Source: an uncultured Gammaproteobacteria bacterium
GTDB lineage: Bacteria > Patescibacteriota > Patescibacteriia > UBA9570 > XYC2-FULL-38-9
Direction of reading: 5' to 3'
Length of the DNA stretch: 64,000 nt
NCBI GenBank assembly: GCA_964492735.1
Contig: CAZBLE010000002.1
Location: 64,135-128,134, forward strand
Shown here: positions 1-64,000 of the stretch, in pieces
How positions within the stretch are numbered: position 1 is the stretch's first letter
How the letters are laid out: each line of letters starts with the position of its first letter
Position numbers and translations under genes: made by a program
The notes under the pieces: model-generated
The model's database searches: none
What the model was told of the DNA's origin: nothing
What the model saw: only the letters and a program-made list of their open reading frames with translations

Positions 1-1710
1 GACGGACAATGTATAACTTCCATCTGCTGTCACACTTGTTTCTTCAACTGAACCGGTTGTTTTATTAATTGCTGTCACTGTTGCGCCATCTCCAAGTATT
101 GCATCAGAGAGTGCTGCACCAGAGGCGTCATTAATAATAGACCCGGTAATTGTTCCTTCATTACTCAGGGCAGTAATGTCTTGCGTGATTGTACTTGCTG
201 AAGTCAGTGGTACAGTTGTATCTGTTGCATAATAGCCTGCGCCTTTTTGTGTAATGAGTTGCATTGTGAGACTGGAGTCTCCATTTTTGTACGCCTTGAT
301 TGTATATGTTCCATCAGCGGCAACGGGACTGCTAAATTCATCCTTACCAGATTGCACCAATACACTTGCTGCAAGATTTTGGATCGCTGCACCAGAACTA
401 TCTCTTACTGTTCCGGTAATTGAGTAGTCTTTGCGCGTTGCAGTAATTTCTAAATTGTCAATTGTTTTGTTGTAATCAACAGTTGCTGCAGCGCTGTGTA
501 ATACAAGATGCGTTCCACTTGTAGTGTCTAAATCAATTGAGTATTCACCGCCCGCAACATTTGCAATAGTAAACGCACCGCCGGTTGTTGTGTTTCCAGT
601 GTATGTGCGTCCATTATGGATGTTTGTTGCTTTGACAGGAAGATTTGTCAGGGTGTCAGATGATTTCTCCTCAACATCTTTCGATGTGACATTGACCATT
701 TTGACCTTTCCTTTCAAAGTTGCTGTGTTGGCTTTTGCTGTTAGTGTGCCCCAATCTGTTGTTCCTGCGCCTTCTTCAACAACAAAGGTATTTTCTTTTG
801 GGTCAAAACTTTGCCCTGTAAGTTGAGGGTGGTAGGCTTCAACCGTATAAATTCCTGGAAGCAAGTAGAGTGATGCTACGCCGGTTGTTCCATTGATTTT
901 TGCTTGTGTACTCACCGGACCGTATTTGGTTAAACCAACAAAAGACACATCTCCATTAAAACTATTCAGGTTGAGAATTGCACCGTTTTTATCAACAGGT
1001 TTTACAGTGACGAGAGAGTTGCTATTCACAACATGAAATGTGACCGTTGCAGATTCTGCTGTTGTGTTTTCTGCAAAGCTCACTTCTTGTGCTGGGTCAA
1101 TATTCACCCATGGATAGCGAGTTGGATTTTGTTCACTGAGATTTCGGTCAGCTTTGACGACCCATTTTCCACCAGAGACATTCAAGGTGCCAGTGCCGTT
1201 TGTAATAGTTCCACTGGAAGAGAGTGTGCCATTTGAATTGACCGGCAGGGCTTGAATATCTGCATTGGCAACAGGTGCGCCGTTTTCATCAACCACATTG
1301 ACGTTGATTGTTTTACTGGCACCGATTAACTCAAAATTTGCTGTTTGAGTTGCAAGACCATCGGTATAGGTAAAGGAAGATCCTGTTGTTGGGCGGATGT
1401 AACCAGTTGGGAGAATGGCAGATGGGCCAATTTCAACACTAAGTTGTTGACCGATTGCTGTGGCATTGTCTCCAGAAATGGAATACACACCGCTGGCATT
1501 TGTTGTTGCATTGAATGAGACTGAACCATTGCCATTGTGGAGTTCAACCAGGACGCCAGAGGCCCCAGCACCACCTGGAAGGGTGACTGTTCCACTGACA
1601 AATGTGACGGTTGCGGCCGATGCTGGGGATACAAAAAATGCTGCAAACAGAGCAGCACTCAAGAATCCAAACAGCATGCGACGTAGTTGATTGCTCAATA
1701 CGTATTGCAT
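1..1710 (-). CDS. Secreted repetitive surface protein, 3'-truncated by the window edge. It is Thr/Gly/Ser/Asn/Val-rich and likely built from Ig-like or carboxypeptidase-regulatory-like beta-sandwich repeats.
   Basis: On the minus strand an ATG at 1710 is preceded by GAGGAG 6 nt upstream. My hand translation gives MQYVLSNQLRRMLFGFLSAALFAAFFVSPASAATVTF... (a signal peptide with an ASA cleavage site) and continues in frame to position 1. I checked the frame at 1320 and at 1650. The ORF track does not list it, probably because it has no stop inside the window. Confidence 0.55.
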   Translation of the reverse strand, partial: MQYVLSNQLRRMLFGFLSAALFAAFFVSPASAATVTFVSGTVTLPGGAGASGVLVELHNGNGSVSFNATTNASGVYSISGDNATAIGQQLSVEIGPSAILPTGYIRPTTGSSFTYTDGLATQTANFELIGASKTINVNVVDENGAPVANADIQALPVNSNGTLSSSGTITNGTGTLNVSGGKWVVKADRNLSEQNPTRYPWVNIDPAQEVSFAENTTAESATVTFHVVNSNSLVTVKPVDKNGAILNLNSFNGDVSFVGLTKYGPVSTQAKINGTTGVASLYLLPGIYTVEAYHPQLTGQSFDPKENTFVVEEGAGTTDWGTLTAKANTATLKGKVKMVNVTSKDVEEKSSDTLTNLPVKATNIHNGRTYTGNTTTGGAFTIANVAGGEYSIDLDTTSGTHLVLHSAAATVDYNKTIDNLEITATRKDYSITGTVRDSSGAAIQNLAASVLVQSGKDEFSSPVAADGTYTIKAYKNGDSSLTMQLITQKGAGYYATDTTVPLTSASTITQDITALSNEGTITGSIINDASGAALSDAILGDGATVTAINKTTGSVEETSVTADGSYTLSV

Positions 1711-1850
1711 ATATTTCTCCTCTAACTAATTATTTTATTTCACTTATTGAAAATAGTACCATATTTAGGCTTTTTGCCACAAATCCCTTGACGGATTTGT
1801 GAATTTCTCGTATGATCTGTGAGCTATTATTTTATTGAAGATGTATTTCT

Positions 1851-2321
1851 ATGTCTGAAGAAGAGAAAAAAGAAATGACCCCAGAAGCAGCTCCTGAGAC
1901 TGCTGATGTTGCTGTTGAGGCTCCAGAGGAGTCTGAAGAAGAGCGGGTTGCAAAAGAAGCAGAAGCCGCTAAACAGCAGGCTGAAGAAGAGGCTCTTGCC
2001 GCTGAAGAAGTGAAGGATGAGCAAGAACTCCGACCAGGAATGACTGTTCGTGTCCACTTTAAAATCAAAGAAGGTGAAAAAGAACGTATTCAGGTGTTTC
2101 AAGGTATGATTTTGGCACTTCGTGGCAAAACAGCGCCAACAAAAACCATGACCGTTCGTAAAGTAAGCTTTGGTATCGGTGTTGAACGTATTTTCCCACT
2201 TGCATCTCCATTGATTGAAAAGATTGAAATCGTGAAGATTGCGAAAGTGCGTCGTTCAAAATTGTTCTTCATCCGTGATTACGGAAAACGTTTGAAGGAA
2301 ACCCTCGTCAACAAACAATAG
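1851..2321 (+). CDS. rplS: 50S ribosomal protein L19, with a roughly 45-aa acidic (Glu/Ala-rich) N-terminal extension.
   Basis: The C-terminal 110 aa ([30 protein letters not shown]...[28 protein letters not shown]...[10 protein letters not shown]) matches the conserved L19 core. The N-terminus is low-complexity EEAK-rich. Confidence 0.85.
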
Positions 2322-2449
2322 ATCTTTTTATTCTATTGAACAAAAAGCTGGACTGAGTGCCAGTTTTTTGTTTTTATGTGTTATATGAAATGGACGGCTG
2401 AATTGGCATTTTAATCAGTAAATTATATGCTGATTCAACCAGTTATTAC

Positions 2450-2479
2450 TTGACAAGAAAGCAAAAAAAGATACATAAT
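2450..2479 (+). promoter_or_regulatory. Sigma70-like promoter for the tRNA-Leu/tRNA-Val unit.
   Basis: TTGACA at 2450-2455, an 18-nt spacer, then CATAAT at 2474-2479. This lies about 40 nt upstream of tRNA-Leu. Confidence 0.45.
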
Positions 2480-2519
2480 GCACTGCAACTTGAAAGAAAA
2501 ATGCATTCTGTATAGATAC

Positions 2520-2606
2520 GCGCGGGTGGCGGAATTGGTAGACGCGCAGGCTTGAGGGGTCTGTGGGAATTTTACTCTCGTGGAGGTTCAAGTCCTCTTC
2601 CGCGCA
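2520..2606 (+). tRNA. tRNA-Leu(GAG): tRNA-Leu (anticodon GAG), class II with a long variable arm.
   Basis: Acceptor stem GCGCGGG pairs with (U)CCGCGC. Anticodon stem CAGGC/GUCUG with loop UUGAGGG. T-arm GAGGTTCAAGTCCTC. Discriminator A. CCA is not encoded. Confidence 0.8.
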
Positions 2607-2704
2607 CTAGCTGAGGCATTTTCTTTTTCATGAGTCTTGCGCAAGAATAGCTTCTTGCAAAGAAGTTTGAAATACGATATTCTGTATCAGCTACAGAATG
2701 ATCC

Positions 2705-2781
2705 GGGCGCTTAGCTCAGTTGGCTAGAGCACCTCGTTTACACCGAGGGGGTCGGGGGTTCGAGCCCCTCAGCGCCCACCA
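2705..2781 (+). tRNA. tRNA-Val(TAC): tRNA-Val (anticodon UAC), with encoded CCA.
   Basis: Acceptor stem GGGCGCT/AGCGCCC. D-arm GCTCAGTTGGCTAGAGC. Anticodon stem CCTCG/CGAGG with loop TTTACAC. T-arm GGGGGTTCGAGCCCCTC. Ends ACCA. Confidence 0.85.
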
Positions 2782-2785
2782 AAAT

Positions 2786-2815
2786 AAAAAAGGCCCTACT
2801 ATGGGTCTTTTTTTA
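2786..2815 (+). terminator. Rho-independent terminator after tRNA-Val.
   Basis: AAAAAGGCCCTACTATGGGTCTTTTTTT: stem AGGCCC/GGGTCT, then a T7 run. Confidence 0.7.
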
Positions 2816-2885
2816 TTCGACAGTGTGTAAAAAGTATTGCATACTTTTTCAAAGGCGCTTGCATAATACCAATTATACATTTGAT

Positions 2886-3254
2886 ATGATAGAAGAAAGT
2901 GTACTAAAAAAACCAGAGGTGTATCCAAAAGGATGGGGTAGAGAATTGTGGATCGCTAATTCTCCTCTGTACTGCGGTAAAATAATGGAATTAAAAAAAG
3001 ATAAACGTTGCAGTATCCACTTTCATGAAGTGAAGGATGAAACATTTTACGTACTATCCGGTGTTGTTCAAATGAATATATATCCCAATGGCTATCCAGG
3101 AGAGCCAAAGGAAATTGTTATGAATCCTGGAGACACTCTCCACATCCCGCAGCAATTAGCGCATCAATTTATCGGCCTTGAGGATAGTACAATTCTTGAG
3201 GTGTCTACTCAACACATTGAAAAAGATAGTTATCGTCTTGTAAAAGGGGATTAG
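2886..3254 (+). CDS. Cupin-domain protein (cupin_2-like small barrel).
   Basis: WGRELWIANSPLYCGKIMEL...HFHEVKDETFYVLSGVV...PGDTLHIPQQLAHQF matches the two-motif cupin signature. I place the start at ATG 2886 (MIEESVLKK) rather than the TTG-type start at 2823 in the ORF track. Confidence 0.6.
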   Translation: MIEESVLKKPEVYPKGWGRELWIANSPLYCGKIMELKKDKRCSIHFHEVKDETFYVLSGVVQMNIYPNGYPGEPKEIVMNPGDTLHIPQQLAHQFIGLEDSTILEVSTQHIEKDSYRLVKGD

Positions 3255-3287
3255 AGAAACTATAGAGACCGGTGTCACCCGCCATAA

Positions 3288-3313
3288 TAAAAAGGCCTAC
3301 TACGGGTCTTTTT
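3288..3313 (+). terminator. Rho-independent terminator after the cupin gene; a near-copy of the hairpin at 2786-2815.
   Basis: AAAAAGGCCTACTACGGGTCTTTTTATT differs from the 2791-2815 hairpin by 2 nt. Confidence 0.65.
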
Positions 3314-3348
3314 ATTATGTTTATCCACCCCTTACATAAACATATTTA

Positions 3349-3377
3349 TTGACAGGTTTTTTTCACAAGAGTAGTAT
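3349..3377 (+). promoter_or_regulatory. Sigma70-like promoter of the first trkH paralog.
   Basis: TTGACA at 3349-3354, a 17-nt spacer, then TAGTAT at 3372-3377. Confidence 0.5.
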
Positions 3378-3420
3378 GGTCCGTGGCTTCTTGAAAATAT
3401 ATACACTAATCGTTTTACGA

Positions 3421-3459
3421 CAACTTGAGAATAAGGTTCCTCAAGTTGAATGATTTTTT
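3421..3459 (+). promoter_or_regulatory. Conserved leader hairpin (CAACTTGAG-N10-CTCAAGTTG) followed by a T6 run. Candidate attenuator or cis-regulatory RNA in the trkH-1 5' leader.
   Basis: A perfect 9-bp inverted repeat at 3421-3429 and 3440-3448, then AATGATTTTTTG. It sits about +37 from the predicted transcription start. The same CAACTTGAGAA...CAAGTTGA motif recurs in the trkH-2 leader at 5941-5970. Confidence 0.4.
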
Positions 3460-3593
3460 GTTGATTGTAGCAATAAAAATCTTACGACATTTCTGGTTCA
3501 GGTATTTTAATCTTGAACAAGAGGCGTCGTAATTGAACGATGGTATACTATTTTTCATAAAAAGTCCCTCACTTAATTTTAACGTGCCTTTTT

Positions 3594-5315
3594 ATGTTGA
3601 AACAACGGTTTCACTATCTATATTCAGCGCTCATTCCAGCGCTTCAAATTCAAATTGTTTTATTTTGTGGCTTTCTTTTAAGTCTCGGTGTGAGTATTTT
3701 TTATCAAGTAGTGAATGACCCTCGTTATCCAGTAGAGCGCCCCGCGTTATTATTTTATGGGATTATTATTAGTGGTGCCTGTGTATTATTGGGTCATTTA
3801 CTTAGTAAATACACTATGTATGACCATGAGCTTGATTTAGGGCATGGTGCGTGGGTCGTCTTTTTTACATGGATGATTGCGTGTGCGACTTCTGGCTTTG
3901 TGTTTATGCAGGCAGGATTTCCAGTGCCATCACGCGTTGAAGACTTTGCACTGGCGCGTCGATTTTTTGATGGCTTTTATGAATCAATGTCTGGGTTTAC
4001 AACGACTGGTACAAGTATTTTACCAAGCGTGGAAGCCTTTCCGCGGAGTATTTTATTTTGGCGTTCACTGACGCATTGGATTGGTGGGATGGGGATTGCG
4101 TTTATGGCACTGACCCTTTGGAAGGCAATTACTACTCGACGCTCAGAAGTTATTAATTCAGAAGCAGAGTCACCACATATTATTGCGTTTAAGAATGACC
4201 AAGAATCACGGCAGTCCGGATTTGATTTTTTGAAAACATACAGCTTTTTAAGCGCACTTTGCTTTATTGCGTTGTATCTGTCAGGTCATTTTTTTCGAGA
4301 CGTGCCATATGCACAGTGGTACGATAACCTTTTTGATTCCTTAACGATTACTTTTGGCACAATGGGAACTGGTGGCTTTGGTGTGTATGATTCAAGTATT
4401 GGGTTGCCGATTATAGAAAATGGACAGCTGATTACTGGTGGATTAAGGAATGCTGTTTCAGAATGGATCATTGCGTTTTTCATGGCTTTTGCTGGAATGA
4501 ATTTTGCATTATGGTATTCATTGATTTTTAAGGGCCGATTATTAAACATGCTGAAAAATCGTGAGTTCCAAGTATTTTGGTTATTCATTATTCTCAGCAC
4601 AGCTTCAATTACCTATTTATTGGTTCAATCTGGCATTCATGATTCTACACTTGAGTCATTACGTTTCGCGTTCTTTAATGTCACAAATATTGTTTCAACC
4701 ACTGGTTTTGGTAATGACGATTTCAACCTTTGGCCAGTTGGTGCTCAAGCGATCTTATTCTTGTCATACCTCACAGGCGCAATGGTTGGTTCCACCGGCG
4801 GTGGGTTAAAGTTTATTCGGTTTATCGTCTTGTTTAAATATCTCGGCATGCAAATTAAAAATTTGATCACCGGCTCTCAGAAATCTGGATTTGTTATCGA
4901 TGGTGTACGATACAATGATCGCAGTAGTGCATTGATTATTACGACCGTCACTATTTATTTCATGTTGTTTTTAGGAGGTGCGGTAGTCATTTTGTTGACA
5001 GGCAGTCAGGCGACATTTACAGATGGAACGATCCGCGGTATGGACTTTTTCACAGGATTTAATGCGGCGATTGCCAACCTTGGTAACATCGGGCCATCGA
5101 TTGTCAATGGTATTGCAGGAGCGGGCCCAACTGGGAACTACTCGTCATTTAGTACAGTTGCAAAAGTTGTTATGGCGATTCTGATGTTTATTGGCCGCAT
5201 TGGCGTGTTAACTTGCTTAATGTTGTTTGTGACAAAGCGTGGATTGGAAAATATGAACACTGAAAGAGCAGCAGTTGAATTTGATTCAGATACACCATTA
5301 TTACTCGGACGTTAA
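3594..5315 (+). CDS. trkH: TrkH/KtrB-family cation (K+) transporter, paralog 1.
   Basis: Multi-TM protein carrying the selectivity-filter-like motifs MSGFTTTGTSIL, FGTMGTGGFGVYD, VSTTGFGNDDF and GSTGGGLKFIRF that are characteristic of the Trk/Ktr/HKT superfamily. Confidence 0.8.
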   Translation: MLKQRFHYLYSALIPALQIQIVLFCGFLLSLGVSIFYQVVNDPRYPVERPALLFYGIIISGACVLLGHLLSKYTMYDHELDLGHGAWVVFFTWMIACATSGFVFMQAGFPVPSRVEDFALARRFFDGFYESMSGFTTTGTSILPSVEAFPRSILFWRSLTHWIGGMGIAFMALTLWKAITTRRSEVINSEAESPHIIAFKNDQESRQSGFDFLKTYSFLSALCFIALYLSGHFFRDVPYAQWYDNLFDSLTITFGTMGTGGFGVYDSSIGLPIIENGQLITGGLRNAVSEWIIAFFMAFAGMNFALWYSLIFKGRLLNMLKNREFQVFWLFIILSTASITYLLVQSGIHDSTLESLRFAFFNVTNIVSTTGFGNDDFNLWPVGAQAILFLSYLTGAMVGSTGGGLKFIRFIVLFKYLGMQIKNLITGSQKSGFVIDGVRYNDRSSALIITTVTIYFMLFLGGAVVILLTGSQATFTDGTIRGMDFFTGFNAAIANLGNIGPSIVNGIAGAGPTGNYSSFSTVAKVVMAILMFIGRIGVLTCLMLFVTKRGLENMNTERAAVEFDSDTPLLLGR

Positions 5316-5324
5316 TCTCATTTT

Positions 5325-5837
5325 ATGAATATTCTTTTTATCGGTTTAGTAGGTTCCGGAAAATCTACACTCGGTAGCATGGTCGCAAAAGAGCTTGGGT
5401 ATGCATTTATTGAAACAGACGTTTTGACATTAGATCGGACAGGGTACGCATCTATCAATGATGTCTATAAAGAAAGTGTTTCTTTTTGGGAAGAGACTGA
5501 GATTGAAGTCATGAAAGCGTTAAGTGGACATACAAAACAAGTGCTCGCTTGTGGTGGTGGTGTTGCGGAAAACGATATTAATTTTCAGTTTTTTCGAGAA
5601 AATTCTGAGACAACACACATCATCTATCTGTATTCTGAAGCAGGTGTATTGGCAGAGCGGGTACTGACTGCGCATTCTGAAATGACACTCAAAGAAGTCG
5701 ATGCAGTAACTGCAAAAATGAAAGAGCTGTTTAAAAAGCGTGATTCATTGTATCGATTGCAAGCAACGCATGTGATTGACACAACCAACAAAACGGCCAC
5801 AGACAATGTCCGAGAAATTTTAGATATTGTGGGTTAA
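5325..5837 (+). CDS. P-loop kinase of the shikimate-kinase/gluconokinase-like (AAA_33/SKI) fold.
   Basis: Walker A motif ILFIGLVGSGKSTLG, followed by ETD...ACGGGV and a lid region arranged as in shikimate-kinase-like proteins. The substrate is not assignable. Confidence 0.5.
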   Translation: MNILFIGLVGSGKSTLGSMVAKELGYAFIETDVLTLDRTGYASINDVYKESVSFWEETEIEVMKALSGHTKQVLACGGGVAENDINFQFFRENSETTHIIYLYSEAGVLAERVLTAHSEMTLKEVDAVTAKMKELFKKRDSLYRLQATHVIDTTNKTATDNVREILDIVG

Positions 5838-5867
5838 TGTTATCCACTGTTTCCACTATTCAAAACC

Positions 5868-5895
5868 TTGACCATTTATCACAGAGGCATATAAT
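5868..5895 (+). promoter_or_regulatory. Sigma70-like promoter of the second trkH paralog.
   Basis: TTGACC at 5868-5873, a 16-nt spacer, then TATAAT at 5890-5895. The leader that follows is about 215 nt long. Confidence 0.55.
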
Positions 5896-5940
5896 CATCT
5901 ACGGTTCATTCAATTGACTTTGTAGAGAATTTGCTTGCGG

Positions 5941-5970
5941 CAACTTGAGAAGCCTTATGCTTCCAAGTTG
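5941..5970 (+). promoter_or_regulatory. Second copy of the trkH leader hairpin motif (CAACTTGAGAAG...CTTCCAAGTTG).
   Basis: An imperfect inverted repeat with the same arms as 3421-3448, at about +40 from the predicted transcription start. A TTTTTTGTTG element also recurs further downstream at 6079-6088. Confidence 0.4.
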
Positions 5971-6116
5971 ATTGCTTGAGAAGGAAAAATTCTCACATGT
6001 ATTTCGATGAGTGGTGTGAAGATTTCACGTTGTTCATCGCAAGACATCCATGGTTAATTGTTTTCGTGAGCTGACGCTTTTTTGTTGCGTGTTCATTCAT
6101 GTGAATATTTTTTACT

Positions 6117-7727
6117 ATGTCTAATGTTGTTCGAACATTTTTTGACAAGCTATCATTTTTTACAGCAGCTGAAGCTACCGTTATCACGTTTGTTATTGCT
6201 TCATTAATTGGAGCTGGCGTGCTCTATGGTACTGAACATAATCGCTTGGTGCATGCAAAAAAGCCAATCTTACAAGAGGTGAGTGTTGAGCGTATTCATG
6301 CAACAGATGTTGACGTGCATGTTTCTGGTGAATCAAGCATACAAACACATACCTTCATCCAAGATGTTCAATATGAAGGCGAAACCTTTATTGACATGTG
6401 GTTCACTGCCGTGTCAGCATTGTGTGTCACTGGCCTTACGTCTACTGATTTTTCTGAATTTACACTCGCAGGCCAAATTGTTACGTTGGTGTTGATTCAA
6501 ATGGGTGGTTTGGGAATTATTGTGTTTACATCTTTATTCGCTTTGGCGATTGTTCGTGGACTGTCTGAGGGTGTCTCATTTCGACATTTATTATCTGGTG
6601 TTCTGGACACGGAAGACTATCATGTGTCAACGATGTTAAAGCATGTGTTCATGTACACATTTTTCTTTGAAGGCATTGCAGCAATGATTATGGGCATTCG
6701 ATTGCAATGGTTTAGCGACCCCGTACTATTACAAGGCTTAAATCCATGGTGGTGGTCGCTATTCCATTCTGTGTCTGCGTTTAATAATGCAGGCTTTGGG
6801 TTATTGAATAATAATTTAGTAAACTATGTCACTGATCCTGTGATTAATTTGACTATAGCGACATTGATTATTATCGGCGGGATCGGATATCCAGTCATGA
6901 TTGCGATTCATGCATGGCTTCGTTTAAAGGTTCGTTCTCGTAAAGATGCGACTCAAGCAACGCTTGATGCATCTGTGAGAGAAGTTATGGCATCTCCATT
7001 ACAACTACGCATCGCATTGATTGGTACCCTTCTGCTGTTGATGGTAGGTACAATTATTCCATTATTGGTTGAATGGAATAATCCTGTTATGGAAAGTCAT
7101 TCTATTCCAGAAAAAGTCTTGATTGCCTTTTTTCAAAGTACCTCAACGAGAACCGCTGGGTTTAACACAGTGGACATTGGCGTGCTTGGTGGCGCAACGT
7201 TATTGCTCTATATGATCCTAATGTTTATTGGTGCCAACCCGGCTGGTACGGGTGGTGGTATTAAAATCCCAACAATCGCAGTGCTGTATGGTTTTATGGT
7301 TGATTGGTTTAAAAAACCAGGCAGTCCAGTGACATTGTATCGATTGGTGGTGAGTAAATTTGCTGTTTCACATGCGATTCGATTACTGTTTTTCAGTTTT
7401 GTTTTTATGGGTAGTGTTTCATTTTTGATCATGGTTGCAGAATATCAATTTTTGATCACACCTGATCCAACTTTTAATTTTCTGAAGGTGATGTTTGAAA
7501 TTGTTTCGGCGTTCGGCACGGTTGGTTTATCAATGGGGTTTACTGGCAGCGTGACAAGTTTTGCTGCTGTTTTGACACCTTTTTCAAAAGTGATGTTAAT
7601 TTTGACAATGCTGTTTGGTCGGATTGGCCCACTAACCATTTTGGCGGCGTTGCCGTGGAAGCGAAAATACTTAAATCATCCACCAACGGGTGATCATGCA
7701 GATGCTCAGAAGATCCAGATTGGATAA
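6117..7727 (+). CDS. trkH: TrkH/KtrB-family cation (K+) transporter, paralog 2.
   Basis: ALCVTGLTSTDF, NNAGFGL, GGIGYPV and GTGGGIKIPT motifs. The C-terminus ends ...QKIQIG. Confidence 0.85.
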   Translation: MSNVVRTFFDKLSFFTAAEATVITFVIASLIGAGVLYGTEHNRLVHAKKPILQEVSVERIHATDVDVHVSGESSIQTHTFIQDVQYEGETFIDMWFTAVSALCVTGLTSTDFSEFTLAGQIVTLVLIQMGGLGIIVFTSLFALAIVRGLSEGVSFRHLLSGVLDTEDYHVSTMLKHVFMYTFFFEGIAAMIMGIRLQWFSDPVLLQGLNPWWWSLFHSVSAFNNAGFGLLNNNLVNYVTDPVINLTIATLIIIGGIGYPVMIAIHAWLRLKVRSRKDATQATLDASVREVMASPLQLRIALIGTLLLLMVGTIIPLLVEWNNPVMESHSIPEKVLIAFFQSTSTRTAGFNTVDIGVLGGATLLLYMILMFIGANPAGTGGGIKIPTIAVLYGFMVDWFKKPGSPVTLYRLVVSKFAVSHAIRLLFFSFVFMGSVSFLIMVAEYQFLITPDPTFNFLKVMFEIVSAFGTVGLSMGFTGSVTSFAAVLTPFSKVMLILTMLFGRIGPLTILAALPWKRKYLNHPPTGDHADAQKIQIG

Positions 7728-7895
7728 TTAAGAAATTGTGGTATCCCAGTAAGTTTTGTGTTGCCCGATTTGCGATGAACAGGAATGAGAGGAGGGGTCT
7801 TATTTATTGCCAATCGGACAACGTGCACATTCTTAATCGAATGAATCGTTGTTTGTTGCAAAAATACAGCACCACTATTCTCGTTGGAGAATCAC

Positions 7896-9392
7896 ATGAT
7901 TCAAAAGATGGATAAGGCGAGGTCTTGGTTTGCGGAGTGCTTTAAGCAGGTTAATTGGATGGATTGGAACATCCTCAACGTGCTAACCTTCGTCGTCGGC
8001 ACACTCTTCTTCGGGACGTTGCTGACGGTCATTGAAGGCCTGTCCATCACGGATGGAGTCTTCATGGTCACTTCGGCTCTGTGCGTCACGGGGCTCTCGA
8101 GCGTCGACTTCTCGCAGTTCACTCCGGCCGGTCAGATTCTCATTGCCCTCTGCATCCAGATGGGTGGGTTGGGAATCGTCACGTTTACTTTGCTGGCGGG
8201 CAGCTACATCGTGACTGGTTTGTCAAAGCGTGAGTCTGTTGCAGCGCTGCTGACCAGCGCTTTTGAAACGGACGACCACAAGTCTGCGCGGTACATGCTC
8301 TTCAGCGTGATCCTGCGGTATACGCTGCTTTTTGAAGGCGGCGGAACCCTGATCATGGGAGCATGGCTCCAGTGGGTCAACACCACAACCTTGTCCCCGG
8401 GCCAAAATCCGTGGACCTGGGCGTTTTTCCATTCCATTTCCGCGTTCAACAACGCAGGGTTTGGCATGGAAAGCGACAACCTGATGAAGTTCGCAGGAGA
8501 CCCGGTTATCAACGGTGTCATTGGCGGGCTGATTATCGCTGGAGGAATCGGCTACACTGTCATCCTCGCAGCTCACGTCTGGGTCCTGCGCCGTCTCGGA
8601 AACGGTGATAACTATCAGCAGCTGTTCGAGAAGCTGGTAGCTTCGCCAGTGCAGATCATCATCGCCCGGCGTGGCACGGTCCTGCTCCTTGCCGTTGGAA
8701 CTTTTGTGCCTCTCGTCATCGAGTGGAACAATCCGATGTTCAAGGACTTCAACACGTTCAGCATGCTGCTAGCAACCTGGTTCAACACCGGCGTGAGCCC
8801 GCGAACGGCAGGCTTCAACACCATTGATTTCAGCCAGTTGCATCCAACGACGCTTTGGCTAACCATTGCGTTGATGTTCATCGGCGCAAACCCTGGCGGC
8901 ACTGCGGGCGGGATCAAGATCCCGACCATGTACGTGCTGTGGGGCTACCTGCGCAACTGGCACCGTGAGCCTGGTGCGCACGTCATCGTTGCACATCACA
9001 TGGTGAGCGGGCGCACGGCCAAAAACGCCATCAACCTTTTCTTCTTCAGCGTCATTTGGGTTGGTATCGCAACCTTCCTGGTGACGGGCGCAGAAGAGTG
9101 GCGGATGGCTGAGGATCCGCGGATCAATCCGCTGGCGCTGCAATTTGAGGTCGTCAGCGCCTTCGGAACAGTTGGACTCAGCTTGGGACACCCGAGCGTC
9201 CCGTACTCGCTCTCTGGTGTGCTGTCCACCTTCAGCAAGTGGGTCATTATTCTCACCATGCTGATCGGTCGCCTCGGTCCGTTGACGTGGCTCGGGCTCT
9301 GGCCGTGGCCGCACAATGAGACAGCAGAGGGTGAAGATGCAGATCTCGATCCCGAAGCTCCTCGTGAGCCGGAGAAGCTGCAGATCGGCTGA
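7896..9392 (+). CDS. trkH: TrkH/KtrB-family cation (K+) transporter, paralog 3. It is GC-rich and probably a xenolog.
   Basis: About 50% identical to paralog 2 (ALCVTGLSSVDF, NNAGFGM, GGIGYTV, TAGGIKIPT), and it shares the C-terminal ...EKLQIG. The coding GC is visibly ~60%, against ~40% in the flanks. ATG 7896 is preceded by GGAGA. The ORF-track start at 7884 is a TTG. Confidence 0.85.
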   Translation: MIQKMDKARSWFAECFKQVNWMDWNILNVLTFVVGTLFFGTLLTVIEGLSITDGVFMVTSALCVTGLSSVDFSQFTPAGQILIALCIQMGGLGIVTFTLLAGSYIVTGLSKRESVAALLTSAFETDDHKSARYMLFSVILRYTLLFEGGGTLIMGAWLQWVNTTTLSPGQNPWTWAFFHSISAFNNAGFGMESDNLMKFAGDPVINGVIGGLIIAGGIGYTVILAAHVWVLRRLGNGDNYQQLFEKLVASPVQIIIARRGTVLLLAVGTFVPLVIEWNNPMFKDFNTFSMLLATWFNTGVSPRTAGFNTIDFSQLHPTTLWLTIALMFIGANPGGTAGGIKIPTMYVLWGYLRNWHREPGAHVIVAHHMVSGRTAKNAINLFFFSVIWVGIATFLVTGAEEWRMAEDPRINPLALQFEVVSAFGTVGLSLGHPSVPYSLSGVLSTFSKWVIILTMLIGRLGPLTWLGLWPWPHNETAEGEDADLDPEAPREPEKLQIG

Positions 9393-9451
9393 TGCATGAT
9401 TCCGGGCAGGCAGTGGGCGGTCCCGCCCCTGCCTGGAACTTCGAGGCCATC

Positions 9452-9497
9452 AAAAAACTCGCGCGATCGTAGTGATACAATCTCGCGAGTTCTTTTT
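9452..9497. terminator. Bidirectional intrinsic terminator between convergent trkH-3 and the eIF-2B-like gene.
   Basis: An A6 run, then the 8-bp stem AACTCGCG/CGCGAGTT, then CTTTTT. A second GC-rich hairpin (CAGGCAGTGGGCGG/CCGCCCCTGCCTG) lies at 9407-9435. Confidence 0.6.
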
Positions 9498-9514
9498 ATA
9501 TGTAGACAGAATAT

Positions 9515-10483
9515 TTATTTCTCTGAATCTGAATCAGAGAAAAAATCGGTACGCATTTGTTCACGTTCTTTGTAGCGTTCAGTGTAGAGCTGTTTAATTT
9601 CGGTTGGTTTCATGGTGCCCATTTCTGTGACGACAAAATCAAATAATTCAGCCGGCACGCGATCATGTGAAAATTTGATTCGTTCATAGGTCAAAATTTT
9701 CTTGGAATCAGCGTGGACTTTTTTTTGTGATGTTTTGTATGTACTGTGAGCCTTGTTTGATTGCCACAGTGAAAACTTCTTGGTTGCCATAAACATGTAT
9801 GTCGGAATATGGTCGGCATGAAATTCTGCGAGCACAGAATAGCTTCCAGCATCGCATACAAAGTTTTGATCGTAGTTTAAGGTTGTCGCACCAAAAAATA
9901 CTTTTGTAACATCTTGTGCAATATGCGACAGCATATATTCAGGAACCACAACAAACGGAATGTTATTTTCTGTAAAATTTGCAACCATATCAATGGTTTT
10001 ATCGGTTTCTTGCTCCGCCAGAATCACCGTAAACTTCTTTTTTTGGTTTACAGCAGTAGCAAGAATACGTCGCACAGTCCCAGAGTGAGAGTGAACTAAC
10101 ACAGTATCACCATCTTCTACGAGCTCTGCTCCACTGCGAACAATTACTTCAAATTCATCAGCATTGTCTACTTGCACTTTTTGAGTAGCTCTCACTACAA
10201 CCGCTTTAAAATCATCGACTGTGTGAATATTCTCACGTTCTAATTCAAGCGCTTGCCAGACATCATAAAAGTAAAAAATCACTAATGAAATTCGAGGTTG
10301 TGTATTTTTTACTTCACAAAACAGTTTGTAAAATTGTTTGAATAAATCATCAACTGTTTTTGCTTGAAAGCTATCTAACGTTTGCTGCAGTGTGTCCATG
10401 ACAAATTCTCCAAGCCGTGTAGATCCTTGCTCAGATTCAATGGTGCGGAATAAGTTTGAAAGTTGGTCTGTTGTTTGTGTCAT
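9515..10483 (-). CDS. eIF-2B alpha/beta/delta-family (IF-2B fold) protein. It is related to MtnA / ribose-1,5-bisphosphate isomerase, but the catalytic Cys and Asp positions appear to be replaced.
   Basis: VLVHSHSGTVRRILATAV...FTVILAEQ...IPFVVVPEYMLSHI...VFFGATTLNYDQNFVCDAGSYSVLAEFHADHIPTYMFMATKKF follows the IF-2B family layout. It shows HSHSG where THCNTG is expected, and GATTL where GADRI is expected. Confidence 0.5.
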   Translation of the reverse strand: MTQTTDQLSNLFRTIESEQGSTRLGEFVMDTLQQTLDSFQAKTVDDLFKQFYKLFCEVKNTQPRISLVIFYFYDVWQALELERENIHTVDDFKAVVVRATQKVQVDNADEFEVIVRSGAELVEDGDTVLVHSHSGTVRRILATAVNQKKKFTVILAEQETDKTIDMVANFTENNIPFVVVPEYMLSHIAQDVTKVFFGATTLNYDQNFVCDAGSYSVLAEFHADHIPTYMFMATKKFSLWQSNKAHSTYKTSQKKVHADSKKILTYERIKFSHDRVPAELFDFVVTEMGTMKPTEIKQLYTERYKEREQMRTDFFSDSDSEK

Positions 10484-10495
10484 ATGCGTTCAGAA

Positions 10496-11803
10496 TTAAA
10501 AGAGATACAAGCGACCCATTAAATAGAGTGAGCTGACAGTCAGGGTGATGATTGTAATCGGCATGCCCATTTTCGCAAATTCACCGAACGAAATATTGAC
10601 ACCGTGTTTTTTTGCAAGCTCAACAGCGATGTATCCAGCAGAAGAGCCAATGATTGTTCCATTACCACCGAGACATGCTCCAAGGGCTAATGCCCACCAC
10701 ATTAAGTCCAAATCTGGTTGGCCAGTCATTTTTTCTTGGAGTTCAAAAATAACCGGAATCATTAAGGCGACAAATGGAATGTTATTAATGACAGTTGACG
10801 CAAGGCCAATTACCCAGACAATCATTAATAGCATTAAAGCGTAATTGTCAGAAAAACGAGCAATTTGCTCTGTAATAACAGAGAGGAAGCCAACTTTTTC
10901 TAGCGCGCCAACTTGCACGAATAAACCAACGAAGAACAATAATGAGTCCCATTCAACTTCTTGCATGGCTGCTTTAAACGGTACGCGGCCAATGGTCAAA
11001 AGCGCCAAGACAATACCCGAACTCAAGCCAACGACACCAACAGATACGCCAATAAACGGCTGAACCACAAATCCAATCATTGTTGCAATTAATACGATAA
11101 GTGAAACAACGACAACATAGGGTTGCATGCCTTTTTGCTTAAAAGCTAAGGCAATACGCCGAACAGCGAGCGTGCCCATAAATAGCTGAGTCAAATTCCC
11201 TTTAATGGATTGAAATGAATGACGGTAGATCAGCATCATGTATCCCATTGAAAAAACAGACATGATAAGTACGGGAATCCATAAATTTTGAATAAATGAT
11301 ATGAAAGAAAGCCCAGCTCGGACACCAATTAATGTATTTGGTGGATCACCAATCAATGTTAATGTGCCTCCAATGTTACTAAAAATGGCAATTGCAACAA
11401 CGAGCAATTTGGCATTCATGTTAAGATTTTTTGCTAAGGCAATCGCCAGTGGGATAATTAAAATAACCACTGTGACGTTGTTTAAAAATGTACTTGTAAT
11501 TGCTGTTACCCCAGTAAACAGTAAAAAAACGGCAATTGGACTGCCGCCTGAGAGCGTTGCGATTTTTGTATTGAGCCAGGAAAAAATCCCTGATTTTTCA
11601 GCAATTGCAACTGTAAACATGAGACCAAGCAATAAAGCGAGGGTTTCAAAGTCAATCGCATGAATTGCTTCCTCCCAGGTAAGAATACCTGTCACTATGA
11701 GTAAGACAGCGCCTGCGAGCGCAATCATGGTGTTATCGATGCGTTCTATGAATAAAAGAAAAACGCACAGAACGAACACTCCAACGGCAAATGCCATTTC
11801 CAT
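10496..11803 (-). CDS. ArsB/NhaD-superfamily ion permease (CitMHS/YbiR-like).
   Basis: About 12 TM segments with the IGDPPN motif (GGTLTLIGDPPNTLIG) and the internal duplicated topology typical of ArsB/NhaD permeases. Confidence 0.6.
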   Translation of the reverse strand: MEMAFAVGVFVLCVFLLFIERIDNTMIALAGAVLLIVTGILTWEEAIHAIDFETLALLLGLMFTVAIAEKSGIFSWLNTKIATLSGGSPIAVFLLFTGVTAITSTFLNNVTVVILIIPLAIALAKNLNMNAKLLVVAIAIFSNIGGTLTLIGDPPNTLIGVRAGLSFISFIQNLWIPVLIMSVFSMGYMMLIYRHSFQSIKGNLTQLFMGTLAVRRIALAFKQKGMQPYVVVVSLIVLIATMIGFVVQPFIGVSVGVVGLSSGIVLALLTIGRVPFKAAMQEVEWDSLLFFVGLFVQVGALEKVGFLSVITEQIARFSDNYALMLLMIVWVIGLASTVINNIPFVALMIPVIFELQEKMTGQPDLDLMWWALALGACLGGNGTIIGSSAGYIAVELAKKHGVNISFGEFAKMGMPITIITLTVSSLYLMGRLYLF

Positions 11804-12144
11804 ATAATAATGTTAGTAATTAAAAAAACTTAATGAAAAGCCAAAAAGCAGCATACGCCTCTTTTAGTTCAGGTGCAATAGATTCGTTGCGTGAACTGTG
11901 GACAGAAATGTTGATATTGTACGTATTGACATACAAGGTATTTTAAGATAGAGTGGACCCTGTAAAAAGATTTCTTTTTCGCACATTTTATATTGATTTT
12001 TGCAACAACCAGATCCTATTGAGTATATACGGAGACGAGTGAATAATTCTATTGTTCGTTGGTCCCCATAGATAACTCGAATCAGACTGTGGGAGGATCG
12101 AGTTGTAAAAAAGCATTTCAACCTTAATTTTAAGGTATTTTCGG

Positions 12145-12173
12145 TTGACTATGTGCAATAAATCATATAAAAT
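12145..12173 (+). promoter_or_regulatory. Sigma70-like promoter of the A/V-ATPase operon.
   Basis: TTGACT at 12145-12150, a 17-nt spacer, then TAAAAT at 12168-12173. The ORF-track ATG at 12174 falls inside the -10 element. Confidence 0.5.
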
Positions 12174-12218
12174 ATGATAGAATTTTATTCATCTACGATC
12201 ATTAATATTGAATTCACC

Positions 12219-12503
12219 ATGCAAAAAATTGTTGAACTCATTGGGCTAGAAGAGCGGCACGCAAAGGCTACTGCTGCTTTGGAAGAGGAAATGGCTCAAA
12301 AGAATGCAGCGGCAGACGCTGAGCATACACAAGCAATGAACGCTGCTGAGGCGCGTTTACAAACAAAAGATCAAACAATTGATACAATTGTAGCGGCAAA
12401 AAAGGAAGAAATTGCTGTAGATCTAAAAAATGAAACCGCAACAGATAAAACAACAGTTACAGTTACAGATATTGAAAAAGTTATTTTAGAACATATTAAT
12501 TAA
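12219..12503 (+). CDS. atpH: A/V-type ATPase subunit H-like (small coiled-coil stator subunit).
   Basis: A 94-aa Ala/Glu/Lys-rich predicted coiled coil immediately upstream of subunit I. Its position matches archaeal ahaH. Confidence 0.5.
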   Translation: MQKIVELIGLEERHAKATAALEEEMAQKNAAADAEHTQAMNAAEARLQTKDQTIDTIVAAKKEEIAVDLKNETATDKTTVTVTDIEKVILEHIN

Positions 12504-12512
12504 TCTTTCTGT

Positions 12513-14552
12513 ATGGCAGTATTGGCATGTAAAAATATTACCATCAACTTTCCGAAAGAATCGACAAAGCAGGTGCTGCAAGCGATTCAACGGTTGCAAG
12601 TTGTTGAATTGCGTGAACAGCAAACAACAGTTGCATTACCGGAAAATATGGTAAATAAAGAGGCGGAAATTATGCACCAAATTGAGGTTGCAAATAAAGC
12701 CTACGATGCAATTGCAACGCTTGCTCCAAAAAAGGGCGCGCTTTCATTTTTAGCAGATGAACGTATTGCAATTTCATCTGAAGAATTTGCAGACGCAGTT
12801 GAGAAAAAGAGTACATTATTAAGCTGGGCTGAAGACATTACTGTACAACATGATGAGCAAATTCGTTTACGCGATGAACAAGAGGCTTTGGAACAAACTA
12901 TCCACACAGTTCAACCATTGCGCGATGTTGACGTAAAAATCTTTGGTGATTTTCAATACGTTGCGTTCGTTCCATTTTTTGTGCATGAAACTCGAAATGA
13001 CTCAGTCTTAAGTGATATTCAAAAGCGATTTCCTGAGGCTGTTGTGGAAGCCATTGATAAGATGAATGATGAATACGTCAATGTTGCGGCAGTAGCAAAA
13101 GAAGACCGTGAGGCGCTCGTTGCATATTTAATGGATAATGCAACAATGATTTCTGTTGACACAACAGTAAATGGTTCATTCCATGATGTATTTACACAAT
13201 CTTCGAATCGATTAGAAGAAGTAAAAAACCGCATTGCTGAGATTGATGCATTTATGGCAGAAAAAGCGAACCATATTGAATCAATGGCCGTGCTCAAAGA
13301 TGTCTTGCATTCTGAGATTAAAACATTATTTGCATGGCATTCACTTAAAGAAACTGGTGATACGTATATTGTTGAAGGATATTTAGAGCCAGGAGCTGAA
13401 GAATTGGTGACTCGCACATTTGATGAAATGTCAGGTGTGAGTGTTTCTGTTACTGAAGGATCTGATCAAACAAAAGTTGTCATGAAAAACAATTGGTTTG
13501 TGAAACCATTTGAAATCGTGACACAAATGATGGGAACCCCACTCGGTAATGGTATTGACCCAACACCATTACTCGCAATGTTCTTTGTTTTCATGTACGG
13601 GCTCGCATTATCTGAAGCTGGCTATGGCTTAGTCTGTGCCATTCTTACTGGAGTCTTGTTGCTCGTTGTGAAAAACATGAAACAAGGACCAAAGTCATTA
13701 TTCACAATTATCTTTTACGCTTCAATTTCAACTGTGGTTGTTGGTGCTATCTTTGGTAGTTGGTTTGGTGTTACTCCATCAGATATTAATATCGATAACC
13801 CAGATCAATATTTACCACATACCCGCTTTTTAATTAGCGTTGGTGTCTGGCCACTTGCTCAAAAACTACAGCTACTCAACCCATTGCAGCAAATTTTAAC
13901 ATTAATGATTGCAATGGGAGTGCTTGGTATTTTTCATTTGATGGTCGGATTAGCGCTATCAGTGCGTCAATATCTCAAACGCGGTGAACCAATGGAAGCA
14001 TTTTTTGCAGCTGGTTCATGGATGGTATTTCTTACGTTGATCATTCTCAATGTTCTCAATATGCAAGGCATGTTGGGAGAAGCGATGAAAAACTCGAGTG
14101 TACTCACAATCATTTTTGGTGTGTATTTCGTCATCATGATTCCAATTGTTGGCCGTGAGTCTGCAAGTTGGTTTGGGAAATTTGCCAAAGGTGCTTTTGA
14201 TCTCTTCTTTGGAGCGATTGGATACATCTCAGACATTCTGTCTTATACCCGTCTCGTTGCTCTCGGGCTTGCGACCGGTATTATTGCCGCCGTTGTTAAT
14301 ACATTAGCAGCTCTAGCTGGTGGTGGTTTGGCAAATTCTGATAACCTCGGAAAGGTTGTGATTGGTTACGTGATTATGCTCGTCATCTTCCTTGGTGGCC
14401 ATCTGTTCAATATCGCATTAAATGTGTTGGGCTCGTATATCACTGTTGGCCGTTTGCATTTTGTGGAATTCTTTGGAAAATTCTTTGAAAGTGGTGGTCA
14501 AGAACTGCAGCCACTGTCACCTTCTGAAGAATATATTCGTATCGTTAAATAA
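12513..14552 (+). CDS. atpI: A/V-type ATPase subunit I (membrane a-subunit).
   Basis: 679 aa: a ~350-aa hydrophilic N-terminal domain, then a C-terminal multi-TM domain that includes the conserved Arg-containing helix region. Confidence 0.8.
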   Translation: MAVLACKNITINFPKESTKQVLQAIQRLQVVELREQQTTVALPENMVNKEAEIMHQIEVANKAYDAIATLAPKKGALSFLADERIAISSEEFADAVEKKSTLLSWAEDITVQHDEQIRLRDEQEALEQTIHTVQPLRDVDVKIFGDFQYVAFVPFFVHETRNDSVLSDIQKRFPEAVVEAIDKMNDEYVNVAAVAKEDREALVAYLMDNATMISVDTTVNGSFHDVFTQSSNRLEEVKNRIAEIDAFMAEKANHIESMAVLKDVLHSEIKTLFAWHSLKETGDTYIVEGYLEPGAEELVTRTFDEMSGVSVSVTEGSDQTKVVMKNNWFVKPFEIVTQMMGTPLGNGIDPTPLLAMFFVFMYGLALSEAGYGLVCAILTGVLLLVVKNMKQGPKSLFTIIFYASISTVVVGAIFGSWFGVTPSDINIDNPDQYLPHTRFLISVGVWPLAQKLQLLNPLQQILTLMIAMGVLGIFHLMVGLALSVRQYLKRGEPMEAFFAAGSWMVFLTLIILNVLNMQGMLGEAMKNSSVLTIIFGVYFVIMIPIVGRESASWFGKFAKGAFDLFFGAIGYISDILSYTRLVALGLATGIIAAVVNTLAALAGGGLANSDNLGKVVIGYVIMLVIFLGGHLFNIALNVLGSYITVGRLHFVEFFGKFFESGGQELQPLSPSEEYIRIVK

Positions 14553-14582
14553 CTATTTAAAATCTATTAATTTTTTACAACT

Positions 14583-15053
14583 ATGATCGGAATTGTATAC
14601 GCAATTATCGGAGCAGCGATCGCTTCAGGCTTCGCTGGTATTGGATCTTCAATTGGTGTGGCTCGCGTGGGTCGAACTGGTGCAGGATTAGTAGCACAAG
14701 ACGGCAGTCAATTTGGAAGTATCTTATTGTTTTCTGCACTCCCTGGCTCACAGGCTGTCTACGGAATGCTTGCTGCAATTTTAATTTTGCAAAACACAGG
14801 CGTGTTATCTGGTACTCCAAAAGCGGTGACTCCAGAACAAGGATTAATGTTATTGTTTGCTGGTTTGCCAGTTGCATTAACATGTTTAGCTTCTGGAACA
14901 TTCCAGGGCTATACTATTAGTTCAGGTATCCAAATTATTGCAAAAGATAAAACACGCACTGGTCAAGTAATTATTTTAGCTGCGATGGTTGAAACATTTG
15001 CGATTTTTGGCCTTTTGGTCACTATCTTGATGATTAATGGCGTGAAGATTTAA
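14583..15053 (+). CDS. atpK: A/V-type ATPase proteolipid subunit K: a 16-kDa, 4-TM duplicated c-subunit with an NtpK-like Na+-binding signature.
   Basis: 156 aa, made of two hairpins. The only carboxylate is E137, in TM4 (AAMVETFAIFGL). TM2 carries L53-S56-Q57-Y60 (ALPGSQAVYG) and TM3 carries Q108. The spacing matches E. hirae NtpK (L61/T64/Q65/Y68/Q110/E139). Confidence 0.85.
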   Translation: MIGIVYAIIGAAIASGFAGIGSSIGVARVGRTGAGLVAQDGSQFGSILLFSALPGSQAVYGMLAAILILQNTGVLSGTPKAVTPEQGLMLLFAGLPVALTCLASGTFQGYTISSGIQIIAKDKTRTGQVIILAAMVETFAIFGLLVTILMINGVKI

Positions 15054-15072
15054 TTCATAGTTTGATTAGCAC

Positions 15073-15621
15073 ATGACTCTTCATACAACAATTGAGCAGA
15101 GAATGAAGGATGATGAGCAGGTCTTGCGTGGCCAGCTTATTGCATCACTTGAATCTCAACAGTTAACACATCGTCAAGAATTGGCTGAAAAGGAAAAGCT
15201 CGCCAAAGCAATGATCGATGATGTTGCTGCAGAACGTGTCTTTTTATCAACGTATCAAATGAAGCAAGATGTCTATTTTGCTGGCATTGAAGTTGATCGA
15301 AAGACGATTGATCAAGCATATCAAAACGTTTTGCCACAATTGCTCAACACAAAAACATTTATCGCACATATCGAAAAATTTTTAGCAGGCGTGGACACAG
15401 CTACAACATTGATTGCTGTTGGCACGCACGCTCAAGTACTTGCTGATGCAGTACGCGCTGCTGGACATACAGCAGTTGAAGTCAAAGAGGGTTCAGGAAA
15501 TGGCGCAGTGTCATATGAACAAGGCAGTATCCGTGCAGAATTTTCTATCGATGAATTTCTTGCAGATGTAAAAAAGATGACAATTTCATTTGTCTCAGAA
15601 TTTATTCGCAACAATGGCTAA
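15073..15621 (+). CDS. atpE: A/V-type ATPase subunit E.
   Basis: 182 aa: an N-terminal coiled coil plus a C-terminal globular domain. Its operon position is between K and C. Confidence 0.65.
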   Translation: MTLHTTIEQRMKDDEQVLRGQLIASLESQQLTHRQELAEKEKLAKAMIDDVAAERVFLSTYQMKQDVYFAGIEVDRKTIDQAYQNVLPQLLNTKTFIAHIEKFLAGVDTATTLIAVGTHAQVLADAVRAAGHTAVEVKEGSGNGAVSYEQGSIRAEFSIDEFLADVKKMTISFVSEFIRNNG

Positions 15622-16534
15622 CGATATCTCTACTATTGCAGCAAGTTTCTTGAAGGATCTCTACGCAATCCCGCCTTTTGCTGCTATGCGCGCTGCAGTT
15701 GAAGGGGGTTCGTTGCTTGCGAATCCTGAAGGATTCTTAGGCTCTGCATTCACCACAGAAACAGGCGCTGTTGTTGGCGAAGGCCAGCTTGATGCCTATT
15801 ATCGATCAGTTCTTGATCGAATTATCGCGGAATTACCAGAAAACAGTCTAGAGCGTCAATATATTGTCTTAACGGATGAATTTCGATTCATTAAAGAGAA
15901 GTATTTAGTGTTCCGTTCCACAGAGGTGTCACGCTTTTTTGAAACACTGACCCAAGAATTTGCTGACTCACTCACGTTGATCGATCTGTACCGTGCTGAC
16001 CTTGAAGAATTAGAAGAACGAATTCATCAGATTGATGATACGTTTGAGTTTGTGAGTGTGATTGATCGCAGCTATCTCAGTGTACTCGCTCGATTAGCCG
16101 GCAGTGCTGATGCATACATGCGTGAAATGATTCGAGTAAAAATTGAGCATTACAACATCATGACTGCGTTGCGTATGACGCAACTTGGAAAAAACCGCGA
16201 GCTCATTGAATCATTATTTATCACCGGTGATCTTGTTGATACCTATGCATTAGAACACCTCGAATATCGCGATGTTGTTTCAGAAATTGGAATGATGCTT
16301 GGCCTCAAGCCAGACCAAACATCCGTTACTTCTATTGAAACACATCTTTTAAATCATGAGATTGCTGTGATTAACACAGCGACTTTTGAGGGAGTGACTG
16401 GCGCGCGAATTATTCAATATGTTGAACAACTCCGCTTTTTCATTGCCAATATGAAAGTTGTATTTGCGAGTAAAGCAATGGGATTAAAAGAAGAGGAAGT
16501 AATTCAACGCTTCGTTGCTTACGACGCTATCTAA
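15614..16534 (+). CDS. atpC: A/V-type ATPase subunit C (eukaryotic d-like).
   Basis: About 307 aa and helical. ATG 15614 overlaps the atpE stop (ATGGCTAA). Its operon position is between E and F. Confidence 0.65.
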   Translation: MANDISTIAASFLKDLYAIPPFAAMRAAVEGGSLLANPEGFLGSAFTTETGAVVGEGQLDAYYRSVLDRIIAELPENSLERQYIVLTDEFRFIKEKYLVFRSTEVSRFFETLTQEFADSLTLIDLYRADLEELEERIHQIDDTFEFVSVIDRSYLSVLARLAGSADAYMREMIRVKIEHYNIMTALRMTQLGKNRELIESLFITGDLVDTYALEHLEYRDVVSEIGMMLGLKPDQTSVTSIETHLLNHEIAVINTATFEGVTGARIIQYVEQLRFFIANMKVVFASKAMGLKEEEVIQRFVAYDAI

Positions 16535-16544
16535 TATTGATTGT

Positions 16545-16877
16545 ATGAAATCACAAACAGCCATTGCCATCGGAAAAACAGGAACAACAACCGGCCTTCG
16601 AATGTTTGGTTTTGTCTGCCATGAAGTAGACAATATGGAAGACATGACAGGCATTATCGAGATGCTCGAAGCGCAGCGTGCAGGTATTGGCATGGTGCTT
16701 TTGACATCAGATATTCAATTGTCAGATCGACAGTTGAAAAAGTTTCAAGCTCTTGGTCTCCCGTCTATTACCATTCCAATTCACGGAGATCAAAAAGCAG
16801 TTGCGACAGCGCAAATGGAACAACTGATCGAAAAAGCGGTTGGTATGAAACTCAATTTCTTAACGAGCGAAAAATAA
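16545..16877 (+). CDS. atpF: A/V-type ATPase subunit F.
   Basis: MKSQTAIAIGKTGTTTGLRMFGF... is the typical subunit-F N-terminus (compare MKIAVIGD.DTV.GFRLAG). About 110 aa. Confidence 0.7.
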   Translation: MKSQTAIAIGKTGTTTGLRMFGFVCHEVDNMEDMTGIIEMLEAQRAGIGMVLLTSDIQLSDRQLKKFQALGLPSITIPIHGDQKAVATAQMEQLIEKAVGMKLNFLTSEK

Positions 16878-16886
16878 TTCACGAAT

Positions 16887-27368: not shown

Positions 27369-27947
27369 TTATAATTCTTCAACAGCAATTTTGCCGTTTT
27401 TGCTATAGGTTGCCTTTGGAAGAAAGACTGTTAAAATGCCATTTTCCAGAGTTGCGCGGACCTTATCATATTGAATATCAACGGGCAAGATAATGGTTCG
27501 GGAGAAGCCTCCCCAGTAGCATTCTTGAACAAAAAAGTCATCGTCTGCAATATGCGCAAATTGTGGTTTTCGGACGCCCTTGATCGTGATCATGTCGCCG
27601 TTCATGTCGATATCGAGGTCTTCTTTTTTGACACCAGCAACGGTTGAGGTAATAACAACTTCCTGATCAGTTTGAAACACATCAACAGCAAGTTCACCAT
27701 CGTAGGAAATAGGGTCTTCTTTAAGCCAGGTTTCATCAACATCTTTCCCAGAATAGCGAGGGGCGATGTTGGTTTTTGGGAGATGAGCTGATGTTTCGCG
27801 AATTAAGTCTTCAGCATCACGTTCAGCATTTGGATGAAAAGGGGTATCAAGCCCGCCAAATTCACGTCGAAAAAAGTCTTCAGTATATTGAACTTCTTTG
27901 GCGTCGAGCTCTTCCATGTTACGAGCTAGGTCATCGAGGGCAGGCAT
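27369..27947 (-). CDS. Hsp20/alpha-crystallin family small heat-shock protein.
   Basis: The alpha-crystallin domain ...DVFQTDQEVVITSTVAGVKKEDLDIDMNGDMITIKG...GFSRTIILPVDIQYDKVRATLENGILTVFLPKA. I reassigned the start to ATG 27947, downstream of a consensus promoter. The ORF-track start at 28013 is a TTG that lies inside the -35 element. Confidence 0.75.
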   Translation of the reverse strand: MPALDDLARNMEELDAKEVQYTEDFFRREFGGLDTPFHPNAERDAEDLIRETSAHLPKTNIAPRYSGKDVDETWLKEDPISYDGELAVDVFQTDQEVVITSTVAGVKKEDLDIDMNGDMITIKGVRKPQFAHIADDDFFVQECYWGGFSRTIILPVDIQYDKVRATLENGILTVFLPKATYSKNGKIAVEEL

Positions 27948-27984
27948 ATCTTTTATTTGAGTTTGTGGGTCAGTTTCGGATTCA

Positions 27985-28013
27985 ATTATACTGATTTTTT
28001 TAAAATGATGCAA
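27985..28013 (-). promoter_or_regulatory. Near-consensus sigma70 promoter for hsp20.
   Basis: On the minus strand: TTGCAT (28013-28008), a 17-nt spacer, then TATAAT (27990-27985). Confidence 0.55.
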
Positions 28014-28015
28014 CG

Positions 28016-28045
28016 AAAAAGCCGTCTAGAAAGACGACTTTTTGT
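28016..28045 (-). terminator. Intrinsic terminator after tRNA-Glu.
   Basis: Stem CGTCT/AGACG with loop AGAA, flanked by A and T runs. It also reads as a terminator on the plus strand. Confidence 0.55.
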
Positions 28046-28048
28046 TCT

Positions 28049-28123
28049 TGGTACTCGCAAGGGGAATCGAACCCCTATTGCTAGGATGAAAACCTAGTGT
28101 CCTAACCATTAGACGATGCGAGC
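28049..28123 (-). tRNA. tRNA-Glu(TTC): tRNA-Glu (anticodon UUC), with encoded CCA.
   Basis: The reverse complement reads GCTCGCATCGTCTAATGGTTAGGACACTAGGTTTTCATCCTAGCAATAGGGGTTCGATTCCCCTTGCGAGTACCA, with anticodon loop TTTTCAT. Confidence 0.85.
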
Positions 28124-28211
28124 AGATGCAGAATGTAGCCCGCGTAGTATAAAACCGACTTGCACTTCTGTCAATCCTGCTGTAGGCTAGCGGCGCACAA
28201 GGAGGTGCATC

Positions 28212-28307
28212 ATGAGATTGTGTAACGCCGCACGTTTTGCGGCTATCCTCGCGATTTTGGGGGCGATTCGGATCGCCTCCCGGCTTGACGAGACATTTAG
28301 AGGCTAA
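28212..28307 (+). CDS. Candidate 31-aa hydrophobic peptide (MRLCNAARFAAILAILGAIRIASRLDETFRG) with a perfect SD. Possibly a type-I-toxin-like or small membrane protein.
   Basis: AAGGAGGT at 28199-28206 lies 5 nt upstream of the ATG. It has its own candidate promoter (TTGCAC-17-TAGGCT, 28160-28188) and its own terminator. It sits in a GC-rich islet right beside tRNA-Glu. Confidence 0.3.
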   Translation: MRLCNAARFAAILAILGAIRIASRLDETFRG

Positions 28308-28339
28308 CCATGGCCCCTTGTGTCTCGTCGCTCGTTTTT
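28287..28339 (+). terminator. Hairpin plus T-run terminator that encloses the stop codon of the 31-codon ORF.
   Basis: GACGAGACA (28287-28295) pairs with TGTCTCGTC (28321-28329), then GCTCGTTTTTC. Confidence 0.45.
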
Positions 28340-28419
28340 CCTTATAAAATCCACCTCTTGAAAAGAGCCTTCGATTGTGCTATACTCTTGGTCTAAATCT
28401 AATACTATTCATTTTATTT

Positions 28420-29250
28420 ATGGTTAAAGACTACCCACATCCAATTGTGTACATCTCAGATTGCCGAGATGATAATACACGTGGTCGGCTACAAGCGCGT
28501 GTTGCAACATTATTTCATGATAGTCACATCACATTTGTTGGTGTGCATGATGATATCGAAGCTGCAATCAACCTTGTTGATATGATCGATGCATACGACG
28601 GTAAGCCAGGCGTTATCCTTGCAAACGTTGCTCGTCGCGAAGGTCATGCGAAAAAATGGCCAAATGGTACTCCATTCGGACATTTCCGTATTGGTGAATT
28701 AGATATTTTTACAACTATCGACGGGTACATTTTAAGTCTCGTTCAAAAATTATTAGATCATGACATCAGTGTTGATGTATATGATATCCCATCTGTCGTG
28801 CCACACATGCAAGGTCTTGATCCAGAAACGCAAGAACGCATTATTCATACGCAATTCCGCAGTTTTGACTACTTACCACGCCTTGCAGCACACATTATGG
28901 CTGGTGAAAAACTGCCAAAAACAGATACATTTACTCAAGTTCCACTGATTCCAAACGCTGTCTGTTGGGTAGATTCATTCGGTAACCTCAAAACAAACAT
29001 TCTTCCAGAAGAAGTTGGCTTTGAAGTTGGTAAGAGTGTTGTGGTTCGCGTTAGTTCAAACAAACAACTCCGTCTCCCATGCTATAACCGTTTGAAAGAC
29101 ATCCCAGATAACACAGTGGCATTCACTGTTGGGTCATCTGGTATGAACCAAAAACGCTTTCTCGAAATCATGCAACAAGGAAAGAGTGCAGCGTATACTC
29201 TTGGAATGGGCTCAGGCACATTAATTGAGTACGTTGAGACAGTTGATTAA
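28420..29250 (+). CDS. SAM hydroxide adenosyltransferase-like (DUF62) family protein, tentative.
   Basis: A two-domain layout with ...PIVYISDCRDDNTRGRLQARV... and ...GHFRIGELDIFTTIDGYIL... resembling the DUF62 N-terminal domain. I place the start at ATG 28420. Confidence 0.35.
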   Translation: MVKDYPHPIVYISDCRDDNTRGRLQARVATLFHDSHITFVGVHDDIEAAINLVDMIDAYDGKPGVILANVARREGHAKKWPNGTPFGHFRIGELDIFTTIDGYILSLVQKLLDHDISVDVYDIPSVVPHMQGLDPETQERIIHTQFRSFDYLPRLAAHIMAGEKLPKTDTFTQVPLIPNAVCWVDSFGNLKTNILPEEVGFEVGKSVVVRVSSNKQLRLPCYNRLKDIPDNTVAFTVGSSGMNQKRFLEIMQQGKSAAYTLGMGSGTLIEYVETVD

Positions 29251-29256
29251 GCACCA

Positions 29257-30297
29257 ATGGAATCAGTATTGATTCTCGGAATTGAAAGCTCGTTCGACGA
29301 CACCGGTGTGTCAGTTGTGCGAGCTTTTTCTGATGGGCAATTTGAGATTCTTTCAAATGAGCTGGCACTGCAAGACCATGTGAAAACTGGTGGTGCTGTG
29401 CCAGAGCTCGCAGCGCGGCGTCATGGAGAGAATATTGTGCCGACGATCCAACGTGCCTTGTCGGAAGCTGCTGCAGCGCCCGCGGATATTGATGTGATTG
29501 CAGTGACAACGACTCCTGGAATGATTGCCTGTTTGCAAGTCGGTATTGAAACGGCTAGAACACTGGCGGTGAGTTGGAGCAAGCCATTGATTGGCGTGCA
29601 TCACATGAAGGCGCATATTGCGAGTACATTCGCGGAACACCCGCACGTCGCATTTCCAGCAGTGGTGTTGCTTGCGAGTGGTGCGCATACGATGTTGGTC
29701 AGAATGGATTCAGCAGAGCAGTATGTGCTGCTTGGGCAAACACGCGATGATGCGGCAGGAGAAGCGTTTGATAAAATTGCACGAATGCTCGGACTGCCAT
29801 ATCCAGGTGGCCCAGAAATTGCGCGTATTGCAGAGGGTGGCGATGCTACGGCCTTTGCTTTTCCACGGCCAATGCTTCGTGAGTCAGGATTTGAGTTTTC
29901 ATTTGCGGGCTTAAAAACCGCTATTTTATATACTATTCGTGATCTCGGTGGTATTGATGCATTAACAGAACAGCAGCGCGCTGATCTCGCAGCAAGCGCA
30001 CAGCAGGCGATTATTGACGTGCTTGTGCAAAAAACCATACGAGCAGTCAAACAAGAGCATGCACAGACAGTGATTCTCGGGGGAGGAGTGTCAGCAAATG
30101 TTGCGCTGCGTGGCCAATTAGAAACAGCTGTTGCTGGAGTAGGTCAGGATTGTGTATTGATTGTACCGTCTCCTGGATTATTTACAGATAACGGCGCGAT
30201 GATTGCAATTGCGGCAGCTTCACGCGCATTGCGAAAAGAATATGATGATCCATTTTCATTGACCCCAGCAGCACGTACGCCGATTGATCAGGGGTGA
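29257..30297 (+). CDS. tsaD: tRNA N6-adenosine threonylcarbamoyltransferase TsaD (Kae1/YgjD family).
   Basis: LILGIESSFDDTGVSVV... at the N-terminus, a metal-binding HxxxH region (HHMKAHIAS) and the conserved C-terminal ...GGGVSANVALR. Confidence 0.9.
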   Translation: MESVLILGIESSFDDTGVSVVRAFSDGQFEILSNELALQDHVKTGGAVPELAARRHGENIVPTIQRALSEAAAAPADIDVIAVTTTPGMIACLQVGIETARTLAVSWSKPLIGVHHMKAHIASTFAEHPHVAFPAVVLLASGAHTMLVRMDSAEQYVLLGQTRDDAAGEAFDKIARMLGLPYPGGPEIARIAEGGDATAFAFPRPMLRESGFEFSFAGLKTAILYTIRDLGGIDALTEQQRADLAASAQQAIIDVLVQKTIRAVKQEHAQTVILGGGVSANVALRGQLETAVAGVGQDCVLIVPSPGLFTDNGAMIAIAAASRALRKEYDDPFSLTPAARTPIDQG

Positions 30298-30321
30298 TCG
30301 CCACGGCAATATTAATCAAAC

Positions 30322-30352
30322 AAAAAACCCGCTACTGTGAGCGGGTTTTTTT
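30322..30352. terminator. Bidirectional intrinsic terminator between tsaD and the DsbA-like gene.
   Basis: AAAAAACCCGCTACTGTGAGCGGGTTTTTTT. Confidence 0.75.
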
Positions 30353-30365
30353 AGACTTTAGATTC

Positions 30366-31160
30366 TTATTTTAGCAAGTTATCAAGTGTTGATTTCACTT
30401 GTGCAACTGGAAGTGCTCCTGGGATACTACCAACGATTGTTCCTTTCTTGTCAACAATGACAGAGAATGGAGTGCCGGTTGCGCCAAGACTTTGTGCCAA
30501 TGCTGCGTCTGCATCAACAGTACTTTCTGTTTTTTTGTTGTTTACGCAATCTGCAAATTTATCTTTATTCAAACCAAGTTTTTCTGCTGCTGCGATATGT
30601 TGATCCGCAGTGAGGTTTGTTGCTTGATTTGTGAAATGGTCATCAATAAATTCCCAGAATTTTCCTTGTTCAGCTGCACATTCAGATGCGATTGCCGCTC
30701 CTTGTGCTCCTGGATGAATACTGAGAGGGAAGTGCATGAATGCAACGCCAACTTTTCCGTCGTAGTCTTTAATGACTTGTTCAACAGTTGGGTGGAATTG
30801 TTTACAGAATGGGCAATCAAGGTCAGAGAACTCAATCAATGTTAAGTCACCTTTTCCAGTAATGTTGCGTACTTTTTTCATATCAACACTACCAGTCACA
30901 GTTGTGCCTGCCGCTGCGTTTGTGTTTGCATTCGCATTGGCTTTCACAGTTGTGCCTGTTCCTGCTGCTGTTCCGCCGCCGATTTCAGCGCCGCTAAGCA
31001 ATAAGTAGAGCATGAGTGCAAACCCAATGATTGCGATAACTGCTGTTGCTGAAACGATACCAGCCCAAAACGCAAATTTTGGAGGCATAGCGTCAAAGAG
31101 GCCTTGTTTTTTTGTTGAGGACACTTCTGGTGTACTCATTAATGGTTTTTGTTCTTCCAT
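30366..31160 (-). CDS. DsbA-family thiol:disulfide oxidoreductase with an N-terminal TM anchor.
   Basis: A CPFC active site (DLDCPFCKQFHP), a thioredoxin fold and the cis-Pro region. It has an N-terminal TM helix and an Ala/Gly/Thr/Asn-rich linker. Confidence 0.75.
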   Translation of the reverse strand: MEEQKPLMSTPEVSSTKKQGLFDAMPPKFAFWAGIVSATAVIAIIGFALMLYLLLSGAEIGGGTAAGTGTTVKANANANTNAAAGTTVTGSVDMKKVRNITGKGDLTLIEFSDLDCPFCKQFHPTVEQVIKDYDGKVGVAFMHFPLSIHPGAQGAAIASECAAEQGKFWEFIDDHFTNQATNLTADQHIAAAEKLGLNKDKFADCVNNKKTESTVDADAALAQSLGATGTPFSVIVDKKGTIVGSIPGALPVAQVKSTLDNLLK

Positions 31161-31234
31161 AATGAAGTGACAAGCTTAATAAATTATGATCACCTATAGA
31201 GGATAGTTGATTTTACGAAAAGGGTCAAACGACA

Positions 31235-31807
31235 TTAACTACACTGTCCAGATTGTTTGGTGGTATGACTTTGTTTTGGGAGGTCACGAGATTGAATATC
31301 GCGAGACTGAATCCGAAATTGTTGGTCGCAGCTTTCTATTGAGTCAACAAAGAAAAATGATTGCACACGTGCCATGACAGGTGTTTGAATGAATAATGAT
31401 AGGGCAGCTGCAGCGCCAATAAAAAAAGCAAATTGATGTTGCTTAATGTAATCGCGAGCAGACTTGAGTGTTTTTGCATCAATGTTTTCAAGTAGGTTGG
31501 CAAAATGGCCAATCGCGAGTGGGCCGTATTGTTTTTTGAGGTCAGTGAACATTTGTTTTGTTGCAGTTTCCACAAAGGCATTTTTTGTCACAGCGATTCT
31601 GTAAACACATGTTTTGCCAATCTTTCTTCGGAGAAGGAGTTCTTTTTCGAAGAGATGGGTTATCACGGTGAGAATGGTGTTGTAGGCATAGGGTGTGTCA
31701 CATTCGTGGGTGAGGGTTTCTGCAACCTGACGAACAGTAAATGGTTCGTCTGTGTAGTGTTTCCAGATGTGGTCCATGACCAATTGTTCGAGTTTTCCGA
31801 GTGACAT
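31235..31807 (-). CDS. BlaI/MecI/CopY-family transcriptional repressor with a C-terminal TM-like extension.
   Basis: An N-terminal winged helix LGKLEQLVMDHIWKHYTDEPFTVRQVAETL...YNTILTVITHLFEKELLLRRKIGKTCVYRIAVT. Confidence 0.6.
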   Translation of the reverse strand: MSLGKLEQLVMDHIWKHYTDEPFTVRQVAETLTHECDTPYAYNTILTVITHLFEKELLLRRKIGKTCVYRIAVTKNAFVETATKQMFTDLKKQYGPLAIGHFANLLENIDAKTLKSARDYIKQHQFAFFIGAAAALSLFIQTPVMARVQSFFFVDSIESCDQQFRIQSRDIQSRDLPKQSHTTKQSGQCS

Positions 31808-31865
31808 ATGGCACTAGTATACACCTCTGAAAACTATGCGCAATAGGTGATTGTAGGTGTAGATG

Positions 31866-31914
31866 CAAAAAGACCCCGAACCCCTGCGCGCAAATTGCTG
31901 ACAGGTGTTCGAGG
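31866..31914 (-). terminator. Intrinsic terminator of the 74-aa GC-rich gene.
   Basis: On the minus strand: stem CCTCGAACACCTG/CAGGGGTTCGGGG, then TCTTTTTGC. Confidence 0.5.
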
Positions 31915-31947
31915 CTTTTCCTTCGGCGGCGTGGCCGTCTCGTCCCT

Positions 31948-32172
31948 TCAGGGAACGTAGACGACCTCGACCAGGGCGTCATCCCGCAGCATCTGCTGCG
32001 GCTCTTGTGTCAGGGTCGCAACCCAAGCGCCTTGTCCGCTTTCTTCCATGGTGCAAGGGCTTCCTGCCCCGTTTATGAACTTATAGACTCCAGGCTTTCC
32101 GCTCCGGAAGCGGAAGACCTCCCCGTCCTTCAGGTCTCCGATGTTCGGGCAAACTCTATGCAGGGCCTTCAT
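31948..32172 (-). CDS. Hypothetical 74-aa protein encoded in a GC-rich islet.
   Basis: GGAGG sits 4 nt upstream of ATG 32172. It has its own terminator. The codon usage is GC-rich and unlike its neighbours. The sequence is MKALHRVCPNIGDLKDGEVFRFRSGKPGVYKFINGAGSPCTMEESGQGAWVATLTQEPQQMLRDDALVEVVYVP. Confidence 0.45.
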   Translation of the reverse strand: MKALHRVCPNIGDLKDGEVFRFRSGKPGVYKFINGAGSPCTMEESGQGAWVATLTQEPQQMLRDDALVEVVYVP

Positions 32173-32303
32173 CTTTCCTCCAGCGGTGATGAGCCTAAAA
32201 AAACCCTACAGATTCGCAATAAAAAATGCAAGGACGAGCGCCTCATTTTATTGACCAAGGGTGCTTCCTCAGGTACAGTACAAGGGTCATTTTAGATAAA
32301 AAT

Positions 32304-33284
32304 ATGCAGTATTCTGACCGAATTTACGGAATAATTGAGATCGATGAACCAGTCATTACTGAGCTGGTTGAAAGTGCGCCATTACAGCGTTTGAAAGAAA
32401 TTAACCAATATGGGGCGGCCTTTTTCCGGTTCCCACATTTAACAACCACTCGCTTTGAGCACAGTGTTGGGGTGTACTACATATTAAAAAAACTCAACGC
32501 GCCGATTATTGAACAGATCGCAGGGCTCTTGCACGACGCGCCACACACCGCATTTTCGCATGTGTCGGATGTCGTGTTTGAAGATGCGTCCCAGGCCTTT
32601 CACGATAAGTTCCACGAAAAGATTTTATTTAGTTCAAATATCCCACGGATTTTAAAACGGCATGGATTTTCTGTGTGGAAGCTGCTCAATAAATCGTCCT
32701 TTCATTTAGCAGAAAGTGATTTGCCGGATTTGTGTGCGGACCGGATTGATTATTTTTTCCGTGACTGTGTCACTGACAAGCAGCTTGATTTAGTTGACGC
32801 GCGCAAGATGCTTGATGACATGACAACACACAATGGTGAGATCGTGTTTAAGACAGAAGAAATCGCCAAGCAGTTTGCAACGGTCTATCGCGGTGCAAAT
32901 GAAAAATTGTGGGCGCATCCACTGCAAGCAGCGCTGTATTATTTATTATCATCAGCCATGAAGGTGGCACTCGAAGAAGGCGTGCTGACATTTGATGATT
33001 TATTCACGACTGACCAAGAAGTAGCCGCTAAGATGCGCGCTGCTGGAAACCCAGAGATCGACAAATTTTTACATGACATGGAAAATATTGCGGTCGAGGA
33101 AAATGCGACGTCATATGATTACCACATCCGTCCGAAAATTCGGTTAGTAGATCCGTATGTACTCGTTGATGGTGGTGAGCGTCATGAGCGATTATCTGAG
33201 CTTGATGCTGGATTTCGAGATGCGAATGCTCGGTTTATTGAAGAAAAGTCAAAAGGTTATTATATTAAAGTTCTGAATACCTAA
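32304..33284 (+). CDS. HD-domain phosphohydrolase (COG1078-like).
   Basis: RLKEINQYGAAFFRFPHLTTTRFEHSVGVYY...LLHDAPHTAFSH carries the HD motif. I place the start at ATG 32304. Confidence 0.65.
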   Translation: MQYSDRIYGIIEIDEPVITELVESAPLQRLKEINQYGAAFFRFPHLTTTRFEHSVGVYYILKKLNAPIIEQIAGLLHDAPHTAFSHVSDVVFEDASQAFHDKFHEKILFSSNIPRILKRHGFSVWKLLNKSSFHLAESDLPDLCADRIDYFFRDCVTDKQLDLVDARKMLDDMTTHNGEIVFKTEEIAKQFATVYRGANEKLWAHPLQAALYYLLSSAMKVALEEGVLTFDDLFTTDQEVAAKMRAAGNPEIDKFLHDMENIAVEENATSYDYHIRPKIRLVDPYVLVDGGERHERLSELDAGFRDANARFIEEKSKGYYIKVLNT

Positions 33285-33286
33285 TT

Positions 33287-35764
33287 GTGTTTATGGCAAT
33301 GGAAAAAAACTACAACCCACAAGATTACGAAAACGCAATATACACTGCTTGGAAAGACAGTGGTTTTTTTCATCCAGAGAATGTACCTGGCGCTGAAGGG
33401 CGAGAGCCGTTTGCTGTGATGATGCCGCCGCCAAATGTGACCGGTGTGTTGCATTTAGGACATGCGCTTGAAAATACGTTACTCGACGCTAAGATTCGGT
33501 TTGAACGCATGCGAGGGAAGCGCGCGTTGCTGCTCCCTGGAACAGATCACGCCGCAGTTGCGACGCAGGCGAAAGTCGAAGGCTTATTGAAAACGGGTGA
33601 ATTTGAATGGCCAATTGGAAGTGGACAGTTTGAACAAAGTGATAATCCACGAAAAGAGTTTGGACGCGACGGTTTGCTTGAACGGATTCGTGGGTTTGCC
33701 GAACAATCCAAGTCAACGATTTTGAACCAGATCGAGAAAATGGGAACAAGTGCTGATTGGGATCGGCTCGCGTATACGTTTGATGAACCTCGCAACCGCG
33801 CGGTGAATGAACTGTTTGTGCGGATGTATGAAGATGGGTTGATTTATCGTGGGTATCGCGTGGTGAATTGGTCAGTTGTTGGTCAGTCGACGTGTTCAGA
33901 TGATGAGTTGGTGTATGTGACTCGACCGTCAAAGCTGTATACATTTCGGTATAGCGCTGACTTTCCGATTCCAATTGCGACGACTCGCCCAGAAACAAAG
34001 CTCGGCGACACTGCAGTGGCGGTGCATCCAGAAGGGAAGTGGAAGGAATATATCGGGCAGACGTTTACAGTTCCTGGATTTGGTGGAGATGGTGGTGCTG
34101 ATTTAACTATTCGAGTGATTGGAGATGATGGGATTGATCCAGATTTTGGAACAGGCGCGCTTGGTGTGACAACCGCACATGCGCAGATTGATTATGAAAT
34201 GTATTTGAAGAATCCAGAAATTGGTGTGCAACCAGTCATCGGAAAAGACGGTAAGATGTTGTCGGTTTCCGGAAGTGCCTATGAAGGCTTAACAGTTGAA
34301 GAGTGTCGTGAAGCGATTCTGAAATGGTTGCGTGAGGCAGGGCTCATGATTGCTGAAGAGGAGATTGAGCAAAATGTTGCAACATCGGATCGGTTTAAAG
34401 ATATTGTTGAAGCGATTCCAATGGAGCAGTGGTTTATTAACGTGAACAAGGAAATTCCAGGGCGTGGCAAAACGCTCAAGCAGTTGATGCGTGAAGCGGT
34501 GACTGTCGGTCATGGTGGTGATCCTGCAAAAAAAGTTGAAATTGTTCCGGAGCGCTTTCAAAAAGTGTACGACCATTGGATTGAAGGGCTGCGTGATTGG
34601 AATATTTCTCGGCAAATTTGGTGGGGACATCGGATTCCAGCGTGGCACAAAGATGGTGAGGTGAAAGTCCAAGTTGAGTCTCCGGGGGATGGTTGGCTGC
34701 AAGACGAGGACACGCTCGATACCTGGTTTAGTTCTGGTTCATGGACGTTTAGCACGCTCGGCTGGCCAGAGCAGACAGCTGACATGAAAACGTATCACCA
34801 AGGTGGAACAAGTTGGATGCAGATGGGCCACGAGATTTTGTTTTTCTGGATGGCGCGCATGATTTTGATGACAACGTATGCGCTCGATGATATTCCATTT
34901 AAGCGTGTCTATATTCATGGCATTTTGTGTGACAAAGAAGGGAAGAAGTTTAGTAAGTCGTCAGGCAACGGAATTGATCCGCTCGATGTGATTGCGGAAT
35001 ATGGAACAGATGCGTTGCGGATGTCGCTGATTGAAAATATTACTCCCGGCAATGATGCGCGGTTTTATGAAGACAAGGTCGTGAAGTCACGCAATTTTGT
35101 GACGAAGTTGTGGAATGTTGCGCGGTTTGTAAATGAGCGTGCGCCACAGGATCCTGCAACGATTAATTTTAATGGAGCGTCGTTTACTGATCAGTTAATT
35201 CTCGCGTCACTCAATGAAGTGATTACTGAAGTGACAGCGGATTTAGAAAACGATCGGTTTGGGTTGGTTCCGGCAAAGTTGTATGATTTTGTGTGGAATG
35301 ATTTCGCGGCCTGGTATTTAGAAGAAGCCAAGCGTGATGATGTTGAATGTGTCATGCAGCGATATGTGCTTGCAGAAGTATTGAAATTATTGCACCCAGT
35401 CGCACCGTTTGTGACTGAGGTCATTGCAAAAGAATTGCAGTTGTTTGGAGAAGACATGTTGCTGATTCAAACGTGGCCACAAGGAAATGCTTCATTTACG
35501 TTTACAGATGAAATCACAAATGCACACGAGCATATTGCGCAGCTCTTAAAAGAACGTGAGTTAAAAAAACTCGAAGAAAAGAAAGATCCAAAAGTGGAAG
35601 CAGAAATTGCTGCTCGAAAAAAAGAAGAGCTCGCTCAGGCAATTAGTGTTCTTGAGGGTCGTCTCGCAAATCCGTCATATTCTGAAAAAGCGCCAGCGCA
35701 TTTAGTGCAGCAAACGCGTGATGAACTAGAAGAGAAGAAACGATTATTAGAAGAGCTGGGATAA
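33287..35764 (+). CDS. valS: Valine--tRNA ligase.
   Basis: PPPNVTGVLHLGHA (HIGH motif), KFSKSSGNGIDP (KMSKS motif), the editing-domain region and a C-terminal coiled coil. 825 aa. Confidence 0.9.
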   Translation: MFMAMEKNYNPQDYENAIYTAWKDSGFFHPENVPGAEGREPFAVMMPPPNVTGVLHLGHALENTLLDAKIRFERMRGKRALLLPGTDHAAVATQAKVEGLLKTGEFEWPIGSGQFEQSDNPRKEFGRDGLLERIRGFAEQSKSTILNQIEKMGTSADWDRLAYTFDEPRNRAVNELFVRMYEDGLIYRGYRVVNWSVVGQSTCSDDELVYVTRPSKLYTFRYSADFPIPIATTRPETKLGDTAVAVHPEGKWKEYIGQTFTVPGFGGDGGADLTIRVIGDDGIDPDFGTGALGVTTAHAQIDYEMYLKNPEIGVQPVIGKDGKMLSVSGSAYEGLTVEECREAILKWLREAGLMIAEEEIEQNVATSDRFKDIVEAIPMEQWFINVNKEIPGRGKTLKQLMREAVTVGHGGDPAKKVEIVPERFQKVYDHWIEGLRDWNISRQIWWGHRIPAWHKDGEVKVQVESPGDGWLQDEDTLDTWFSSGSWTFSTLGWPEQTADMKTYHQGGTSWMQMGHEILFFWMARMILMTTYALDDIPFKRVYIHGILCDKEGKKFSKSSGNGIDPLDVIAEYGTDALRMSLIENITPGNDARFYEDKVVKSRNFVTKLWNVARFVNERAPQDPATINFNGASFTDQLILASLNEVITEVTADLENDRFGLVPAKLYDFVWNDFAAWYLEEAKRDDVECVMQRYVLAEVLKLLHPVAPFVTEVIAKELQLFGEDMLLIQTWPQGNASFTFTDEITNAHEHIAQLLKERELKKLEEKKDPKVEAEIAARKKEELAQAISVLEGRLANPSYSEKAPAHLVQQTRDELEEKKRLLEELG

Positions 35765-35768
35765 TTGT

Positions 35769-37283
35769 ATGGGACGAAACGAAGGAGGTGGCAGAAGAGG
35801 ACGAGATCGCGAGAAAGCCCCGCGAGTTGATGTGCCTGGAGTGCCTCGACTTACAATAAAGTCTTCGGTGGAACGACAATATGGACGACAGGTTGTTGAA
35901 GCATTAAAGCGTTGGGATAATGCACTATATGAATATGATGCTTTAATTGTTTCTGAAGAGCTTCCATTTGATGATGTTGCTCTCTACGTACAAGAAATTG
36001 GCCTCTTTGATGAGTTAAAGGCTGACATTCCTCAAGCAGCGGCTTTAATAAATACAGTCTCAGAAAGCCGGGTGAGTAAAATTTTAGAAACCAGTGGCTC
36101 GGCAGAAAAAGCAGATCGTGAAGGTTTTCGTTTTGTGAAAAATGTTATGGACGATACTGTTGTAACGCCACATACACGACCATTATTTCATGCGCTCTTT
36201 CATGAATTACTTTTCGCATCGCGATTTGCTGAGCATCAAAAAAATATTACAAAAGGTGTGAGTCGTGACCCTGGTGCGCCAGAAGCACAAGTGCTTCAAG
36301 ATTTAGTTGCTACAAGAAATATTCCCCTCACGAAAGATGGTGCTCTATTTTTAGGAGGCGATATTGGTGATGTACTAAGAGAATTTATTTTTTTAGCAGG
36401 GTGTCGTGATTTATCTGATGCATTAAAAGGCGGTAAAATCCCAGATGAGTACACAGTGAATGCAGATGCCTATCGTGCAGAAGGAGATGTTATTGCAGCA
36501 TCATTACGCGGGCTGCCTACTGCTCCAACTAAATACACAACACAGAGAGGTCTTGAGATATTTAAAAATCTCTCCTTTACAACTCCGATAAAGTGTCCGC
36601 CTGCTATTATGGGCATAGTTGAGCTTGGTACTGATAAAAAAATATTTTTATTAAACGGCGGTTTTTTCGAGATAGTAATGCAGTTGCCGTTATCTCGTGT
36701 AACTGGAGATTTAGCATTGCCGCATGTAGCACTCACTTCACCTGAAATGATTTTTCGTAAATATGGAATTGAAAAATTATTCCCATTTATTCGTTTGCAA
36801 GTGTTGCGGTCTATTGAAGAGGCTATCTTGCTCGATAAAATTCCTGTAGAACAAGATGCCTTTCAGACAGCTTTTGCATTACGCGCTGTAGAGAAAGGTG
36901 TTCCCGCGAAAACGACAGAGGCAGATATTACTGAATTGCCAGAAGCTCCTGTGGTTTTAGAGTCAGTTGTTGCGCCTGTTGAAGTCGAAGAAGTGCCACA
37001 GCCTCTAGAGGAAGCGAATCGTGAAGAAGAGTTTGTAGTGCGTGAACGTCGAGCAAAAGCTGAGCGACTCCGCACGGTCCATTATCGTAAAGCAGTCAGT
37101 GCGCTTGGTCGCTTGGGTGTTGTGCTGGAACCAGGCGGTCGTCACATGAAAGCACGGTATGGTGAAAAAACTGCTGCATTTCCAAATTCACATTCTGGAA
37201 AGAATGCGGACATTACCTATATTTTACGATCTGTGTTAGAGATTCTCGGAATTACTGAAGAGGATTTTATTAAAGCGTTATAG
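35769..37283 (+). CDS. Hypothetical protein with an RGG-rich N-terminus and a C-terminal YcfA/HicA-like (dsRBD-like) domain.
   Basis: N-terminus MGRNEGGGRRGRDREKAPR. The C-terminus (GRHMKARYGEKTAAFPNSHSGKNADITYILRSVLEILGI) resembles the HicA consensus (GSH...vPhh.gkel..gtl.sIlkqagl). The start lies 5 nt after the valS stop. Confidence 0.45.
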   Translation: MGRNEGGGRRGRDREKAPRVDVPGVPRLTIKSSVERQYGRQVVEALKRWDNALYEYDALIVSEELPFDDVALYVQEIGLFDELKADIPQAAALINTVSESRVSKILETSGSAEKADREGFRFVKNVMDDTVVTPHTRPLFHALFHELLFASRFAEHQKNITKGVSRDPGAPEAQVLQDLVATRNIPLTKDGALFLGGDIGDVLREFIFLAGCRDLSDALKGGKIPDEYTVNADAYRAEGDVIAASLRGLPTAPTKYTTQRGLEIFKNLSFTTPIKCPPAIMGIVELGTDKKIFLLNGGFFEIVMQLPLSRVTGDLALPHVALTSPEMIFRKYGIEKLFPFIRLQVLRSIEEAILLDKIPVEQDAFQTAFALRAVEKGVPAKTTEADITELPEAPVVLESVVAPVEVEEVPQPLEEANREEEFVVRERRAKAERLRTVHYRKAVSALGRLGVVLEPGGRHMKARYGEKTAAFPNSHSGKNADITYILRSVLEILGITEEDFIKAL

Positions 37284-37308
37284 TTGCAATAGAAACGCTG
37301 GCTTGTAT

Positions 37309-39183
37309 TTAATCCTTCGCAACACGGAATACTTCGTCGAGTGTCGTCACACCGTCAATCGCTTTCAAAATTCCATCTTGTCCCATTGTGATCATTCCGG
37401 CATCACGCAATAATTCTTTCATTTTATATTCACTAATTTGGGAGCTGAGAATTTGCTGTTCAATTTCGGCAGACATGGTGAAAATTTCATAAATACCAAT
37501 GCGGCCTTTGTAACCACTGTTGCCACATTTTGCGCAACCTTTGCCGTGCTTCCATTGAACCGCGCTCATGTCTGGTTTTTGCTCGCCAGATTTTTCTGGA
37601 ATTAATGCTGCCCATTCCGTTGCACGCTGCAATTCTTCTGCAGTTGGAGTGTATACTTCCGCACAATCCTGACAGACTTTTCGAACCAAGCGTTGGCCAA
37701 TCACGGCGTTCAGCGCCGGCGCTAAGAAAATTCCTTGTACACCCATTCCAAGAAAGCGGGGAACAGCCCCTGCAGCATCATTCGTATGAATTGTTGAAAG
37801 CATGATATGACCAGTGAGTGCCGCTTCAACCGCGGTGGTCGCAGTTTCAAGATCACGGATTTCACCAACCATCACAACATCTGGATCTTGACGGAGAATC
37901 GCTCGGAGCCCCAACGCAAATGTATATTTCTTACTTGGATCAATCTGACTTTGAACAATTCCTTTTAATTTGTATTCAACTGGATTTTCTAATGTAATAA
38001 TTTTTGAATCTGGCGTGTTGAGTTTATTCAAAATCGCATACAAGGTCGTCGTTTTACCAGACCCAGTTGGACCAGTCGCGATAATCATGCCGTTTGGTTT
38101 TTCAATTTCCGCTTTCAACCGTGCAAATTGCAATGGTCGCATGCCTAAGTCTTCAAACGATAACCCAACAGAAGATGACTTCAATAAACGCATAACGATA
38201 CTTTCACCAAATGCGCTCGGCAGGGTAGAAACACGAATATCTAAGGCTTCACCATCTTCAAATTCAATGGAGATACTGCCATCTTGTGGGACATCGGTAA
38301 TGTTGAGTTTGAGTTCTGCAATCGCTTTCACGCGAGCAACGAGTCGCGGAAGTTCTGTGAGTGGCAAATGGGCAATACTCGTTAAAACCCCATCAATTCG
38401 AAAGCGCACAATAGCTGATTCTTTTTCTGCTTCGATATGAATATCTGACGAACCTTCATTGAGTGCCATTGAGACCAGCATCGCAAATGCTTCAGTCATG
38501 TTCGCGACTTTGAGACGTTGCTCTAAAATGTCATATGAGGTGATTTCAGTTTGAAATTGTTTGACTTGCTCTGCAGAAATATGCACACCAACTTCAACTT
38601 CTCTTACTTTTGTAACATTTTTGTAGAGCTCAAGCGCCACTTGCAAACTATGCGGTGAAATCATGTAGACAATCACATTTGTCCCAGGATGATCTTTGAT
38701 TAATTGCCGAACAACGGCATTGGTTTTTTCGCTAAGCGGATCAAGCGCGCCAACACGCATTTGGTTTTCTAAACGGAAAAAGACAACGAGATTATTTTCT
38801 CGAGCAATCTCTTCTGGTAATACACTAATAATTTCCGGACCAATGGGAAATCCATCAAGCTGAATATAAGGGAGTCCAAAAGAGACAGCATGGGCTTTCA
38901 CTTCACCTTCGCTACTCTCTAAATCAAACGTCTGTATTTTTTTCTCTAATAGTGGATCAAGATGCGGTGTTGTGTCGACTGGAGCTTCAGCTGTTTCTTG
39001 AGACAGAGATTGGACAGCAGCAGCTTGTGGAGATAATCCCTGTTGCACAGAGGGTGTTGTAGCTGCTGGATTTGTGTAGCGTGGTGCGCGCGTTGGTCGC
39101 GCTGCATTCAAATCACCACCAGTTGATTGACTGGATGGGCTTCCGCCGAGTAAATCTTCAATTGATGAAAAACCATTGTTCAT
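37309..39183 (-). CDS. pilB: Type IV pilus / type II secretion assembly ATPase (PilB/GspE family).
   Basis: Walker A motif GPTGSGKTTTLYA, Asp box, His box (HIMLSTIHTNDAAG), Walker B and a C-terminal tetracysteine motif (CQDC...CAKC). It has an N-terminal GSPII-like domain. Confidence 0.9.
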   Translation of the reverse strand: MNNGFSSIEDLLGGSPSSQSTGGDLNAARPTRAPRYTNPAATTPSVQQGLSPQAAAVQSLSQETAEAPVDTTPHLDPLLEKKIQTFDLESSEGEVKAHAVSFGLPYIQLDGFPIGPEIISVLPEEIARENNLVVFFRLENQMRVGALDPLSEKTNAVVRQLIKDHPGTNVIVYMISPHSLQVALELYKNVTKVREVEVGVHISAEQVKQFQTEITSYDILEQRLKVANMTEAFAMLVSMALNEGSSDIHIEAEKESAIVRFRIDGVLTSIAHLPLTELPRLVARVKAIAELKLNITDVPQDGSISIEFEDGEALDIRVSTLPSAFGESIVMRLLKSSSVGLSFEDLGMRPLQFARLKAEIEKPNGMIIATGPTGSGKTTTLYAILNKLNTPDSKIITLENPVEYKLKGIVQSQIDPSKKYTFALGLRAILRQDPDVVMVGEIRDLETATTAVEAALTGHIMLSTIHTNDAAGAVPRFLGMGVQGIFLAPALNAVIGQRLVRKVCQDCAEVYTPTAEELQRATEWAALIPEKSGEQKPDMSAVQWKHGKGCAKCGNSGYKGRIGIYEIFTMSAEIEQQILSSQISEYKMKELLRDAGMITMGQDGILKAIDGVTTLDEVFRVAKD

Positions 39184-39238
39184 ATGAACAACAGTATACC
39201 AAAGTTTTGTCGTAGAGCACAGATCTCGTGCGTAAACG

Positions 39239-40402
39239 CTACTGCGCTTTTTTTAATGCATCGCGTAATCGGTTGATAATAACGCGTTCAAATTCTTGTA
39301 ATGGGAGTGTTCCACGAATAGTCACAAAGTGATCTGAGCCTTCTGGCGCAAAGTCAGCAAACATATTTTTTGCGTGGATAAATGGCGCCGTACTAATAAT
39401 GGCAATGATCGTACTCTTTTCTGGGTGGTCTTTTTGCGGGCCATCTTCGTAGAGAATGACAACATTTTTCGCATCTGGCGTATTGATAATCAGTTCGTCA
39501 ATAACATCTGCAATTGTATCCGCATTGCCATTGGTTTCTGTGAGGTCTGCATGAGTGATGTGTGACCAGACGAGATCATAGTCCGTATCTGCTTGCAATC
39601 CACTGAGTACCTTGCCCCACAATTTTAAAGTGTTGACGCTTTTACTTTGATATAAATGTTTCACAATTTCATCACGTCGCGCACCTTGGTCAATGAGATG
39701 GGAGGCAATCGCAAGTGAGCGGGGAGTCACTGAGCCGGCCTGAAAACTTTTTGTCTTACTGATCATTCCAGTGAGTAAGTTTGTTGCAATATATTCATCG
39801 AGTAATTCATGTGGCCATTTTTCGAGCATTTCAAAAATCACTTCTGATGTTGAGGTAGCTCGAACACTCACTAAATTTACTTGCCCAAAGTGATCGTTTG
39901 CTGTCGTGTGGTCAATATTGACAATTGGTGTGCTATAAAAAAACTCTGCATTTTTTTCATAGAGCTGTCCGAGTGATTCAAGGTCTTTCGCGTCCAGTGT
40001 AATGACTAAATCAAATGCGTAATCACTGTCAGATGTAGTGACATCTGTCGCGGTAAAATTTCCTTCTTTTGGTGTAATGAAAATATTCAAATGCTTGTCT
40101 TGAATTTCATAGGATAATTCTTCTACAGATGCTTTCGACAGATCAAGGGAAATGATGAATTTTCGGAGACTCGAAATGTCATCAAAAATCTCGTCACTCT
40201 TTGGGAGGAAGCCGTGGTGTGCGGGGAGTTGAAAATTATAGGAAACAATTTTGGCTCGTTTTTTGAGTTTTTCGCACACTGCTAATAGTGCCAATCCAGA
40301 AGCAATTGCATCCGTAGTTGGTTGAAATGGTAACGCAATCAAGACAGCAGATGCCTGATTAAACAGCGATAAAATTTGATCTTCTTTGTGTTCTTTTGCC
40401 AT
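39239..40402 (-). CDS. DHH-family phosphoesterase (NrnA-like).
   Basis: DHH motif region (NIDHTTANDHFG), the Asp-rich motifs I-II and a DHHA1-like C-terminal domain. Confidence 0.55.
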   Translation of the reverse strand: MAKEHKEDQILSLFNQASAVLIALPFQPTTDAIASGLALLAVCEKLKKRAKIVSYNFQLPAHHGFLPKSDEIFDDISSLRKFIISLDLSKASVEELSYEIQDKHLNIFITPKEGNFTATDVTTSDSDYAFDLVITLDAKDLESLGQLYEKNAEFFYSTPIVNIDHTTANDHFGQVNLVSVRATSTSEVIFEMLEKWPHELLDEYIATNLLTGMISKTKSFQAGSVTPRSLAIASHLIDQGARRDEIVKHLYQSKSVNTLKLWGKVLSGLQADTDYDLVWSHITHADLTETNGNADTIADVIDELIINTPDAKNVVILYEDGPQKDHPEKSTIIAIISTAPFIHAKNMFADFAPEGSDHFVTIRGTLPLQEFERVIINRLRDALKKAQ

Positions 40403-40487
40403 ATGTATGCTAATCCGCCTCGTAATTTCAGACGACCAGCAATCCTACGTTTTTTGCGCTATTGTGTCAAGAAGGCCCTGTTTTAGG

Positions 40488-41699
40488 CTATCCAACCCAC
40501 AAATTGCTCGCATGGTAAAAAAACAGCAGTAATTGTGCAATTGTGCTGATTATTACGAGAAGTAGCAATAAGATGAATGAAATCTGTTGTTCCTGCGCAG
40601 TTTTTTTCTTTTCTAGTAAGACATTCACAATGGCTGGAAAGATCATGACCATCGATAGTGCATAGCGTGCATATGATGCGAGCGTTCCAGGAAGTGCAGA
40701 CATTGCGATGAGAACTGCAGTCACAGGAACAAAAGCGCGAAATGATTTTGAGCGCCACATGAGTACTAGCCCAATGAGTGTGAAGAAAAAAATCAGACGA
40801 CTGAGACTGCTGTGGTTAATACTCATGAACGTGCCTTCAACGAGCAACGCATCATGGATCCATTGCAATGGGTGAGTGAGATAATAAAAATCAAAGCCAC
40901 TCCCGAATTTTTTTTGAATAGCAAAGCCAGACAATGGATCGCCGGTCGCGCGGTACATATTTCCAAGGTAGAGCGCAGTGCCTGAGAGCGCACCTGCAAG
41001 TGGAGCAAGAAAAGGAGCTGCCCACCTTATATTATGATGACGATTAAATGCATGCCGTTGTGTCCATGCAAAAGCTGCAAGAACTCCAAGTACAGCAACA
41101 AGGCCATGCGGACGTGACAGTACAAGAAGAAGGCTAGCGCTGCCAGATAGCCATGCAACGCGCTGCCATGTTCCAATAACAACGAGAGAAAATAAGAGAA
41201 TAAAGATACCTTCTGTATAAATCAGGTGAAGAAAAAATGCAGTAGGGAATGTGATGAGTACTATTGTTGACCAGAAGGCAATGCGTCGATCAGACAGTAG
41301 TCGTACCATGCTGTAAAATGCTACGACTGTTGCAAATGAAATAAGGGTTGCAAGCGCTTGCGCCACAAAGAATGATGCACTGGTAAAAAACCATGCAACG
41401 CGCACGATGCCGGGAAGGAGCGGGAAAAATGCAATGCTTTTTTCTCCAGGGATATACCAATCAGCGGCAAGTTTTAAATAATTTTGTGCGTCCCATGTTT
41501 GAAGAGTTGAGAGGGGGGAGCGAATGAGGTTTCCATTCCATAATACATTTGTGTCATGGCAGATGTCGCAAAAATATCCGACTTGGTCTGCAGTGATAGC
41601 GACAATGACGAGGACTGCTTTCAGCAATACAAAAATCAACACAAGTAACAAGGCGTCATCGAGCCAACTTTTTCCAAAAATAGTCCTTGAATTTTTCAT
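40488..41699 (-). CDS. Polytopic membrane glycosyltransferase-like protein (GT-C fold, PIG-V/DUF2029-like).
   Basis: About 11 TM helices with an early periplasmic-loop acidic motif (WDAQNYLKLAADWY). Confidence 0.4.
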   Translation of the reverse strand: MKNSRTIFGKSWLDDALLLVLIFVLLKAVLVIVAITADQVGYFCDICHDTNVLWNGNLIRSPLSTLQTWDAQNYLKLAADWYIPGEKSIAFFPLLPGIVRVAWFFTSASFFVAQALATLISFATVVAFYSMVRLLSDRRIAFWSTIVLITFPTAFFLHLIYTEGIFILLFSLVVIGTWQRVAWLSGSASLLLVLSRPHGLVAVLGVLAAFAWTQRHAFNRHHNIRWAAPFLAPLAGALSGTALYLGNMYRATGDPLSGFAIQKKFGSGFDFYYLTHPLQWIHDALLVEGTFMSINHSSLSRLIFFFTLIGLVLMWRSKSFRAFVPVTAVLIAMSALPGTLASYARYALSMVMIFPAIVNVLLEKKKTAQEQQISFILLLLLVIISTIAQLLLFFYHASNLWVG

Positions 41700-41727
41700 C
41701 GTTTTGTAGTATACTATACATTGAACT

Positions 41728-42468
41728 ATGATTGAATTTATTTGGTACGATCTGTTGTATCAGCCACTGTATAATCTGTTGCTGTTTTTTTATTCGATCT
41801 CACCAGGCAAGGACATGGGCTTGGCGGTTATTATGTTTACTATTGCCATTCGTATTGTGTTATTACCACTCTCTATTCGTGGTGCACGAGCCGAAATTCG
41901 CATTGAACAGCTTCATCCAGTTATTGAAGAGATTAAAGTTCGCTATAAACATAATTTAGAAAAGCAGCGTGAAGCCATTCGTCGATTATTGAAGAAAAAT
42001 CACATTGGCGTGTTATCGAGTACCGTCGCGCTCCTGTTTCAGGTATTTTTCTTTATCGTGTTATATGAAATTTTTGCATCTGGATTGCAGCCAGGACTCG
42101 GGCACAACTTTCTGTATGCATTTAACATTGATCCGGGGATTGTCGACCCATATTTCTTTGGCCGATTAAATTTAATCATTACGAGTAATTACGCTTCATT
42201 ATTTGCAGCCGGCGTCATGTTGGTCAGTCAGATTGTGCATTACATGAATCGGAGAGGGGAAAAGACTCGAACAGAGCTGCTGATGATATTTGTGTTTCCA
42301 ATCGGTATTTACTTGGCATGTATCGTTTTGCCCTCTGCAAAGGCGATTTTCCTTTCAACAACAATGATTTTTACATTGCTGATTTTAGCCGTAAAGATTG
42401 TGGCCTTGCGATATATTGTAAAAGATGAGAAACTTAAACAAAAGATTGATGATTTATGGATAAGTTAA
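41728..42468 (+). CDS. yidC: YidC/Oxa1-family membrane insertase (short Gram-positive-like form).
   Basis: MGLAVIMFTIAIRIVLLPLSIRGARAEIRIEQLHPVIEEIKVRYKHNLEKQREAIRRLLKKNHIG matches the YidC core TM2 and coiled-coil region. The start could be ATG 41815. Confidence 0.7.
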   Translation: MIEFIWYDLLYQPLYNLLLFFYSISPGKDMGLAVIMFTIAIRIVLLPLSIRGARAEIRIEQLHPVIEEIKVRYKHNLEKQREAIRRLLKKNHIGVLSSTVALLFQVFFFIVLYEIFASGLQPGLGHNFLYAFNIDPGIVDPYFFGRLNLIITSNYASLFAAGVMLVSQIVHYMNRRGEKTRTELLMIFVFPIGIYLACIVLPSAKAIFLSTTMIFTLLILAVKIVALRYIVKDEKLKQKIDDLWIS

Positions 42469-43007
42469 TTATTTCCCTCGCAGTTGAAGACATCTTGTTT
42501 GGCATGTTTGTTTCTGTGCCGCCAGGATACGTTGCATGTATTTATTCTCACGGTAAAGGCGTGTTATTGAAAGTTTTGCGTCCAGGACTGCATTTGAAGC
42601 TTCCATTTTGGCATAAAGCAAAATTATTCAATACTCAAGTGCAGGAATATCAAATTCGCCGTGGTTTTGATATTGCAGTCAGTGATCTTGGTGACCAGTC
42701 AATTATCGTTGCAAGTCATGATGCACAAAATGTTGAGCTCGAAATGACTATTTTGTTTCATGTTGATCCTGATAATGCGACACAGTTATGGCAATTTATT
42801 GGCGATAACTACATTGAAAAAATTATTCGTCCAACTATCCGCTCTCGTATTCGTACTGTTGGAGCGCAATGGAACGCCCATGATTTTTTTAGCAGCAATC
42901 GATCACAAATCGAACAGCAAATTCATCATGAGTTAGTCCAGTCACTATCAGGCAAAGGCCTTATTGTTGTGGATGTGTTGCTTGGAAATGCAACCTTAAT
43001 TGAATAA
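42456..43007 (+). CDS. SPFH/band-7 domain protein.
   Basis: An N-terminal hydrophobic anchor, then PGLHLKLPF...VQEYQI...D..SIIVASHDAQNVELEMTILFHV, an SPFH-like core. Confidence 0.5.
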   Translation: MDKLIISLAVEDILFGMFVSVPPGYVACIYSHGKGVLLKVLRPGLHLKLPFWHKAKLFNTQVQEYQIRRGFDIAVSDLGDQSIIVASHDAQNVELEMTILFHVDPDNATQLWQFIGDNYIEKIIRPTIRSRIRTVGAQWNAHDFFSSNRSQIEQQIHHELVQSLSGKGLIVVDVLLGNATLIE

Positions 43008-43010
43008 GCT

Positions 43011-44825
43011 ATGACTAAAAAGAGTGCTCGCACAATTCGACACTCTTTTTTTGTCCTGAGTTTTTGTGTTTCTGTTTTTTTTGCGACACCAGTGCATGCG
43101 GCAACGCCAGTTGCAAAGACCTTTGTGTATCCACTGCGGAATGTAGAAATTGTGACACACCAAGGTGATGATTTTGGAAATGGGTTGTATCACATGGGCA
43201 TTGATTTAGGTGGGGAGTTGGGTGAAGGAGCTCCTGTCTATGCGATTGCTGACGGCGTGGTGAAAGAAGTGCGTGAACGAACGTCGTTTGGATTAGTGGT
43301 GTTAATTGAGCATACATTGCCAGATGGTAGTCATGTGGTTTCACTCTATGGACATTTAAAACCGTCTGACCAACCCGTTGCAGTAGGGGAAGTGGTTAAA
43401 ATGGGCGCGCGGATTGGAAGTCTTGGGAGTCGTGCAGAAAATGGTGGTTGGGGTGTGCATTTGCATTTTGGTATTCACAAAGATGCCTATAGTCCGGTGT
43501 GGATTTATTATGGTCATGTGCGTGATAAGGCGACAGAAATGTATTGGCACGACCCAGAGCACTTTATTAGTGATCGATTAACGAAAGATATATGGAAGCC
43601 AGATGTGAACGTGCAGCTGTCATCAAGTTCAATCAGCGGTGGTCGATTGCAATTTGCTATTGATGCTCAAGATCTTGGAAGTCTGATTAAAAATACAACA
43701 GTTGAATTGTCAGAAAATGACCAAGCAACGTGGCGAGAGGTTGATGCATTTGATAGTGAAGATAGTTATCCATTTCGTGTGAATATTCCGGCACCAAATA
43801 TTGCGAGTGGAAATTCATATATTAAAGTTACCGCAACAGATCATGTCGGGAATCAGACGCAAAAAATTATCCGTTTAACGAATAATATGCGCATGAACAC
43901 AGCGCTGGGTGGTGTTGTGATGAAGCGGCGAGGCCAAGGGACAATCACGCACATGATCTACCAGTCAGGTGGTATTGATCGAACAATTTCACCGCAATCT
44001 GTGAAGTCTTCAGAGACAGGAGATGTTGCAACAGGTGATTTGGATGGAGATGGAGATGCGGAAATAGCGACGATTCGAGGTGGGGCAAATCCAGTTGTTG
44101 CAGTATTTGATCATGATGGCGCGCGGTTGTATCAGTTTAAAGCCTATCCATATAAATCACAGCAATCTGCTCGTATTGCAGTTGGTGATGTCACCGGTGA
44201 CGGAATTGATGACATTGTGGTTGGGTATGGACCGGGAAATCAAAAAATGATTCGAGTCTTTTCTCAAGAGGGCGTGCTGTTGGGTGAAGTGGCGCCATTT
44301 ACTATCGTGAAAAAAGAAGGGATTGACGTTGCAACGGGAGATACAAATGGCGATGGGGTTGATGAAATTATTGCAACAACGCGAGCAAGTAAAAATACGA
44401 CAGTGGCTGTTGTGACCACATTCTCTGGTGAGCGATTAGCGAAGTTTAATGTGAGCGCGGCAAATTATAAAAGTGGTGCGAATGTAGCTGCTGGTGATGT
44501 AAATGGTGATGGTAAAGATGAGGTGATTGTGGGTCTTATGGCAGCGCAGAAGCGGCCAGCAAAAGTGATTGTGATCCGCGCAGAAACGCCAAGTAAAAAC
44601 CGCACTACCATTGTGCCATTTGGTAAAACATTCACTGGTGATATTGACGTTGCAGCATATGACACCAATGCTGATGGCAAGGTAGAGATCATGACAAGTC
44701 AGGCGTCTGGAGGAAAATCATTTGTGAAGCTGTATCGATTAAAGCCAGAACTCAAGCAAATAATGAGTGAAGAGTATTTTACAAAAACAGACCCATCAGG
44801 GGCCCGTATTGCAGCGTGGAAGTAA
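43011..44825 (+). CDS. Secreted M23-family (LytM-like) metallopeptidase fused to a C-terminal FG-GAP/VCBS repeat beta-propeller.
   Basis: A signal peptide. M23 motifs HMGIDLGG and GVHLHFGIH. At least five FG-GAP-like repeats (GDLDGDGDAEIA, GDVTGDGIDDIVVG, GDTNGDGVDEIIA, GDVNGDGKDEVIVG, YDTNADGKVEIM). Confidence 0.7.
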   Translation: MTKKSARTIRHSFFVLSFCVSVFFATPVHAATPVAKTFVYPLRNVEIVTHQGDDFGNGLYHMGIDLGGELGEGAPVYAIADGVVKEVRERTSFGLVVLIEHTLPDGSHVVSLYGHLKPSDQPVAVGEVVKMGARIGSLGSRAENGGWGVHLHFGIHKDAYSPVWIYYGHVRDKATEMYWHDPEHFISDRLTKDIWKPDVNVQLSSSSISGGRLQFAIDAQDLGSLIKNTTVELSENDQATWREVDAFDSEDSYPFRVNIPAPNIASGNSYIKVTATDHVGNQTQKIIRLTNNMRMNTALGGVVMKRRGQGTITHMIYQSGGIDRTISPQSVKSSETGDVATGDLDGDGDAEIATIRGGANPVVAVFDHDGARLYQFKAYPYKSQQSARIAVGDVTGDGIDDIVVGYGPGNQKMIRVFSQEGVLLGEVAPFTIVKKEGIDVATGDTNGDGVDEIIATTRASKNTTVAVVTTFSGERLAKFNVSAANYKSGANVAAGDVNGDGKDEVIVGLMAAQKRPAKVIVIRAETPSKNRTTIVPFGKTFTGDIDVAAYDTNADGKVEIMTSQASGGKSFVKLYRLKPELKQIMSEEYFTKTDPSGARIAAWK

Positions 44826-44849
44826 CACGGGACTATCGCCGTAGAAATT

Positions 44850-46226
44850 TTAGAAGTATGTAATGTATTGAAATACATTATCAAGACCTGCGTCGAATAT
44901 TTTTCTTAACTCTAACGCCGGGTTTGTTTTTTTTCGCAATTGTTCTATAAGGGGAGTGAGGTATTGTTCCTCATGAAGATTGCGTTTTTTTAAACCTTGT
45001 AACACTAGATTTACAATTGGCTCAACTATATCTTGTATAACTTGATTGCCGTAACGCCCTTTTAGTCCTAAACGAGCTGCTTCTAATCGGCTTGCTGCTA
45101 GCTCATCTAATGAGAGGTGCTCAATATATTTTTCAATATCTAATTTTGACTCTAACGCTCCTACTAAGAAAGCGGTTGCTGATAGTGTATTTCCTTGTCG
45201 TTGGAATGACAGAGGTCTAAACTCAATGTACTGATTCGTACAAGCTGATTGGAACCATGTATGAAATATGTGAGGATCTTTTGATAGTAACGCTTTGCGA
45301 CCAGCTTCATAGTCTGCTTGAGGGTTCAAGGCAAATCGTAGCCTTGCATCATGACGAATTAAAGATTGTTGTAATAGCGTGTCTTCTAGTGAGAGTGGCC
45401 TGAGTTGAGTTTTTTTAGGAGAGCCATAAATTTCTGTAAACAATACATCTTCTTGTGACTCTAACAACTCGAGTAATGTTTTTTTACTGTTTATTGTCCA
45501 TAAGCCTTGATTTGTCGATAGTAAAATCGCAGGTTTGTTTAAAGCATATAAAAAGTAGTCTTTCCAAGATGTGTAATGATGTTTAGGAATTCCAATTGTG
45601 TCTTTATAGCCAGTCGGCAAACTCACTGCCATTCGTTCGTAATTCAAAATTCTGATATCTAACGCATCTTGCCAAGAGCCTTTATACAAAGGAGCATTTG
45701 CATATAAAGCAATAGCAATGGGACTGAGTCTCTGTAAAAATAGCTGCTCATCAAATATATCTTCTGGGTTACCGCCAATGTTTATTTGCAGAGCAGCTGA
45801 TAGCGCAAATGGCTGCATCGCCTCTACATTAGATAGTAAAATCGGGTAGTGTGACTTTGGTGTAAATTCAGCGCTCGAGTAAGGAGCGCTCGGATGTGTG
45901 CCAATTCCGATTATTGACAGTGTGTCTCCAAGTATCTGTTTGAGTATCGAAAAAATTTCAAATTCTTGCTGTGCTGCTGTTTCTATATTTTCGCATGGCG
46001 GGAAAGCGATTTCCAGCAAGCAGTTGCCAAGATCATTGTCTATGACAATTTCACCATATGAAAACTTTTTTTTCACCCCAAGAATTTCCGTATTATATGG
46101 GTCTCGTTTTAATTCCCATCCAGCCCTCGCAAATTTTTCCCAGAGAGACAACATATCATCCCTGTTCGCAGGTAGGGTGTCTGATTTTACAATAATAGAC
46201 TCATATTCAAGTCCGATTGTTCTCAT
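44850..46226 (-). CDS. Carboxylate-amine ligase / glutamate-cysteine ligase-like (GCS2-family fold) protein.
   Basis: N-terminal IGLEYESIIV (compare GVEHE.FLV) and the overall size and pattern of GCS2/YbdK-like ligases. Weak. Confidence 0.4.
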   Translation of the reverse strand: MRTIGLEYESIIVKSDTLPANRDDMLSLWEKFARAGWELKRDPYNTEILGVKKKFSYGEIVIDNDLGNCLLEIAFPPCENIETAAQQEFEIFSILKQILGDTLSIIGIGTHPSAPYSSAEFTPKSHYPILLSNVEAMQPFALSAALQINIGGNPEDIFDEQLFLQRLSPIAIALYANAPLYKGSWQDALDIRILNYERMAVSLPTGYKDTIGIPKHHYTSWKDYFLYALNKPAILLSTNQGLWTINSKKTLLELLESQEDVLFTEIYGSPKKTQLRPLSLEDTLLQQSLIRHDARLRFALNPQADYEAGRKALLSKDPHIFHTWFQSACTNQYIEFRPLSFQRQGNTLSATAFLVGALESKLDIEKYIEHLSLDELAASRLEAARLGLKGRYGNQVIQDIVEPIVNLVLQGLKKRNLHEEQYLTPLIEQLRKKTNPALELRKIFDAGLDNVFQYITYF

Positions 46227-46270
46227 ACGTTCATCTTCATTTTGTGATGTGCACTGCGCGTATAAACTGC

Positions 46271-46347
46271 GTCATGAATTTGGTGTCAGAGGAGAGATTC
46301 GAACTCTCGACCCCGGGCTTATGAGTCCCGTGCTCTAACCAACTGAG
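46271..46347 (-). tRNA. tRNA-Met(CAT): tRNA-Met(CAU), elongator-like. It could instead be tRNA-Ile2 (the lysidine-modified CAU-anticodon form). CCA is encoded.
   Basis: The reverse complement reads GTCAGGGTAGCTCAGTTGGTTAGAGCACGGGACTCATAAGCCCGGGGTCGAGAGTTCGAATCTCTCCTCTGACACCA, with anticodon loop CTCATAA. Confidence 0.8.
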
Positions 46348-46428
46348 CTACCCTGACAAAGGGAAAATAACCGTAGATGCATCTTCAAGTGACGCAAAGT
46401 CGATTATAAACGCGATTTTGGATTTTGT

Positions 46429-47562
46429 CTAGCCCTGACTGTGTTGTGTCTCTGAGCTTTTTGCATAGCTGCGACTCGCAAGATATGTGGTAATTGGAAC
46501 CGCGAGAATCAGTGCTGTGCTACCAACGATTGTGCGAGCAATCTCTTCTGCTAAAAATTGACTGTTAATAGAAACCCAAAATGGTTGTGTTTGGACCTGG
46601 AACAACAAAATAAGTGGTAGTGAAGATCCAGCATATGCCAATACAAGAGTATTAATGAGTGATGCAATATGCTCTCGGCCAACGCGCATGCCTTTCGTAA
46701 ACAAGTCTTTAAATTGCAGCCGTGGATTGGCATCATGAATTTCTTCAATGGTTGCAGTCAGGGCAGTGGTGACATCATCAAGCACACCAAGTACACCAAT
46801 GATCATGCCGACAAGCAATAAGCCCTTCATATTAATTGTGCCGTTATAGGCAGATTGTGCAAAAAATGCATCTTCAGTTCCTTTGCCAAATAGCTTTGTA
46901 ACCCAAATTGCAAAACTGGAAAAAGCGAAAGCGAGCGCAATGGTGATAATTGTTCCTTGAACTGCAAGGACTGTTTTTTTTGTGATTCCGTGCGCCATGA
47001 AGATGGCAATAACTCCAATGCACACTGCACCAATTCCACCAACAACAACCGGGTTCATGCCTTTTGCAATTTGTGGAACAATAAGATACATCAGCAAGCT
47101 AAAAGAAAATCCAAGTCCCGCAAAAGCAGCAATTGATTTGCGCCCGCCAACAATGACTGCGATGGCAATAAAAATCAGCGTTAAAATAATGACGCCAGTC
47201 AAACGATAGTGATCTGTGATGTAAAACAAATCTTGTGATTCATTTTGTACTTTCAACAAGACTACTTGGTCATTTTTTTTAAAATCTCGTTCTGGTCCGT
47301 CGTCAGGATTTTTAACTTGTTGAATATCACGTGTTTGTGTATTGCCATTTGCGTCGCAGCAGTATTGCACGGTAAATGTTTGTTCTGGCCCATCAGTTGG
47401 GGAGAGGCTATTGCGTACATTTATAACAGTGCCACGAAAGTACTGTAATTCAGAATCTGCTGCAGGAGGAGCAACTGTCGTAGTTTGTGCGTTCGCGGAC
47501 ACAGGCAAGCCGCCGAGGTAGAGGATAATGCTGAGAAAAAAGAAGAGTCGATACATGCTCAC
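46429..47562 (-). CDS. YibE/F-like polytopic membrane protein with an N-terminal extracytoplasmic domain.
   Basis: A signal/anchor, then a ~100-aa hydrophilic domain, then 8 TM helices. Confidence 0.4.
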   Translation of the reverse strand: MSMYRLFFFLSIILYLGGLPVSANAQTTTVAPPAADSELQYFRGTVINVRNSLSPTDGPEQTFTVQYCCDANGNTQTRDIQQVKNPDDGPERDFKKNDQVVLLKVQNESQDLFYITDHYRLTGVIILTLIFIAIAVIVGGRKSIAAFAGLGFSFSLLMYLIVPQIAKGMNPVVVGGIGAVCIGVIAIFMAHGITKKTVLAVQGTIITIALAFAFSSFAIWVTKLFGKGTEDAFFAQSAYNGTINMKGLLLVGMIIGVLGVLDDVTTALTATIEEIHDANPRLQFKDLFTKGMRVGREHIASLINTLVLAYAGSSLPLILLFQVQTQPFWVSINSQFLAEEIARTIVGSTALILAVPITTYLASRSYAKSSETQHSQG

Positions 47563-47588
47563 TAGTATAGTGAGATTTTACGCATTGT

Positions 47589-48554
47589 CTAGTTTGTGCA
47601 GTTCATGGCCGCAGAAAGATTTTGTAGATTTTCTCGCATAATATCAGCATAGGTTGTTCCAGTGTCTTTTTGTTCAGGAGTGAGGCCTTCAATTGGATTC
47701 AAGACTGTTGATTGAGCGCCAACTTCTTGCGCAATGGCTTGAGAAAGTTTTGGGCTTGTGAGGGTTTCAAAGAAAATTGTGCGGATATTTTTTTCTTTTG
47801 CGAGCGTCGCAAGATCTGCTAAGTGACTTGCAGATGGTTCTGATTCAGATGAAATGCCGGCAATAGAATGAACGGTAATGCCATATCGTGCGCCAAGATA
47901 TGAAAAGGCATCGTGAGCGACAATGATTTCTGGAGTTGTGCATTGTGTGAGTGTCGTGCGGTACTCAGCGTCGAGTTCTTCAAGTGTTTTGATGTAGGTA
48001 TCTGCGTTTGATCGGTATTCTGCTGCATGTGCAGGATCTGCAGCAATGAACGCGTCACGCACAATAGCGGCTTCTTGTTGGAGTAATACAGGGTCAAGCC
48101 ATGTGTGTGGATCTTTTGGACCCTCTTCACGTTCTTCTTCTGAGCCTTCTTCGTTGCCAATATGCAGAGCTTCAGAAGTGTCACGGAGCGTCATTGTTTT
48201 TGTCACCTCAACCGTTTGAACGTTTTGTTCAGCGAGTTGTGGGGCAAGTTTTTCCGCCCATGCATCAAGGCCAGCGCCATGATACAGGAAGAGAGAAGTG
48301 TCATAGAGCGCTGCAGTATCACGAGCAGTGGGTTCAAAATCATGAATCTCAATCCCGGGTTTTACAATTGATGTGACAGTGACATGCTCTTTACCAATCT
48401 GCTGTGCGAGTTCTTCTAAGATATAGTATGAAACTCCAACGTAGAGTGTTTGTGTGTCTGATTCAGGTGTTGTTGAGCGAGTCTGATAGGCAATGGCTAT
48501 TCCGGCTCCAATAACAAGGAGTGTGATGAGTGTAATAAAAAGATATTTTTTCAT
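47589..48554 (-). CDS. znuA: Metal (Zn/Mn) ABC transporter substrate-binding protein, ZnuA/TroA cluster-9 family.
   Basis: A signal peptide, the conserved HDFEP and PHTWLDP motifs, and a His/Glu-rich flexible loop (HIGNEEGSEEEREEGPKDPH) as in ZnuA. Confidence 0.85.
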   Translation of the reverse strand: MKKYLFITLITLLVIGAGIAIAYQTRSTTPESDTQTLYVGVSYYILEELAQQIGKEHVTVTSIVKPGIEIHDFEPTARDTAALYDTSLFLYHGAGLDAWAEKLAPQLAEQNVQTVEVTKTMTLRDTSEALHIGNEEGSEEEREEGPKDPHTWLDPVLLQQEAAIVRDAFIAADPAHAAEYRSNADTYIKTLEELDAEYRTTLTQCTTPEIIVAHDAFSYLGARYGITVHSIAGISSESEPSASHLADLATLAKEKNIRTIFFETLTSPKLSQAIAQEVGAQSTVLNPIEGLTPEQKDTGTTYADIMRENLQNLSAAMNCTN

Positions 48555-48560
48555 ATCTTC

Positions 48561-48589
48561 AGACTAACGCAACTCAGTTGCATTTGCAA
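48561..48589 (-). promoter_or_regulatory. znuA promoter with an embedded palindromic operator (GCAACTCAGTTGC).
   Basis: On the minus strand: TTGCAA (-35, 48589-48584), a 17-nt spacer holding the palindrome at 48569-48581, then TAGTCT (-10, 48566-48561). About 7 nt separates it from the ATG. Confidence 0.55.
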
Positions 48590-48624
48590 GGGGAATGTGT
48601 GGAAAACAGAAAATCCTCTTTAGT

Positions 48625-49065
48625 TTATTGGCAATTTTTACACACCCCGACAAATTCGAGAGAGTGATCTAAGACACGAAACCCAGTTTGTTTTTTAATA
48701 TGTTTGCTTGCTGCAATGAGTTCTTGTGGCATATCAACATCTGCAACGGCGCCGCATTCAATGCATTGGATGTGATGATGATGACTACCAAGGGCGAGTT
48801 CATACCGCTTCATTTGCTCGCTCCCAAACTGGATTTCTTCAATGAGTTTTTCAGAAAGTAAAAATTCCAGTTCGCGATAGACTGTTGTTTTGTTGACAGT
48901 GAGTTTTTTGCGTTCCAAACCTTTGAGGATTTCTTGAACAGTCAGTGGAATGTGTGATGAGAAAAAAATACCAAGGACAGCTCGACGAGTCTGGGTAATT
49001 CGATGGCCTTTGTCGCGTAATGTTTCAATAACCGCTTCTGGCGTTGTCGATTCAGCATGTTTCAT
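48625..49065 (-). CDS. zur: Fur-family metalloregulator (likely Zur).
   Basis: A winged-helix N-terminus, an HHHH motif, and CIECG...CKNC (a structural Zn site). It is adjacent to znuA. Confidence 0.8.
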   Translation of the reverse strand: MKHAESTTPEAVIETLRDKGHRITQTRRAVLGIFFSSHIPLTVQEILKGLERKKLTVNKTTVYRELEFLLSEKLIEEIQFGSEQMKRYELALGSHHHHIQCIECGAVADVDMPQELIAASKHIKKQTGFRVLDHSLEFVGVCKNCQ

Positions 49066-49451
49066 ACGGTTGTTGTATGCAATTTTGCCGTGAAAGTCAA
49101 TCCTTGGTCAATCAGAAATTGAGATAGAATAACATCAACAGTTTCTGGCGTGTAAAACTCACATTGAATCATGTTTCTGTGCACTTTCGCTTCTAGATCT
49201 CGTAAGAGTTGCTTTGGCGGCGATGTTTTTTTGTACAGGCAAAGTGTTGGTTTTTGGGTGAGCAACATATGGGTGATAATAAATCGAATTTCCTGTGATG
49301 GTTCTGTGACTTCTAAAACGACCGCGTCAATACTTTTAAAAAAATCTACTGCTATTTTTTCTCGAGCATACACGTGAATATTATTTTGGTTACAAAAAGT
49401 TTCTATTCCGCGGTTATTCAGCTTTTCAGCTAGATATATTTGCATAGTCAT
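49062..49451 (-). CDS. Hypothetical Rossmann-like protein (nucleoside 2-deoxyribosyltransferase-like fold?).
   Basis: IYLAEKL...DAVVLEVTEPSQEIRFIITHMLLTQKPTLCLY resembles the N-deoxyribosyltransferase-like pattern. It overlaps the zur start by 4 nt (ATGA). Confidence 0.3.
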   Translation of the reverse strand: MTMQIYLAEKLNNRGIETFCNQNNIHVYAREKIAVDFFKSIDAVVLEVTEPSQEIRFIITHMLLTQKPTLCLYKKTSPPKQLLRDLEAKVHRNMIQCEFYTPETVDVILSQFLIDQGLTFTAKLHTTTV

Positions 49452-49578
49452 GCACTAAACTCTAAAGTAAAAAATCGTCAGGTGTAATCATTTTTCGCTG
49501 CTGTTACAAAAAAATATCCTAAAACATTGACGAAATTGGCTATATGATATACGACTATGTCAAATTATATTTTACAGT

Positions 49579-50340
49579 ATGTCCATCGACACAAAGAATA
49601 TTTTACGGCAAATCGGTTTTACAGATTCTGAAATTTTGATATATCTTGCTGCTATTCAGTATGGGCCAATGACTGTTATTGAGTTGGCAAAGCATTCTGG
49701 GCTCACTCGCCAAATGGTCTATACACTCCTGCCGCGTCTTGAAAAAGAAAGTTTAATGAAAGAAGTGCGGTCTGATAGTAAGCGTTTATTTGCAGCCACT
49801 GATCCAAAATTATTAGAAGATCGCGTAAACATGATTGCGCGTGATGTACGGTATGTGATTCCGCAATTACAAATGATGCATTCAGAGAATGCAATGTTAC
49901 CGATTATGACTGTTTATGATAATCCTTTGAGCATTCGGGAGTTGTATCGTCGTTTTATGAAAGAAGCTGTGCCAGAAGAAGATGTTCGTTTGTGGGTAAC
50001 GAATAAAGTGTGGGTGAGTATGGATGCCGATTATTTACGGACGTTTGTGCATTTTAAAAATAAGCATAGAATACGTGATTTAATTATTGCACCTGACACC
50101 AAAGAGTCGCGGTCATATGCAAAAGAAATGTTTCAACCGTATTCTGAGTACCGTTTTTTGAAAGATCATTGGAATACAAATGCAGAGAAATGGATCTGGA
50201 GAGATATTATTGTATACTTAACAATTAGCGATGAAGCAACAAATTTAATAGTCGTTGAATCACCCGCACTCGCAGCAATTGAACGGGCTGGGTTTGACGC
50301 TGTTTGGAGGTCATTACCAAAAGGGAGGAAGTCTATGTAG
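49579..50340 (+). CDS. TrmB-family transcriptional regulator.
   Basis: N-terminal HTH ILRQIGFTDSEILIYLAAIQYGPMTVIELAKHSGLTRQMVYTLLPRLEKESLM, plus a C-terminal TrmB-like domain. Confidence 0.55.
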   Translation: MSIDTKNILRQIGFTDSEILIYLAAIQYGPMTVIELAKHSGLTRQMVYTLLPRLEKESLMKEVRSDSKRLFAATDPKLLEDRVNMIARDVRYVIPQLQMMHSENAMLPIMTVYDNPLSIRELYRRFMKEAVPEEDVRLWVTNKVWVSMDADYLRTFVHFKNKHRIRDLIIAPDTKESRSYAKEMFQPYSEYRFLKDHWNTNAEKWIWRDIIVYLTISDEATNLIVVESPALAAIERAGFDAVWRSLPKGRKSM

Positions 50341-50491
50341 ATATTGATATGAGGCGTGAAGGTACAAAAATTTTGAGGAGGATATTTGTATCAGGTATAT
50401 TGTTTATCAAATAAGAAAGGGAACCAGCACGCCGACCCAACTCTGCTCAGTGAGGGAGGGTGGTCCTTGTGCTGGTTGGCGCGTTTATCTG

Positions 50492-51011
50492 TCAGGTCGC
50501 CGCGCGGTAGGTCGTTGCGCTGGGGCGGATGCAGAGCCAGTCATCGGGGTAGATCAGGTCGTCGTCAGTAAGGTTCGTCACAACGAACCCGGAGTTGATG
50601 ACGACCACATCATCGCCGTAGCGCTGCTTGAGCTCTTTCACCGTCCAACCAGCTTCTTCGCTGGCGATGGTGATCTGTGCGGCTCGGGGGTAGCGGAAGG
50701 TGATCCGCAGTCCAGCAGGGAGGGGGGTATCTCGGTTGAGGTCTTCGATGAGCTCGAGACCTTCGCCATCCGCGATTGCCAAGCCACGAATGTCTGCGAG
50801 GTCTTCTGCTTCCACGAGCTCCTCGAGAAGTTGACCGAGAGTCTGTCCCTCAAAGGTCTCTCCCGTTGCGATGCGGCCCCCGGCGCTCACCATCCGTCCC
50901 GTTCCCAGGACGATGTAGTTGCAGCCGCCGAGCTGCGTCATCGTGGCTGCCGCGAACATCGCACCAAGCCTAGTTAACAATCCTCTGCGTGTCAGGCTCA
51001 TAGGAGCGCCT
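50492..51011 (-). CDS. Twin-arginine (Tat) signal lipoprotein, hypothetical. GC-rich.
   Basis: AGGAGG lies 7 nt upstream of ATG 51011. MSLTRRGLLTRLGAMFAAATMTQLGGC gives an RR motif plus an LGGC lipobox. The C-terminal half is beta-grasp-like. Confidence 0.5.
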
Positions 51012-51413
51012 CCTGGTTTGTTTGCTCCGAAGATTTGTCGATGCGGCGCCATCAACAAATTTTGGCAACAAAAAAACCGGGCACAGCCGGAATATCAAAA
51101 ATATTCACATACGCTGTTTCCACTCCACGAGAAACGTCAGAAAAATCTTTGAACTGGACCTGGCTTATTCGCTCTTCCAGAGAAGGCGACATGACAGTTG
51201 CGGGTCAGCGCTGGGAATCACACCCAGACTTCCGTTGCAAAGAAGGTGACAAACTTCGAACAAAGAACGATAGTACAAGCACTATAACATAGTTTTTCAA
51301 TTACTACATCTAGTGTTATCCACAGAGAATAGGCACTATAGAGCGGATTTATTAATGAACGCCATTTTTTAGCAAAAAAATATGAAGAAGGGAATATGGT
51401 CATTGCTCCACTG

Positions 51414-52193
51414 TCAGTGAATGTGACCTTCTTCCTCTTCTTCATACACACGACCACTGTGGTCCGTGTGGTCGTGGTGCGCACCCGGCTTTACAATGTG
51501 ATGGTCAAAGCCGGCACGGAACTGGACCCCGAGGCTGCCGCACTTGCTCTGGCACCAGTCAGTGCCAGTAAAGCCTGCATGTGAACTCATGAGCATGAGC
51601 TCGTAGATTCCGCGGCTCATGTGTCCGGTTTCAAGGCGTAGCACGAGACCGATGTTTAGCTCAGCATAACTGACGCCGAAGAAGCTACTTGAGTGAGCCT
51701 CTGGTACAAATGCCGGTGCCCATTCAATCCGCGCACCAATGCCAAAGCTGCGGCGAGTCTCAATATGAGGCACAACTGTCAGCGCGATTTGCGCATCTTC
51801 AGCGTCCGCGTGGACCTCTAAGTCACCGTAGAGTCGGAAGTTGCCGCCTGGCAAGCCCCAGCGCGTGTCAATGACACCGCCGCCAGAGATTGCGACCCCA
51901 TTTTGTTCAAGATGCAGACCGAGAGCTGGCCCGATGTCAACTTCAAACCACTGGCCATTTTCTGTGTGGCCGTGGATGTCGAGGCCAGCGTGGCAATCTC
52001 CATGCCCAAGCAAAGTCCCATCAGAACTGGTGATACCAGATCCAACAAGGCCGCCGTGGCAGCCAATCGAAAAGGCAATGGGGATTTTCCCTTCTGCCTC
52101 ATGTGCATGCTCATCTTCTTCCGCGACTGCTTTCGCAAGCGGAAAAAAGAGCACGAAGAAAGAGCAGATAAACAACCGGACAATTGAACGCAT
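51414..52193 (-). CDS. Secreted His-rich (putative metal-binding) protein. GC-rich.
   Basis: A signal peptide. His clusters at both ends (EEDEHAHEAEG...; ...GAHHDHTDHSGRVYEEEEEGHIH) and many internal His/Asp residues. Its promoter shares the znuA operator. Confidence 0.5.
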   Translation of the reverse strand: MRSIVRLFICSFFVLFFPLAKAVAEEDEHAHEAEGKIPIAFSIGCHGGLVGSGITSSDGTLLGHGDCHAGLDIHGHTENGQWFEVDIGPALGLHLEQNGVAISGGGVIDTRWGLPGGNFRLYGDLEVHADAEDAQIALTVVPHIETRRSFGIGARIEWAPAFVPEAHSSSFFGVSYAELNIGLVLRLETGHMSRGIYELMLMSSHAGFTGTDWCQSKCGSLGVQFRAGFDHHIVKPGAHHDHTDHSGRVYEEEEEGHIH

Positions 52194-52265
52194 GGGAAGC
52201 CTCTATGGAAAGGGTGTTTTTTGCAAAGAACAAATGATTGATACAGCGACACAACAAGCGGCCGT

Positions 52266-52294
52266 ATCTTAATGCAACTTAGTTGCGTTTGCAA
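52266..52294 (-). promoter_or_regulatory. Promoter of the His-rich protein gene with the same embedded palindrome (GCAACTTAGTTGC).
   Basis: On the minus strand: TTGCAA (52294-52289), a 17-nt spacer holding the palindrome at 52274-52286, then TAAGAT (52271-52266). A 26-nt block is nearly identical to the znuA promoter at 48565-48593. Confidence 0.55.
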
Positions 52295-52347
52295 GGGGCG
52301 GATATTAAAAAAATGTGGACAACTGTCCAAAATGAGTGATGAGTGGA

Positions 52348-53220
52348 TTAGAGTGTGGAAGAATGAACGCCGCCGCTTTGTGCCCAATAGTCACGATAGA
52401 GCTGTGATAGCTCAAGAACTCTTGGCGTAATTGTTTCAAATACAAAATCATCAATTGATTTTATTGGCAACACTTTTGTGCTCGTGCTGGTGAGAAACGC
52501 GCCGTCGTATGAGCTGATTTCAGAAAGGTGAATTGGTCGCTGTTCAACAGACCAACCGTTTTGAATCGCAATGTCTTGCAGAACAATCTTTGTTACACCT
52601 TCAAGAATCTCTGCTTGCGGTGGGTGATAGAGGATTTTTTTATCTGTATTCACTGTAAAAAAATTAGTGCGCGTGCCTTCAGTGATTTCTTGGTTGCGAT
52701 TGAGCAAGAGTGCGTCATACGCGCCATGTTTTTTCGCTTCACGGTACGCCAAGTAACTGCCAAGCATTGCAAGAGTTTTCGCCTCTGGAAATGGCCGTTC
52801 ATATGAATGCGTAATCGTATGGCAACCGGTTTTATAGAGTTTCCGATCAACAAACAATGGAGCTGAAGCAAAGAGATAGAGTTGTACATCAGCGGGATTT
52901 GCTGCGCCCAGAAATAAGATTTTGATATTACATGTCTGAGCGATCGCAAGAGCGTGAGTAATAAATGTATTCAGCTGCTCAGTAATCTGCTGCGTTGTAA
53001 AGGCATGTTCAAGGTCAATGTGATGCGCGGAATGCAGTAGTCGATCAACATGTTGCTGCGTAAAATACGCAATACCATTTTCAATCCGAATGGTTTCATA
53101 GACCCCAAAGCCATATTCGAGTTCTGTGTTTGCGACTGGCAGGACAGCGTCAGCGGCTGGTAGGAGCTCGCCATTACGCATACAGAGTTGTTCAAGTGAG
53201 TGATTCATAGTCAGTTCCAT
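52348..53220 (-). CDS. Class IV (fold-type IV) aminotransferase (IlvE/Dat/PabC family).
   Basis: EGTRTNFF, the PLP-Lys region and EGVTK at the C-terminus. I place the start at ATG 53220 or 53208 to avoid a 146-nt overlap with the upstream HD gene. Confidence 0.7.
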   Translation of the reverse strand: MELTMNHSLEQLCMRNGELLPAADAVLPVANTELEYGFGVYETIRIENGIAYFTQQHVDRLLHSAHHIDLEHAFTTQQITEQLNTFITHALAIAQTCNIKILFLGAANPADVQLYLFASAPLFVDRKLYKTGCHTITHSYERPFPEAKTLAMLGSYLAYREAKKHGAYDALLLNRNQEITEGTRTNFFTVNTDKKILYHPPQAEILEGVTKIVLQDIAIQNGWSVEQRPIHLSEISSYDGAFLTSTSTKVLPIKSIDDFVFETITPRVLELSQLYRDYWAQSGGVHSSTL

Positions 53221-53821
53221 TCCATTCCGCGAGGAATTGTTGTTTATATTCTTCAAGGAGGCGATGTCGTTCATTGCCAATCCGTTGTCCGCTATCGGTG
53301 TTGAGTAAATCGCGTAACCGTAAGAGTTTTTCGTCAAAGTGAACGACTGTCGATTCTGTATCAGTCACGTTGTACATCGCGCGACCAGTAGCACCGCCAT
53401 AGGCAAACGCTCGACCAATACCAATCGCGCCCATCGCATCCAATCGGTCAGCGTCTTGAACACACTTGCCTTCAAGTGATTCCATGTTTTTCTTGCCGCC
53501 TGAACCGCTGAATGACACCTTTTCAACAATCTCAGAAACAATAACTGCAGTTGCTTCATCACCACCAGCTGCCAGAATCATTTCTTTGGCCATTCGTGGG
53601 CCAATTTCACGATCACCATTATGAAATTTATGGTCGGCAATATCGTGGAGCAGAGCAGCGAGTGTGACAATATACAGGTCGGCATTTTCACGAGCAGCGA
53701 TCCATTGAGCGAGTTTCACCACACGCTCTACATGTGACCAATCATGCCCACTTGAATCTCCGGCCATTGCAGCATGTGCTTGAGCTGTAATGGTTTCGAT
53801 GATGTTGTTATTGTTTTCCAT
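53192..53821 (-). CDS. HD-domain metal-dependent phosphohydrolase.
   Basis: HD motif (LLHDIADHKF) and a downstream DADRLDAMGAIGIGRAF motif. Confidence 0.65.
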   Translation of the reverse strand: MENNNNIIETITAQAHAAMAGDSSGHDWSHVERVVKLAQWIAARENADLYIVTLAALLHDIADHKFHNGDREIGPRMAKEMILAAGGDEATAVIVSEIVEKVSFSGSGGKKNMESLEGKCVQDADRLDAMGAIGIGRAFAYGGATGRAMYNVTDTESTVVHFDEKLLRLRDLLNTDSGQRIGNERHRLLEEYKQQFLAEWNGTDYESLT

Positions 53822-54386
53822 TACGGTGTGGGTAGGCAATAATAGTGATTGCAGTGAGTAAGCAGTTTAAGCCAAGGAGAATTGTGAGTTGCATCAGTGC
53901 AACGTTGCCGAATTTCCAAATCAGCGGCAGATAGAGGATTGCTGCGCAGAGACACCCTATCCAATAATCAAGCGGTAATTTGAAGAGCCATGTGCGATGC
54001 CACCAAACAGCTTTTGGACCGAAGTCACGTAGCGCATAATGCGGATTCAATACAAACCAGAGGAAATCCCAAATGACGGCAAACACAAAAAAGAATGCGA
54101 GGACTTGGATTTCTTGTTCCAGGCTCCATGTCCAATTCCAGACAAACGGCAGATGAAAGAAGAATAAGAGGAGGGTGAAGAGGGAGAGGTGATAGCCGGT
54201 CATGTCTTTGCGGGTGAGCGCATAGGTGATTTTGGCAGTGCGGCTGTTTTTGTCTGGTTTCCAGGCAGGCAAATTTGCAGCCCAGCCGTCGCGACCTTCA
54301 ATTTGAATTTCCAGAATCGCGAGAATGACACCAACGATAAAGATATAGAACACCAATAGTGTGAATTGAGAGAGGGTGAGCAACAT
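53808..54386 (-). CDS. Hypothetical membrane protein (5-6 TM, Trp-rich).
   Basis: Hydrophobic helices. No known domain. Confidence 0.35.
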   Translation of the reverse strand: MLLTLSQFTLLVFYIFIVGVILAILEIQIEGRDGWAANLPAWKPDKNSRTAKITYALTRKDMTGYHLSLFTLLLFFFHLPFVWNWTWSLEQEIQVLAFFFVFAVIWDFLWFVLNPHYALRDFGPKAVWWHRTWLFKLPLDYWIGCLCAAILYLPLIWKFGNVALMQLTILLGLNCLLTAITIIAYPHRNGKQ

Positions 54387-54394
54387 AGGAAAAA

Positions 54395-55909
54395 ATGAAT
54401 GATTGTTTTATACTGCTTAGTATGACGAATATCACAGAGACTGACAAACGCCGCCAGCGAGTGTTGCAGGAAGGTGTAACTGATTTCGACAGTGCACCGC
54501 AGGCCGTGGTCTATTGGATGACACGAGAAATGCGGGTGCACGATAATTGGAGTTTGCTGACTGCGATTGAGATTGCCAATCAGCAGCAAGTGCCAGTAGT
54601 TGTCATCTACAACCTGAAAGCGGATTATCTTGGTGGCGGCGCTCGGCAGTATCATTTGAAGTTGCAGGGTTTGCAGAGTGTTGAAACAGGATTGCGCAAA
54701 CACCATATTCAACTGCTTGTCACAACAGGCGACGATGCAGAATCTGAGATGCACGCACTTTTGAATAAATGGAATGTGCAAACAGTTGTTGTTGATTTCA
54801 ACCCACTGCGGATTCAGCAAGAGTGGAATGCGGCATTGATGAAGCAGTTGCCGAACGTATCGCTCATTGAAGTGGATGCGCATAATATTGTCCCGGTGTG
54901 GGAGACATCTGAAAAACAAGAATGGGCAGCGCGCACCATTAGGCCAAAAATTCACAAACGCTTGCCAGAGTTTTTAACAGAATTTCCAGCAACCCACGCA
55001 CCAAAGCAACAGCGGCTCCTTGCAGATGTGTATCCGCAACCAAAAGCGCCGCATTGGGAGGCGCTTGAAAAAGCCGGGCCAAAACCGCAAGAGATTGACG
55101 CGGAAATTGCAGTGATGGGAGGGGAAGTTCCTGCTCACAAAAAGCTTGAGGTATTTATCAAGAGGTTGAAAGGATACGGCATCGACCGCAATGACCCGAC
55201 GATCGATGGCCAGTCTGATTTGTCACCCTATTTGCATTACGGCATGATTGCGCCGCAACGTGTTGCGCTCTCGGTAATTGCAGAGGCAGGTGTGTCGGTT
55301 GAGCGGTTATTTGATGCGCGGCAAAATGCGGCTTCTCGAGAAAAGCAATCCAAACAAATGTCGCTCGCAGATTCCGCTGCAGCGTTTTTGGAAGAGCTGA
55401 TTGTGCGCCGCGAGCTGTCGGACAACTATTGTTTGTATCAACCGCACTACGATTCCTTTGCAGGTTTTCCGGATTGGGCACAGCAGACCTTAAACGCGCA
55501 TCGTCGGGACACGCGAGAATATCTCTATACATTAAAAGAGTTTGAACAAGGTAAGACACATGACACAGCGTGGAATGCGGCGCAGCTGCAAATGGTGCGA
55601 ACCGGGAAAATGCACGGGTATATGCGCATGTATTGGGCAAAAAAAATACTGGAATGGACGAAAGATCCTGAGCAAGCGCAAAAATGGGCGATTGTGCTGA
55701 ATGATCGGTATTCACTGGATGGACGAGATCCGAATGGATATGTCGGCATTGCGTGGTCGATCGGCGGTGTGCATGACAGGCCGTGGTTTGATCGAGAGGT
55801 TTTTGGGACTGTTCGGTTTATGGCAGAGTCGGGTCTCAAAAAAAAGTTTGACCTTGAAGCGTATGTTGCCAAGTGGGCGCCGAGTAGTACAAATGGGACG
55901 TTATTTTAA
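54395..55909 (+). CDS. phr: Class II CPD deoxyribodipyrimidine photolyase.
   Basis: PVVVIYNL and the C-terminal FAD-binding signature ...WAIVLNDRYSLDGRDPNGYVGIAWSIGGVHDRPWFDREVFGTVRFM, typical of class II photolyases. The start could be ATG 54422. Confidence 0.85.
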   Translation: MNDCFILLSMTNITETDKRRQRVLQEGVTDFDSAPQAVVYWMTREMRVHDNWSLLTAIEIANQQQVPVVVIYNLKADYLGGGARQYHLKLQGLQSVETGLRKHHIQLLVTTGDDAESEMHALLNKWNVQTVVVDFNPLRIQQEWNAALMKQLPNVSLIEVDAHNIVPVWETSEKQEWAARTIRPKIHKRLPEFLTEFPATHAPKQQRLLADVYPQPKAPHWEALEKAGPKPQEIDAEIAVMGGEVPAHKKLEVFIKRLKGYGIDRNDPTIDGQSDLSPYLHYGMIAPQRVALSVIAEAGVSVERLFDARQNAASREKQSKQMSLADSAAAFLEELIVRRELSDNYCLYQPHYDSFAGFPDWAQQTLNAHRRDTREYLYTLKEFEQGKTHDTAWNAAQLQMVRTGKMHGYMRMYWAKKILEWTKDPEQAQKWAIVLNDRYSLDGRDPNGYVGIAWSIGGVHDRPWFDREVFGTVRFMAESGLKKKFDLEAYVAKWAPSSTNGTLF

Positions 55910-56277
55910 TGCCGTTCAATCAGTTTTTTTGTTTCAGGCTTGTAATACAATGCAATAATATTACGTTCAAGAAATTCTTGGAGCACTTGTTTCCCGAGTT
56001 CTGTGAGTGCATATTCTTTACGCGCTGGCCCTTTGTTTCCCGGAACAGTGACATATTCAACAATCCCCGTTTGGTGATATCGTCGCAATGATCTGTAGAG
56101 ACTTTGTTCTTCAATGGTGAGAATTCCAGTGCTTTGTTGTGTGACAAAATCTAAAATAGCTGCCATGTGCTTATTCCCATCTTTTAAGGCAAGAAGAACC
56201 CAGAGCGTGAGTTGTCCTTTTTTAAAGACATCTTCCCAAGCTGCTAATAGATCTTTTTTATAGGCTGTTGTATTCAC
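55906..56277 (-). CDS. PadR-family transcriptional regulator.
   Basis: GQLTLWVLLALKDGNKH...LYRSLRRYHQTGIVEYV...RKEYALTELGKQVLQEFL is a PadR winged helix. Confidence 0.75.
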   Translation of the reverse strand: MNTTAYKKDLLAAWEDVFKKGQLTLWVLLALKDGNKHMAAILDFVTQQSTGILTIEEQSLYRSLRRYHQTGIVEYVTVPGNKGPARKEYALTELGKQVLQEFLERNIIALYYKPETKKLIERH

Positions 56278-56280
56278 GTG

Positions 56281-57144
56281 TTATTGGAATAATGTATTTT
56301 TATGTACGCCATTCATCCGATTCCGACGTTTCAATATCGCCTCAATAAAAAGGATGATTAAAATAAATAGTGGACTGAATGTAGCACTCTCTGTTGGAGT
56401 GGTGTATAGCAGGTTGATGGCAATATCCTTTAATACATAGGCGCCCATTAAGAATATGATTCCAGATATATACGAGTTGATTTTTTTGAAAAAGTGCTGA
56501 TTCGCTGACCATAGCCCTAAGATGCATGCCATGAATGCAAAATCCACACATGCAATCGAGATTGAGAGGCTGATGCCAACAACAATGATTTGAAGGTTCG
56601 CTGCGTCAGAAAGCGGAGGGAGAGGGTATTGCGCTAGGAGTGCGGATGTAGTGATAAGAAAGGTAATGTACGCAAGATTGATTAGTACAAAATGCCAGAG
56701 AGACTGAAGTTGCAATCTTTCCATTGCCCAGTCATAGAGCTTGCGTAATCCTGCTATGTACACGCCGATCCCAGTATATAATCCGACGAAAATCAATGTG
56801 CCCATTGATATAAGGAATAAGAGACTACTGATAATGAGCAGGCCAAAAAAGAGTTCTACTTCTGGAAATACAAGTGATAAAAAACCGAGAATGCACGAAG
56901 CAGCAAGATTTACGACAATGCTGTTCACAGTTGTCCGGGTCCACGATTGTATTTGATTTTGTAGATACACCCACACGCCAGCGCATGCAAGGAGTACTAC
57001 GAATGAACACAGAAACCACTGATCATCTGTTAAAAAAGAAACAGGAGTTTGCTGGCTGCCAACGTAGATGCTGAAGGCCATAACAATAATGGCAACAGCT
57101 TGATATTGACGGAGCAGTCTTTTGGGCTTTCTTGGGAGTTCCAT
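56281..57144 (-). CDS. Polytopic membrane protein, co-transcribed upstream of PadR.
   Basis: About 8 TM helices. The stop is 4 nt from the padR start. Confidence 0.4.
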   Translation of the reverse strand: MELPRKPKRLLRQYQAVAIIVMAFSIYVGSQQTPVSFLTDDQWFLCSFVVLLACAGVWVYLQNQIQSWTRTTVNSIVVNLAASCILGFLSLVFPEVELFFGLLIISSLLFLISMGTLIFVGLYTGIGVYIAGLRKLYDWAMERLQLQSLWHFVLINLAYITFLITTSALLAQYPLPPLSDAANLQIIVVGISLSISIACVDFAFMACILGLWSANQHFFKKINSYISGIIFLMGAYVLKDIAINLLYTTPTESATFSPLFILIILFIEAILKRRNRMNGVHKNTLFQ

Positions 57145-57205
57145 AAAAACAAAATATTAAATACTATTCATCATGTATAGTACCTAATGATTACTATGTC
57201 AAGTC

Positions 57206-57742
57206 TTATACTTCGTTTGGCTCTTCAATCTGCTCTTCAAGGATTTGTTCAATTTTTGAAATATTGACCGGCTCTAACATTTGTTGGAGTTCAGTGTCTT
57301 GTGATAGGTCGATATTATTTTTTTCGGCAAGTCGGACAAGAATTGAAAGGATTTTTGTGATTTCTCGTTCTGTGATCACGTTGATTTGCAGGTCAATTTC
57401 TTCACGAATATCATCGATATTTGCCGATCGATTTTGAGACACTAATACAATAATTGCAAGGATAATTGCTTCCAAGGAAACGACCATTGTGAGAAAGCTA
57501 AATGGGTATTCGTCAAATGGTTTCAGGAAGGGGACAAGGTCAGCATTGATGGCAATCCATACACCAAACCATGAAATATTTAATAATAAAAACACCATAC
57601 TCCCAAATTTGGTTGTGAGTGTGTCGGCAATTTTTTCCGCGAGGTTTCGCTTTGCGTTTGTTTTTGCTTTAAAACTTTTAATGACGAGCGCATCATTTTT
57701 GTGTGTTTTGTGGGCGAGGGGGTGTGTCGATTCTTTGATCAT
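57206..57742 (-). CDS. DUF1003-family membrane protein.
   Basis: KFGSMVF...W...FDEYPFSFLTMVVSLEAIILAIIVLVSQNRSANIDDIREEIDLQIN matches the DUF1003 pattern. I place the start at ATG 57742. Confidence 0.55.
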   Translation of the reverse strand: MIKESTHPLAHKTHKNDALVIKSFKAKTNAKRNLAEKIADTLTTKFGSMVFLLLNISWFGVWIAINADLVPFLKPFDEYPFSFLTMVVSLEAIILAIIVLVSQNRSANIDDIREEIDLQINVITEREITKILSILVRLAEKNNIDLSQDTELQQMLEPVNISKIEQILEEQIEEPNEV

Positions 57743-57805
57743 AAGAGGAATAATAATATGCGTAGTATAGCAAGACAGGATTTTTTTGTATGTAGAGGTA
57801 CAAAA

Positions 57806-57832
57806 AACCCCTCGCGAGTGGAGGGGTTTGTA
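57806..57832 (-). terminator. Intrinsic terminator.
   Basis: AAAAAACCCCTCGCGAGTGGAGGGGTTTGTA, with stem CCCCTC/GAGGGG. Confidence 0.6.
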
Positions 57833-57851
57833 TGTGCTGTAGAATGATCTG

Positions 57852-58280
57852 TTATGCTTGTTTTTTGTAGACGAAGAATGTTGCAACAGAACTAATGAAG
57901 CTCACGACCCAAGCGAGCCATGCAACGTAATATCCCATTTCCATTTTTGTGATTCCAAGAGTTTCAGCTGATGCACTGCCTGAAACATTTGCAGATGCCA
58001 TTGGAACTAATACAACAACTAAGAGGAGGATGCTTAAAATTGCCATCATCTTTTTTGCTTTCCATGCAGCGAATGCAGAAACAAGTAGAAGAATCACACC
58101 GATTGCGATCACAAATGTTTGCTTTGGTTTCACTGCGTCTTCAATTGTTGCTTTTGCAAAACTTGCAAGACTGCCTTCTGGAACAACGATCCAAGTCATG
58201 AGACCGGCAACAATAAATAAAATACTTCCGATGTAGTTTGCGATTGCAACGGGGTGCAATAGGTATGATTTATTTTCCAT
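57852..58280 (-). CDS. Hypothetical small membrane protein (4 TM).
   Basis: Hydrophobic throughout. No known domain. Confidence 0.35.
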   Translation of the reverse strand: MENKSYLLHPVAIANYIGSILFIVAGLMTWIVVPEGSLASFAKATIEDAVKPKQTFVIAIGVILLLVSAFAAWKAKKMMAILSILLLVVVLVPMASANVSGSASAETLGITKMEMGYYVAWLAWVVSFISSVATFFVYKKQA

Positions 58281-58432
58281 AAGAAAATGATATATTGATT
58301 AATACCTCAAAGAATAGCAGATATGGGATTTTTCTGAAAGTGAAATGGTGTGTAGAAACAACAAAACCTCGGTCTGCATACAGCGAGCTGTAGCGTTCCG
58401 AGGATTTTCTCCTCTTGAGAGCACCGGTCGGA

Positions 58433-58705
58433 TCAGGACCGGCTCAATCGCCTCACGGCGATGATGCGCACGGCGTTCCGTGCGGCTCGGAGGGCGGCGA
58501 CGGTCTGATTGACCTCGCCGTCACCCCAGGGAAGGAGGCTAATGCCAATGGCACCGGCCTCACAGGTGCAAAGCGTGGCCAGAAGGCCGGCCACGCCACC
58601 GTTGTCGGGACAGGACGCCCAGAGCGCGAGGGCGCTCAGGACGGCCATCGTACAGAGGTTCCGGAGCCGCAGGAGCGGGTCCGGAGGACACAACCACTTC
58701 ATCAT
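58433..58705 (-). CDS. Hypothetical 90-aa Cys-containing small membrane protein encoded in a GC-rich islet.
   Basis: AGGAGGA lies 4 nt upstream of ATG 58705. The sequence is MMKWLCPPDPLLRLRNLCTMAVLSALALWASCPDNGGVAGLLATLCTCEAGAIGISLLPWGDGEVNQTVAALRAARNAVRIIAVRRLSRS. Confidence 0.4.
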   Translation of the reverse strand: MMKWLCPPDPLLRLRNLCTMAVLSALALWASCPDNGGVAGLLATLCTCEAGAIGISLLPWGDGEVNQTVAALRAARNAVRIIAVRRLSRS

Positions 58706-58896
58706 GGCGTCCTCCTCTTGCACTGCCAGGCGGCAGCGCCAGTGCCGAGGGATTCGGCAACTGCAGACTGCTGAGGACTCCATCCATCAGACTGCAATTT
58801 CCGATCCAGCATGCCATTAAGGGGCGTGTATATTGCACACCTTATACGCGAATATTCAGTATTTGTCTAGTACCCCTTGTGGAGAGCTCTGCCGAT

Positions 58897-59178
58897 TTAT
58901 TCAGTTCGTTGTATCAGTGTTATTGTTCCATTATCACTAATGAAATTATCAAGCACAGGAATATCGGCGGCAGATCGAATTGTCCAGTTTAAGAAGGTGA
59001 TAAGAAGAGCGGCGATAATTGATGCGCCGACTGCATATCCAGCACCTTTTCCAATTGAAATAACAACATTCCATTTAAACGAAATTTGCTTTTCAATTTT
59101 TTTGTCGAGTTCATGAATTCGCTGAGAGAGCTGCTGTAGTTCATGTTCGAGTTCTTGTTCTTTTTTTATTTGTACCAT
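58897..59178 (-). CDS. Small coiled-coil plus TM hypothetical protein.
   Basis: MVQIKKEQELEHELQQLSQRIHELDKKIEKQ, then a TM helix. Native AT-rich codon usage. Confidence 0.35.
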   Translation of the reverse strand: MVQIKKEQELEHELQQLSQRIHELDKKIEKQISFKWNVVISIGKGAGYAVGASIIAALLITFLNWTIRSAADIPVLDNFISDNGTITLIQRTE

Positions 59179-59328
59179 ACGGAAAGTATAGAACAATTTG
59201 TATCAAATAGACAAAGTGCGGAGTGGTCAGTTCCGCCTGCGATTCGACTTCGGGGTGTTGTGTGAAGTGAGTCGCTTTTTTGACCGGTGGTGGTTGGCAC
59301 GGTGACGGCAGACTCCAGTACCCTAGGT

Positions 59329-59982
59329 TCAGCCGTTGAGACCGTGCACCGTGCGGAACGCCGGAAGAGTGCACAGGTGCTCGTACACTCCCCAGATCTT
59401 CGGCCACTTCTCCGAGACGGGGAGGCTGAAGCGGCTGATCGCCGCCCAGACCTCGGTGCCGAGGGTGATGTCGGCGAGCGTCAAGCGCTCGCCAACGCAG
59501 AAGTCTGGGTCGCTCTGGTGGAGCTTGAGCATCCTCTCGAGGGCGTCGAAGGCACGCCCTACCCAGAAGATCGACCAGCCGTTGGTCTCGGCCCTGCTGG
59601 TGTAGTGAGCTTCCTGCATCAGCCGCAGGAGCGGCTGGCGGTTGCCGAGCGGCCTCAGGTCCGAGTCCAGGAGCCGCATGATCTCCCGAACCCGGAAGCG
59701 CTCGAGTGTGCCTTCGCCCAGCAGCTGTGCCTTAGGACACAGCTCGGCGAAGTACTCCATGATTGCCCCACTTTGAGTGAGGACATCCTCCACCTTGCCG
59801 TGACCCGTCAGGTCGAGGGCAGGGACACGCTGGTTCGGGTTAATCGCCGTGAAGGCGCTCCCGAACTGCTCTTCTGCGGCCAGGTTGACTTCGATCAGTG
59901 TGTAGTTGATTCTGAGGAGGGCAAGGACGACGCGCACGGGCTTTGGGCCCCGTGCCGCTTCGCATGAATAGAGTTTCATCAT
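59329..59982 (-). CDS. Glutathione S-transferase (zeta/maleylacetoacetate-isomerase-like). GC-rich.
   Basis: GGAGG lies 6 nt upstream of the ATG. KLYSCEAARGPKPVRVVLAL...NPNQRVPAL...QSGAIMEYF gives the N-terminal thioredoxin-like GST domain plus a C-terminal helical domain. Confidence 0.7.
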   Translation of the reverse strand: MMKLYSCEAARGPKPVRVVLALLRINYTLIEVNLAAEEQFGSAFTAINPNQRVPALDLTGHGKVEDVLTQSGAIMEYFAELCPKAQLLGEGTLERFRVREIMRLLDSDLRPLGNRQPLLRLMQEAHYTSRAETNGWSIFWVGRAFDALERMLKLHQSDPDFCVGERLTLADITLGTEVWAAISRFSLPVSEKWPKIWGVYEHLCTLPAFRTVHGLNG

Positions 59983-60099
59983 GCACAACCTCCATGGTTG
60001 AGTGCAGAATTACCCTAAGCCGTCTCAGATATTTGGTCAACTGATGTATACGGAGTTTTTTAGCAAGCCGAGCGCACTATATGTGCTATACTATTTTTT

Positions 60100-61209
60100 A
60101 TGAAACGATTTTTTTTATTCTCCACTCTCATCATCGGCAGCATGCTCTGCATCGCTCAGCCAGCGCAGGCTGCATCGGGAATTACGTATGGGCCATATAT
60201 TCAGCGAGTCACAATGAAAGCAGCAACAATTTTAATTGAAACAGATGCCAGTGAAGCAGTTACACTTCACTATCGTGAGCTAGGCACACAGTGGCGAACC
60301 ATGTCTGATGCACAACCAAAAAATAGACATCGGTATCGATTAACTGGCCTCAAACCAAATACAACATATGAGTATGTTTTATTGCGAGGTAATACACCAA
60401 TCACACAAGAATATGCCTTTACAACACTGCATACTATTACGAATGACGACCCATTAAAAATCGCGGTCGTTGGTGATTCAGGTGAAATCAATAAAGATAC
60501 ATTGCGTGTCGTTTCTCAAATGCAACAATGGAAACCAGAGATGATTTTACATACAGGAGATATTGCATACACAGAAGGCACGCTTCCTGAATTTATTTCT
60601 GGATTTTTTAAACCATACCAACCATTGATTGCGACAACGCCACTCTATGCTGCAATGGGAAATCATGAATTTAGAACAGGACAAGGGAGTGTGTACAAAG
60701 AAGTCCTTGAAATGCCAACATCAAAAAGTGGTGGGGAAGACTATTATTCCTTCAATGTTGATTCGGTGCACATCGTGTCGCTCAATACGAACTTGGATTA
60801 TTCGGTTGGGAGTAAACAGAATGCATGGCTTCAGCAGGACCTCGCGAAGTCAAAAGAGAAATGGAAAATTGTGATATTTCACCACCCGCCCTTTAGTTCT
60901 GGAGAACATGGCGGAGACACGTTGATTGCAGCAGCGCTCGCTCCGATTTTTGAAACCAATGGGGTTGATCTTGTTTTGAATGGGCATGATCACGATTATG
61001 AACGTAACCAAGAAATCAGTGGAGTGGACTATATTGTTACTGGCGGTGGAGGAAGAGCGACATATGCAAAAGAGTCTAACAACCCATATTCAAAAGTGTT
61101 TGTTTCTGAAAATCATTTTGTTGGCCTGAAGGTCTATCCACATAAAATTTCACTTCGCGCCATTGATAAGCGTGGATATGAAATTGATGCGTACACGATT
61201 AAAGAATAG
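60100..61209 (+). CDS. Secreted purple-acid-phosphatase-like metallophosphoesterase with an N-terminal FN3-like domain.
   Basis: A signal peptide and the motifs GDSG, GDIAY, GNHEF, FHHPP and GHDHDYER. Confidence 0.8.
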   Translation: MKRFFLFSTLIIGSMLCIAQPAQAASGITYGPYIQRVTMKAATILIETDASEAVTLHYRELGTQWRTMSDAQPKNRHRYRLTGLKPNTTYEYVLLRGNTPITQEYAFTTLHTITNDDPLKIAVVGDSGEINKDTLRVVSQMQQWKPEMILHTGDIAYTEGTLPEFISGFFKPYQPLIATTPLYAAMGNHEFRTGQGSVYKEVLEMPTSKSGGEDYYSFNVDSVHIVSLNTNLDYSVGSKQNAWLQQDLAKSKEKWKIVIFHHPPFSSGEHGGDTLIAAALAPIFETNGVDLVLNGHDHDYERNQEISGVDYIVTGGGGRATYAKESNNPYSKVFVSENHFVGLKVYPHKISLRAIDKRGYEIDAYTIKE

Positions 61210-62293
61210 CCGGCCCTGTTACCTCACTCATAATCTGAAGTTGTTTTACAATAATACGCATGAGCTGTTTTGCTCGACGTTCGTCTTCTGGATTTGACCA
61301 CGTAAGGCCTGGACTCGCATTGCCTTCTACAAGATAGAGGTTGCCATTTTCACTCCGCATAAAATCTAAGGTGTACATACCATTTTTTAGGTGTGCCGTT
61401 TTTTGAATTTGGGCAATCATTTTGACGACTTGTTCTGGGATGTCATCTGTCGCGATGTAATCAATCGCACCGCCTTGTTTTGCGTTGGCTCGAAAGTCAC
61501 CTTTTTTTGCAGTTCGAATAAAACTTTGCAAAATTTGTTTGTCGCCGATAATCACCCGTAAATCTGCTTTGCCATTTTTCCGCCCAGTATCAAAATTACT
61601 CGCGTGAATAAACGGTTGTAATAAAAATTGGACATCATCAACGCCGGTTGGAATTTTTTTAAATGCAGCGTCTGTGTGAATTTTGTAAATATGATCACCG
61701 CCACCGCCAAAGACATCTTTTAAAATAAGCTCTTTTGTAAAGTCTTCAATGTGCGCATGAGTGTCGATTTGTTTTTTGAGTGCGCGCTTAGCAGTGTTCA
61801 TGGTTTTGAGTGAACCAAGATTGATTGCAACAGTTGGAAGCATGTATTGAGAAAGCGCGGCGTAGGTTGTGAGTTTGTTATCAAATAACATCCGCGTATC
61901 ATGATTGTGATACAGCGCAATGGACTGAGAGTCACCAAGTAATTGTTTCATTGCAGCGTCATTGGTGTGAGCGATGTTGGAGAACTTGTCGAACACAACA
62001 GCAGTCGTCGCAGAGTGTGTTACGCGGTTCCACTGAGTGGTATATGTCCAATAGGAAGACACTGTTCCGGTCCCACTAATGTCAGCGACAGTCGCAAAGC
62101 CAGCGGAAAGTCCGAGTCGTTTTGCATACTTTAAGAGATAAGCGTAACTGCGATTGCAGCTCGCTGCCGCGCCTCTGCCAGCAAATGGTGAAATGCCAGT
62201 ATAGCTATTATTTGCGGCACTTTGTGCATCTTTATTGCTGTAAATAACAAGAAAATCGCGTTGTGTTGGACTCGTTTCAATAAGTGTATTCAT
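61199..62293 (-). CDS. ATP-grasp family protein (RimK/glutathione-synthetase-like ligase fold).
   Basis: ILKDVFGGGGDHIYKIH (ATP-binding loop), LQPFI, and the C-terminal LYLVEGNASPGL Mg/ATP-site motif. Confidence 0.55.
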   Translation of the reverse strand: MNTLIETSPTQRDFLVIYSNKDAQSAANNSYTGISPFAGRGAAASCNRSYAYLLKYAKRLGLSAGFATVADISGTGTVSSYWTYTTQWNRVTHSATTAVVFDKFSNIAHTNDAAMKQLLGDSQSIALYHNHDTRMLFDNKLTTYAALSQYMLPTVAINLGSLKTMNTAKRALKKQIDTHAHIEDFTKELILKDVFGGGGDHIYKIHTDAAFKKIPTGVDDVQFLLQPFIHASNFDTGRKNGKADLRVIIGDKQILQSFIRTAKKGDFRANAKQGGAIDYIATDDIPEQVVKMIAQIQKTAHLKNGMYTLDFMRSENGNLYLVEGNASPGLTWSNPEDERRAKQLMRIIVKQLQIMSEVTGPAIL

Positions 62294-62378
62294 TCATAGA
62301 GACCCTACCATGCTGACCCTAAAGTAGATAGGGCAGCACGAATATGCTAGGATGGACCTCTATTATTATTGAGTATGT

Positions 62379-62714
62379 ATGGTTACAACAAATACAGGAT
62401 TACAATATGAAGATGTCACAGTAGGTGACGGAGCAGAAGCGACAAAAGGCGCAATGGTATCAGTGCATTACACTGGAACATTGGAAGACGGAACGCAATT
62501 TGACAGTTCACGTTCACGTGGACCATTTGAGTTCGCGCTTGGCGGCGGCATGGTAATCGCTGGGTGGGATGAAGGTGTCCAAGGAATGAAAGTTGGCGGA
62601 ACACGAACATTGGTGATCCCATCAGACTTAGCATATGGTCCAATGGGAATTCCAGGTGCGATTCCAGGTGGCGCAACATTGCATTTTGATGTTGAATTGC
62701 TCGCAGTGAAATAA
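62379..62714 (+). CDS. FKBP-type peptidyl-prolyl cis-trans isomerase.
   Basis: GLQYEDVTVGDGAEATKGAMVSVHYTGTLEDGTQFDSS...GWDEGVQGMKVGGTRTLVIPSDLAYG is the canonical FKBP domain. Confidence 0.9.
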   Translation: MVTTNTGLQYEDVTVGDGAEATKGAMVSVHYTGTLEDGTQFDSSRSRGPFEFALGGGMVIAGWDEGVQGMKVGGTRTLVIPSDLAYGPMGIPGAIPGGATLHFDVELLAVK

Positions 62715-62730
62715 CGGCAAGAGGATTATA

Positions 62731-62761
62731 AAAAAGGTGGCGTGTGAGCCGCCTTTTTTTT
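62731..62761 (+). terminator. Intrinsic terminator after the FKBP gene.
   Basis: AAAAAGGTGGCGTGTGAGCCGCCTTTTTTTT. Confidence 0.7.
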
Positions 62762-62824
62762 GTAGTCATATACTACTGACATATGATAGACTAAATACAA
62801 TCTTTCAAATTCAAATATATCTTT

Positions 62825-64000
62825 ATGCTGAAAATATTTTATGCTAGTGCGCTGTCGTTGCTGTTATTCCTGGTAGTAGGGTTTACTCCGGCAATTGCGC
62901 ATGCAGAGAGTTATACGGTAACAACACTTGATGACGAACTAGATGGTTCACCAGTGTGTACAACAGGCAGTTCAACCGATTGTTCCTTGCGCGAAGCAGT
63001 CACTGCTGCGAATAGTGGGGGAGAAGATACGATTGTCATACCAGCGAATACCTATCAAATTACTCGCACTGGGGCTGGAGAAGATAGCGGTAGTACTGGT
63101 GATTTTGATCTTACAGATACGGATAGGACAACGATTACAGGCGCTGACATGTCGACAACAATTATTGATCAGGATGATGTGAGTCCTGTTGATCGCGCGT
63201 TTCATATTACAACAGGTGCAGTAGTGACGATGTCAGGCCTCACAGTGAACGATAGTAAGGTAACAAGTGAAAATGGAGGCGGTATATTAAATGAAGGATC
63301 GCTTACAATGTCATATGTGACTGTCCAAAATAGTGCTCTTAATAATCCAAGTGGAATTATTGCCCAGTACGGAGCGGGTATTTATTGCGGAGCAGGTGAT
63401 ATGACATTGACAAATGTTGTGGTGAGTGGAAACGCATCGGCTGATCCAGCAACCCAAGCAGTATTTGGTGGTGGGATTGGAGTTTCAGGAGATTGTAATT
63501 CTGATATCAGTCGTACGACAATTTCTGGTAATTCAGCCGGGACTGGTGGTGGTGTATTTATTGATACAAATACCACAACAACAAACACACTGACTGACGT
63601 TGAATTTACAAACAATACAGCCGCTTCAGACGCGGGTGGTGGTCTTGCTGGTTCTGGACCGGAAGGGAATAATCCAATTGTGATGAATCGGGTGACGTTT
63701 ATTGAAAATACCGCGATTTCTGGTGGTGGTATTTTTACCAGCACTCCGATGCAGATTACAAATGGTACGTTTTACAACAATACAGCGTCTGACACAGGCG
63801 GCGCGATGAATGCAAACGCAGGAGATACTCCAGCAATCACTATTGCATTTTCAACTTTTACGAATAATAATGCGAGCATTGCGGCAGGTATCTACAGCGG
63901 CGGCGCAAGTAACGTAGTGTTGAAAAATAACATTATTGCATCCAATTTTGTTGCGCCAATGCCAGCGCCTTTTTACGAAGATTGCCAAGGAAATTTTACG
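62825..64000 (+). CDS. Secreted parallel beta-helix repeat protein with an N-terminal CSLREA motif. 3'-truncated by the window edge.
   Basis: ATG 62825. Signal peptide MLKIFYASALSLLLFLVVGFTPAIAHA. The sequence ...DCSLREAVTAANSGGEDTIVIPANTYQI... followed by Gly/Asn/Thr-rich repeats (NNTAASDAGGG..., ISGGGIF...) is typical of right-handed beta-helix adhesin/lyase-like proteins. I checked the frame at two points. The ORF track omits it because it has no stop in the window. Confidence 0.55.
   Translation, partial: MLKIFYASALSLLLFLVVGFTPAIAHAESYTVTTLDDELDGSPVCTTGSSTDCSLREAVTAANSGGEDTIVIPANTYQITRTGAGEDSGSTGDFDLTDTDRTTITGADMSTTIIDQDDVSPVDRAFHITTGAVVTMSGLTVNDSKVTSENGGGILNEGSLTMSYVTVQNSALNNPSGIIAQYGAGIYCGAGDMTLTNVVVSGNASADPATQAVFGGGIGVSGDCNSDISRTTISGNSAGTGGGVFIDTNTTTTNTLTDVEFTNNTAASDAGGGLAGSGPEGNNPIVMNRVTFIENTAISGGGIFTSTPMQITNGTFYNNTASDTGGAMNANAGDTPAITIAFSTFTNNNASIAAGIYSGGASNVVLKNNIIASNFVAPMPAPFYEDCQGNFT

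What the first reader, a model, noticed from the sequence alone, without database searches (positions are those of the whole stretch)
48561..52298. An identical promoter-embedded palindrome links znuA and a distant His-rich secreted protein, suggesting a metal-responsive (Zur-like) regulon.
The 26-nt block GCAACT(C/T)AGTTGC(A/G)TTTGCAAGGGG occurs twice, at 48565-48593 and 52271-52298. Each time it has the same architecture on the minus strand: TTGCAA -35, then the perfect 6-1-6 palindrome GCAACTnAGTTGC filling the 17-nt spacer, then a -10 (TAGTCT or TAAGAT). One copy drives znuA. The Fur-family Zur gene is the next gene upstream in the same operon. The other copy drives a signal-peptide protein with His-cluster termini that sits in a GC-rich islet. 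A repressor site between -35 and -10 is the classic Fur/Zur arrangement. The box sequence is not the canonical AT-rich Fur/Zur box, so the binding specificity may be new.
Basis: seen in the sequence. Interest (0 to 1): 0.7.

Follow-up and report, generated by a model that had tools for sequence, protein, structure and literature searches.

The report
Zinc-repressor operator shared by two promoters
The repeated palindrome is most likely the DNA site where a zinc-sensing Fur-family repressor switches off two promoters, one for a zinc-binding uptake protein and one for an orphan histidine-rich secreted protein; the mechanism is textbook, but this version of the site is widespread across bacterial phyla and I found no paper describing it.

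Summary
GCAACTnAGTTGC(R)TTTGCAAGGGG occurs exactly twice in the window (48569-48593 and 52274-52298), against 0 expected by chance. Each copy is really a 9-1-9 palindrome, AAYGCAACTnAGTTGCRTT. It fills the 17-nt spacer between a -35 (TTGCAA) and a -10 (TAGTCT or TAAGAT) on the minus strand.

The Zur-like reading is strongly supported by comparative genomics:
- All eight independent lineages retrieved through the Fur-family protein alone carry the box in the promoter of zur or znuA. Three of them carry a second box just after the -10.
- Both orthologues of the His-rich gene keep the box.
In 75 of them the box lies directly upstream of a Fur-family gene or a gene of a zinc-uptake or zinc-associated type: ZnuA, a ZnuC-like ATPase, COG0523, a TonB receptor, MerC-like, DUF1826 or YibE/F.

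- znuA has its own promoter and is probably leaderless, so it is not simply in one operon with the regulator.
- The box is not special to this genome. It is used in several phyla.
- The regulator's sensing site has no cysteine and looks more like PerR or Fur than like characterised Zur proteins, so zinc specificity rests on the target genes.

Verdict: an ordinary mechanism, a new member of a known kind, moderate interest.

The parts
48566..48584 (.). Operator 1: 9-1-9 palindrome AACGCAACTCAGTTGCATT (plus strand). It fills the spacer of the znuA promoter and overlaps the first base of the -10 and of the -35.
   Evidence: The same box sits at the same promoter position in L002, L129, L005, L006/7 and L008.
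48584..48589 (-). -35 hexamer TTGCAA of the znuA promoter. More distant orthologues have TTGACA here.
   Evidence: Sequence. Aligned orthologous promoters.
48561..48566 (-). -10 hexamer TAGTCT, 17 nt after the -35. Only 6 nt separate it from the znuA ATG, so the mRNA is predicted to be leaderless.
   Evidence: Sequence. The layout -10, then 6-7 nt, then ATG recurs in more than 20 Fur-family genes in other phyla. The generic consensus scan does not call this hexamer, so the assignment rests on conservation.
47589..48554 (-). ZnuA-family metal-binding protein (321 aa) of the zinc type. This is target gene 1.
   Evidence: Pfam ZnuA, E=1.4e-78. The closest solved structures are the zinc-binding proteins YcdH 2o1e (E=3.9e-58), Lbp/Lmb and AdcA/AdcAII, and the His/His/His/Glu ligand positions align. 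These positions are conserved in all orthologues.
46429..47562 (-). YibE/F-family membrane protein (377 aa), 27 nt downstream of znuA and probably co-transcribed with it.
   Evidence: Pfam YibE_F, E=8e-68. It lies next to ZnuA/Fur in L002, L005, L006/7 and L129. The box lies directly upstream of YibE/F in L036 and L094.
48625..49065 (-). Fur-family regulator (146 aa), the proposed box-binding repressor. Its start overlaps the end of an upstream 129-aa ORF (49062-49451).
   Evidence: Pfam FUR, E=2.9e-24. Orthologues in other phyla are immediately preceded by the box.
52271..52289 (.). Operator 2: 9-1-9 palindrome AATGCAACTTAGTTGCGTT (plus strand), in the spacer of the promoter of the 259-aa gene.
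   Evidence: Conserved upstream of the orthologues in L129 and L130.
52266..52294 (-). Promoter of the His-rich gene: -35 TTGCAA (52294-52289), 17-nt spacer, -10 TAAGAT (52271-52266). The predicted 5' UTR is about 65 nt, with AGAGG before the ATG.
   Evidence: Sequence. A three-way comparison shows the promoter and UTR are conserved.
51414..52193 (-). Orphan secreted protein (259 aa). It has an N-terminal signal-like helix, a His/acidic N-terminus on the mature part, a His/Glu-rich C-terminus and a predicted all-beta core. This is target gene 2.
   Evidence: No Pfam or NCBIfam hit. Only 3-4 homologues exist in 5.8e9 and 1.8e9 protein libraries. Many invariant His and Cys residues. The AF2 model is low-confidence and all-beta.
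48598..48606 (-). TTTTCCACA, a DnaA-box-like element 8 nt upstream of the znuA -35. Function unknown; whether it belongs to the system is uncertain.
   Evidence: Conserved 7-8 or 18-19 nt upstream of the -35 in L129, L002 and L005; L139 has a near-match (GTATCCACA).
52314..52322 (-). TTGTCCACA, the same element 19 nt upstream of the -35 of the His-rich gene. In this genome it overlaps a small terminator-like hairpin that follows the aminotransferase gene.

Best explanation
The two palindromes are operators for the 146-aa Fur-family protein encoded next to znuA. That protein acts as a zinc-uptake repressor, that is, Zur-like.

Proposed mechanism: when metal-loaded, the dimer binds AAYGCAACTnAGTTGCRTT. 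The site occupies the whole -35/-10 spacer and touches both hexamers, so RNA polymerase is excluded. When zinc is scarce the repressor leaves and two transcription units are switched on:
1. A probably leaderless znuA-yibE/F unit, encoding a zinc-type binding protein and a membrane protein.
2. The gene for an orphan secreted protein rich in His and acidic residues, proposed to capture zinc outside the cell.

Shown here: the sites, their promoter geometry, their conservation, and their association across phyla with Fur-family genes and zinc-uptake genes.

Inferred, not shown: physical binding, repression rather than activation, and zinc as the effector.
For: 1. The repeat is far beyond chance and there are only two sites in 64 kb.

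2. Loci retrieved by the Fur-family protein alone, not by the motif, all carry the box at the zur or znuA promoter.
- L002 has the identical TTGCAAATGCAACTGAGTTGCGTTAGTCTG in an otherwise diverged spacer.
- L129 has it too.
- L005, L006/7 and L008 have one box in the spacer and a second just after the -10, with centres 22 bp apart.
- L131-133 have TTGACAC-n-TGCAACTAAGTTGCAT-TACACT-7 nt-ATG in front of a zur-znuA-znuC-znuB operon.

3. The promoter and box of the His-rich gene are conserved in both orthologous loci.

4. The scan of species genomes with the 19-mer gave 120 loci before hitting its limit. The genes immediately downstream include a Fur-family gene in 31 loci (22 with E<=1e-24 to the window protein, the ATG typically 11 nt after the box), a ZnuC-like ATPase in 17, MerC-like in 18, ZnuA in 9, COG0523 in 8, a TonB receptor in 6, and DUF1826 and YibE/F in 2 each. 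In total 75 of 120 loci have at least one of these.

5. The metagenome scan gave 13 loci, 8 with a Fur orthologue 10-13 nt downstream and 1 with ZnuA.

6. In a Peribacteria MAG (L082) the box lies between a COG0523 gene (cobW plus CobW_C) and a flavoprotein gene. COG0523 genes are hallmark Zur targets (PMC2770081).

7. ZnuA and all its orthologues have His/His/His/Glu ligand positions and a His/acidic loop, and are closest to the zinc-binding proteins YcdH, Lbp and AdcA.

8. 7-1-7 and 9-1-9 palindromes that overlap promoter elements, and double boxes at -35 and -10, are the described Zur architecture (review PMC6103462).
Against: - No experiment has been done, so binding and metal response are inferred.
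- The regulator scores far below every curated equivalog: Zur NF008646 gives 31 bits against a cut-off of 167, and the best hits are Bacillus-type Fur at 79 bits and PerR at 75 bits.
- Its closest solved relatives are PerR and Fur rather than Zur.
- It has only four Cys, in two CxxC pairs that form the structural site. Its sensing site therefore cannot contain the Cys found in Mtb, S. coelicolor, E. coli and B. subtilis Zur. The residues aligned to the PerR ligands D85, H91, H93 and D104 are E, H, H and D.
- In this genome no box precedes the regulator's own transcription unit, unlike most orthologues.
- 45 of the 120 genome hits have no recognisable zinc gene next to them.
- The generic sigma-70 scan does not call either promoter.
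Confidence: 0.8

Rival explanations
1. The DNA site and the Fur-family binder are as proposed, but the effector is not zinc. The protein would be a Mn/Fe- or peroxide-sensing Fur, Mur or PerR paralogue controlling a metal-uptake protein.
For: The best NCBIfam hits are Bacillus-type Fur and PerR, and the closest solved structure is B. subtilis PerR. The sensing site has no Cys and has the H/E/H/H/D-type ligand set typical of Fe/Mn sites. ZnuA-family proteins include Mn and Fe binders.
Against: ZnuA and all orthologues have the third ligand as His and a His/acidic loop, and are closest to the zinc-binding proteins YcdH, Lbp and AdcA rather than to PsaA or MntC. Box-associated genes include COG0523, DUF1826, TonB receptors and ZnuCB, which is the classic zinc set. 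No iron-siderophore, Mn-NRAMP or catalase/ahpC genes appeared among the clusters.
Confidence: 0.12
2. The box is the operator of a different regulator, for example the TrmB-like protein encoded between the two sites (49579-50340), and the Fur-family gene is merely a neighbour.
For: A TrmB/MarR-like HTH protein lies between the two copies and is also present in L129.
Against: The TrmB-like gene is absent from L002, L005, L006/7, L008 and L131-133, which all keep the box. The only gene consistently next to the box across phyla is the Fur-family gene, usually 10-14 nt downstream.
Confidence: 0.04
3. The block is a generic repeat (REP or MITE-like), a terminator hairpin, or a general promoter module of this lineage with no metal-specific role.
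For: The block lies just downstream of the Fur-family gene's stop codon and is a perfect inverted repeat. The shared CCCC-TTGCAA extends beyond the palindrome.
Against: There are only two copies in 64 kb and no weaker copies. A 6-bp stem with a 1-nt loop and no T-run cannot act as a terminator. All assessable copies in other genomes are intergenic, and 75 of 120 lie next to Fur-family or zinc-related genes. The box sequence stays constant where the flanking promoter hexamers vary.
Confidence: 0.02

Closest known systems
Bacillus subtilis Zur and its 9-1-9 Zur box at ycdH(znuA)/yciC
   Same: A Fur-family dimeric repressor and a 9-1-9 (7-1-7 core) palindrome overlapping promoter elements. The target is a YcdH-type zinc-binding protein, which is the window ZnuA's best solved match (2o1e). 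Double boxes at -35 and -10 are known for yciC (PMC6103462), as seen here in L005-L008.
   Different: The core half-site is TGCAACT rather than TCGTAAT (the latter from my own knowledge). The regulator here lacks the sensing-site Cys and scores below every curated Zur model. znuA is probably leaderless.
E. coli Zur-znuABC (structure 4MTD) and other RegPrecise-type Zur boxes
   Same: A metal-loaded repressor occludes the promoter, the site is palindromic, and Zur boxes are known to differ between lineages (PMC6103462).
   Different: The E. coli box is an AT-rich 23-bp site bound by a dimer of dimers. Here the site is a compact 19-mer containing GC. In my searches no paper paired 'zinc uptake regulator' with TGCAAC/GTTGCA strings, but the library lacks RegPrecise and subscription journals, so prior computational description, for example for Comamonadaceae or Flavobacteriia, cannot be excluded.
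B. subtilis PerR and Fur (closest solved relatives of the regulator)
   Same: The fold family, the structural Cys4 site, and a His/Asp/Glu-type regulatory site.
   Different: The target genes here are of zinc-uptake type, not peroxide-defence or siderophore genes.
ZepA, a Zur-regulated zinc-handling extracellular protein of Anabaena (PMC10957091)
   Same: A functional analogue for the 259-aa protein. Both are about 25-27 kDa, have a signal peptide, have a His/acidic tract at the mature N-terminus, are mostly beta, and carry a Zur box in the promoter.
   Different: There is no detectable sequence similarity, no PEP-CTERM tail, and an extra His/Glu-rich C-terminus. Zinc binding by the 259-aa protein has not been tested.

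Membership tests
Zur-type (Fur-family) zinc regulon | A Fur-family (PF01475) regulator is encoded in the genome, typically next to a target | tested here: met
   Pfam FUR E=2.9e-24, 70 nt upstream of znuA.
Zur-type (Fur-family) zinc regulon | A palindromic 7-1-7 or 9-1-9 operator overlaps the core promoter of the target genes | tested here: met
   A 9-1-9 box fills the 17-nt spacer at both promoters. The same geometry is seen in orthologues with canonical TTGACA and TATAAT-like hexamers.
Zur-type (Fur-family) zinc regulon | The operator is conserved upstream of orthologous targets in related genomes (phylogenetic footprint) | tested here: met
   8 of 8 protein-anchored lineages for znuA/zur and 2 of 2 orthologues of the His-rich gene.
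Zur-type (Fur-family) zinc regulon | The regulon contains zinc-uptake or zinc-sparing genes (ZnuABC, COG0523, TonB receptors and similar) | tested here: met
   ZnuA, ZnuC-like ATPase, COG0523, TonB receptor, DUF1826, MerC-like and YibE/F lie downstream of the box; 75 of 120 loci. ZnuA has zinc-type ligands.
Zur-type (Fur-family) zinc regulon | A sensing site with a Cys ligand, as in the characterised Mtb, S. coelicolor, E. coli and B. subtilis Zur proteins | tested here: not met
   There are only four Cys (CIEC and CKNC, the structural site). The residues aligned to the PerR regulatory ligands are E/H/H/D. Which residues serve as ligands in known Zur proteins is taken from my own knowledge and PMC6103462.
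Zur-type (Fur-family) zinc regulon | The protein reaches the score of a curated Zur equivalog model | tested here: not met
   NF008646 Zur gives 31.3 bits against a cut-off of 167. No Fur, PerR or Irr equivalog is reached either. It is a separate subfamily.
Zur-type (Fur-family) zinc regulon | Zinc-dependent binding of the protein to the box and zinc-dependent repression | not testable with these tools
   This needs EMSA or footprinting and reporter assays.
Classical AT-rich Fur/Zur box (GATAATGATAATCATTATC type) | Sequence match to the AT-rich consensus | tested here: not met
   The core is TGCAACTnAGTTGCA. The classical consensus is taken from my own knowledge.
Generic intergenic repeat (REP/MITE) | Many copies, with positions unrelated to promoters | tested here: not met
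   Two copies in 64 kb and no weaker ones. The assessable copies among the 13 metagenome hits lie at promoters of Fur-family or ZnuA genes.
Intrinsic terminator | A stable hairpin with a loop of at least 3 nt followed by a T-run | tested here: not met
   The arms are separated by 1 nt and no T-run follows. The terminator scan does not call it.

The most novel reading that the evidence does not exclude
The regulator represents an experimentally uncharacterised class of zinc sensors found in several phyla. This class would have a Cys-free, PerR/Fur-like sensing site, a TGCAAC-N3-GTTGCA operator, and ancestrally leaderless, autoregulated transcripts. In this uncultivated lineage it would additionally control a new kind of extracellular zinc-scavenging protein, the orphan 259-aa His-rich beta protein, which would be a ZepA analogue without homology. 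ZnuA may also work with the function-unknown YibE/F membrane protein rather than, or in addition to, ZnuBC.
Probability: 0.3. Interest if true: 0.6.

Novelty: new member of a known kind. Interest (0 to 1): 0.45.

Why it matters
- It gives a concrete, testable operator and regulon for a Fur-family subfamily that no curated model names. That subfamily is spread through uncultivated Patescibacteria-type bacteria, Bdellovibrionales and deltaproteobacterial MAGs.
- The same 19-mer also marks zinc-related genes in Bacteroidota, Campylobacterales and Comamonadaceae, so one motif could annotate zinc regulons in thousands of MAGs.
- It assigns a likely role, a zinc-starvation-induced secreted metal binder, to an orphan protein.
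- It points to a zinc-related function for the YibE/F family.
- The mechanism itself, promoter occlusion by a metal-loaded Fur-family dimer, is standard.

Tried and rejected
- Remote homology for the 259-aa protein. A word-indexed search of 5.8e9 proteins found only 3 homologues. A full HMMER search of 1.8e9 representatives found nothing beyond the family except one spurious 25-residue match.
- Structure of the 259-aa protein. AF2 on the 4-sequence alignment gave pLDDT 41.8, so I ran no fold search. I report only 'predicted all-beta, low confidence'.
- Literature. Searches for the box strings or for a Bacteroidetes/Flavobacteria Zur box found nothing relevant. The COG0523/Zur comparative paper does not cover these taxa. 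This is a weak negative: logos are figures, RegPrecise is not searchable here, and subscription papers are missing.
- YibE plus zinc. The literature search returned only irrelevant hits.
- Host taxonomy. Cluster look-ups gave no names. The nearest syntenic contigs are unnamed MAGs ('uncultured bacterium' CALKUP01; GCA_964608475.1). The nearest named relatives among motif hits are Peribacteria and Peregrinibacteria MAGs, at only about 40% protein identity. The host is therefore only tentatively a Patescibacteria-type bacterium.
- Rejected explanations. The terminator, generic-repeat and TrmB-operator readings are dealt with under rival explanations.
- Autoregulation in this genome. There is no box upstream of the 129-aa/Fur unit.
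- Data hygiene.
Total counts and the full taxonomic spread are therefore lower bounds, and the host genome itself was not among the loci returned.

Full report
OBSERVATION

GCAACTNAGTTGC occurs exactly only at 48569-48581 and 52274-52286. The 25-nt block that includes TTTGCAAGGGG occurs twice even when 3 mismatches are allowed, and never in 100 dinucleotide-preserving shuffles.

On the minus strand both copies read CCCC-TTGCAA-(17 nt)-TAGTCT or TAAGAT. The palindrome is longer than stated: it is a 9-1-9 unit, AAYGCAACTnAGTTGCRTT, at 48566-48584 and 52271-52289, the size class of Fur-family operators. A weight matrix built from 15 sites in loci retrieved by protein, not by motif, scores the two window sites 30.1 and 28.7 bits. 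The next best position scores 11.9, and the best in 50 shuffles scored 17.0. There are therefore exactly two sites in these 64 kb.

GENES

All of these lie on the minus strand:
- A 129-aa ORF with no family match (49062-49451), overlapping by 4 nt the start of the next gene.
- A Fur-family gene (48625-49065; Pfam FUR, E=2.9e-24).
- 70 nt containing the promoter and box.
- A ZnuA-family binding protein (47589-48554; E=1.4e-78).
- A YibE/F membrane protein (46429-47562).

Copy 2 lies about 65 nt upstream of a 259-aa protein (51414-52193) that has no Pfam or NCBIfam match. A TrmB-like regulator (49579-50340, plus strand) and a 188-aa ORF (50492-51058) lie between the two copies. The 50-52 kb stretch is GC-rich, at 0.508.

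znuA starts 6 nt after its -10 hexamer, so its mRNA is predicted to be leaderless. It has its own promoter rather than simply sharing an operon with the regulator.

COMPARATIVE TEST ANCHORED ON PROTEINS (UNBIASED WITH RESPECT TO THE MOTIF)

I retrieved homologues of the Fur-family protein and fetched their contigs.
- L002 (64% identity, syntenic): the spacer between fur and znuA has diverged, yet it contains the identical TTGCAAATGCAACTGAGTTGCGTTAGTCTG.
- L129: keeps both the znuA site and the site before the His-rich orthologue. L130 keeps the latter.
- L005, L006/7 and L008 (50-56% identity): the znuA promoter is TTGACA-[box]-TAAAAT, TAAGAT or TATAAT-[second box], with box centres 22 bp apart. 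This is the double-box arrangement described for S. coelicolor znuA and B. subtilis yciC (PMC6103462).
- L131-133 (42-45% identity; L131 comes from a protein that NCBI names as from a Deltaproteobacteria bacterium MAG): TTGACAC-n-TGCAACTAAGTTGCAT-TACACT-7 nt-ATG heads a zur-znuA-znuC-znuB operon.

So 8 of 8 independent lineages carry the box at the promoter of zur or znuA. In the more distant ones the flanking hexamers are near-consensus, which validates the weaker TTGCAA and TAGTCT assignments in the window. A generic promoter scan misses those.

TEST ANCHORED ON THE MOTIF

Scanning one genome per species (185,579 species) for AAYGCAACTNAGTTGCRTT hit the limit of 120 loci. A uniform-composition estimate would give a few tens of matches in the whole collection. 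That estimate is my own arithmetic, not a tool result.

The hits come from Patescibacteria-type MAGs (Peribacteria, Peregrinibacteria, Moran-, Falkow-, Uhr- and Magasanikbacteria), Bdellovibrionales, deltaproteobacterial MAGs, Flavobacteriales and other Bacteroidota, Campylobacterales and Comamonadaceae. Most sites are intergenic.

I clustered the ORFs that start within 250 nt downstream of the box and checked representatives against Pfam:
- Fur-family: 31 loci, 22 of them with E<=1e-24 to the window protein. A separate Comamonadaceae-type cluster, related to this family only by my reading of its sequence (no Pfam or phmmer hit), adds 4 loci.
- ABC ATPase: 17 loci.
- MerC-like small membrane proteins: 13 plus 5 loci.
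- ZnuA: 9 loci.
- COG0523 (cobW plus CobW_C): 8 loci, including a Peribacteria MAG, L082.
- TonB-dependent receptor: 6 loci.
- YibE/F: 2 loci.
- DUF1826: 2 loci.

In total 75 of 120 loci have at least one of these.

The Fur-family genes show a fixed layout, TTGACA-box-TAnnnT-6 nt-ATG. That is an autoregulated, leaderless promoter with the operator in the spacer.

A second scan, of metagenome contigs, used the lineage-specific variant TTGCAAAYGCAACTNAGTTGCRTTA. It gave 13 loci: 8 with a Fur orthologue 10-13 nt downstream, 1 with a close ZnuA homologue, and the rest cut by contig ends or without a called gene downstream. No hit suggests a generic repeat.

WHICH METAL?

The target genes point to zinc. 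ZnuA's closest solved relatives are B. subtilis YcdH (2o1e, E=3.9e-58), Lbp/Lmb and AdcA/AdcAII, and the His/His/His/Glu ligand positions align. All orthologues keep these positions and carry a His/acidic loop. COG0523 genes are hallmark Zur targets (PMC2770081).

The regulator's own sequence does not settle the question:
- It reaches no curated equivalog. Zur scores 31 bits against a cut-off of 167; the best hits are Bacillus-type Fur at 79 bits and PerR at 75 bits.
- Its closest solved structures are PerR and Fur.
- It has only the four structural Cys, so the sensing site lacks the Cys typical of characterised Zur proteins. The residues aligned to the PerR ligands are E/H/H/D.

I therefore file it as 'works like Zur' with high confidence. 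Membership of the characterised Zur clades is not shown.

THE HIS-RICH PROTEIN

This is an orphan family with 3-4 members, all in close relatives of the host. The alignment shows:
- a signal-like N-terminus;
- a His/acidic tract at the start of the mature part;
- many invariant His and Cys residues, for example HGDCHAGxDIHGH;
- a His/Glu-rich tail.

AF2 gives a low-confidence all-beta model (pLDDT 42), so I attempted no fold comparison.

The closest functional precedent is ZepA, a Zur-regulated secreted zinc-binding exoprotein of about 27 kDa with a His/acidic N-terminus (PMC10957091). There is no sequence relationship between the two. Zinc capture outside the cell is an inference.

RIVALS

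- A Mn/Fe- or peroxide-sensing paralogue. This is plausible from the protein sequence, but the target genes contradict it.
- The TrmB-like protein as the binder. That gene is absent from most loci that keep the box.
- A generic repeat or a terminator. Copy number, context, and a hairpin geometry with a 1-nt loop and no T-run all argue against this.

NOVELTY

The mechanism is the standard Fur-family promoter-occlusion model. Three things are not standard:
- The half-site TGCAAC, shared across several phyla. I found no paper describing it, but RegPrecise-type catalogues could not be checked.
- The Cys-free sensing site.
- The leaderless layout, the orphan secreted target, and the ZnuA-YibE/F pairing.

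I rate it a new member of a known kind, of moderate interest.

SIDE OBSERVATIONS

- About 300 nt of non-coding DNA (roughly 51085-51345, minus strand) is about 95% identical to L002, although the neighbouring proteins are only 44-64% identical. It contains a sub-threshold AdoCbl-riboswitch match (51102-51260; 32.7 bits against a gathering score of 50; E=3e-4) followed by a hairpin and T-run just before the 188-aa ORF.
- A DnaA-box-like element, TTnTCCACA, lies 7-8 or 18-19 nt upstream of the -35 of the box promoters in the window, L129, L002, L130 and L005; L139 has a near-match (GTATCCACA). The two spacings differ by one helical turn. Its role is unknown.
- No ZnuB or ZnuC gene is present in the window or in the syntenic loci. 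L094 has box-YibE/F-ZnuC-ZnuB and L062 has ZnuA-ZnuC-ZnuB.

Noticed in passing
window 51085-51345 (minus strand); core 51102-51260: About 300 nt of non-coding DNA is about 95% identical to L002 9000-9330, although the neighbouring proteins are only 44-64% identical. It holds a sub-threshold AdoCbl (cobalamin) riboswitch match (RF01482, 32.7 bits against a gathering score of 50, E=3e-4) followed by CCGGCTGTGCCCGG plus a T-run, just upstream of the 188-aa ORF (50492-51058), which by my reading has a TAT-type signal. It is probably a B12 riboswitch controlling that gene.
   Followed up: partly
window 48598-48606 (-), 52314-52322 (-), 51316-51324 (+); L129, L002, L130, L005, L139: A DnaA-box-like element, TTnTCCACA, lies 7-8 or 18-19 nt upstream of the -35 of the box-bearing promoters and is conserved in the orthologous promoters (L139 has only a near-match, GTATCCACA). 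The two spacings differ by one helical turn. There are only 3 copies in the window, which matches chance in number (3.5 expected) but not in placement. The binding factor is unknown.
   Followed up: partly
window 48552-48566; loci: The znuA ATG lies 6 nt after the -10, so the mRNA is predicted to be leaderless. The same layout, -10 then 6-7 nt then ATG, is seen for more than 20 Fur-family genes in Patescibacteria-type, Bdellovibrionales and deltaproteobacterial MAGs.
   Followed up: partly
window 46429-47562; L002, L005, L006/7, L129, L036, L094: A YibE/F-family membrane protein of unknown function is consistently linked to ZnuA and the Fur-family gene. In L036 and L094 the box lies directly in front of it. 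No ZnuB or ZnuC gene is present in the window or the syntenic loci, although L094 has YibE/F-ZnuC-ZnuB. This suggests a zinc-related role for YibE/F.
   Followed up: partly
L082 5639-5657 (Candidatus Peribacteria MAG): The box lies between a divergent COG0523 GTPase gene and a 368-aa Pyr_redox_3 flavoprotein gene whose product ends in CCGDECVC. Homologous flavoprotein genes follow the box in L097 and L118, so this is a possible unrecognised regulon member.
   Followed up: no
L072, L074, L089, L120, L049, L112 and other Bacteroidota loci: In Bacteroidota the box typically lies between a 208-aa ABC ATPase gene and a small MerC-family membrane protein gene (18 loci in all). MerC-like proteins may be zinc-regulated transporters there.
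   Followed up: no
window 52316-52329 (-): A terminator-like hairpin, TGGACAGTTGTCCA followed by CATTTTTTT, lies right after the class-IV aminotransferase gene (52348-53337). It overlaps the TTGTCCACA element upstream of the His-rich gene's promoter.
   Followed up: no
window 8001-9000 and 59001-60000: Two further GC-rich kilobases (0.567 and 0.563, against about 0.42 typical for the window), similar to the 50-52 kb islet. They were not examined.
   Followed up: no
window 2520-2606, 2705-2778 (+); 28052-28123, 46284-46357 (-): Four tRNA genes were found by Rfam. One lies directly downstream of the YibE/F gene.
   Followed up: no

What the first reader, a model, noticed from the sequence alone, without database searches (positions are those of the whole stretch)
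50400..52340. A GC-rich two-gene islet encoding a Tat-signal lipoprotein and a His-rich secreted protein, each with a strong SD.
The roughly 1.9 kb segment has visibly higher GC than its flanks. Both genes have AGGAGG/AGAGG SDs, unlike most native genes. One protein has a twin-arginine motif (TRRGLL) plus an LGGC lipobox. The other has EEDEHAHEAEG and HHDHTDHSGRVYEEEEEGHIH termini suggestive of Zn/Ni binding. Coupled to the shared operator above, this looks like a horizontally acquired low-metal-response cassette, possibly a metallochaperone or metal-scavenging pair. A Tat substrate is unusual for a minimal-genome bacterium, so the genome should be checked for tatA/tatC.
Basis: partly seen in the sequence, partly recalled or inferred. 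Interest (0 to 1): 0.6.

Follow-up and report, generated by a model that had tools for sequence, protein, structure and literature searches.

The report
Two separately switched nutrient-scavenging surface genes
The GC-rich "two-gene islet" is really two independent one-gene units in a small-genome bacterium: a histidine-rich secreted protein switched by a metal-sensing repressor site, and a small surface lipoprotein switched by a previously unnoticed vitamin-B12 riboswitch. Both proteins belong to tiny families with no known relatives.

Summary
Gene A (50492-51001, minus strand) and gene B (51414-52193, minus strand) are strong GC3 outliers: 0.71 and 0.56 against 0.36±0.05. Both have SD sequences that native genes lack. 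The TRRGLL/LGGC signal and the His-rich ends are present.

The palindromic operator shared with znuA sits only upstream of B. This is true in this genome and in three relatives. B also has its own terminator.

The 410-nt normal-GC spacer holds a cobalamin riboswitch (about 51116-51298, minus strand). It scores below Rfam's threshold (32.7 bits, E 1e-3) and is followed by a hairpin with a U7 run and the SD of gene A.

The only gene A homologue (36-37% identity, TRREFL signal) sits in a relative's syntenic slot behind the same leader. That leader is 93-94% identical, whereas neighbouring genes are 67-80% identical. A third, Rfam-level riboswitch (50.0 bits) precedes another GC-rich TRRRLL lipoprotein elsewhere.

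So B is probably a Zur-type zinc scavenger. A is probably a corrinoid-starvation-induced, Tat-exported surface lipoprotein, and possibly a new B12-capture protein.

Misassembly is excluded by synteny. The presence of Tat machinery could not be tested.

The parts
52302..52329 (-). Promoter-like site for gene B (TGGACA, 16-nt spacer, TAATAT).
   Evidence: Consensus scan, 9 of 12 matches. It lies just upstream of the operator. A consensus match only; function is inferred.
52271..52289 (.). Palindromic 9-1-9 operator AATGCAACTTAGTTGCGTT, a putative Fur-family (Zur-like) box controlling gene B.
   Evidence: There are two copies in the window, this one and 48566-48584 upstream of znuA. The expected count is 0.06. 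The same motif lies upstream of the B homologues in L001, L002 and L003, and upstream of znuA in L001, L004 and L005.
51414..52193 (-). Gene B: a 259-aa secreted protein. It has a Sec signal, acidic/His-rich N- and C-terminal tails, four conserved Cys and more than 13 conserved His. Predicted all-beta (10 long amphipathic strands).
   Evidence: ORF and translation. No Pfam, NCBIfam or PDB sequence match. Relatives found: three entries in the word-indexed protein search, one of them the window's own protein and two at 72% and 69% identity, plus one further locus (L003, 74%) in the genome-contig pattern scan. The AF2 model is low-confidence (pLDDT 41) but all-beta. GC3 is 0.56, z = 3.9.
51372..51434 (-). 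Terminator of gene B. The hairpin GAAGAAGG…CCTTCTTC overlaps the stop codon and is followed by a run of T.
   Evidence: Read from the sequence. The equivalent hairpin with a T-run follows the B homologue in L001. Function is inferred.
51335..51365 (-). Imperfect duplicate of the 3' end of the aminotransferase gene. It marks the junction between the B unit and the A unit.
   Evidence: Local alignments with the window's own aminotransferase end (52340-52370) and with the L004 aminotransferase end.
51116..51298 (-). Cobalamin riboswitch aptamer plus P13 hairpin. The core reads GGAAGUCUGGGUGUGAUUCCCAGCGCUGACCCGCAACUGU…AAGCCAGGUC, and the L13 motif is CUCGUGG.
   Evidence: Rfam RF01482 hit: 32.7 bits, E 1.2e-3, below the gathering score of 50. 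The orthologous leader in L004 scores 34.3 bits. The relative in L030 scores 50.0 bits. The core pattern marks Rfam-verified cobalamin riboswitches in 17 of 20 metagenomic loci tested. My own model R1 gives 58 bits, but that score is partly circular. Helices P1, P4, P6 and P13 stay complementary in three sequences despite sequence changes. The leader is 93-94% identical to L004, against 67-80% for flanking genes.
51070..51090 (-). Hairpin CCGGC-UGU-GCCCGG followed by U7. A terminator-like expression platform of the riboswitch.
   Evidence: Read from the sequence. It is identical in L004, and an analogous hairpin with a U6 run exists in L030. The simple terminator scan did not call it because the stem is bulged. 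Function is inferred.
51009..51014 (-). Shine-Dalgarno sequence AGGAGG of gene A. It can pair with the CUCCU just before the start codon.
   Evidence: The small local hairpin is read from the sequence.
50492..51001 (-). Gene A: a 169-aa Tat-type lipoprotein precursor (TRRGLL…LGGC). The mature protein is about 143 aa, with a small C-terminal alpha/beta domain.
   Evidence: ORF. An exhaustive search of 1.84 billion cluster representatives found one full-length homologue, P0005 (E 1e-24, 37% identity, TRREFL…TTGC), and two weak LysM-repeat hits to residues 94-164. No Pfam or NCBIfam match. AF2 gives pLDDT 50 overall and about 78 for residues 110-160, with weak RCK_C-like fold hits. GC3 is 0.71, z = 6.9. 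The upstream ATG used in the 186-aa GenBank call is closed by a stop codon in L004.
50408..50477 (-). Terminator of gene A. The stem AACCAGCAC…GUGCUGGUU is followed by a U-rich tail.
   Evidence: Inverted repeat I19 and a terminator-like site. The CCAGCAC/GTGCTGG stem is conserved after the homologue in L004.
48566..48584 (.). Second copy of the operator. It lies 11 nt upstream of znuA (47589-48554, minus strand) and downstream of the Fur-family gene (48625-49065, minus strand).

Best explanation
The segment holds two independent monocistronic units. They lie side by side in a rearrangement-prone slot between a class-IV aminotransferase gene and the trmB/fur-znuA-yibEF cluster.

**Unit B** consists of a promoter, a palindromic Fur-family (most likely Zur) operator placed over the start of the transcript, an SD, a secreted His/Asp/Glu-rich all-beta protein, and a terminator.
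- When the metal (most likely Zn2+) is plentiful, the repressor encoded next to znuA binds the operator.
- When the metal is scarce, B is made together with ZnuA and exported by Sec.
- B then captures metal with its His-rich tails and His/Asp-lined strands for hand-over to the ZnuA binding protein. The capture and hand-over steps are inferred.

**Unit A** consists of a promoter, a cobalamin riboswitch of the short type without a P6 extension (closest Rfam model RF01482), a hairpin with a U7 run, an SD, a small lipoprotein with a twin-arginine signal, and a terminator.
- When intracellular corrinoid is high, the aptamer binds it and expression is shut off. The off-switch logic is inferred from how nearly all known cobalamin riboswitches work.
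- When corrinoid is scarce, the lipoprotein is made, exported folded through Tat, lipid-anchored at Cys27 and displayed on the cell surface.
- Its most likely role there is capture of external corrinoids for an uptake system encoded elsewhere. This last step is inferred from what cobalamin riboswitches control in other bacteria.

**Other points.**
- The strong SDs are probably a consequence of the long 5' leaders in a genome whose genes are otherwise SD-less or leaderless, rather than a donor signature.
- The high GC3 points to foreign or atypical origin of both coding sequences. No donor was found.
For: **Architecture**
- B and A are separated by B's conserved terminator and a 410-nt leader.
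- Relatives carry B only (L001, L002, L003), A only (L004/L005), or both (the window), always in the same slot.

**Operator**
- It occurs exactly twice in the window, upstream of znuA and upstream of B.
- Across five related loci it is found only in those two positions.
- The Fur-family gene is present in every locus that extends that far. The TrmB-like gene is absent from L002 and L004, so it is not the cognate regulator.

**Riboswitch**
- Rfam RF01482 hits with E 1.2e-3 and 6e-4 in the two orthologous leaders, and 50.0 bits (gathering score 50) in the related L030 element.
- The 13+10-nt core of the leader is found in 115 metagenomic loci. Of 20 tested, 17 are Rfam-verified cobalamin riboswitches. 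The other three are copies of the same L030 sequence, which was missed in gathering mode but scored 50.0 bits on a separate test.
- P1, P4, P6 and P13 remain complementary in three sequences with different primary sequence.
- The leader is 93-94% identical between genomes whose neighbouring genes are 67-80% identical and whose A proteins are 36-37% identical.
- The antisense ORF over the leader is not conserved.

**Function by association**
- Downstream genes of riboswitches sharing this core are mostly BtuF-like lipoproteins and transcobalamin-like (Prenyltrans+DUF4430) proteins.
- In Bacteroides, riboswitch-controlled lipoproteins of several unrelated folds (BtuG, BtuH, BtuJ, BtuK) bind cobamides (PMC12751083, PMC13616437).

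**Tat signal**
- T-R-R-x-[FL]-L is kept in the window protein, in P0005, and in the unalignable L030 protein, each followed by a hydrophobic stretch ending in G-C.

**B as a metal binder**
- Conserved His, Asp, Glu and Cys across four homologues, and alternating His/Asp faces on the predicted strands.
- The DsbA-like gene at 30366-31160 shows that the cell can form extracytoplasmic disulfide bonds.
Against: - The window riboswitch is below Rfam's gathering score. My own model's 58 bits is inflated, because its training set was chosen with a pattern taken from this very sequence.
- Covariation rests on only three distinct sequences.
- No ligand binding, and no on/off logic, can be shown in silico. 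The link between P13 and the hairpin-U7 element is unclear.
- Gene A has no similarity to any known corrinoid binder. Its only fold hints are weak RCK_C/TrkA_C-like and LysM-like matches. It has no conserved His or Cys beyond the lipobox.
- No B12 transporter or B12-dependent enzyme is seen in the 64-kb window.
- The Fur-family regulator cannot be assigned to Zur, Fur or PerR. The ZnuA-family protein scores similarly for Zn and Mn models. The metal is therefore inferred.
- Both structure models are of low confidence.
- tatA/tatC and lgt/lspA were not found in the window, and the rest of the genome is not available.
Confidence: 0.6

Rival explanations
1. A and B form one horizontally acquired two-gene cassette, co-regulated by the operator shared with znuA. 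Together they act as a metallochaperone or metal-scavenging pair.
For: The genes are adjacent, on the same strand, and both GC-rich with SDs. The operator lies upstream of the first gene. Some read-through of B's terminator cannot be excluded.
Against: - B has a conserved terminator.
- A is preceded by its own conserved leader with a riboswitch.
- In relatives the two genes occur separately: B without A in L001-L003, and A without B and without the operator in L004/L005.
Confidence: 0.08
2. Gene A is not a corrinoid binder. It is a small wall- or host-surface-binding lipoprotein with a LysM-like or RCK_C-like C-terminal domain, for example an attachment or envelope factor. The riboswitch merely ties its expression to B12 status.
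For: - Weak phmmer hits of residues 94-164 to LysM-repeat proteins (E 2e-5 and 5e-5).
- Foldseek's best local matches are RCK_C domains (probability up to 0.95 over about 57 columns, but E ≥ 0.025).
- Surface proteins of this lineage evolve fast (ZnuA 42% and A 36% identity, against 98% for Band7). This fits an exposed interaction protein.
Against: - Pfam LysM and TrkA_C do not reach significance.
- Cobalamin riboswitches that share this core overwhelmingly control corrinoid-binding or corrinoid-transport proteins.
- No precedent is known to me for a B12 riboswitch controlling an adhesin.
Confidence: 0.22
3. Gene B is a membrane-embedded beta-barrel (a metal channel or porin-like protein) rather than a soluble scavenger.
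For: - Ten predicted strands of 12-18 residues with strict alternation. One face is apolar (L, I, V, F, A, G) and the other is H/D/E/R-rich, with short turns and an aromatic-ending last strand, …VQFRAGF.
- One relative's contig is labelled as a Bdellovibrionales (diderm) MAG.
Against: - The gene content of the window looks monoderm or CPR-like: short 246-aa YidC, VanW, YibE/F, DUF1003, IF-2B-family isomerase, and no outer-membrane biogenesis genes.
- The model has pLDDT 41.
- A 20-30-residue His-rich tail follows the last strand, which is unlike classical outer-membrane proteins.
- The MAG label rests on a 2.7-kb contig that could be mis-binned.
Confidence: 0.15
4. The riboswitch-like leader is a decayed relic, or a chance resemblance, with no regulatory role.
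For: The Rfam score is below the gathering threshold, with P1 mismatches in the Rfam alignment. The leader lacks the usual P2 hairpin seen in most of the 52 aligned relatives.
Against: - 93-94% identity over about 350 nt between genomes that are 67-80% identical in neighbouring coding DNA.
- Changes fall in loops or are compensatory.
- The L13 motif and a downstream hairpin with a U-run are present.
- A closely related element scores at Rfam's threshold.
Confidence: 0.05
5. The islet is an assembly chimera or contaminant DNA.
For: There are abrupt GC shifts at the gene boundaries.
Against: - Independent assemblies from other samples show the same junctions: aminotransferase-operator-B (L001, L002, L003) and aminotransferase-leader-A-fur (L004, L005).
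- The regulatory DNA around both genes has native composition.
Confidence: 0.02

Closest known systems
Cobalamin riboswitches (Rfam clan CL00101; closest model RF01482 'AdoCbl')
   Same: It shares the conserved core (GGAAG…GGUG…CCC GC(A/C)ACUG…AAGCCAGG, the 'B12 box' region), P4 and P6 hairpins, a closing helix, a downstream P13 hairpin with a CUCGNGG loop, and a position in the 5' leader of an extracytoplasmic protein gene.
   Different: - It scores 32.7 bits, against a gathering score of 50.
- It lacks the P2 hairpin present in most aligned relatives.
- P13 does not contain the SD. Instead, a separate hairpin with a U7 run follows, about 75 nt before the SD.
- It controls a protein family never linked to B12.
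Riboswitch-controlled cobamide-capturing lipoproteins of Bacteroides (BtuG, BtuH, BtuJ, BtuK; PMC12751083, PMC13616437), and BtuF-like or transcobalamin-like proteins of monoderm bacteria
   Same: It is a surface-anchored lipoprotein gene directly behind a cobalamin riboswitch. Small size is not unusual for this class: BtuJ is a small jelly-roll lipoprotein with no enzymatic domain.
   Different: - No sequence or detectable fold similarity (no Pfam hit).
- A twin-arginine signal rather than a Sec-type lipoprotein signal.
- A single-gene unit with no transporter gene beside it.
- Corrinoid binding is untested.
Zur-regulated extracytoplasmic zinc scavengers or chaperones (ZinT/YrpE, pneumococcal Pht histidine-triad proteins with AdcAII, AztD, ZrgA)
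   Same: B is a secreted, His-rich protein whose gene carries the same operator as the ZnuA-family binding-protein gene, next to a Fur-family regulator gene. Its expected role is metal capture and hand-over under starvation.
   Different: - No homology to any of these families.
- A predicted all-beta protein with long amphipathic strands and four conserved Cys.
- Metal identity and the regulator's specificity are not established.
Tat-dependent lipoproteins (known from Actinobacteria and haloarchaea; stated from general knowledge)
   Same: The T-R-R-x-[FL]-L motif is followed by a hydrophobic region ending in a Cys preceded by Gly. This is conserved in three proteins.
   Different: The host is a low-GC, small-genome bacterium. 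Tat, Lgt and Lsp genes were not seen in the available sequence. The lipobox is non-canonical in two of the three proteins (TTGC, VPGC).

Membership tests
Cobalamin riboswitch (Rfam CL00101 / RF01482) | Score at or above the family's gathering threshold. | tested here: not met
   Window: 32.7 bits against a gathering score of 50 (E 1.2e-3). L004 orthologue: 34.3 bits. The related L030 element reaches 50.0 bits.
Cobalamin riboswitch (Rfam CL00101 / RF01482) | Conserved core nucleotides (J3/4-P4 GGAAG..GGUG, CCCGC(C/A)ACUG, B12-box AAGCCAGG). | tested here: met
   All are present. The 13+10-nt core pattern retrieves 115 metagenomic loci. Of 20 tested, 17 are above Rfam's gathering score for RF00174 or RF01482.
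Cobalamin riboswitch (Rfam CL00101 / RF01482) | Helices maintained by compensatory change. | tested here: met
   P1 (UCUUUG/CAAAGA vs AUCAAUCC/GGAUUGAU), P4 (three variants), P6 and P13 are fully paired in the window, L004 and L030. There are only three distinct sequences, so statistical power is low.
Cobalamin riboswitch (Rfam CL00101 / RF01482) | Binds a corrinoid and changes gene expression. | not testable with these tools
   Needs in-line probing, ITC or a reporter assay.
Twin-arginine (Tat) signal peptide | An [ST]-R-R-x-F-L-K-like motif, followed by a moderately hydrophobic h-region and a cleavage site. | tested here: met
   TRRGLL (window), TRREFL (P0005) and TRRRLL (L030), each followed by 15-20 mostly apolar residues. 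Gene A is the only convincing RR signal in the window.
Twin-arginine (Tat) signal peptide | TatA and TatC are encoded in the genome. | not testable with these tools
   A motif scan found no TatA-like ORF in 64 kb, and there was no TatC Pfam hit among the window ORFs ≥150 aa plus several shorter ones that were scanned. The rest of the genome is unavailable. Tat is reported in some CPR classes (PMC9166423).
Bacterial lipoprotein | Lipobox [LVI][ASTVI][GAS]-C at the end of the signal peptide. | tested here: inconclusive
   LGGC in the window fits the loose pattern, although Gly at position -2 is uncommon. The homologues have TTGC and VPGC. The G-C is conserved in all three. Lgt and Lsp were not seen in the window.
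Fur-family (Zur) regulon member | A palindromic 7-1-7 / 9-1-9 operator shared with the metal-uptake gene, next to the regulator gene. | tested here: met
   AAYGCAACTNAGTTGCRTT lies upstream of znuA and upstream of B only, in the window and in five related loci. The Fur-family gene is adjacent.
Fur-family (Zur) regulon member | The regulator is Zur and the signal is zinc. | tested here: inconclusive
   NCBIfam gives Fur, PerR and Zur models, all far below their cut-offs. The binding protein scores for AztC (Zn), MntC (Mn) and AdcA (Zn).
Known zinc scavengers (ZinT, Pht histidine triad, ZrgA/DUF2796, AztD) | Sequence membership (Pfam or NCBIfam model, or a PDB relative). | tested here: not met
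   No Pfam match at E ≤ 0.1 and no NCBIfam match at E ≤ 1 for B. No PDB sequence or profile match.
Known corrinoid-binding proteins (BtuF, BtuG, BtuH, BtuJ/IPR027828, DUF4430/transcobalamin-like) | Sequence or fold membership. | tested here: not met
   No Pfam or NCBIfam hit for A or P0005. No PDB hit. Foldseek against the PDB found nothing with E < 0.001. The model is of low confidence, so fold-level membership is not excluded.
LysM / TrkA_C (RCK_C) domain | A significant match to the domain model. | tested here: inconclusive
   LysM: only two phmmer hits to LysM-repeat proteins, E 2e-5 and 5e-5, and no Pfam LysM hit. TrkA_C: E 0.2 for P0005, and RCK_C tops the Foldseek list with E ≥ 0.025.
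Horizontally acquired islet | Atypical composition at synonymous sites, patchy distribution, and an identifiable donor. | tested here: inconclusive
   GC3 z-scores are 6.9 (A) and 3.9 (B), and A and B are patchily present among relatives. However, no homologue outside this lineage was found for A among 1.84 billion cluster representatives or for B in the word-indexed search of 5.8 billion sequences. B is shared by four lineages with similar GC3.

The most novel reading that the evidence does not exclude
Gene A, P0005 and perhaps the L030 protein define a new class of small corrinoid-capturing lipoproteins. They are Tat-exported and controlled by a divergent, sub-threshold branch of cobalamin riboswitches, in small-genome (CPR-like) bacteria. 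The conserved riboswitch leader would act as a fixed regulatory 'socket', behind which a GC-rich, fast-evolving or repeatedly replaced coding sequence is expressed.
Probability: 0.3. Interest if true: 0.7.

Novelty: new variant of a known kind. Interest (0 to 1): 0.5.

Why it matters
Small-genome, host-dependent bacteria must scavenge both trace metals and B12, yet how they do this is largely unknown.

- This locus gives two concrete and cheaply testable candidates. Each comes from a family with no annotated relative, and each is tagged by a regulatory element that says when it is needed.
- If A binds corrinoids, it would add a new fold, and a Tat-exported example, to the set of bacterial B12-capture proteins.
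- The riboswitch shows that real cobalamin riboswitches lie below Rfam's threshold in such lineages. B12-dependence inferred from riboswitch censuses is therefore underestimated there.
- The case also shows that strong SDs and GC-rich coding sequences can sit behind native, highly conserved leaders. This complicates simple "foreign islet" calls.

Tried and rejected
- **Curated family searches.** Pfam, NCBIfam and PDB sequence or profile searches on both proteins found nothing.
- **Structure prediction.** Both AlphaFold runs gave low confidence, because the alignments held only 2-3 sequences. I therefore used only secondary structure for B and ran no fold search on it. The PDB fold search for A gave only weak RCK_C hits.
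- **tRNA fragment idea.** I first took the CUGGGUGUGAUUCCCAG element for a tRNA 3' fragment or att site. ARAGORN and Rfam found no tRNA there, and the element turned out to be P4 of the riboswitch.
- **Homology of the L030 lipoprotein to gene A.** hhalign gave probability 3% and E 0.015 over the C-terminal 69 columns. This is suggestive only, so I did not count it as a family member.
- **My own covariance model.** It scored the window leader at 58 bits. I discount this because the training sequences were selected with a pattern taken from the leader.
- **MFE folding of the leader.** Uninformative (z = -1.65).
- **Hidden antisense peptide as the cause of leader conservation.** Rejected. The ORF boundaries differ, and several of the substitutions within it are non-synonymous.
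- **TrmB-like protein as the operator's regulator.** Rejected, because the gene is absent from L002 and L004.
- **TatA motif search in the window.** Negative, but 64 kb is uninformative for the whole genome.
- **Taxonomy.** It could not be settled. One relative's 2.7-kb contig is labelled Bdellovibrionales, whereas the gene content looks CPR-like or monoderm.


Full report
**1. What is there**

The window averages about 42% GC. It shows three GC-rich islets: about 8.0-9.5 kb, 50.5-52.1 kb and 58.4-60.0 kb.

The finding covers two minus-strand ORFs.
- Gene A (50492-51001, 169 aa) begins MSLTRRGLLTRLGAMFAAATMTQLGGC. It is preceded by AGGAGG with a 7-nt spacer.
- Gene B (51414-52193, 259 aa) begins with a Sec-type signal, …PLAKA/VAEEDEHAHEAEG. 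It ends in HHDHTDHSGRVYEEEEEGHIH.

Codon-position analysis of 52 genes supports the compositional claim.

| Gene | GC3 | z-score |
|---|---|---|
| Background (48 genes) | 0.361±0.051 | – |
| Gene A | 0.712 | 6.9 |
| Gene B | 0.558 | 3.9 |
| TrkH paralogue (7884-9392) | 0.72 | 7.1 |
| GST-like gene (59329-59988) | 0.83 | 9.1 |

The excess is therefore at synonymous sites, and not only an effect of amino-acid composition. The 410 nt between A and B have ordinary GC.

SD use is indeed exceptional. Most native genes have no SD, and many carry a TATACT-like box immediately before the start codon.

**2. The shared operator belongs to B and znuA only**

A 29-nt direct repeat contains the palindrome AAYGCAACTNAGTTGCRTT. 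It occurs at 48565-48593 and at 52270-52298.
- With up to three mismatches there are exactly two matches in 64 kb. The expected count is 0.06, and 0 of 100 shuffles gave two.
- One copy lies 11 nt upstream of a ZnuA-family binding-protein gene (47589-48554), directly after a Fur-family gene (48625-49065).
- The other copy lies between a promoter-like site (52302-52329) and gene B.

**3. Relatives show that A and B are separable**

B has two database homologues at 72% and 69% identity, and a third in a genome collection at 74%. In all three loci the order is aminotransferase, operator, B. B is then followed directly by the TrmB-like gene (L001, L003) or the Fur-family gene (L002). Gene A is absent.

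A had no homologue in the word-indexed search.
- An exhaustive HMMER scan of 1.84 billion cluster representatives found one full-length relative, P0005. It has 167 aa, E 1e-24 and 37% identity, and starts MRMTRREFLSGLSCAVIAGSIATTTGC.
- The same scan found two weak matches of residues 94-164 to LysM-repeat proteins.
- P0005 lies in the same slot of another relative (L004/L005), in the order aminotransferase, leader, A-homologue, fur, znuA, yibEF. That locus has no B.

Across all loci the operator occurs only before znuA and before B, never before A. The TrmB-like gene is missing in L002 and L004, so the Fur-family protein is the plausible cognate regulator.

B also has its own terminator. The hairpin GAAGAAGG…CCTTCTTC overlaps the stop codon, is followed by a T-run, and is conserved in L001.

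A roughly 30-nt imperfect copy of the aminotransferase 3' end lies after B (51335-51365). It marks the joint between the two units.

These independent assemblies, with identical junctions, exclude a chimeric contig.

**4. The spacer is a cobalamin riboswitch**

An Rfam scan of 50300-52400 at permissive thresholds gave one notable hit. It was RF01482 (AdoCbl riboswitch) at 51102-51260 on the minus strand, with 32.7 bits and E 1.2e-3, against a gathering score of 50.

The leader in front of P0005 gives the same hit, at 34.3 bits.

*Conservation*
- The two leaders are 93-94% identical over about 350 nt, right up to the start codon.
- By contrast, the surrounding genes are 67-80% identical at the DNA level.
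- The two A proteins are only 36-37% identical.
- Substitutions fall in loops or are compensatory. An example is CUGGG/CCCAG against CUAGG/CCUAG.
- An antisense ORF over the leader is not conserved.

*The core pattern in metagenomes*
- A pattern taken from the core, GACCCGCAACTGT-N10-40-AAGCCAGGTC, matched 115 metagenomic loci.
- Of 20 tested, 17 are Rfam cobalamin riboswitches above the gathering score.
- The other three are copies of one sequence (L030 = L083 = L119). In the more sensitive mode it scores 50.0 bits for RF01482.
- That element is the closest relative of the window leader.

*Helices and expression platform*
- In the window, L004 and L030 the helices P1, P4, P6 and P13 are fully paired, although their sequences differ.
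- The P13 loop carries the CUCGNGG motif that is invariant in 52 aligned riboswitches.
- A bulged GC hairpin followed by U7 (51070-51090) comes next. It is identical in L004, and there is an analogous hairpin in L030.
- After that come about 55 nt and then the SD.

*Caveat*
- My own covariance model, built without these three sequences, hits the window at 58 bits.
- I discount that number, because the training set was selected with the window-derived pattern.

Overall I consider the riboswitch call well supported. The ligand and the switching logic remain untested.

**5. What these riboswitches control**

Among the 89 distinct metagenomic riboswitches sharing the core, the first downstream ORF is usually one of two kinds:
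- a BtuF-like lipoprotein of about 330 aa;
- a protein of about 600 aa that Pfam identifies as Prenyltrans+DUF4430, which is the transcobalamin-like architecture. In L019 and L074 it is followed by a DUF6580 membrane protein.

In L030/L119 the riboswitch, a terminator and a GGAGG SD precede a 228-aa protein that starts …GPTRRRLLTGLALTPLAIMVPGC.
- It is again a twin-arginine signal ending in G-C.
- It is again very GC-rich (GC 0.66, GC3 0.86) in a 44-46% GC genome.
- Its similarity to A is only suggestive (hhalign E 0.015, probability 3%).

In Bacteroides, riboswitch-controlled lipoproteins of several unrelated folds (BtuG, BtuH, BtuJ, BtuK) have been shown to bind cobamides (PMC12751083, PMC13616437).

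By this association, the most likely role of A is corrinoid capture at the cell surface. This is an inference.

A has no detectable similarity to any known B12 binder.
- Its AlphaFold model is poor: pLDDT 50 overall and about 78 for residues 110-160.
- The weak fold and sequence hints point to an RCK_C/TrkA_C-like or LysM-like small domain.

**6. Gene B**

The four homologues share the following:
- four Cys;
- more than 13 His;
- many Asp and Glu;
- His-rich acidic tails at both ends of the mature protein.

The AlphaFold model is unreliable (pLDDT 41) but consistently all-beta, with ten strands of 12-18 residues. In the sequence, one face of each strand is apolar and the other carries H/D/E/R. 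An example is L-G-H-G-D-C-H-A-G-L-D-I-H-G-H.

This fits two possibilities:
- a soluble sheet or sandwich with a metal-binding face;
- a membrane barrel with a polar lumen.

The window's gene content argues against an outer membrane. It includes a short 246-aa YidC, VanW, YibE/F, DUF1003, an IF-2B-family isomerase and a V/A-type ATPase, and no outer-membrane biogenesis genes. I therefore favour a secreted or wall-associated scavenger. This would be analogous in role, not in sequence, to ZinT or the Pht proteins.

The metal is inferred. NCBIfam cannot assign the regulator among Fur, PerR and Zur, and the binding protein scores for both Zn and Mn models. The His-rich loop of the ZnuA-family protein and the His-rich B favour zinc.

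**7. Why the strong SDs and the high GC?**

Both genes have long 5' leaders: about 100 nt for B and about 270 nt for A. They sit in a genome whose genes mostly start without an SD. An SD is what internal initiation on a long leader needs. It is therefore not by itself evidence of foreign origin (inference).

The GC3 excess is real, but no donor can be named.
- A has no relatives outside this lineage among 1.84 billion cluster representatives.
- B has none in the word-indexed search of 5.8 billion sequences.
- B has similar GC3 (0.52-0.59) in four lineages, which suggests an old event.
- A's homologue has GC3 0.60.

Exposed proteins diverge fast here:

| Protein, window vs L004 | Identity |
|---|---|
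| ZnuA | 42% |
| A 403-aa protein | 48% |
| Gene A | 36% |
| Band7 | 98% |

A's divergence behind a nearly invariant leader therefore fits rapid evolution, or replacement, of a surface protein.

**8. Tat**

The RR motif is conserved in three very different proteins, so it is under selection. In the window no TatA-like motif or TatC was found. However, 64 kb says little about the whole genome. Tat components are reported in some CPR classes (PMC9166423). This point remains open.

**9. Verdict**

B is a metal-starvation gene. A is not part of that cassette, and is instead a corrinoid-regulated Tat lipoprotein.
- The regulatory elements are members of known kinds. One of them, the riboswitch, is a divergent member below the Rfam threshold.
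- The two proteins are new, very small families.
- Interest is moderate. The locus offers a testable candidate for a new B12-capture protein, and a new Zur-regulon protein, in a poorly understood group of bacteria.

Noticed in passing
window 7884-9392 (+), beside 3594-5315 and 6117-7727: A third TrkH-family gene is strongly GC-rich (GC 0.57, GC3 0.72, z = 7.1). It lies directly after two TrkH genes of native composition, and looks like a foreign paralogue.
   Followed up: partly
window 58415-58840 and 59329-59988 (-): A GST/maleylacetoacetate-isomerase-like gene has GC3 0.83 (z = 9.1). A neighbouring 400-bp GC-rich stretch has ORFs in several frames, none with a Pfam hit. A normal-GC 99-aa gene (58897-59196) sits between them.
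   Followed up: partly
window 46429-48554 (-); L001 5323-7495; L004 11206-13343: The ZnuA-family binding-protein gene is followed by a YibE/F-family membrane protein gene, not by ABC permease and ATPase genes. The same order is seen in three genomes, so YibE/F may be the membrane partner for metal uptake here.
   Followed up: no
whole window (52 gene starts): Most genes have no SD. Many have a TATACT- or TATAGT-like box within about 10-15 nt of the start codon, which suggests widespread leaderless or very short-leader mRNAs.
   Followed up: partly
window 51335-51365 vs 52340-52370: An imperfect duplicate, about 30 nt long, of the aminotransferase gene's 3' end flanks the B unit. This is a footprint of the recombination that placed B and the riboswitch-A unit side by side.
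   Followed up: partly
window 51050-51052 (-): GenBank's 186-aa version of gene A starts at an upstream in-frame ATG inside the leader. In L004 that reading frame is closed by TGA, so the 169-aa start after the SD is the real one.
   Followed up: yes
window 50450-50977 (+): A 175-aa antisense ORF overlaps gene A. Similar long ORFs overlap the other GC-rich genes. They are by-products of high GC content and are not genes.
   Followed up: partly
L019 8015-11569; L074 752-5149: RF01482-type cobalamin riboswitches in other low-GC metagenomic contigs precede a transcobalamin-like protein of about 600 aa (Prenyltrans + DUF4430), then small Ig-like proteins and a DUF6580 membrane protein. This is probably a B12 capture and uptake operon.
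   Followed up: partly
L119 1-650 and 4200-6900: The genome that carries the third riboswitch-lipoprotein module is also a mosaic. A 65-70% GC aldehyde-dehydrogenase-family gene (5158-6828) lies beside 41-49% GC proB and proC genes, so it may be a foreign proA replacement.
   Followed up: no
window vs L004/L001 orthologues: Protein identity between relatives ranges from 98% (Band7) to 40-42% (ZnuA) within one syntenic block. Extracytoplasmic proteins are the most divergent.
   Followed up: partly
L003 (JBIIKE010000104.1): This 2.7-kb contig carries the syntenic aminotransferase-B-TrmB block and is deposited as part of a 'Bdellovibrionales bacterium' MAG. The window's gene content looks CPR-like or monoderm, so the contig may be mis-binned.
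   Followed up: no
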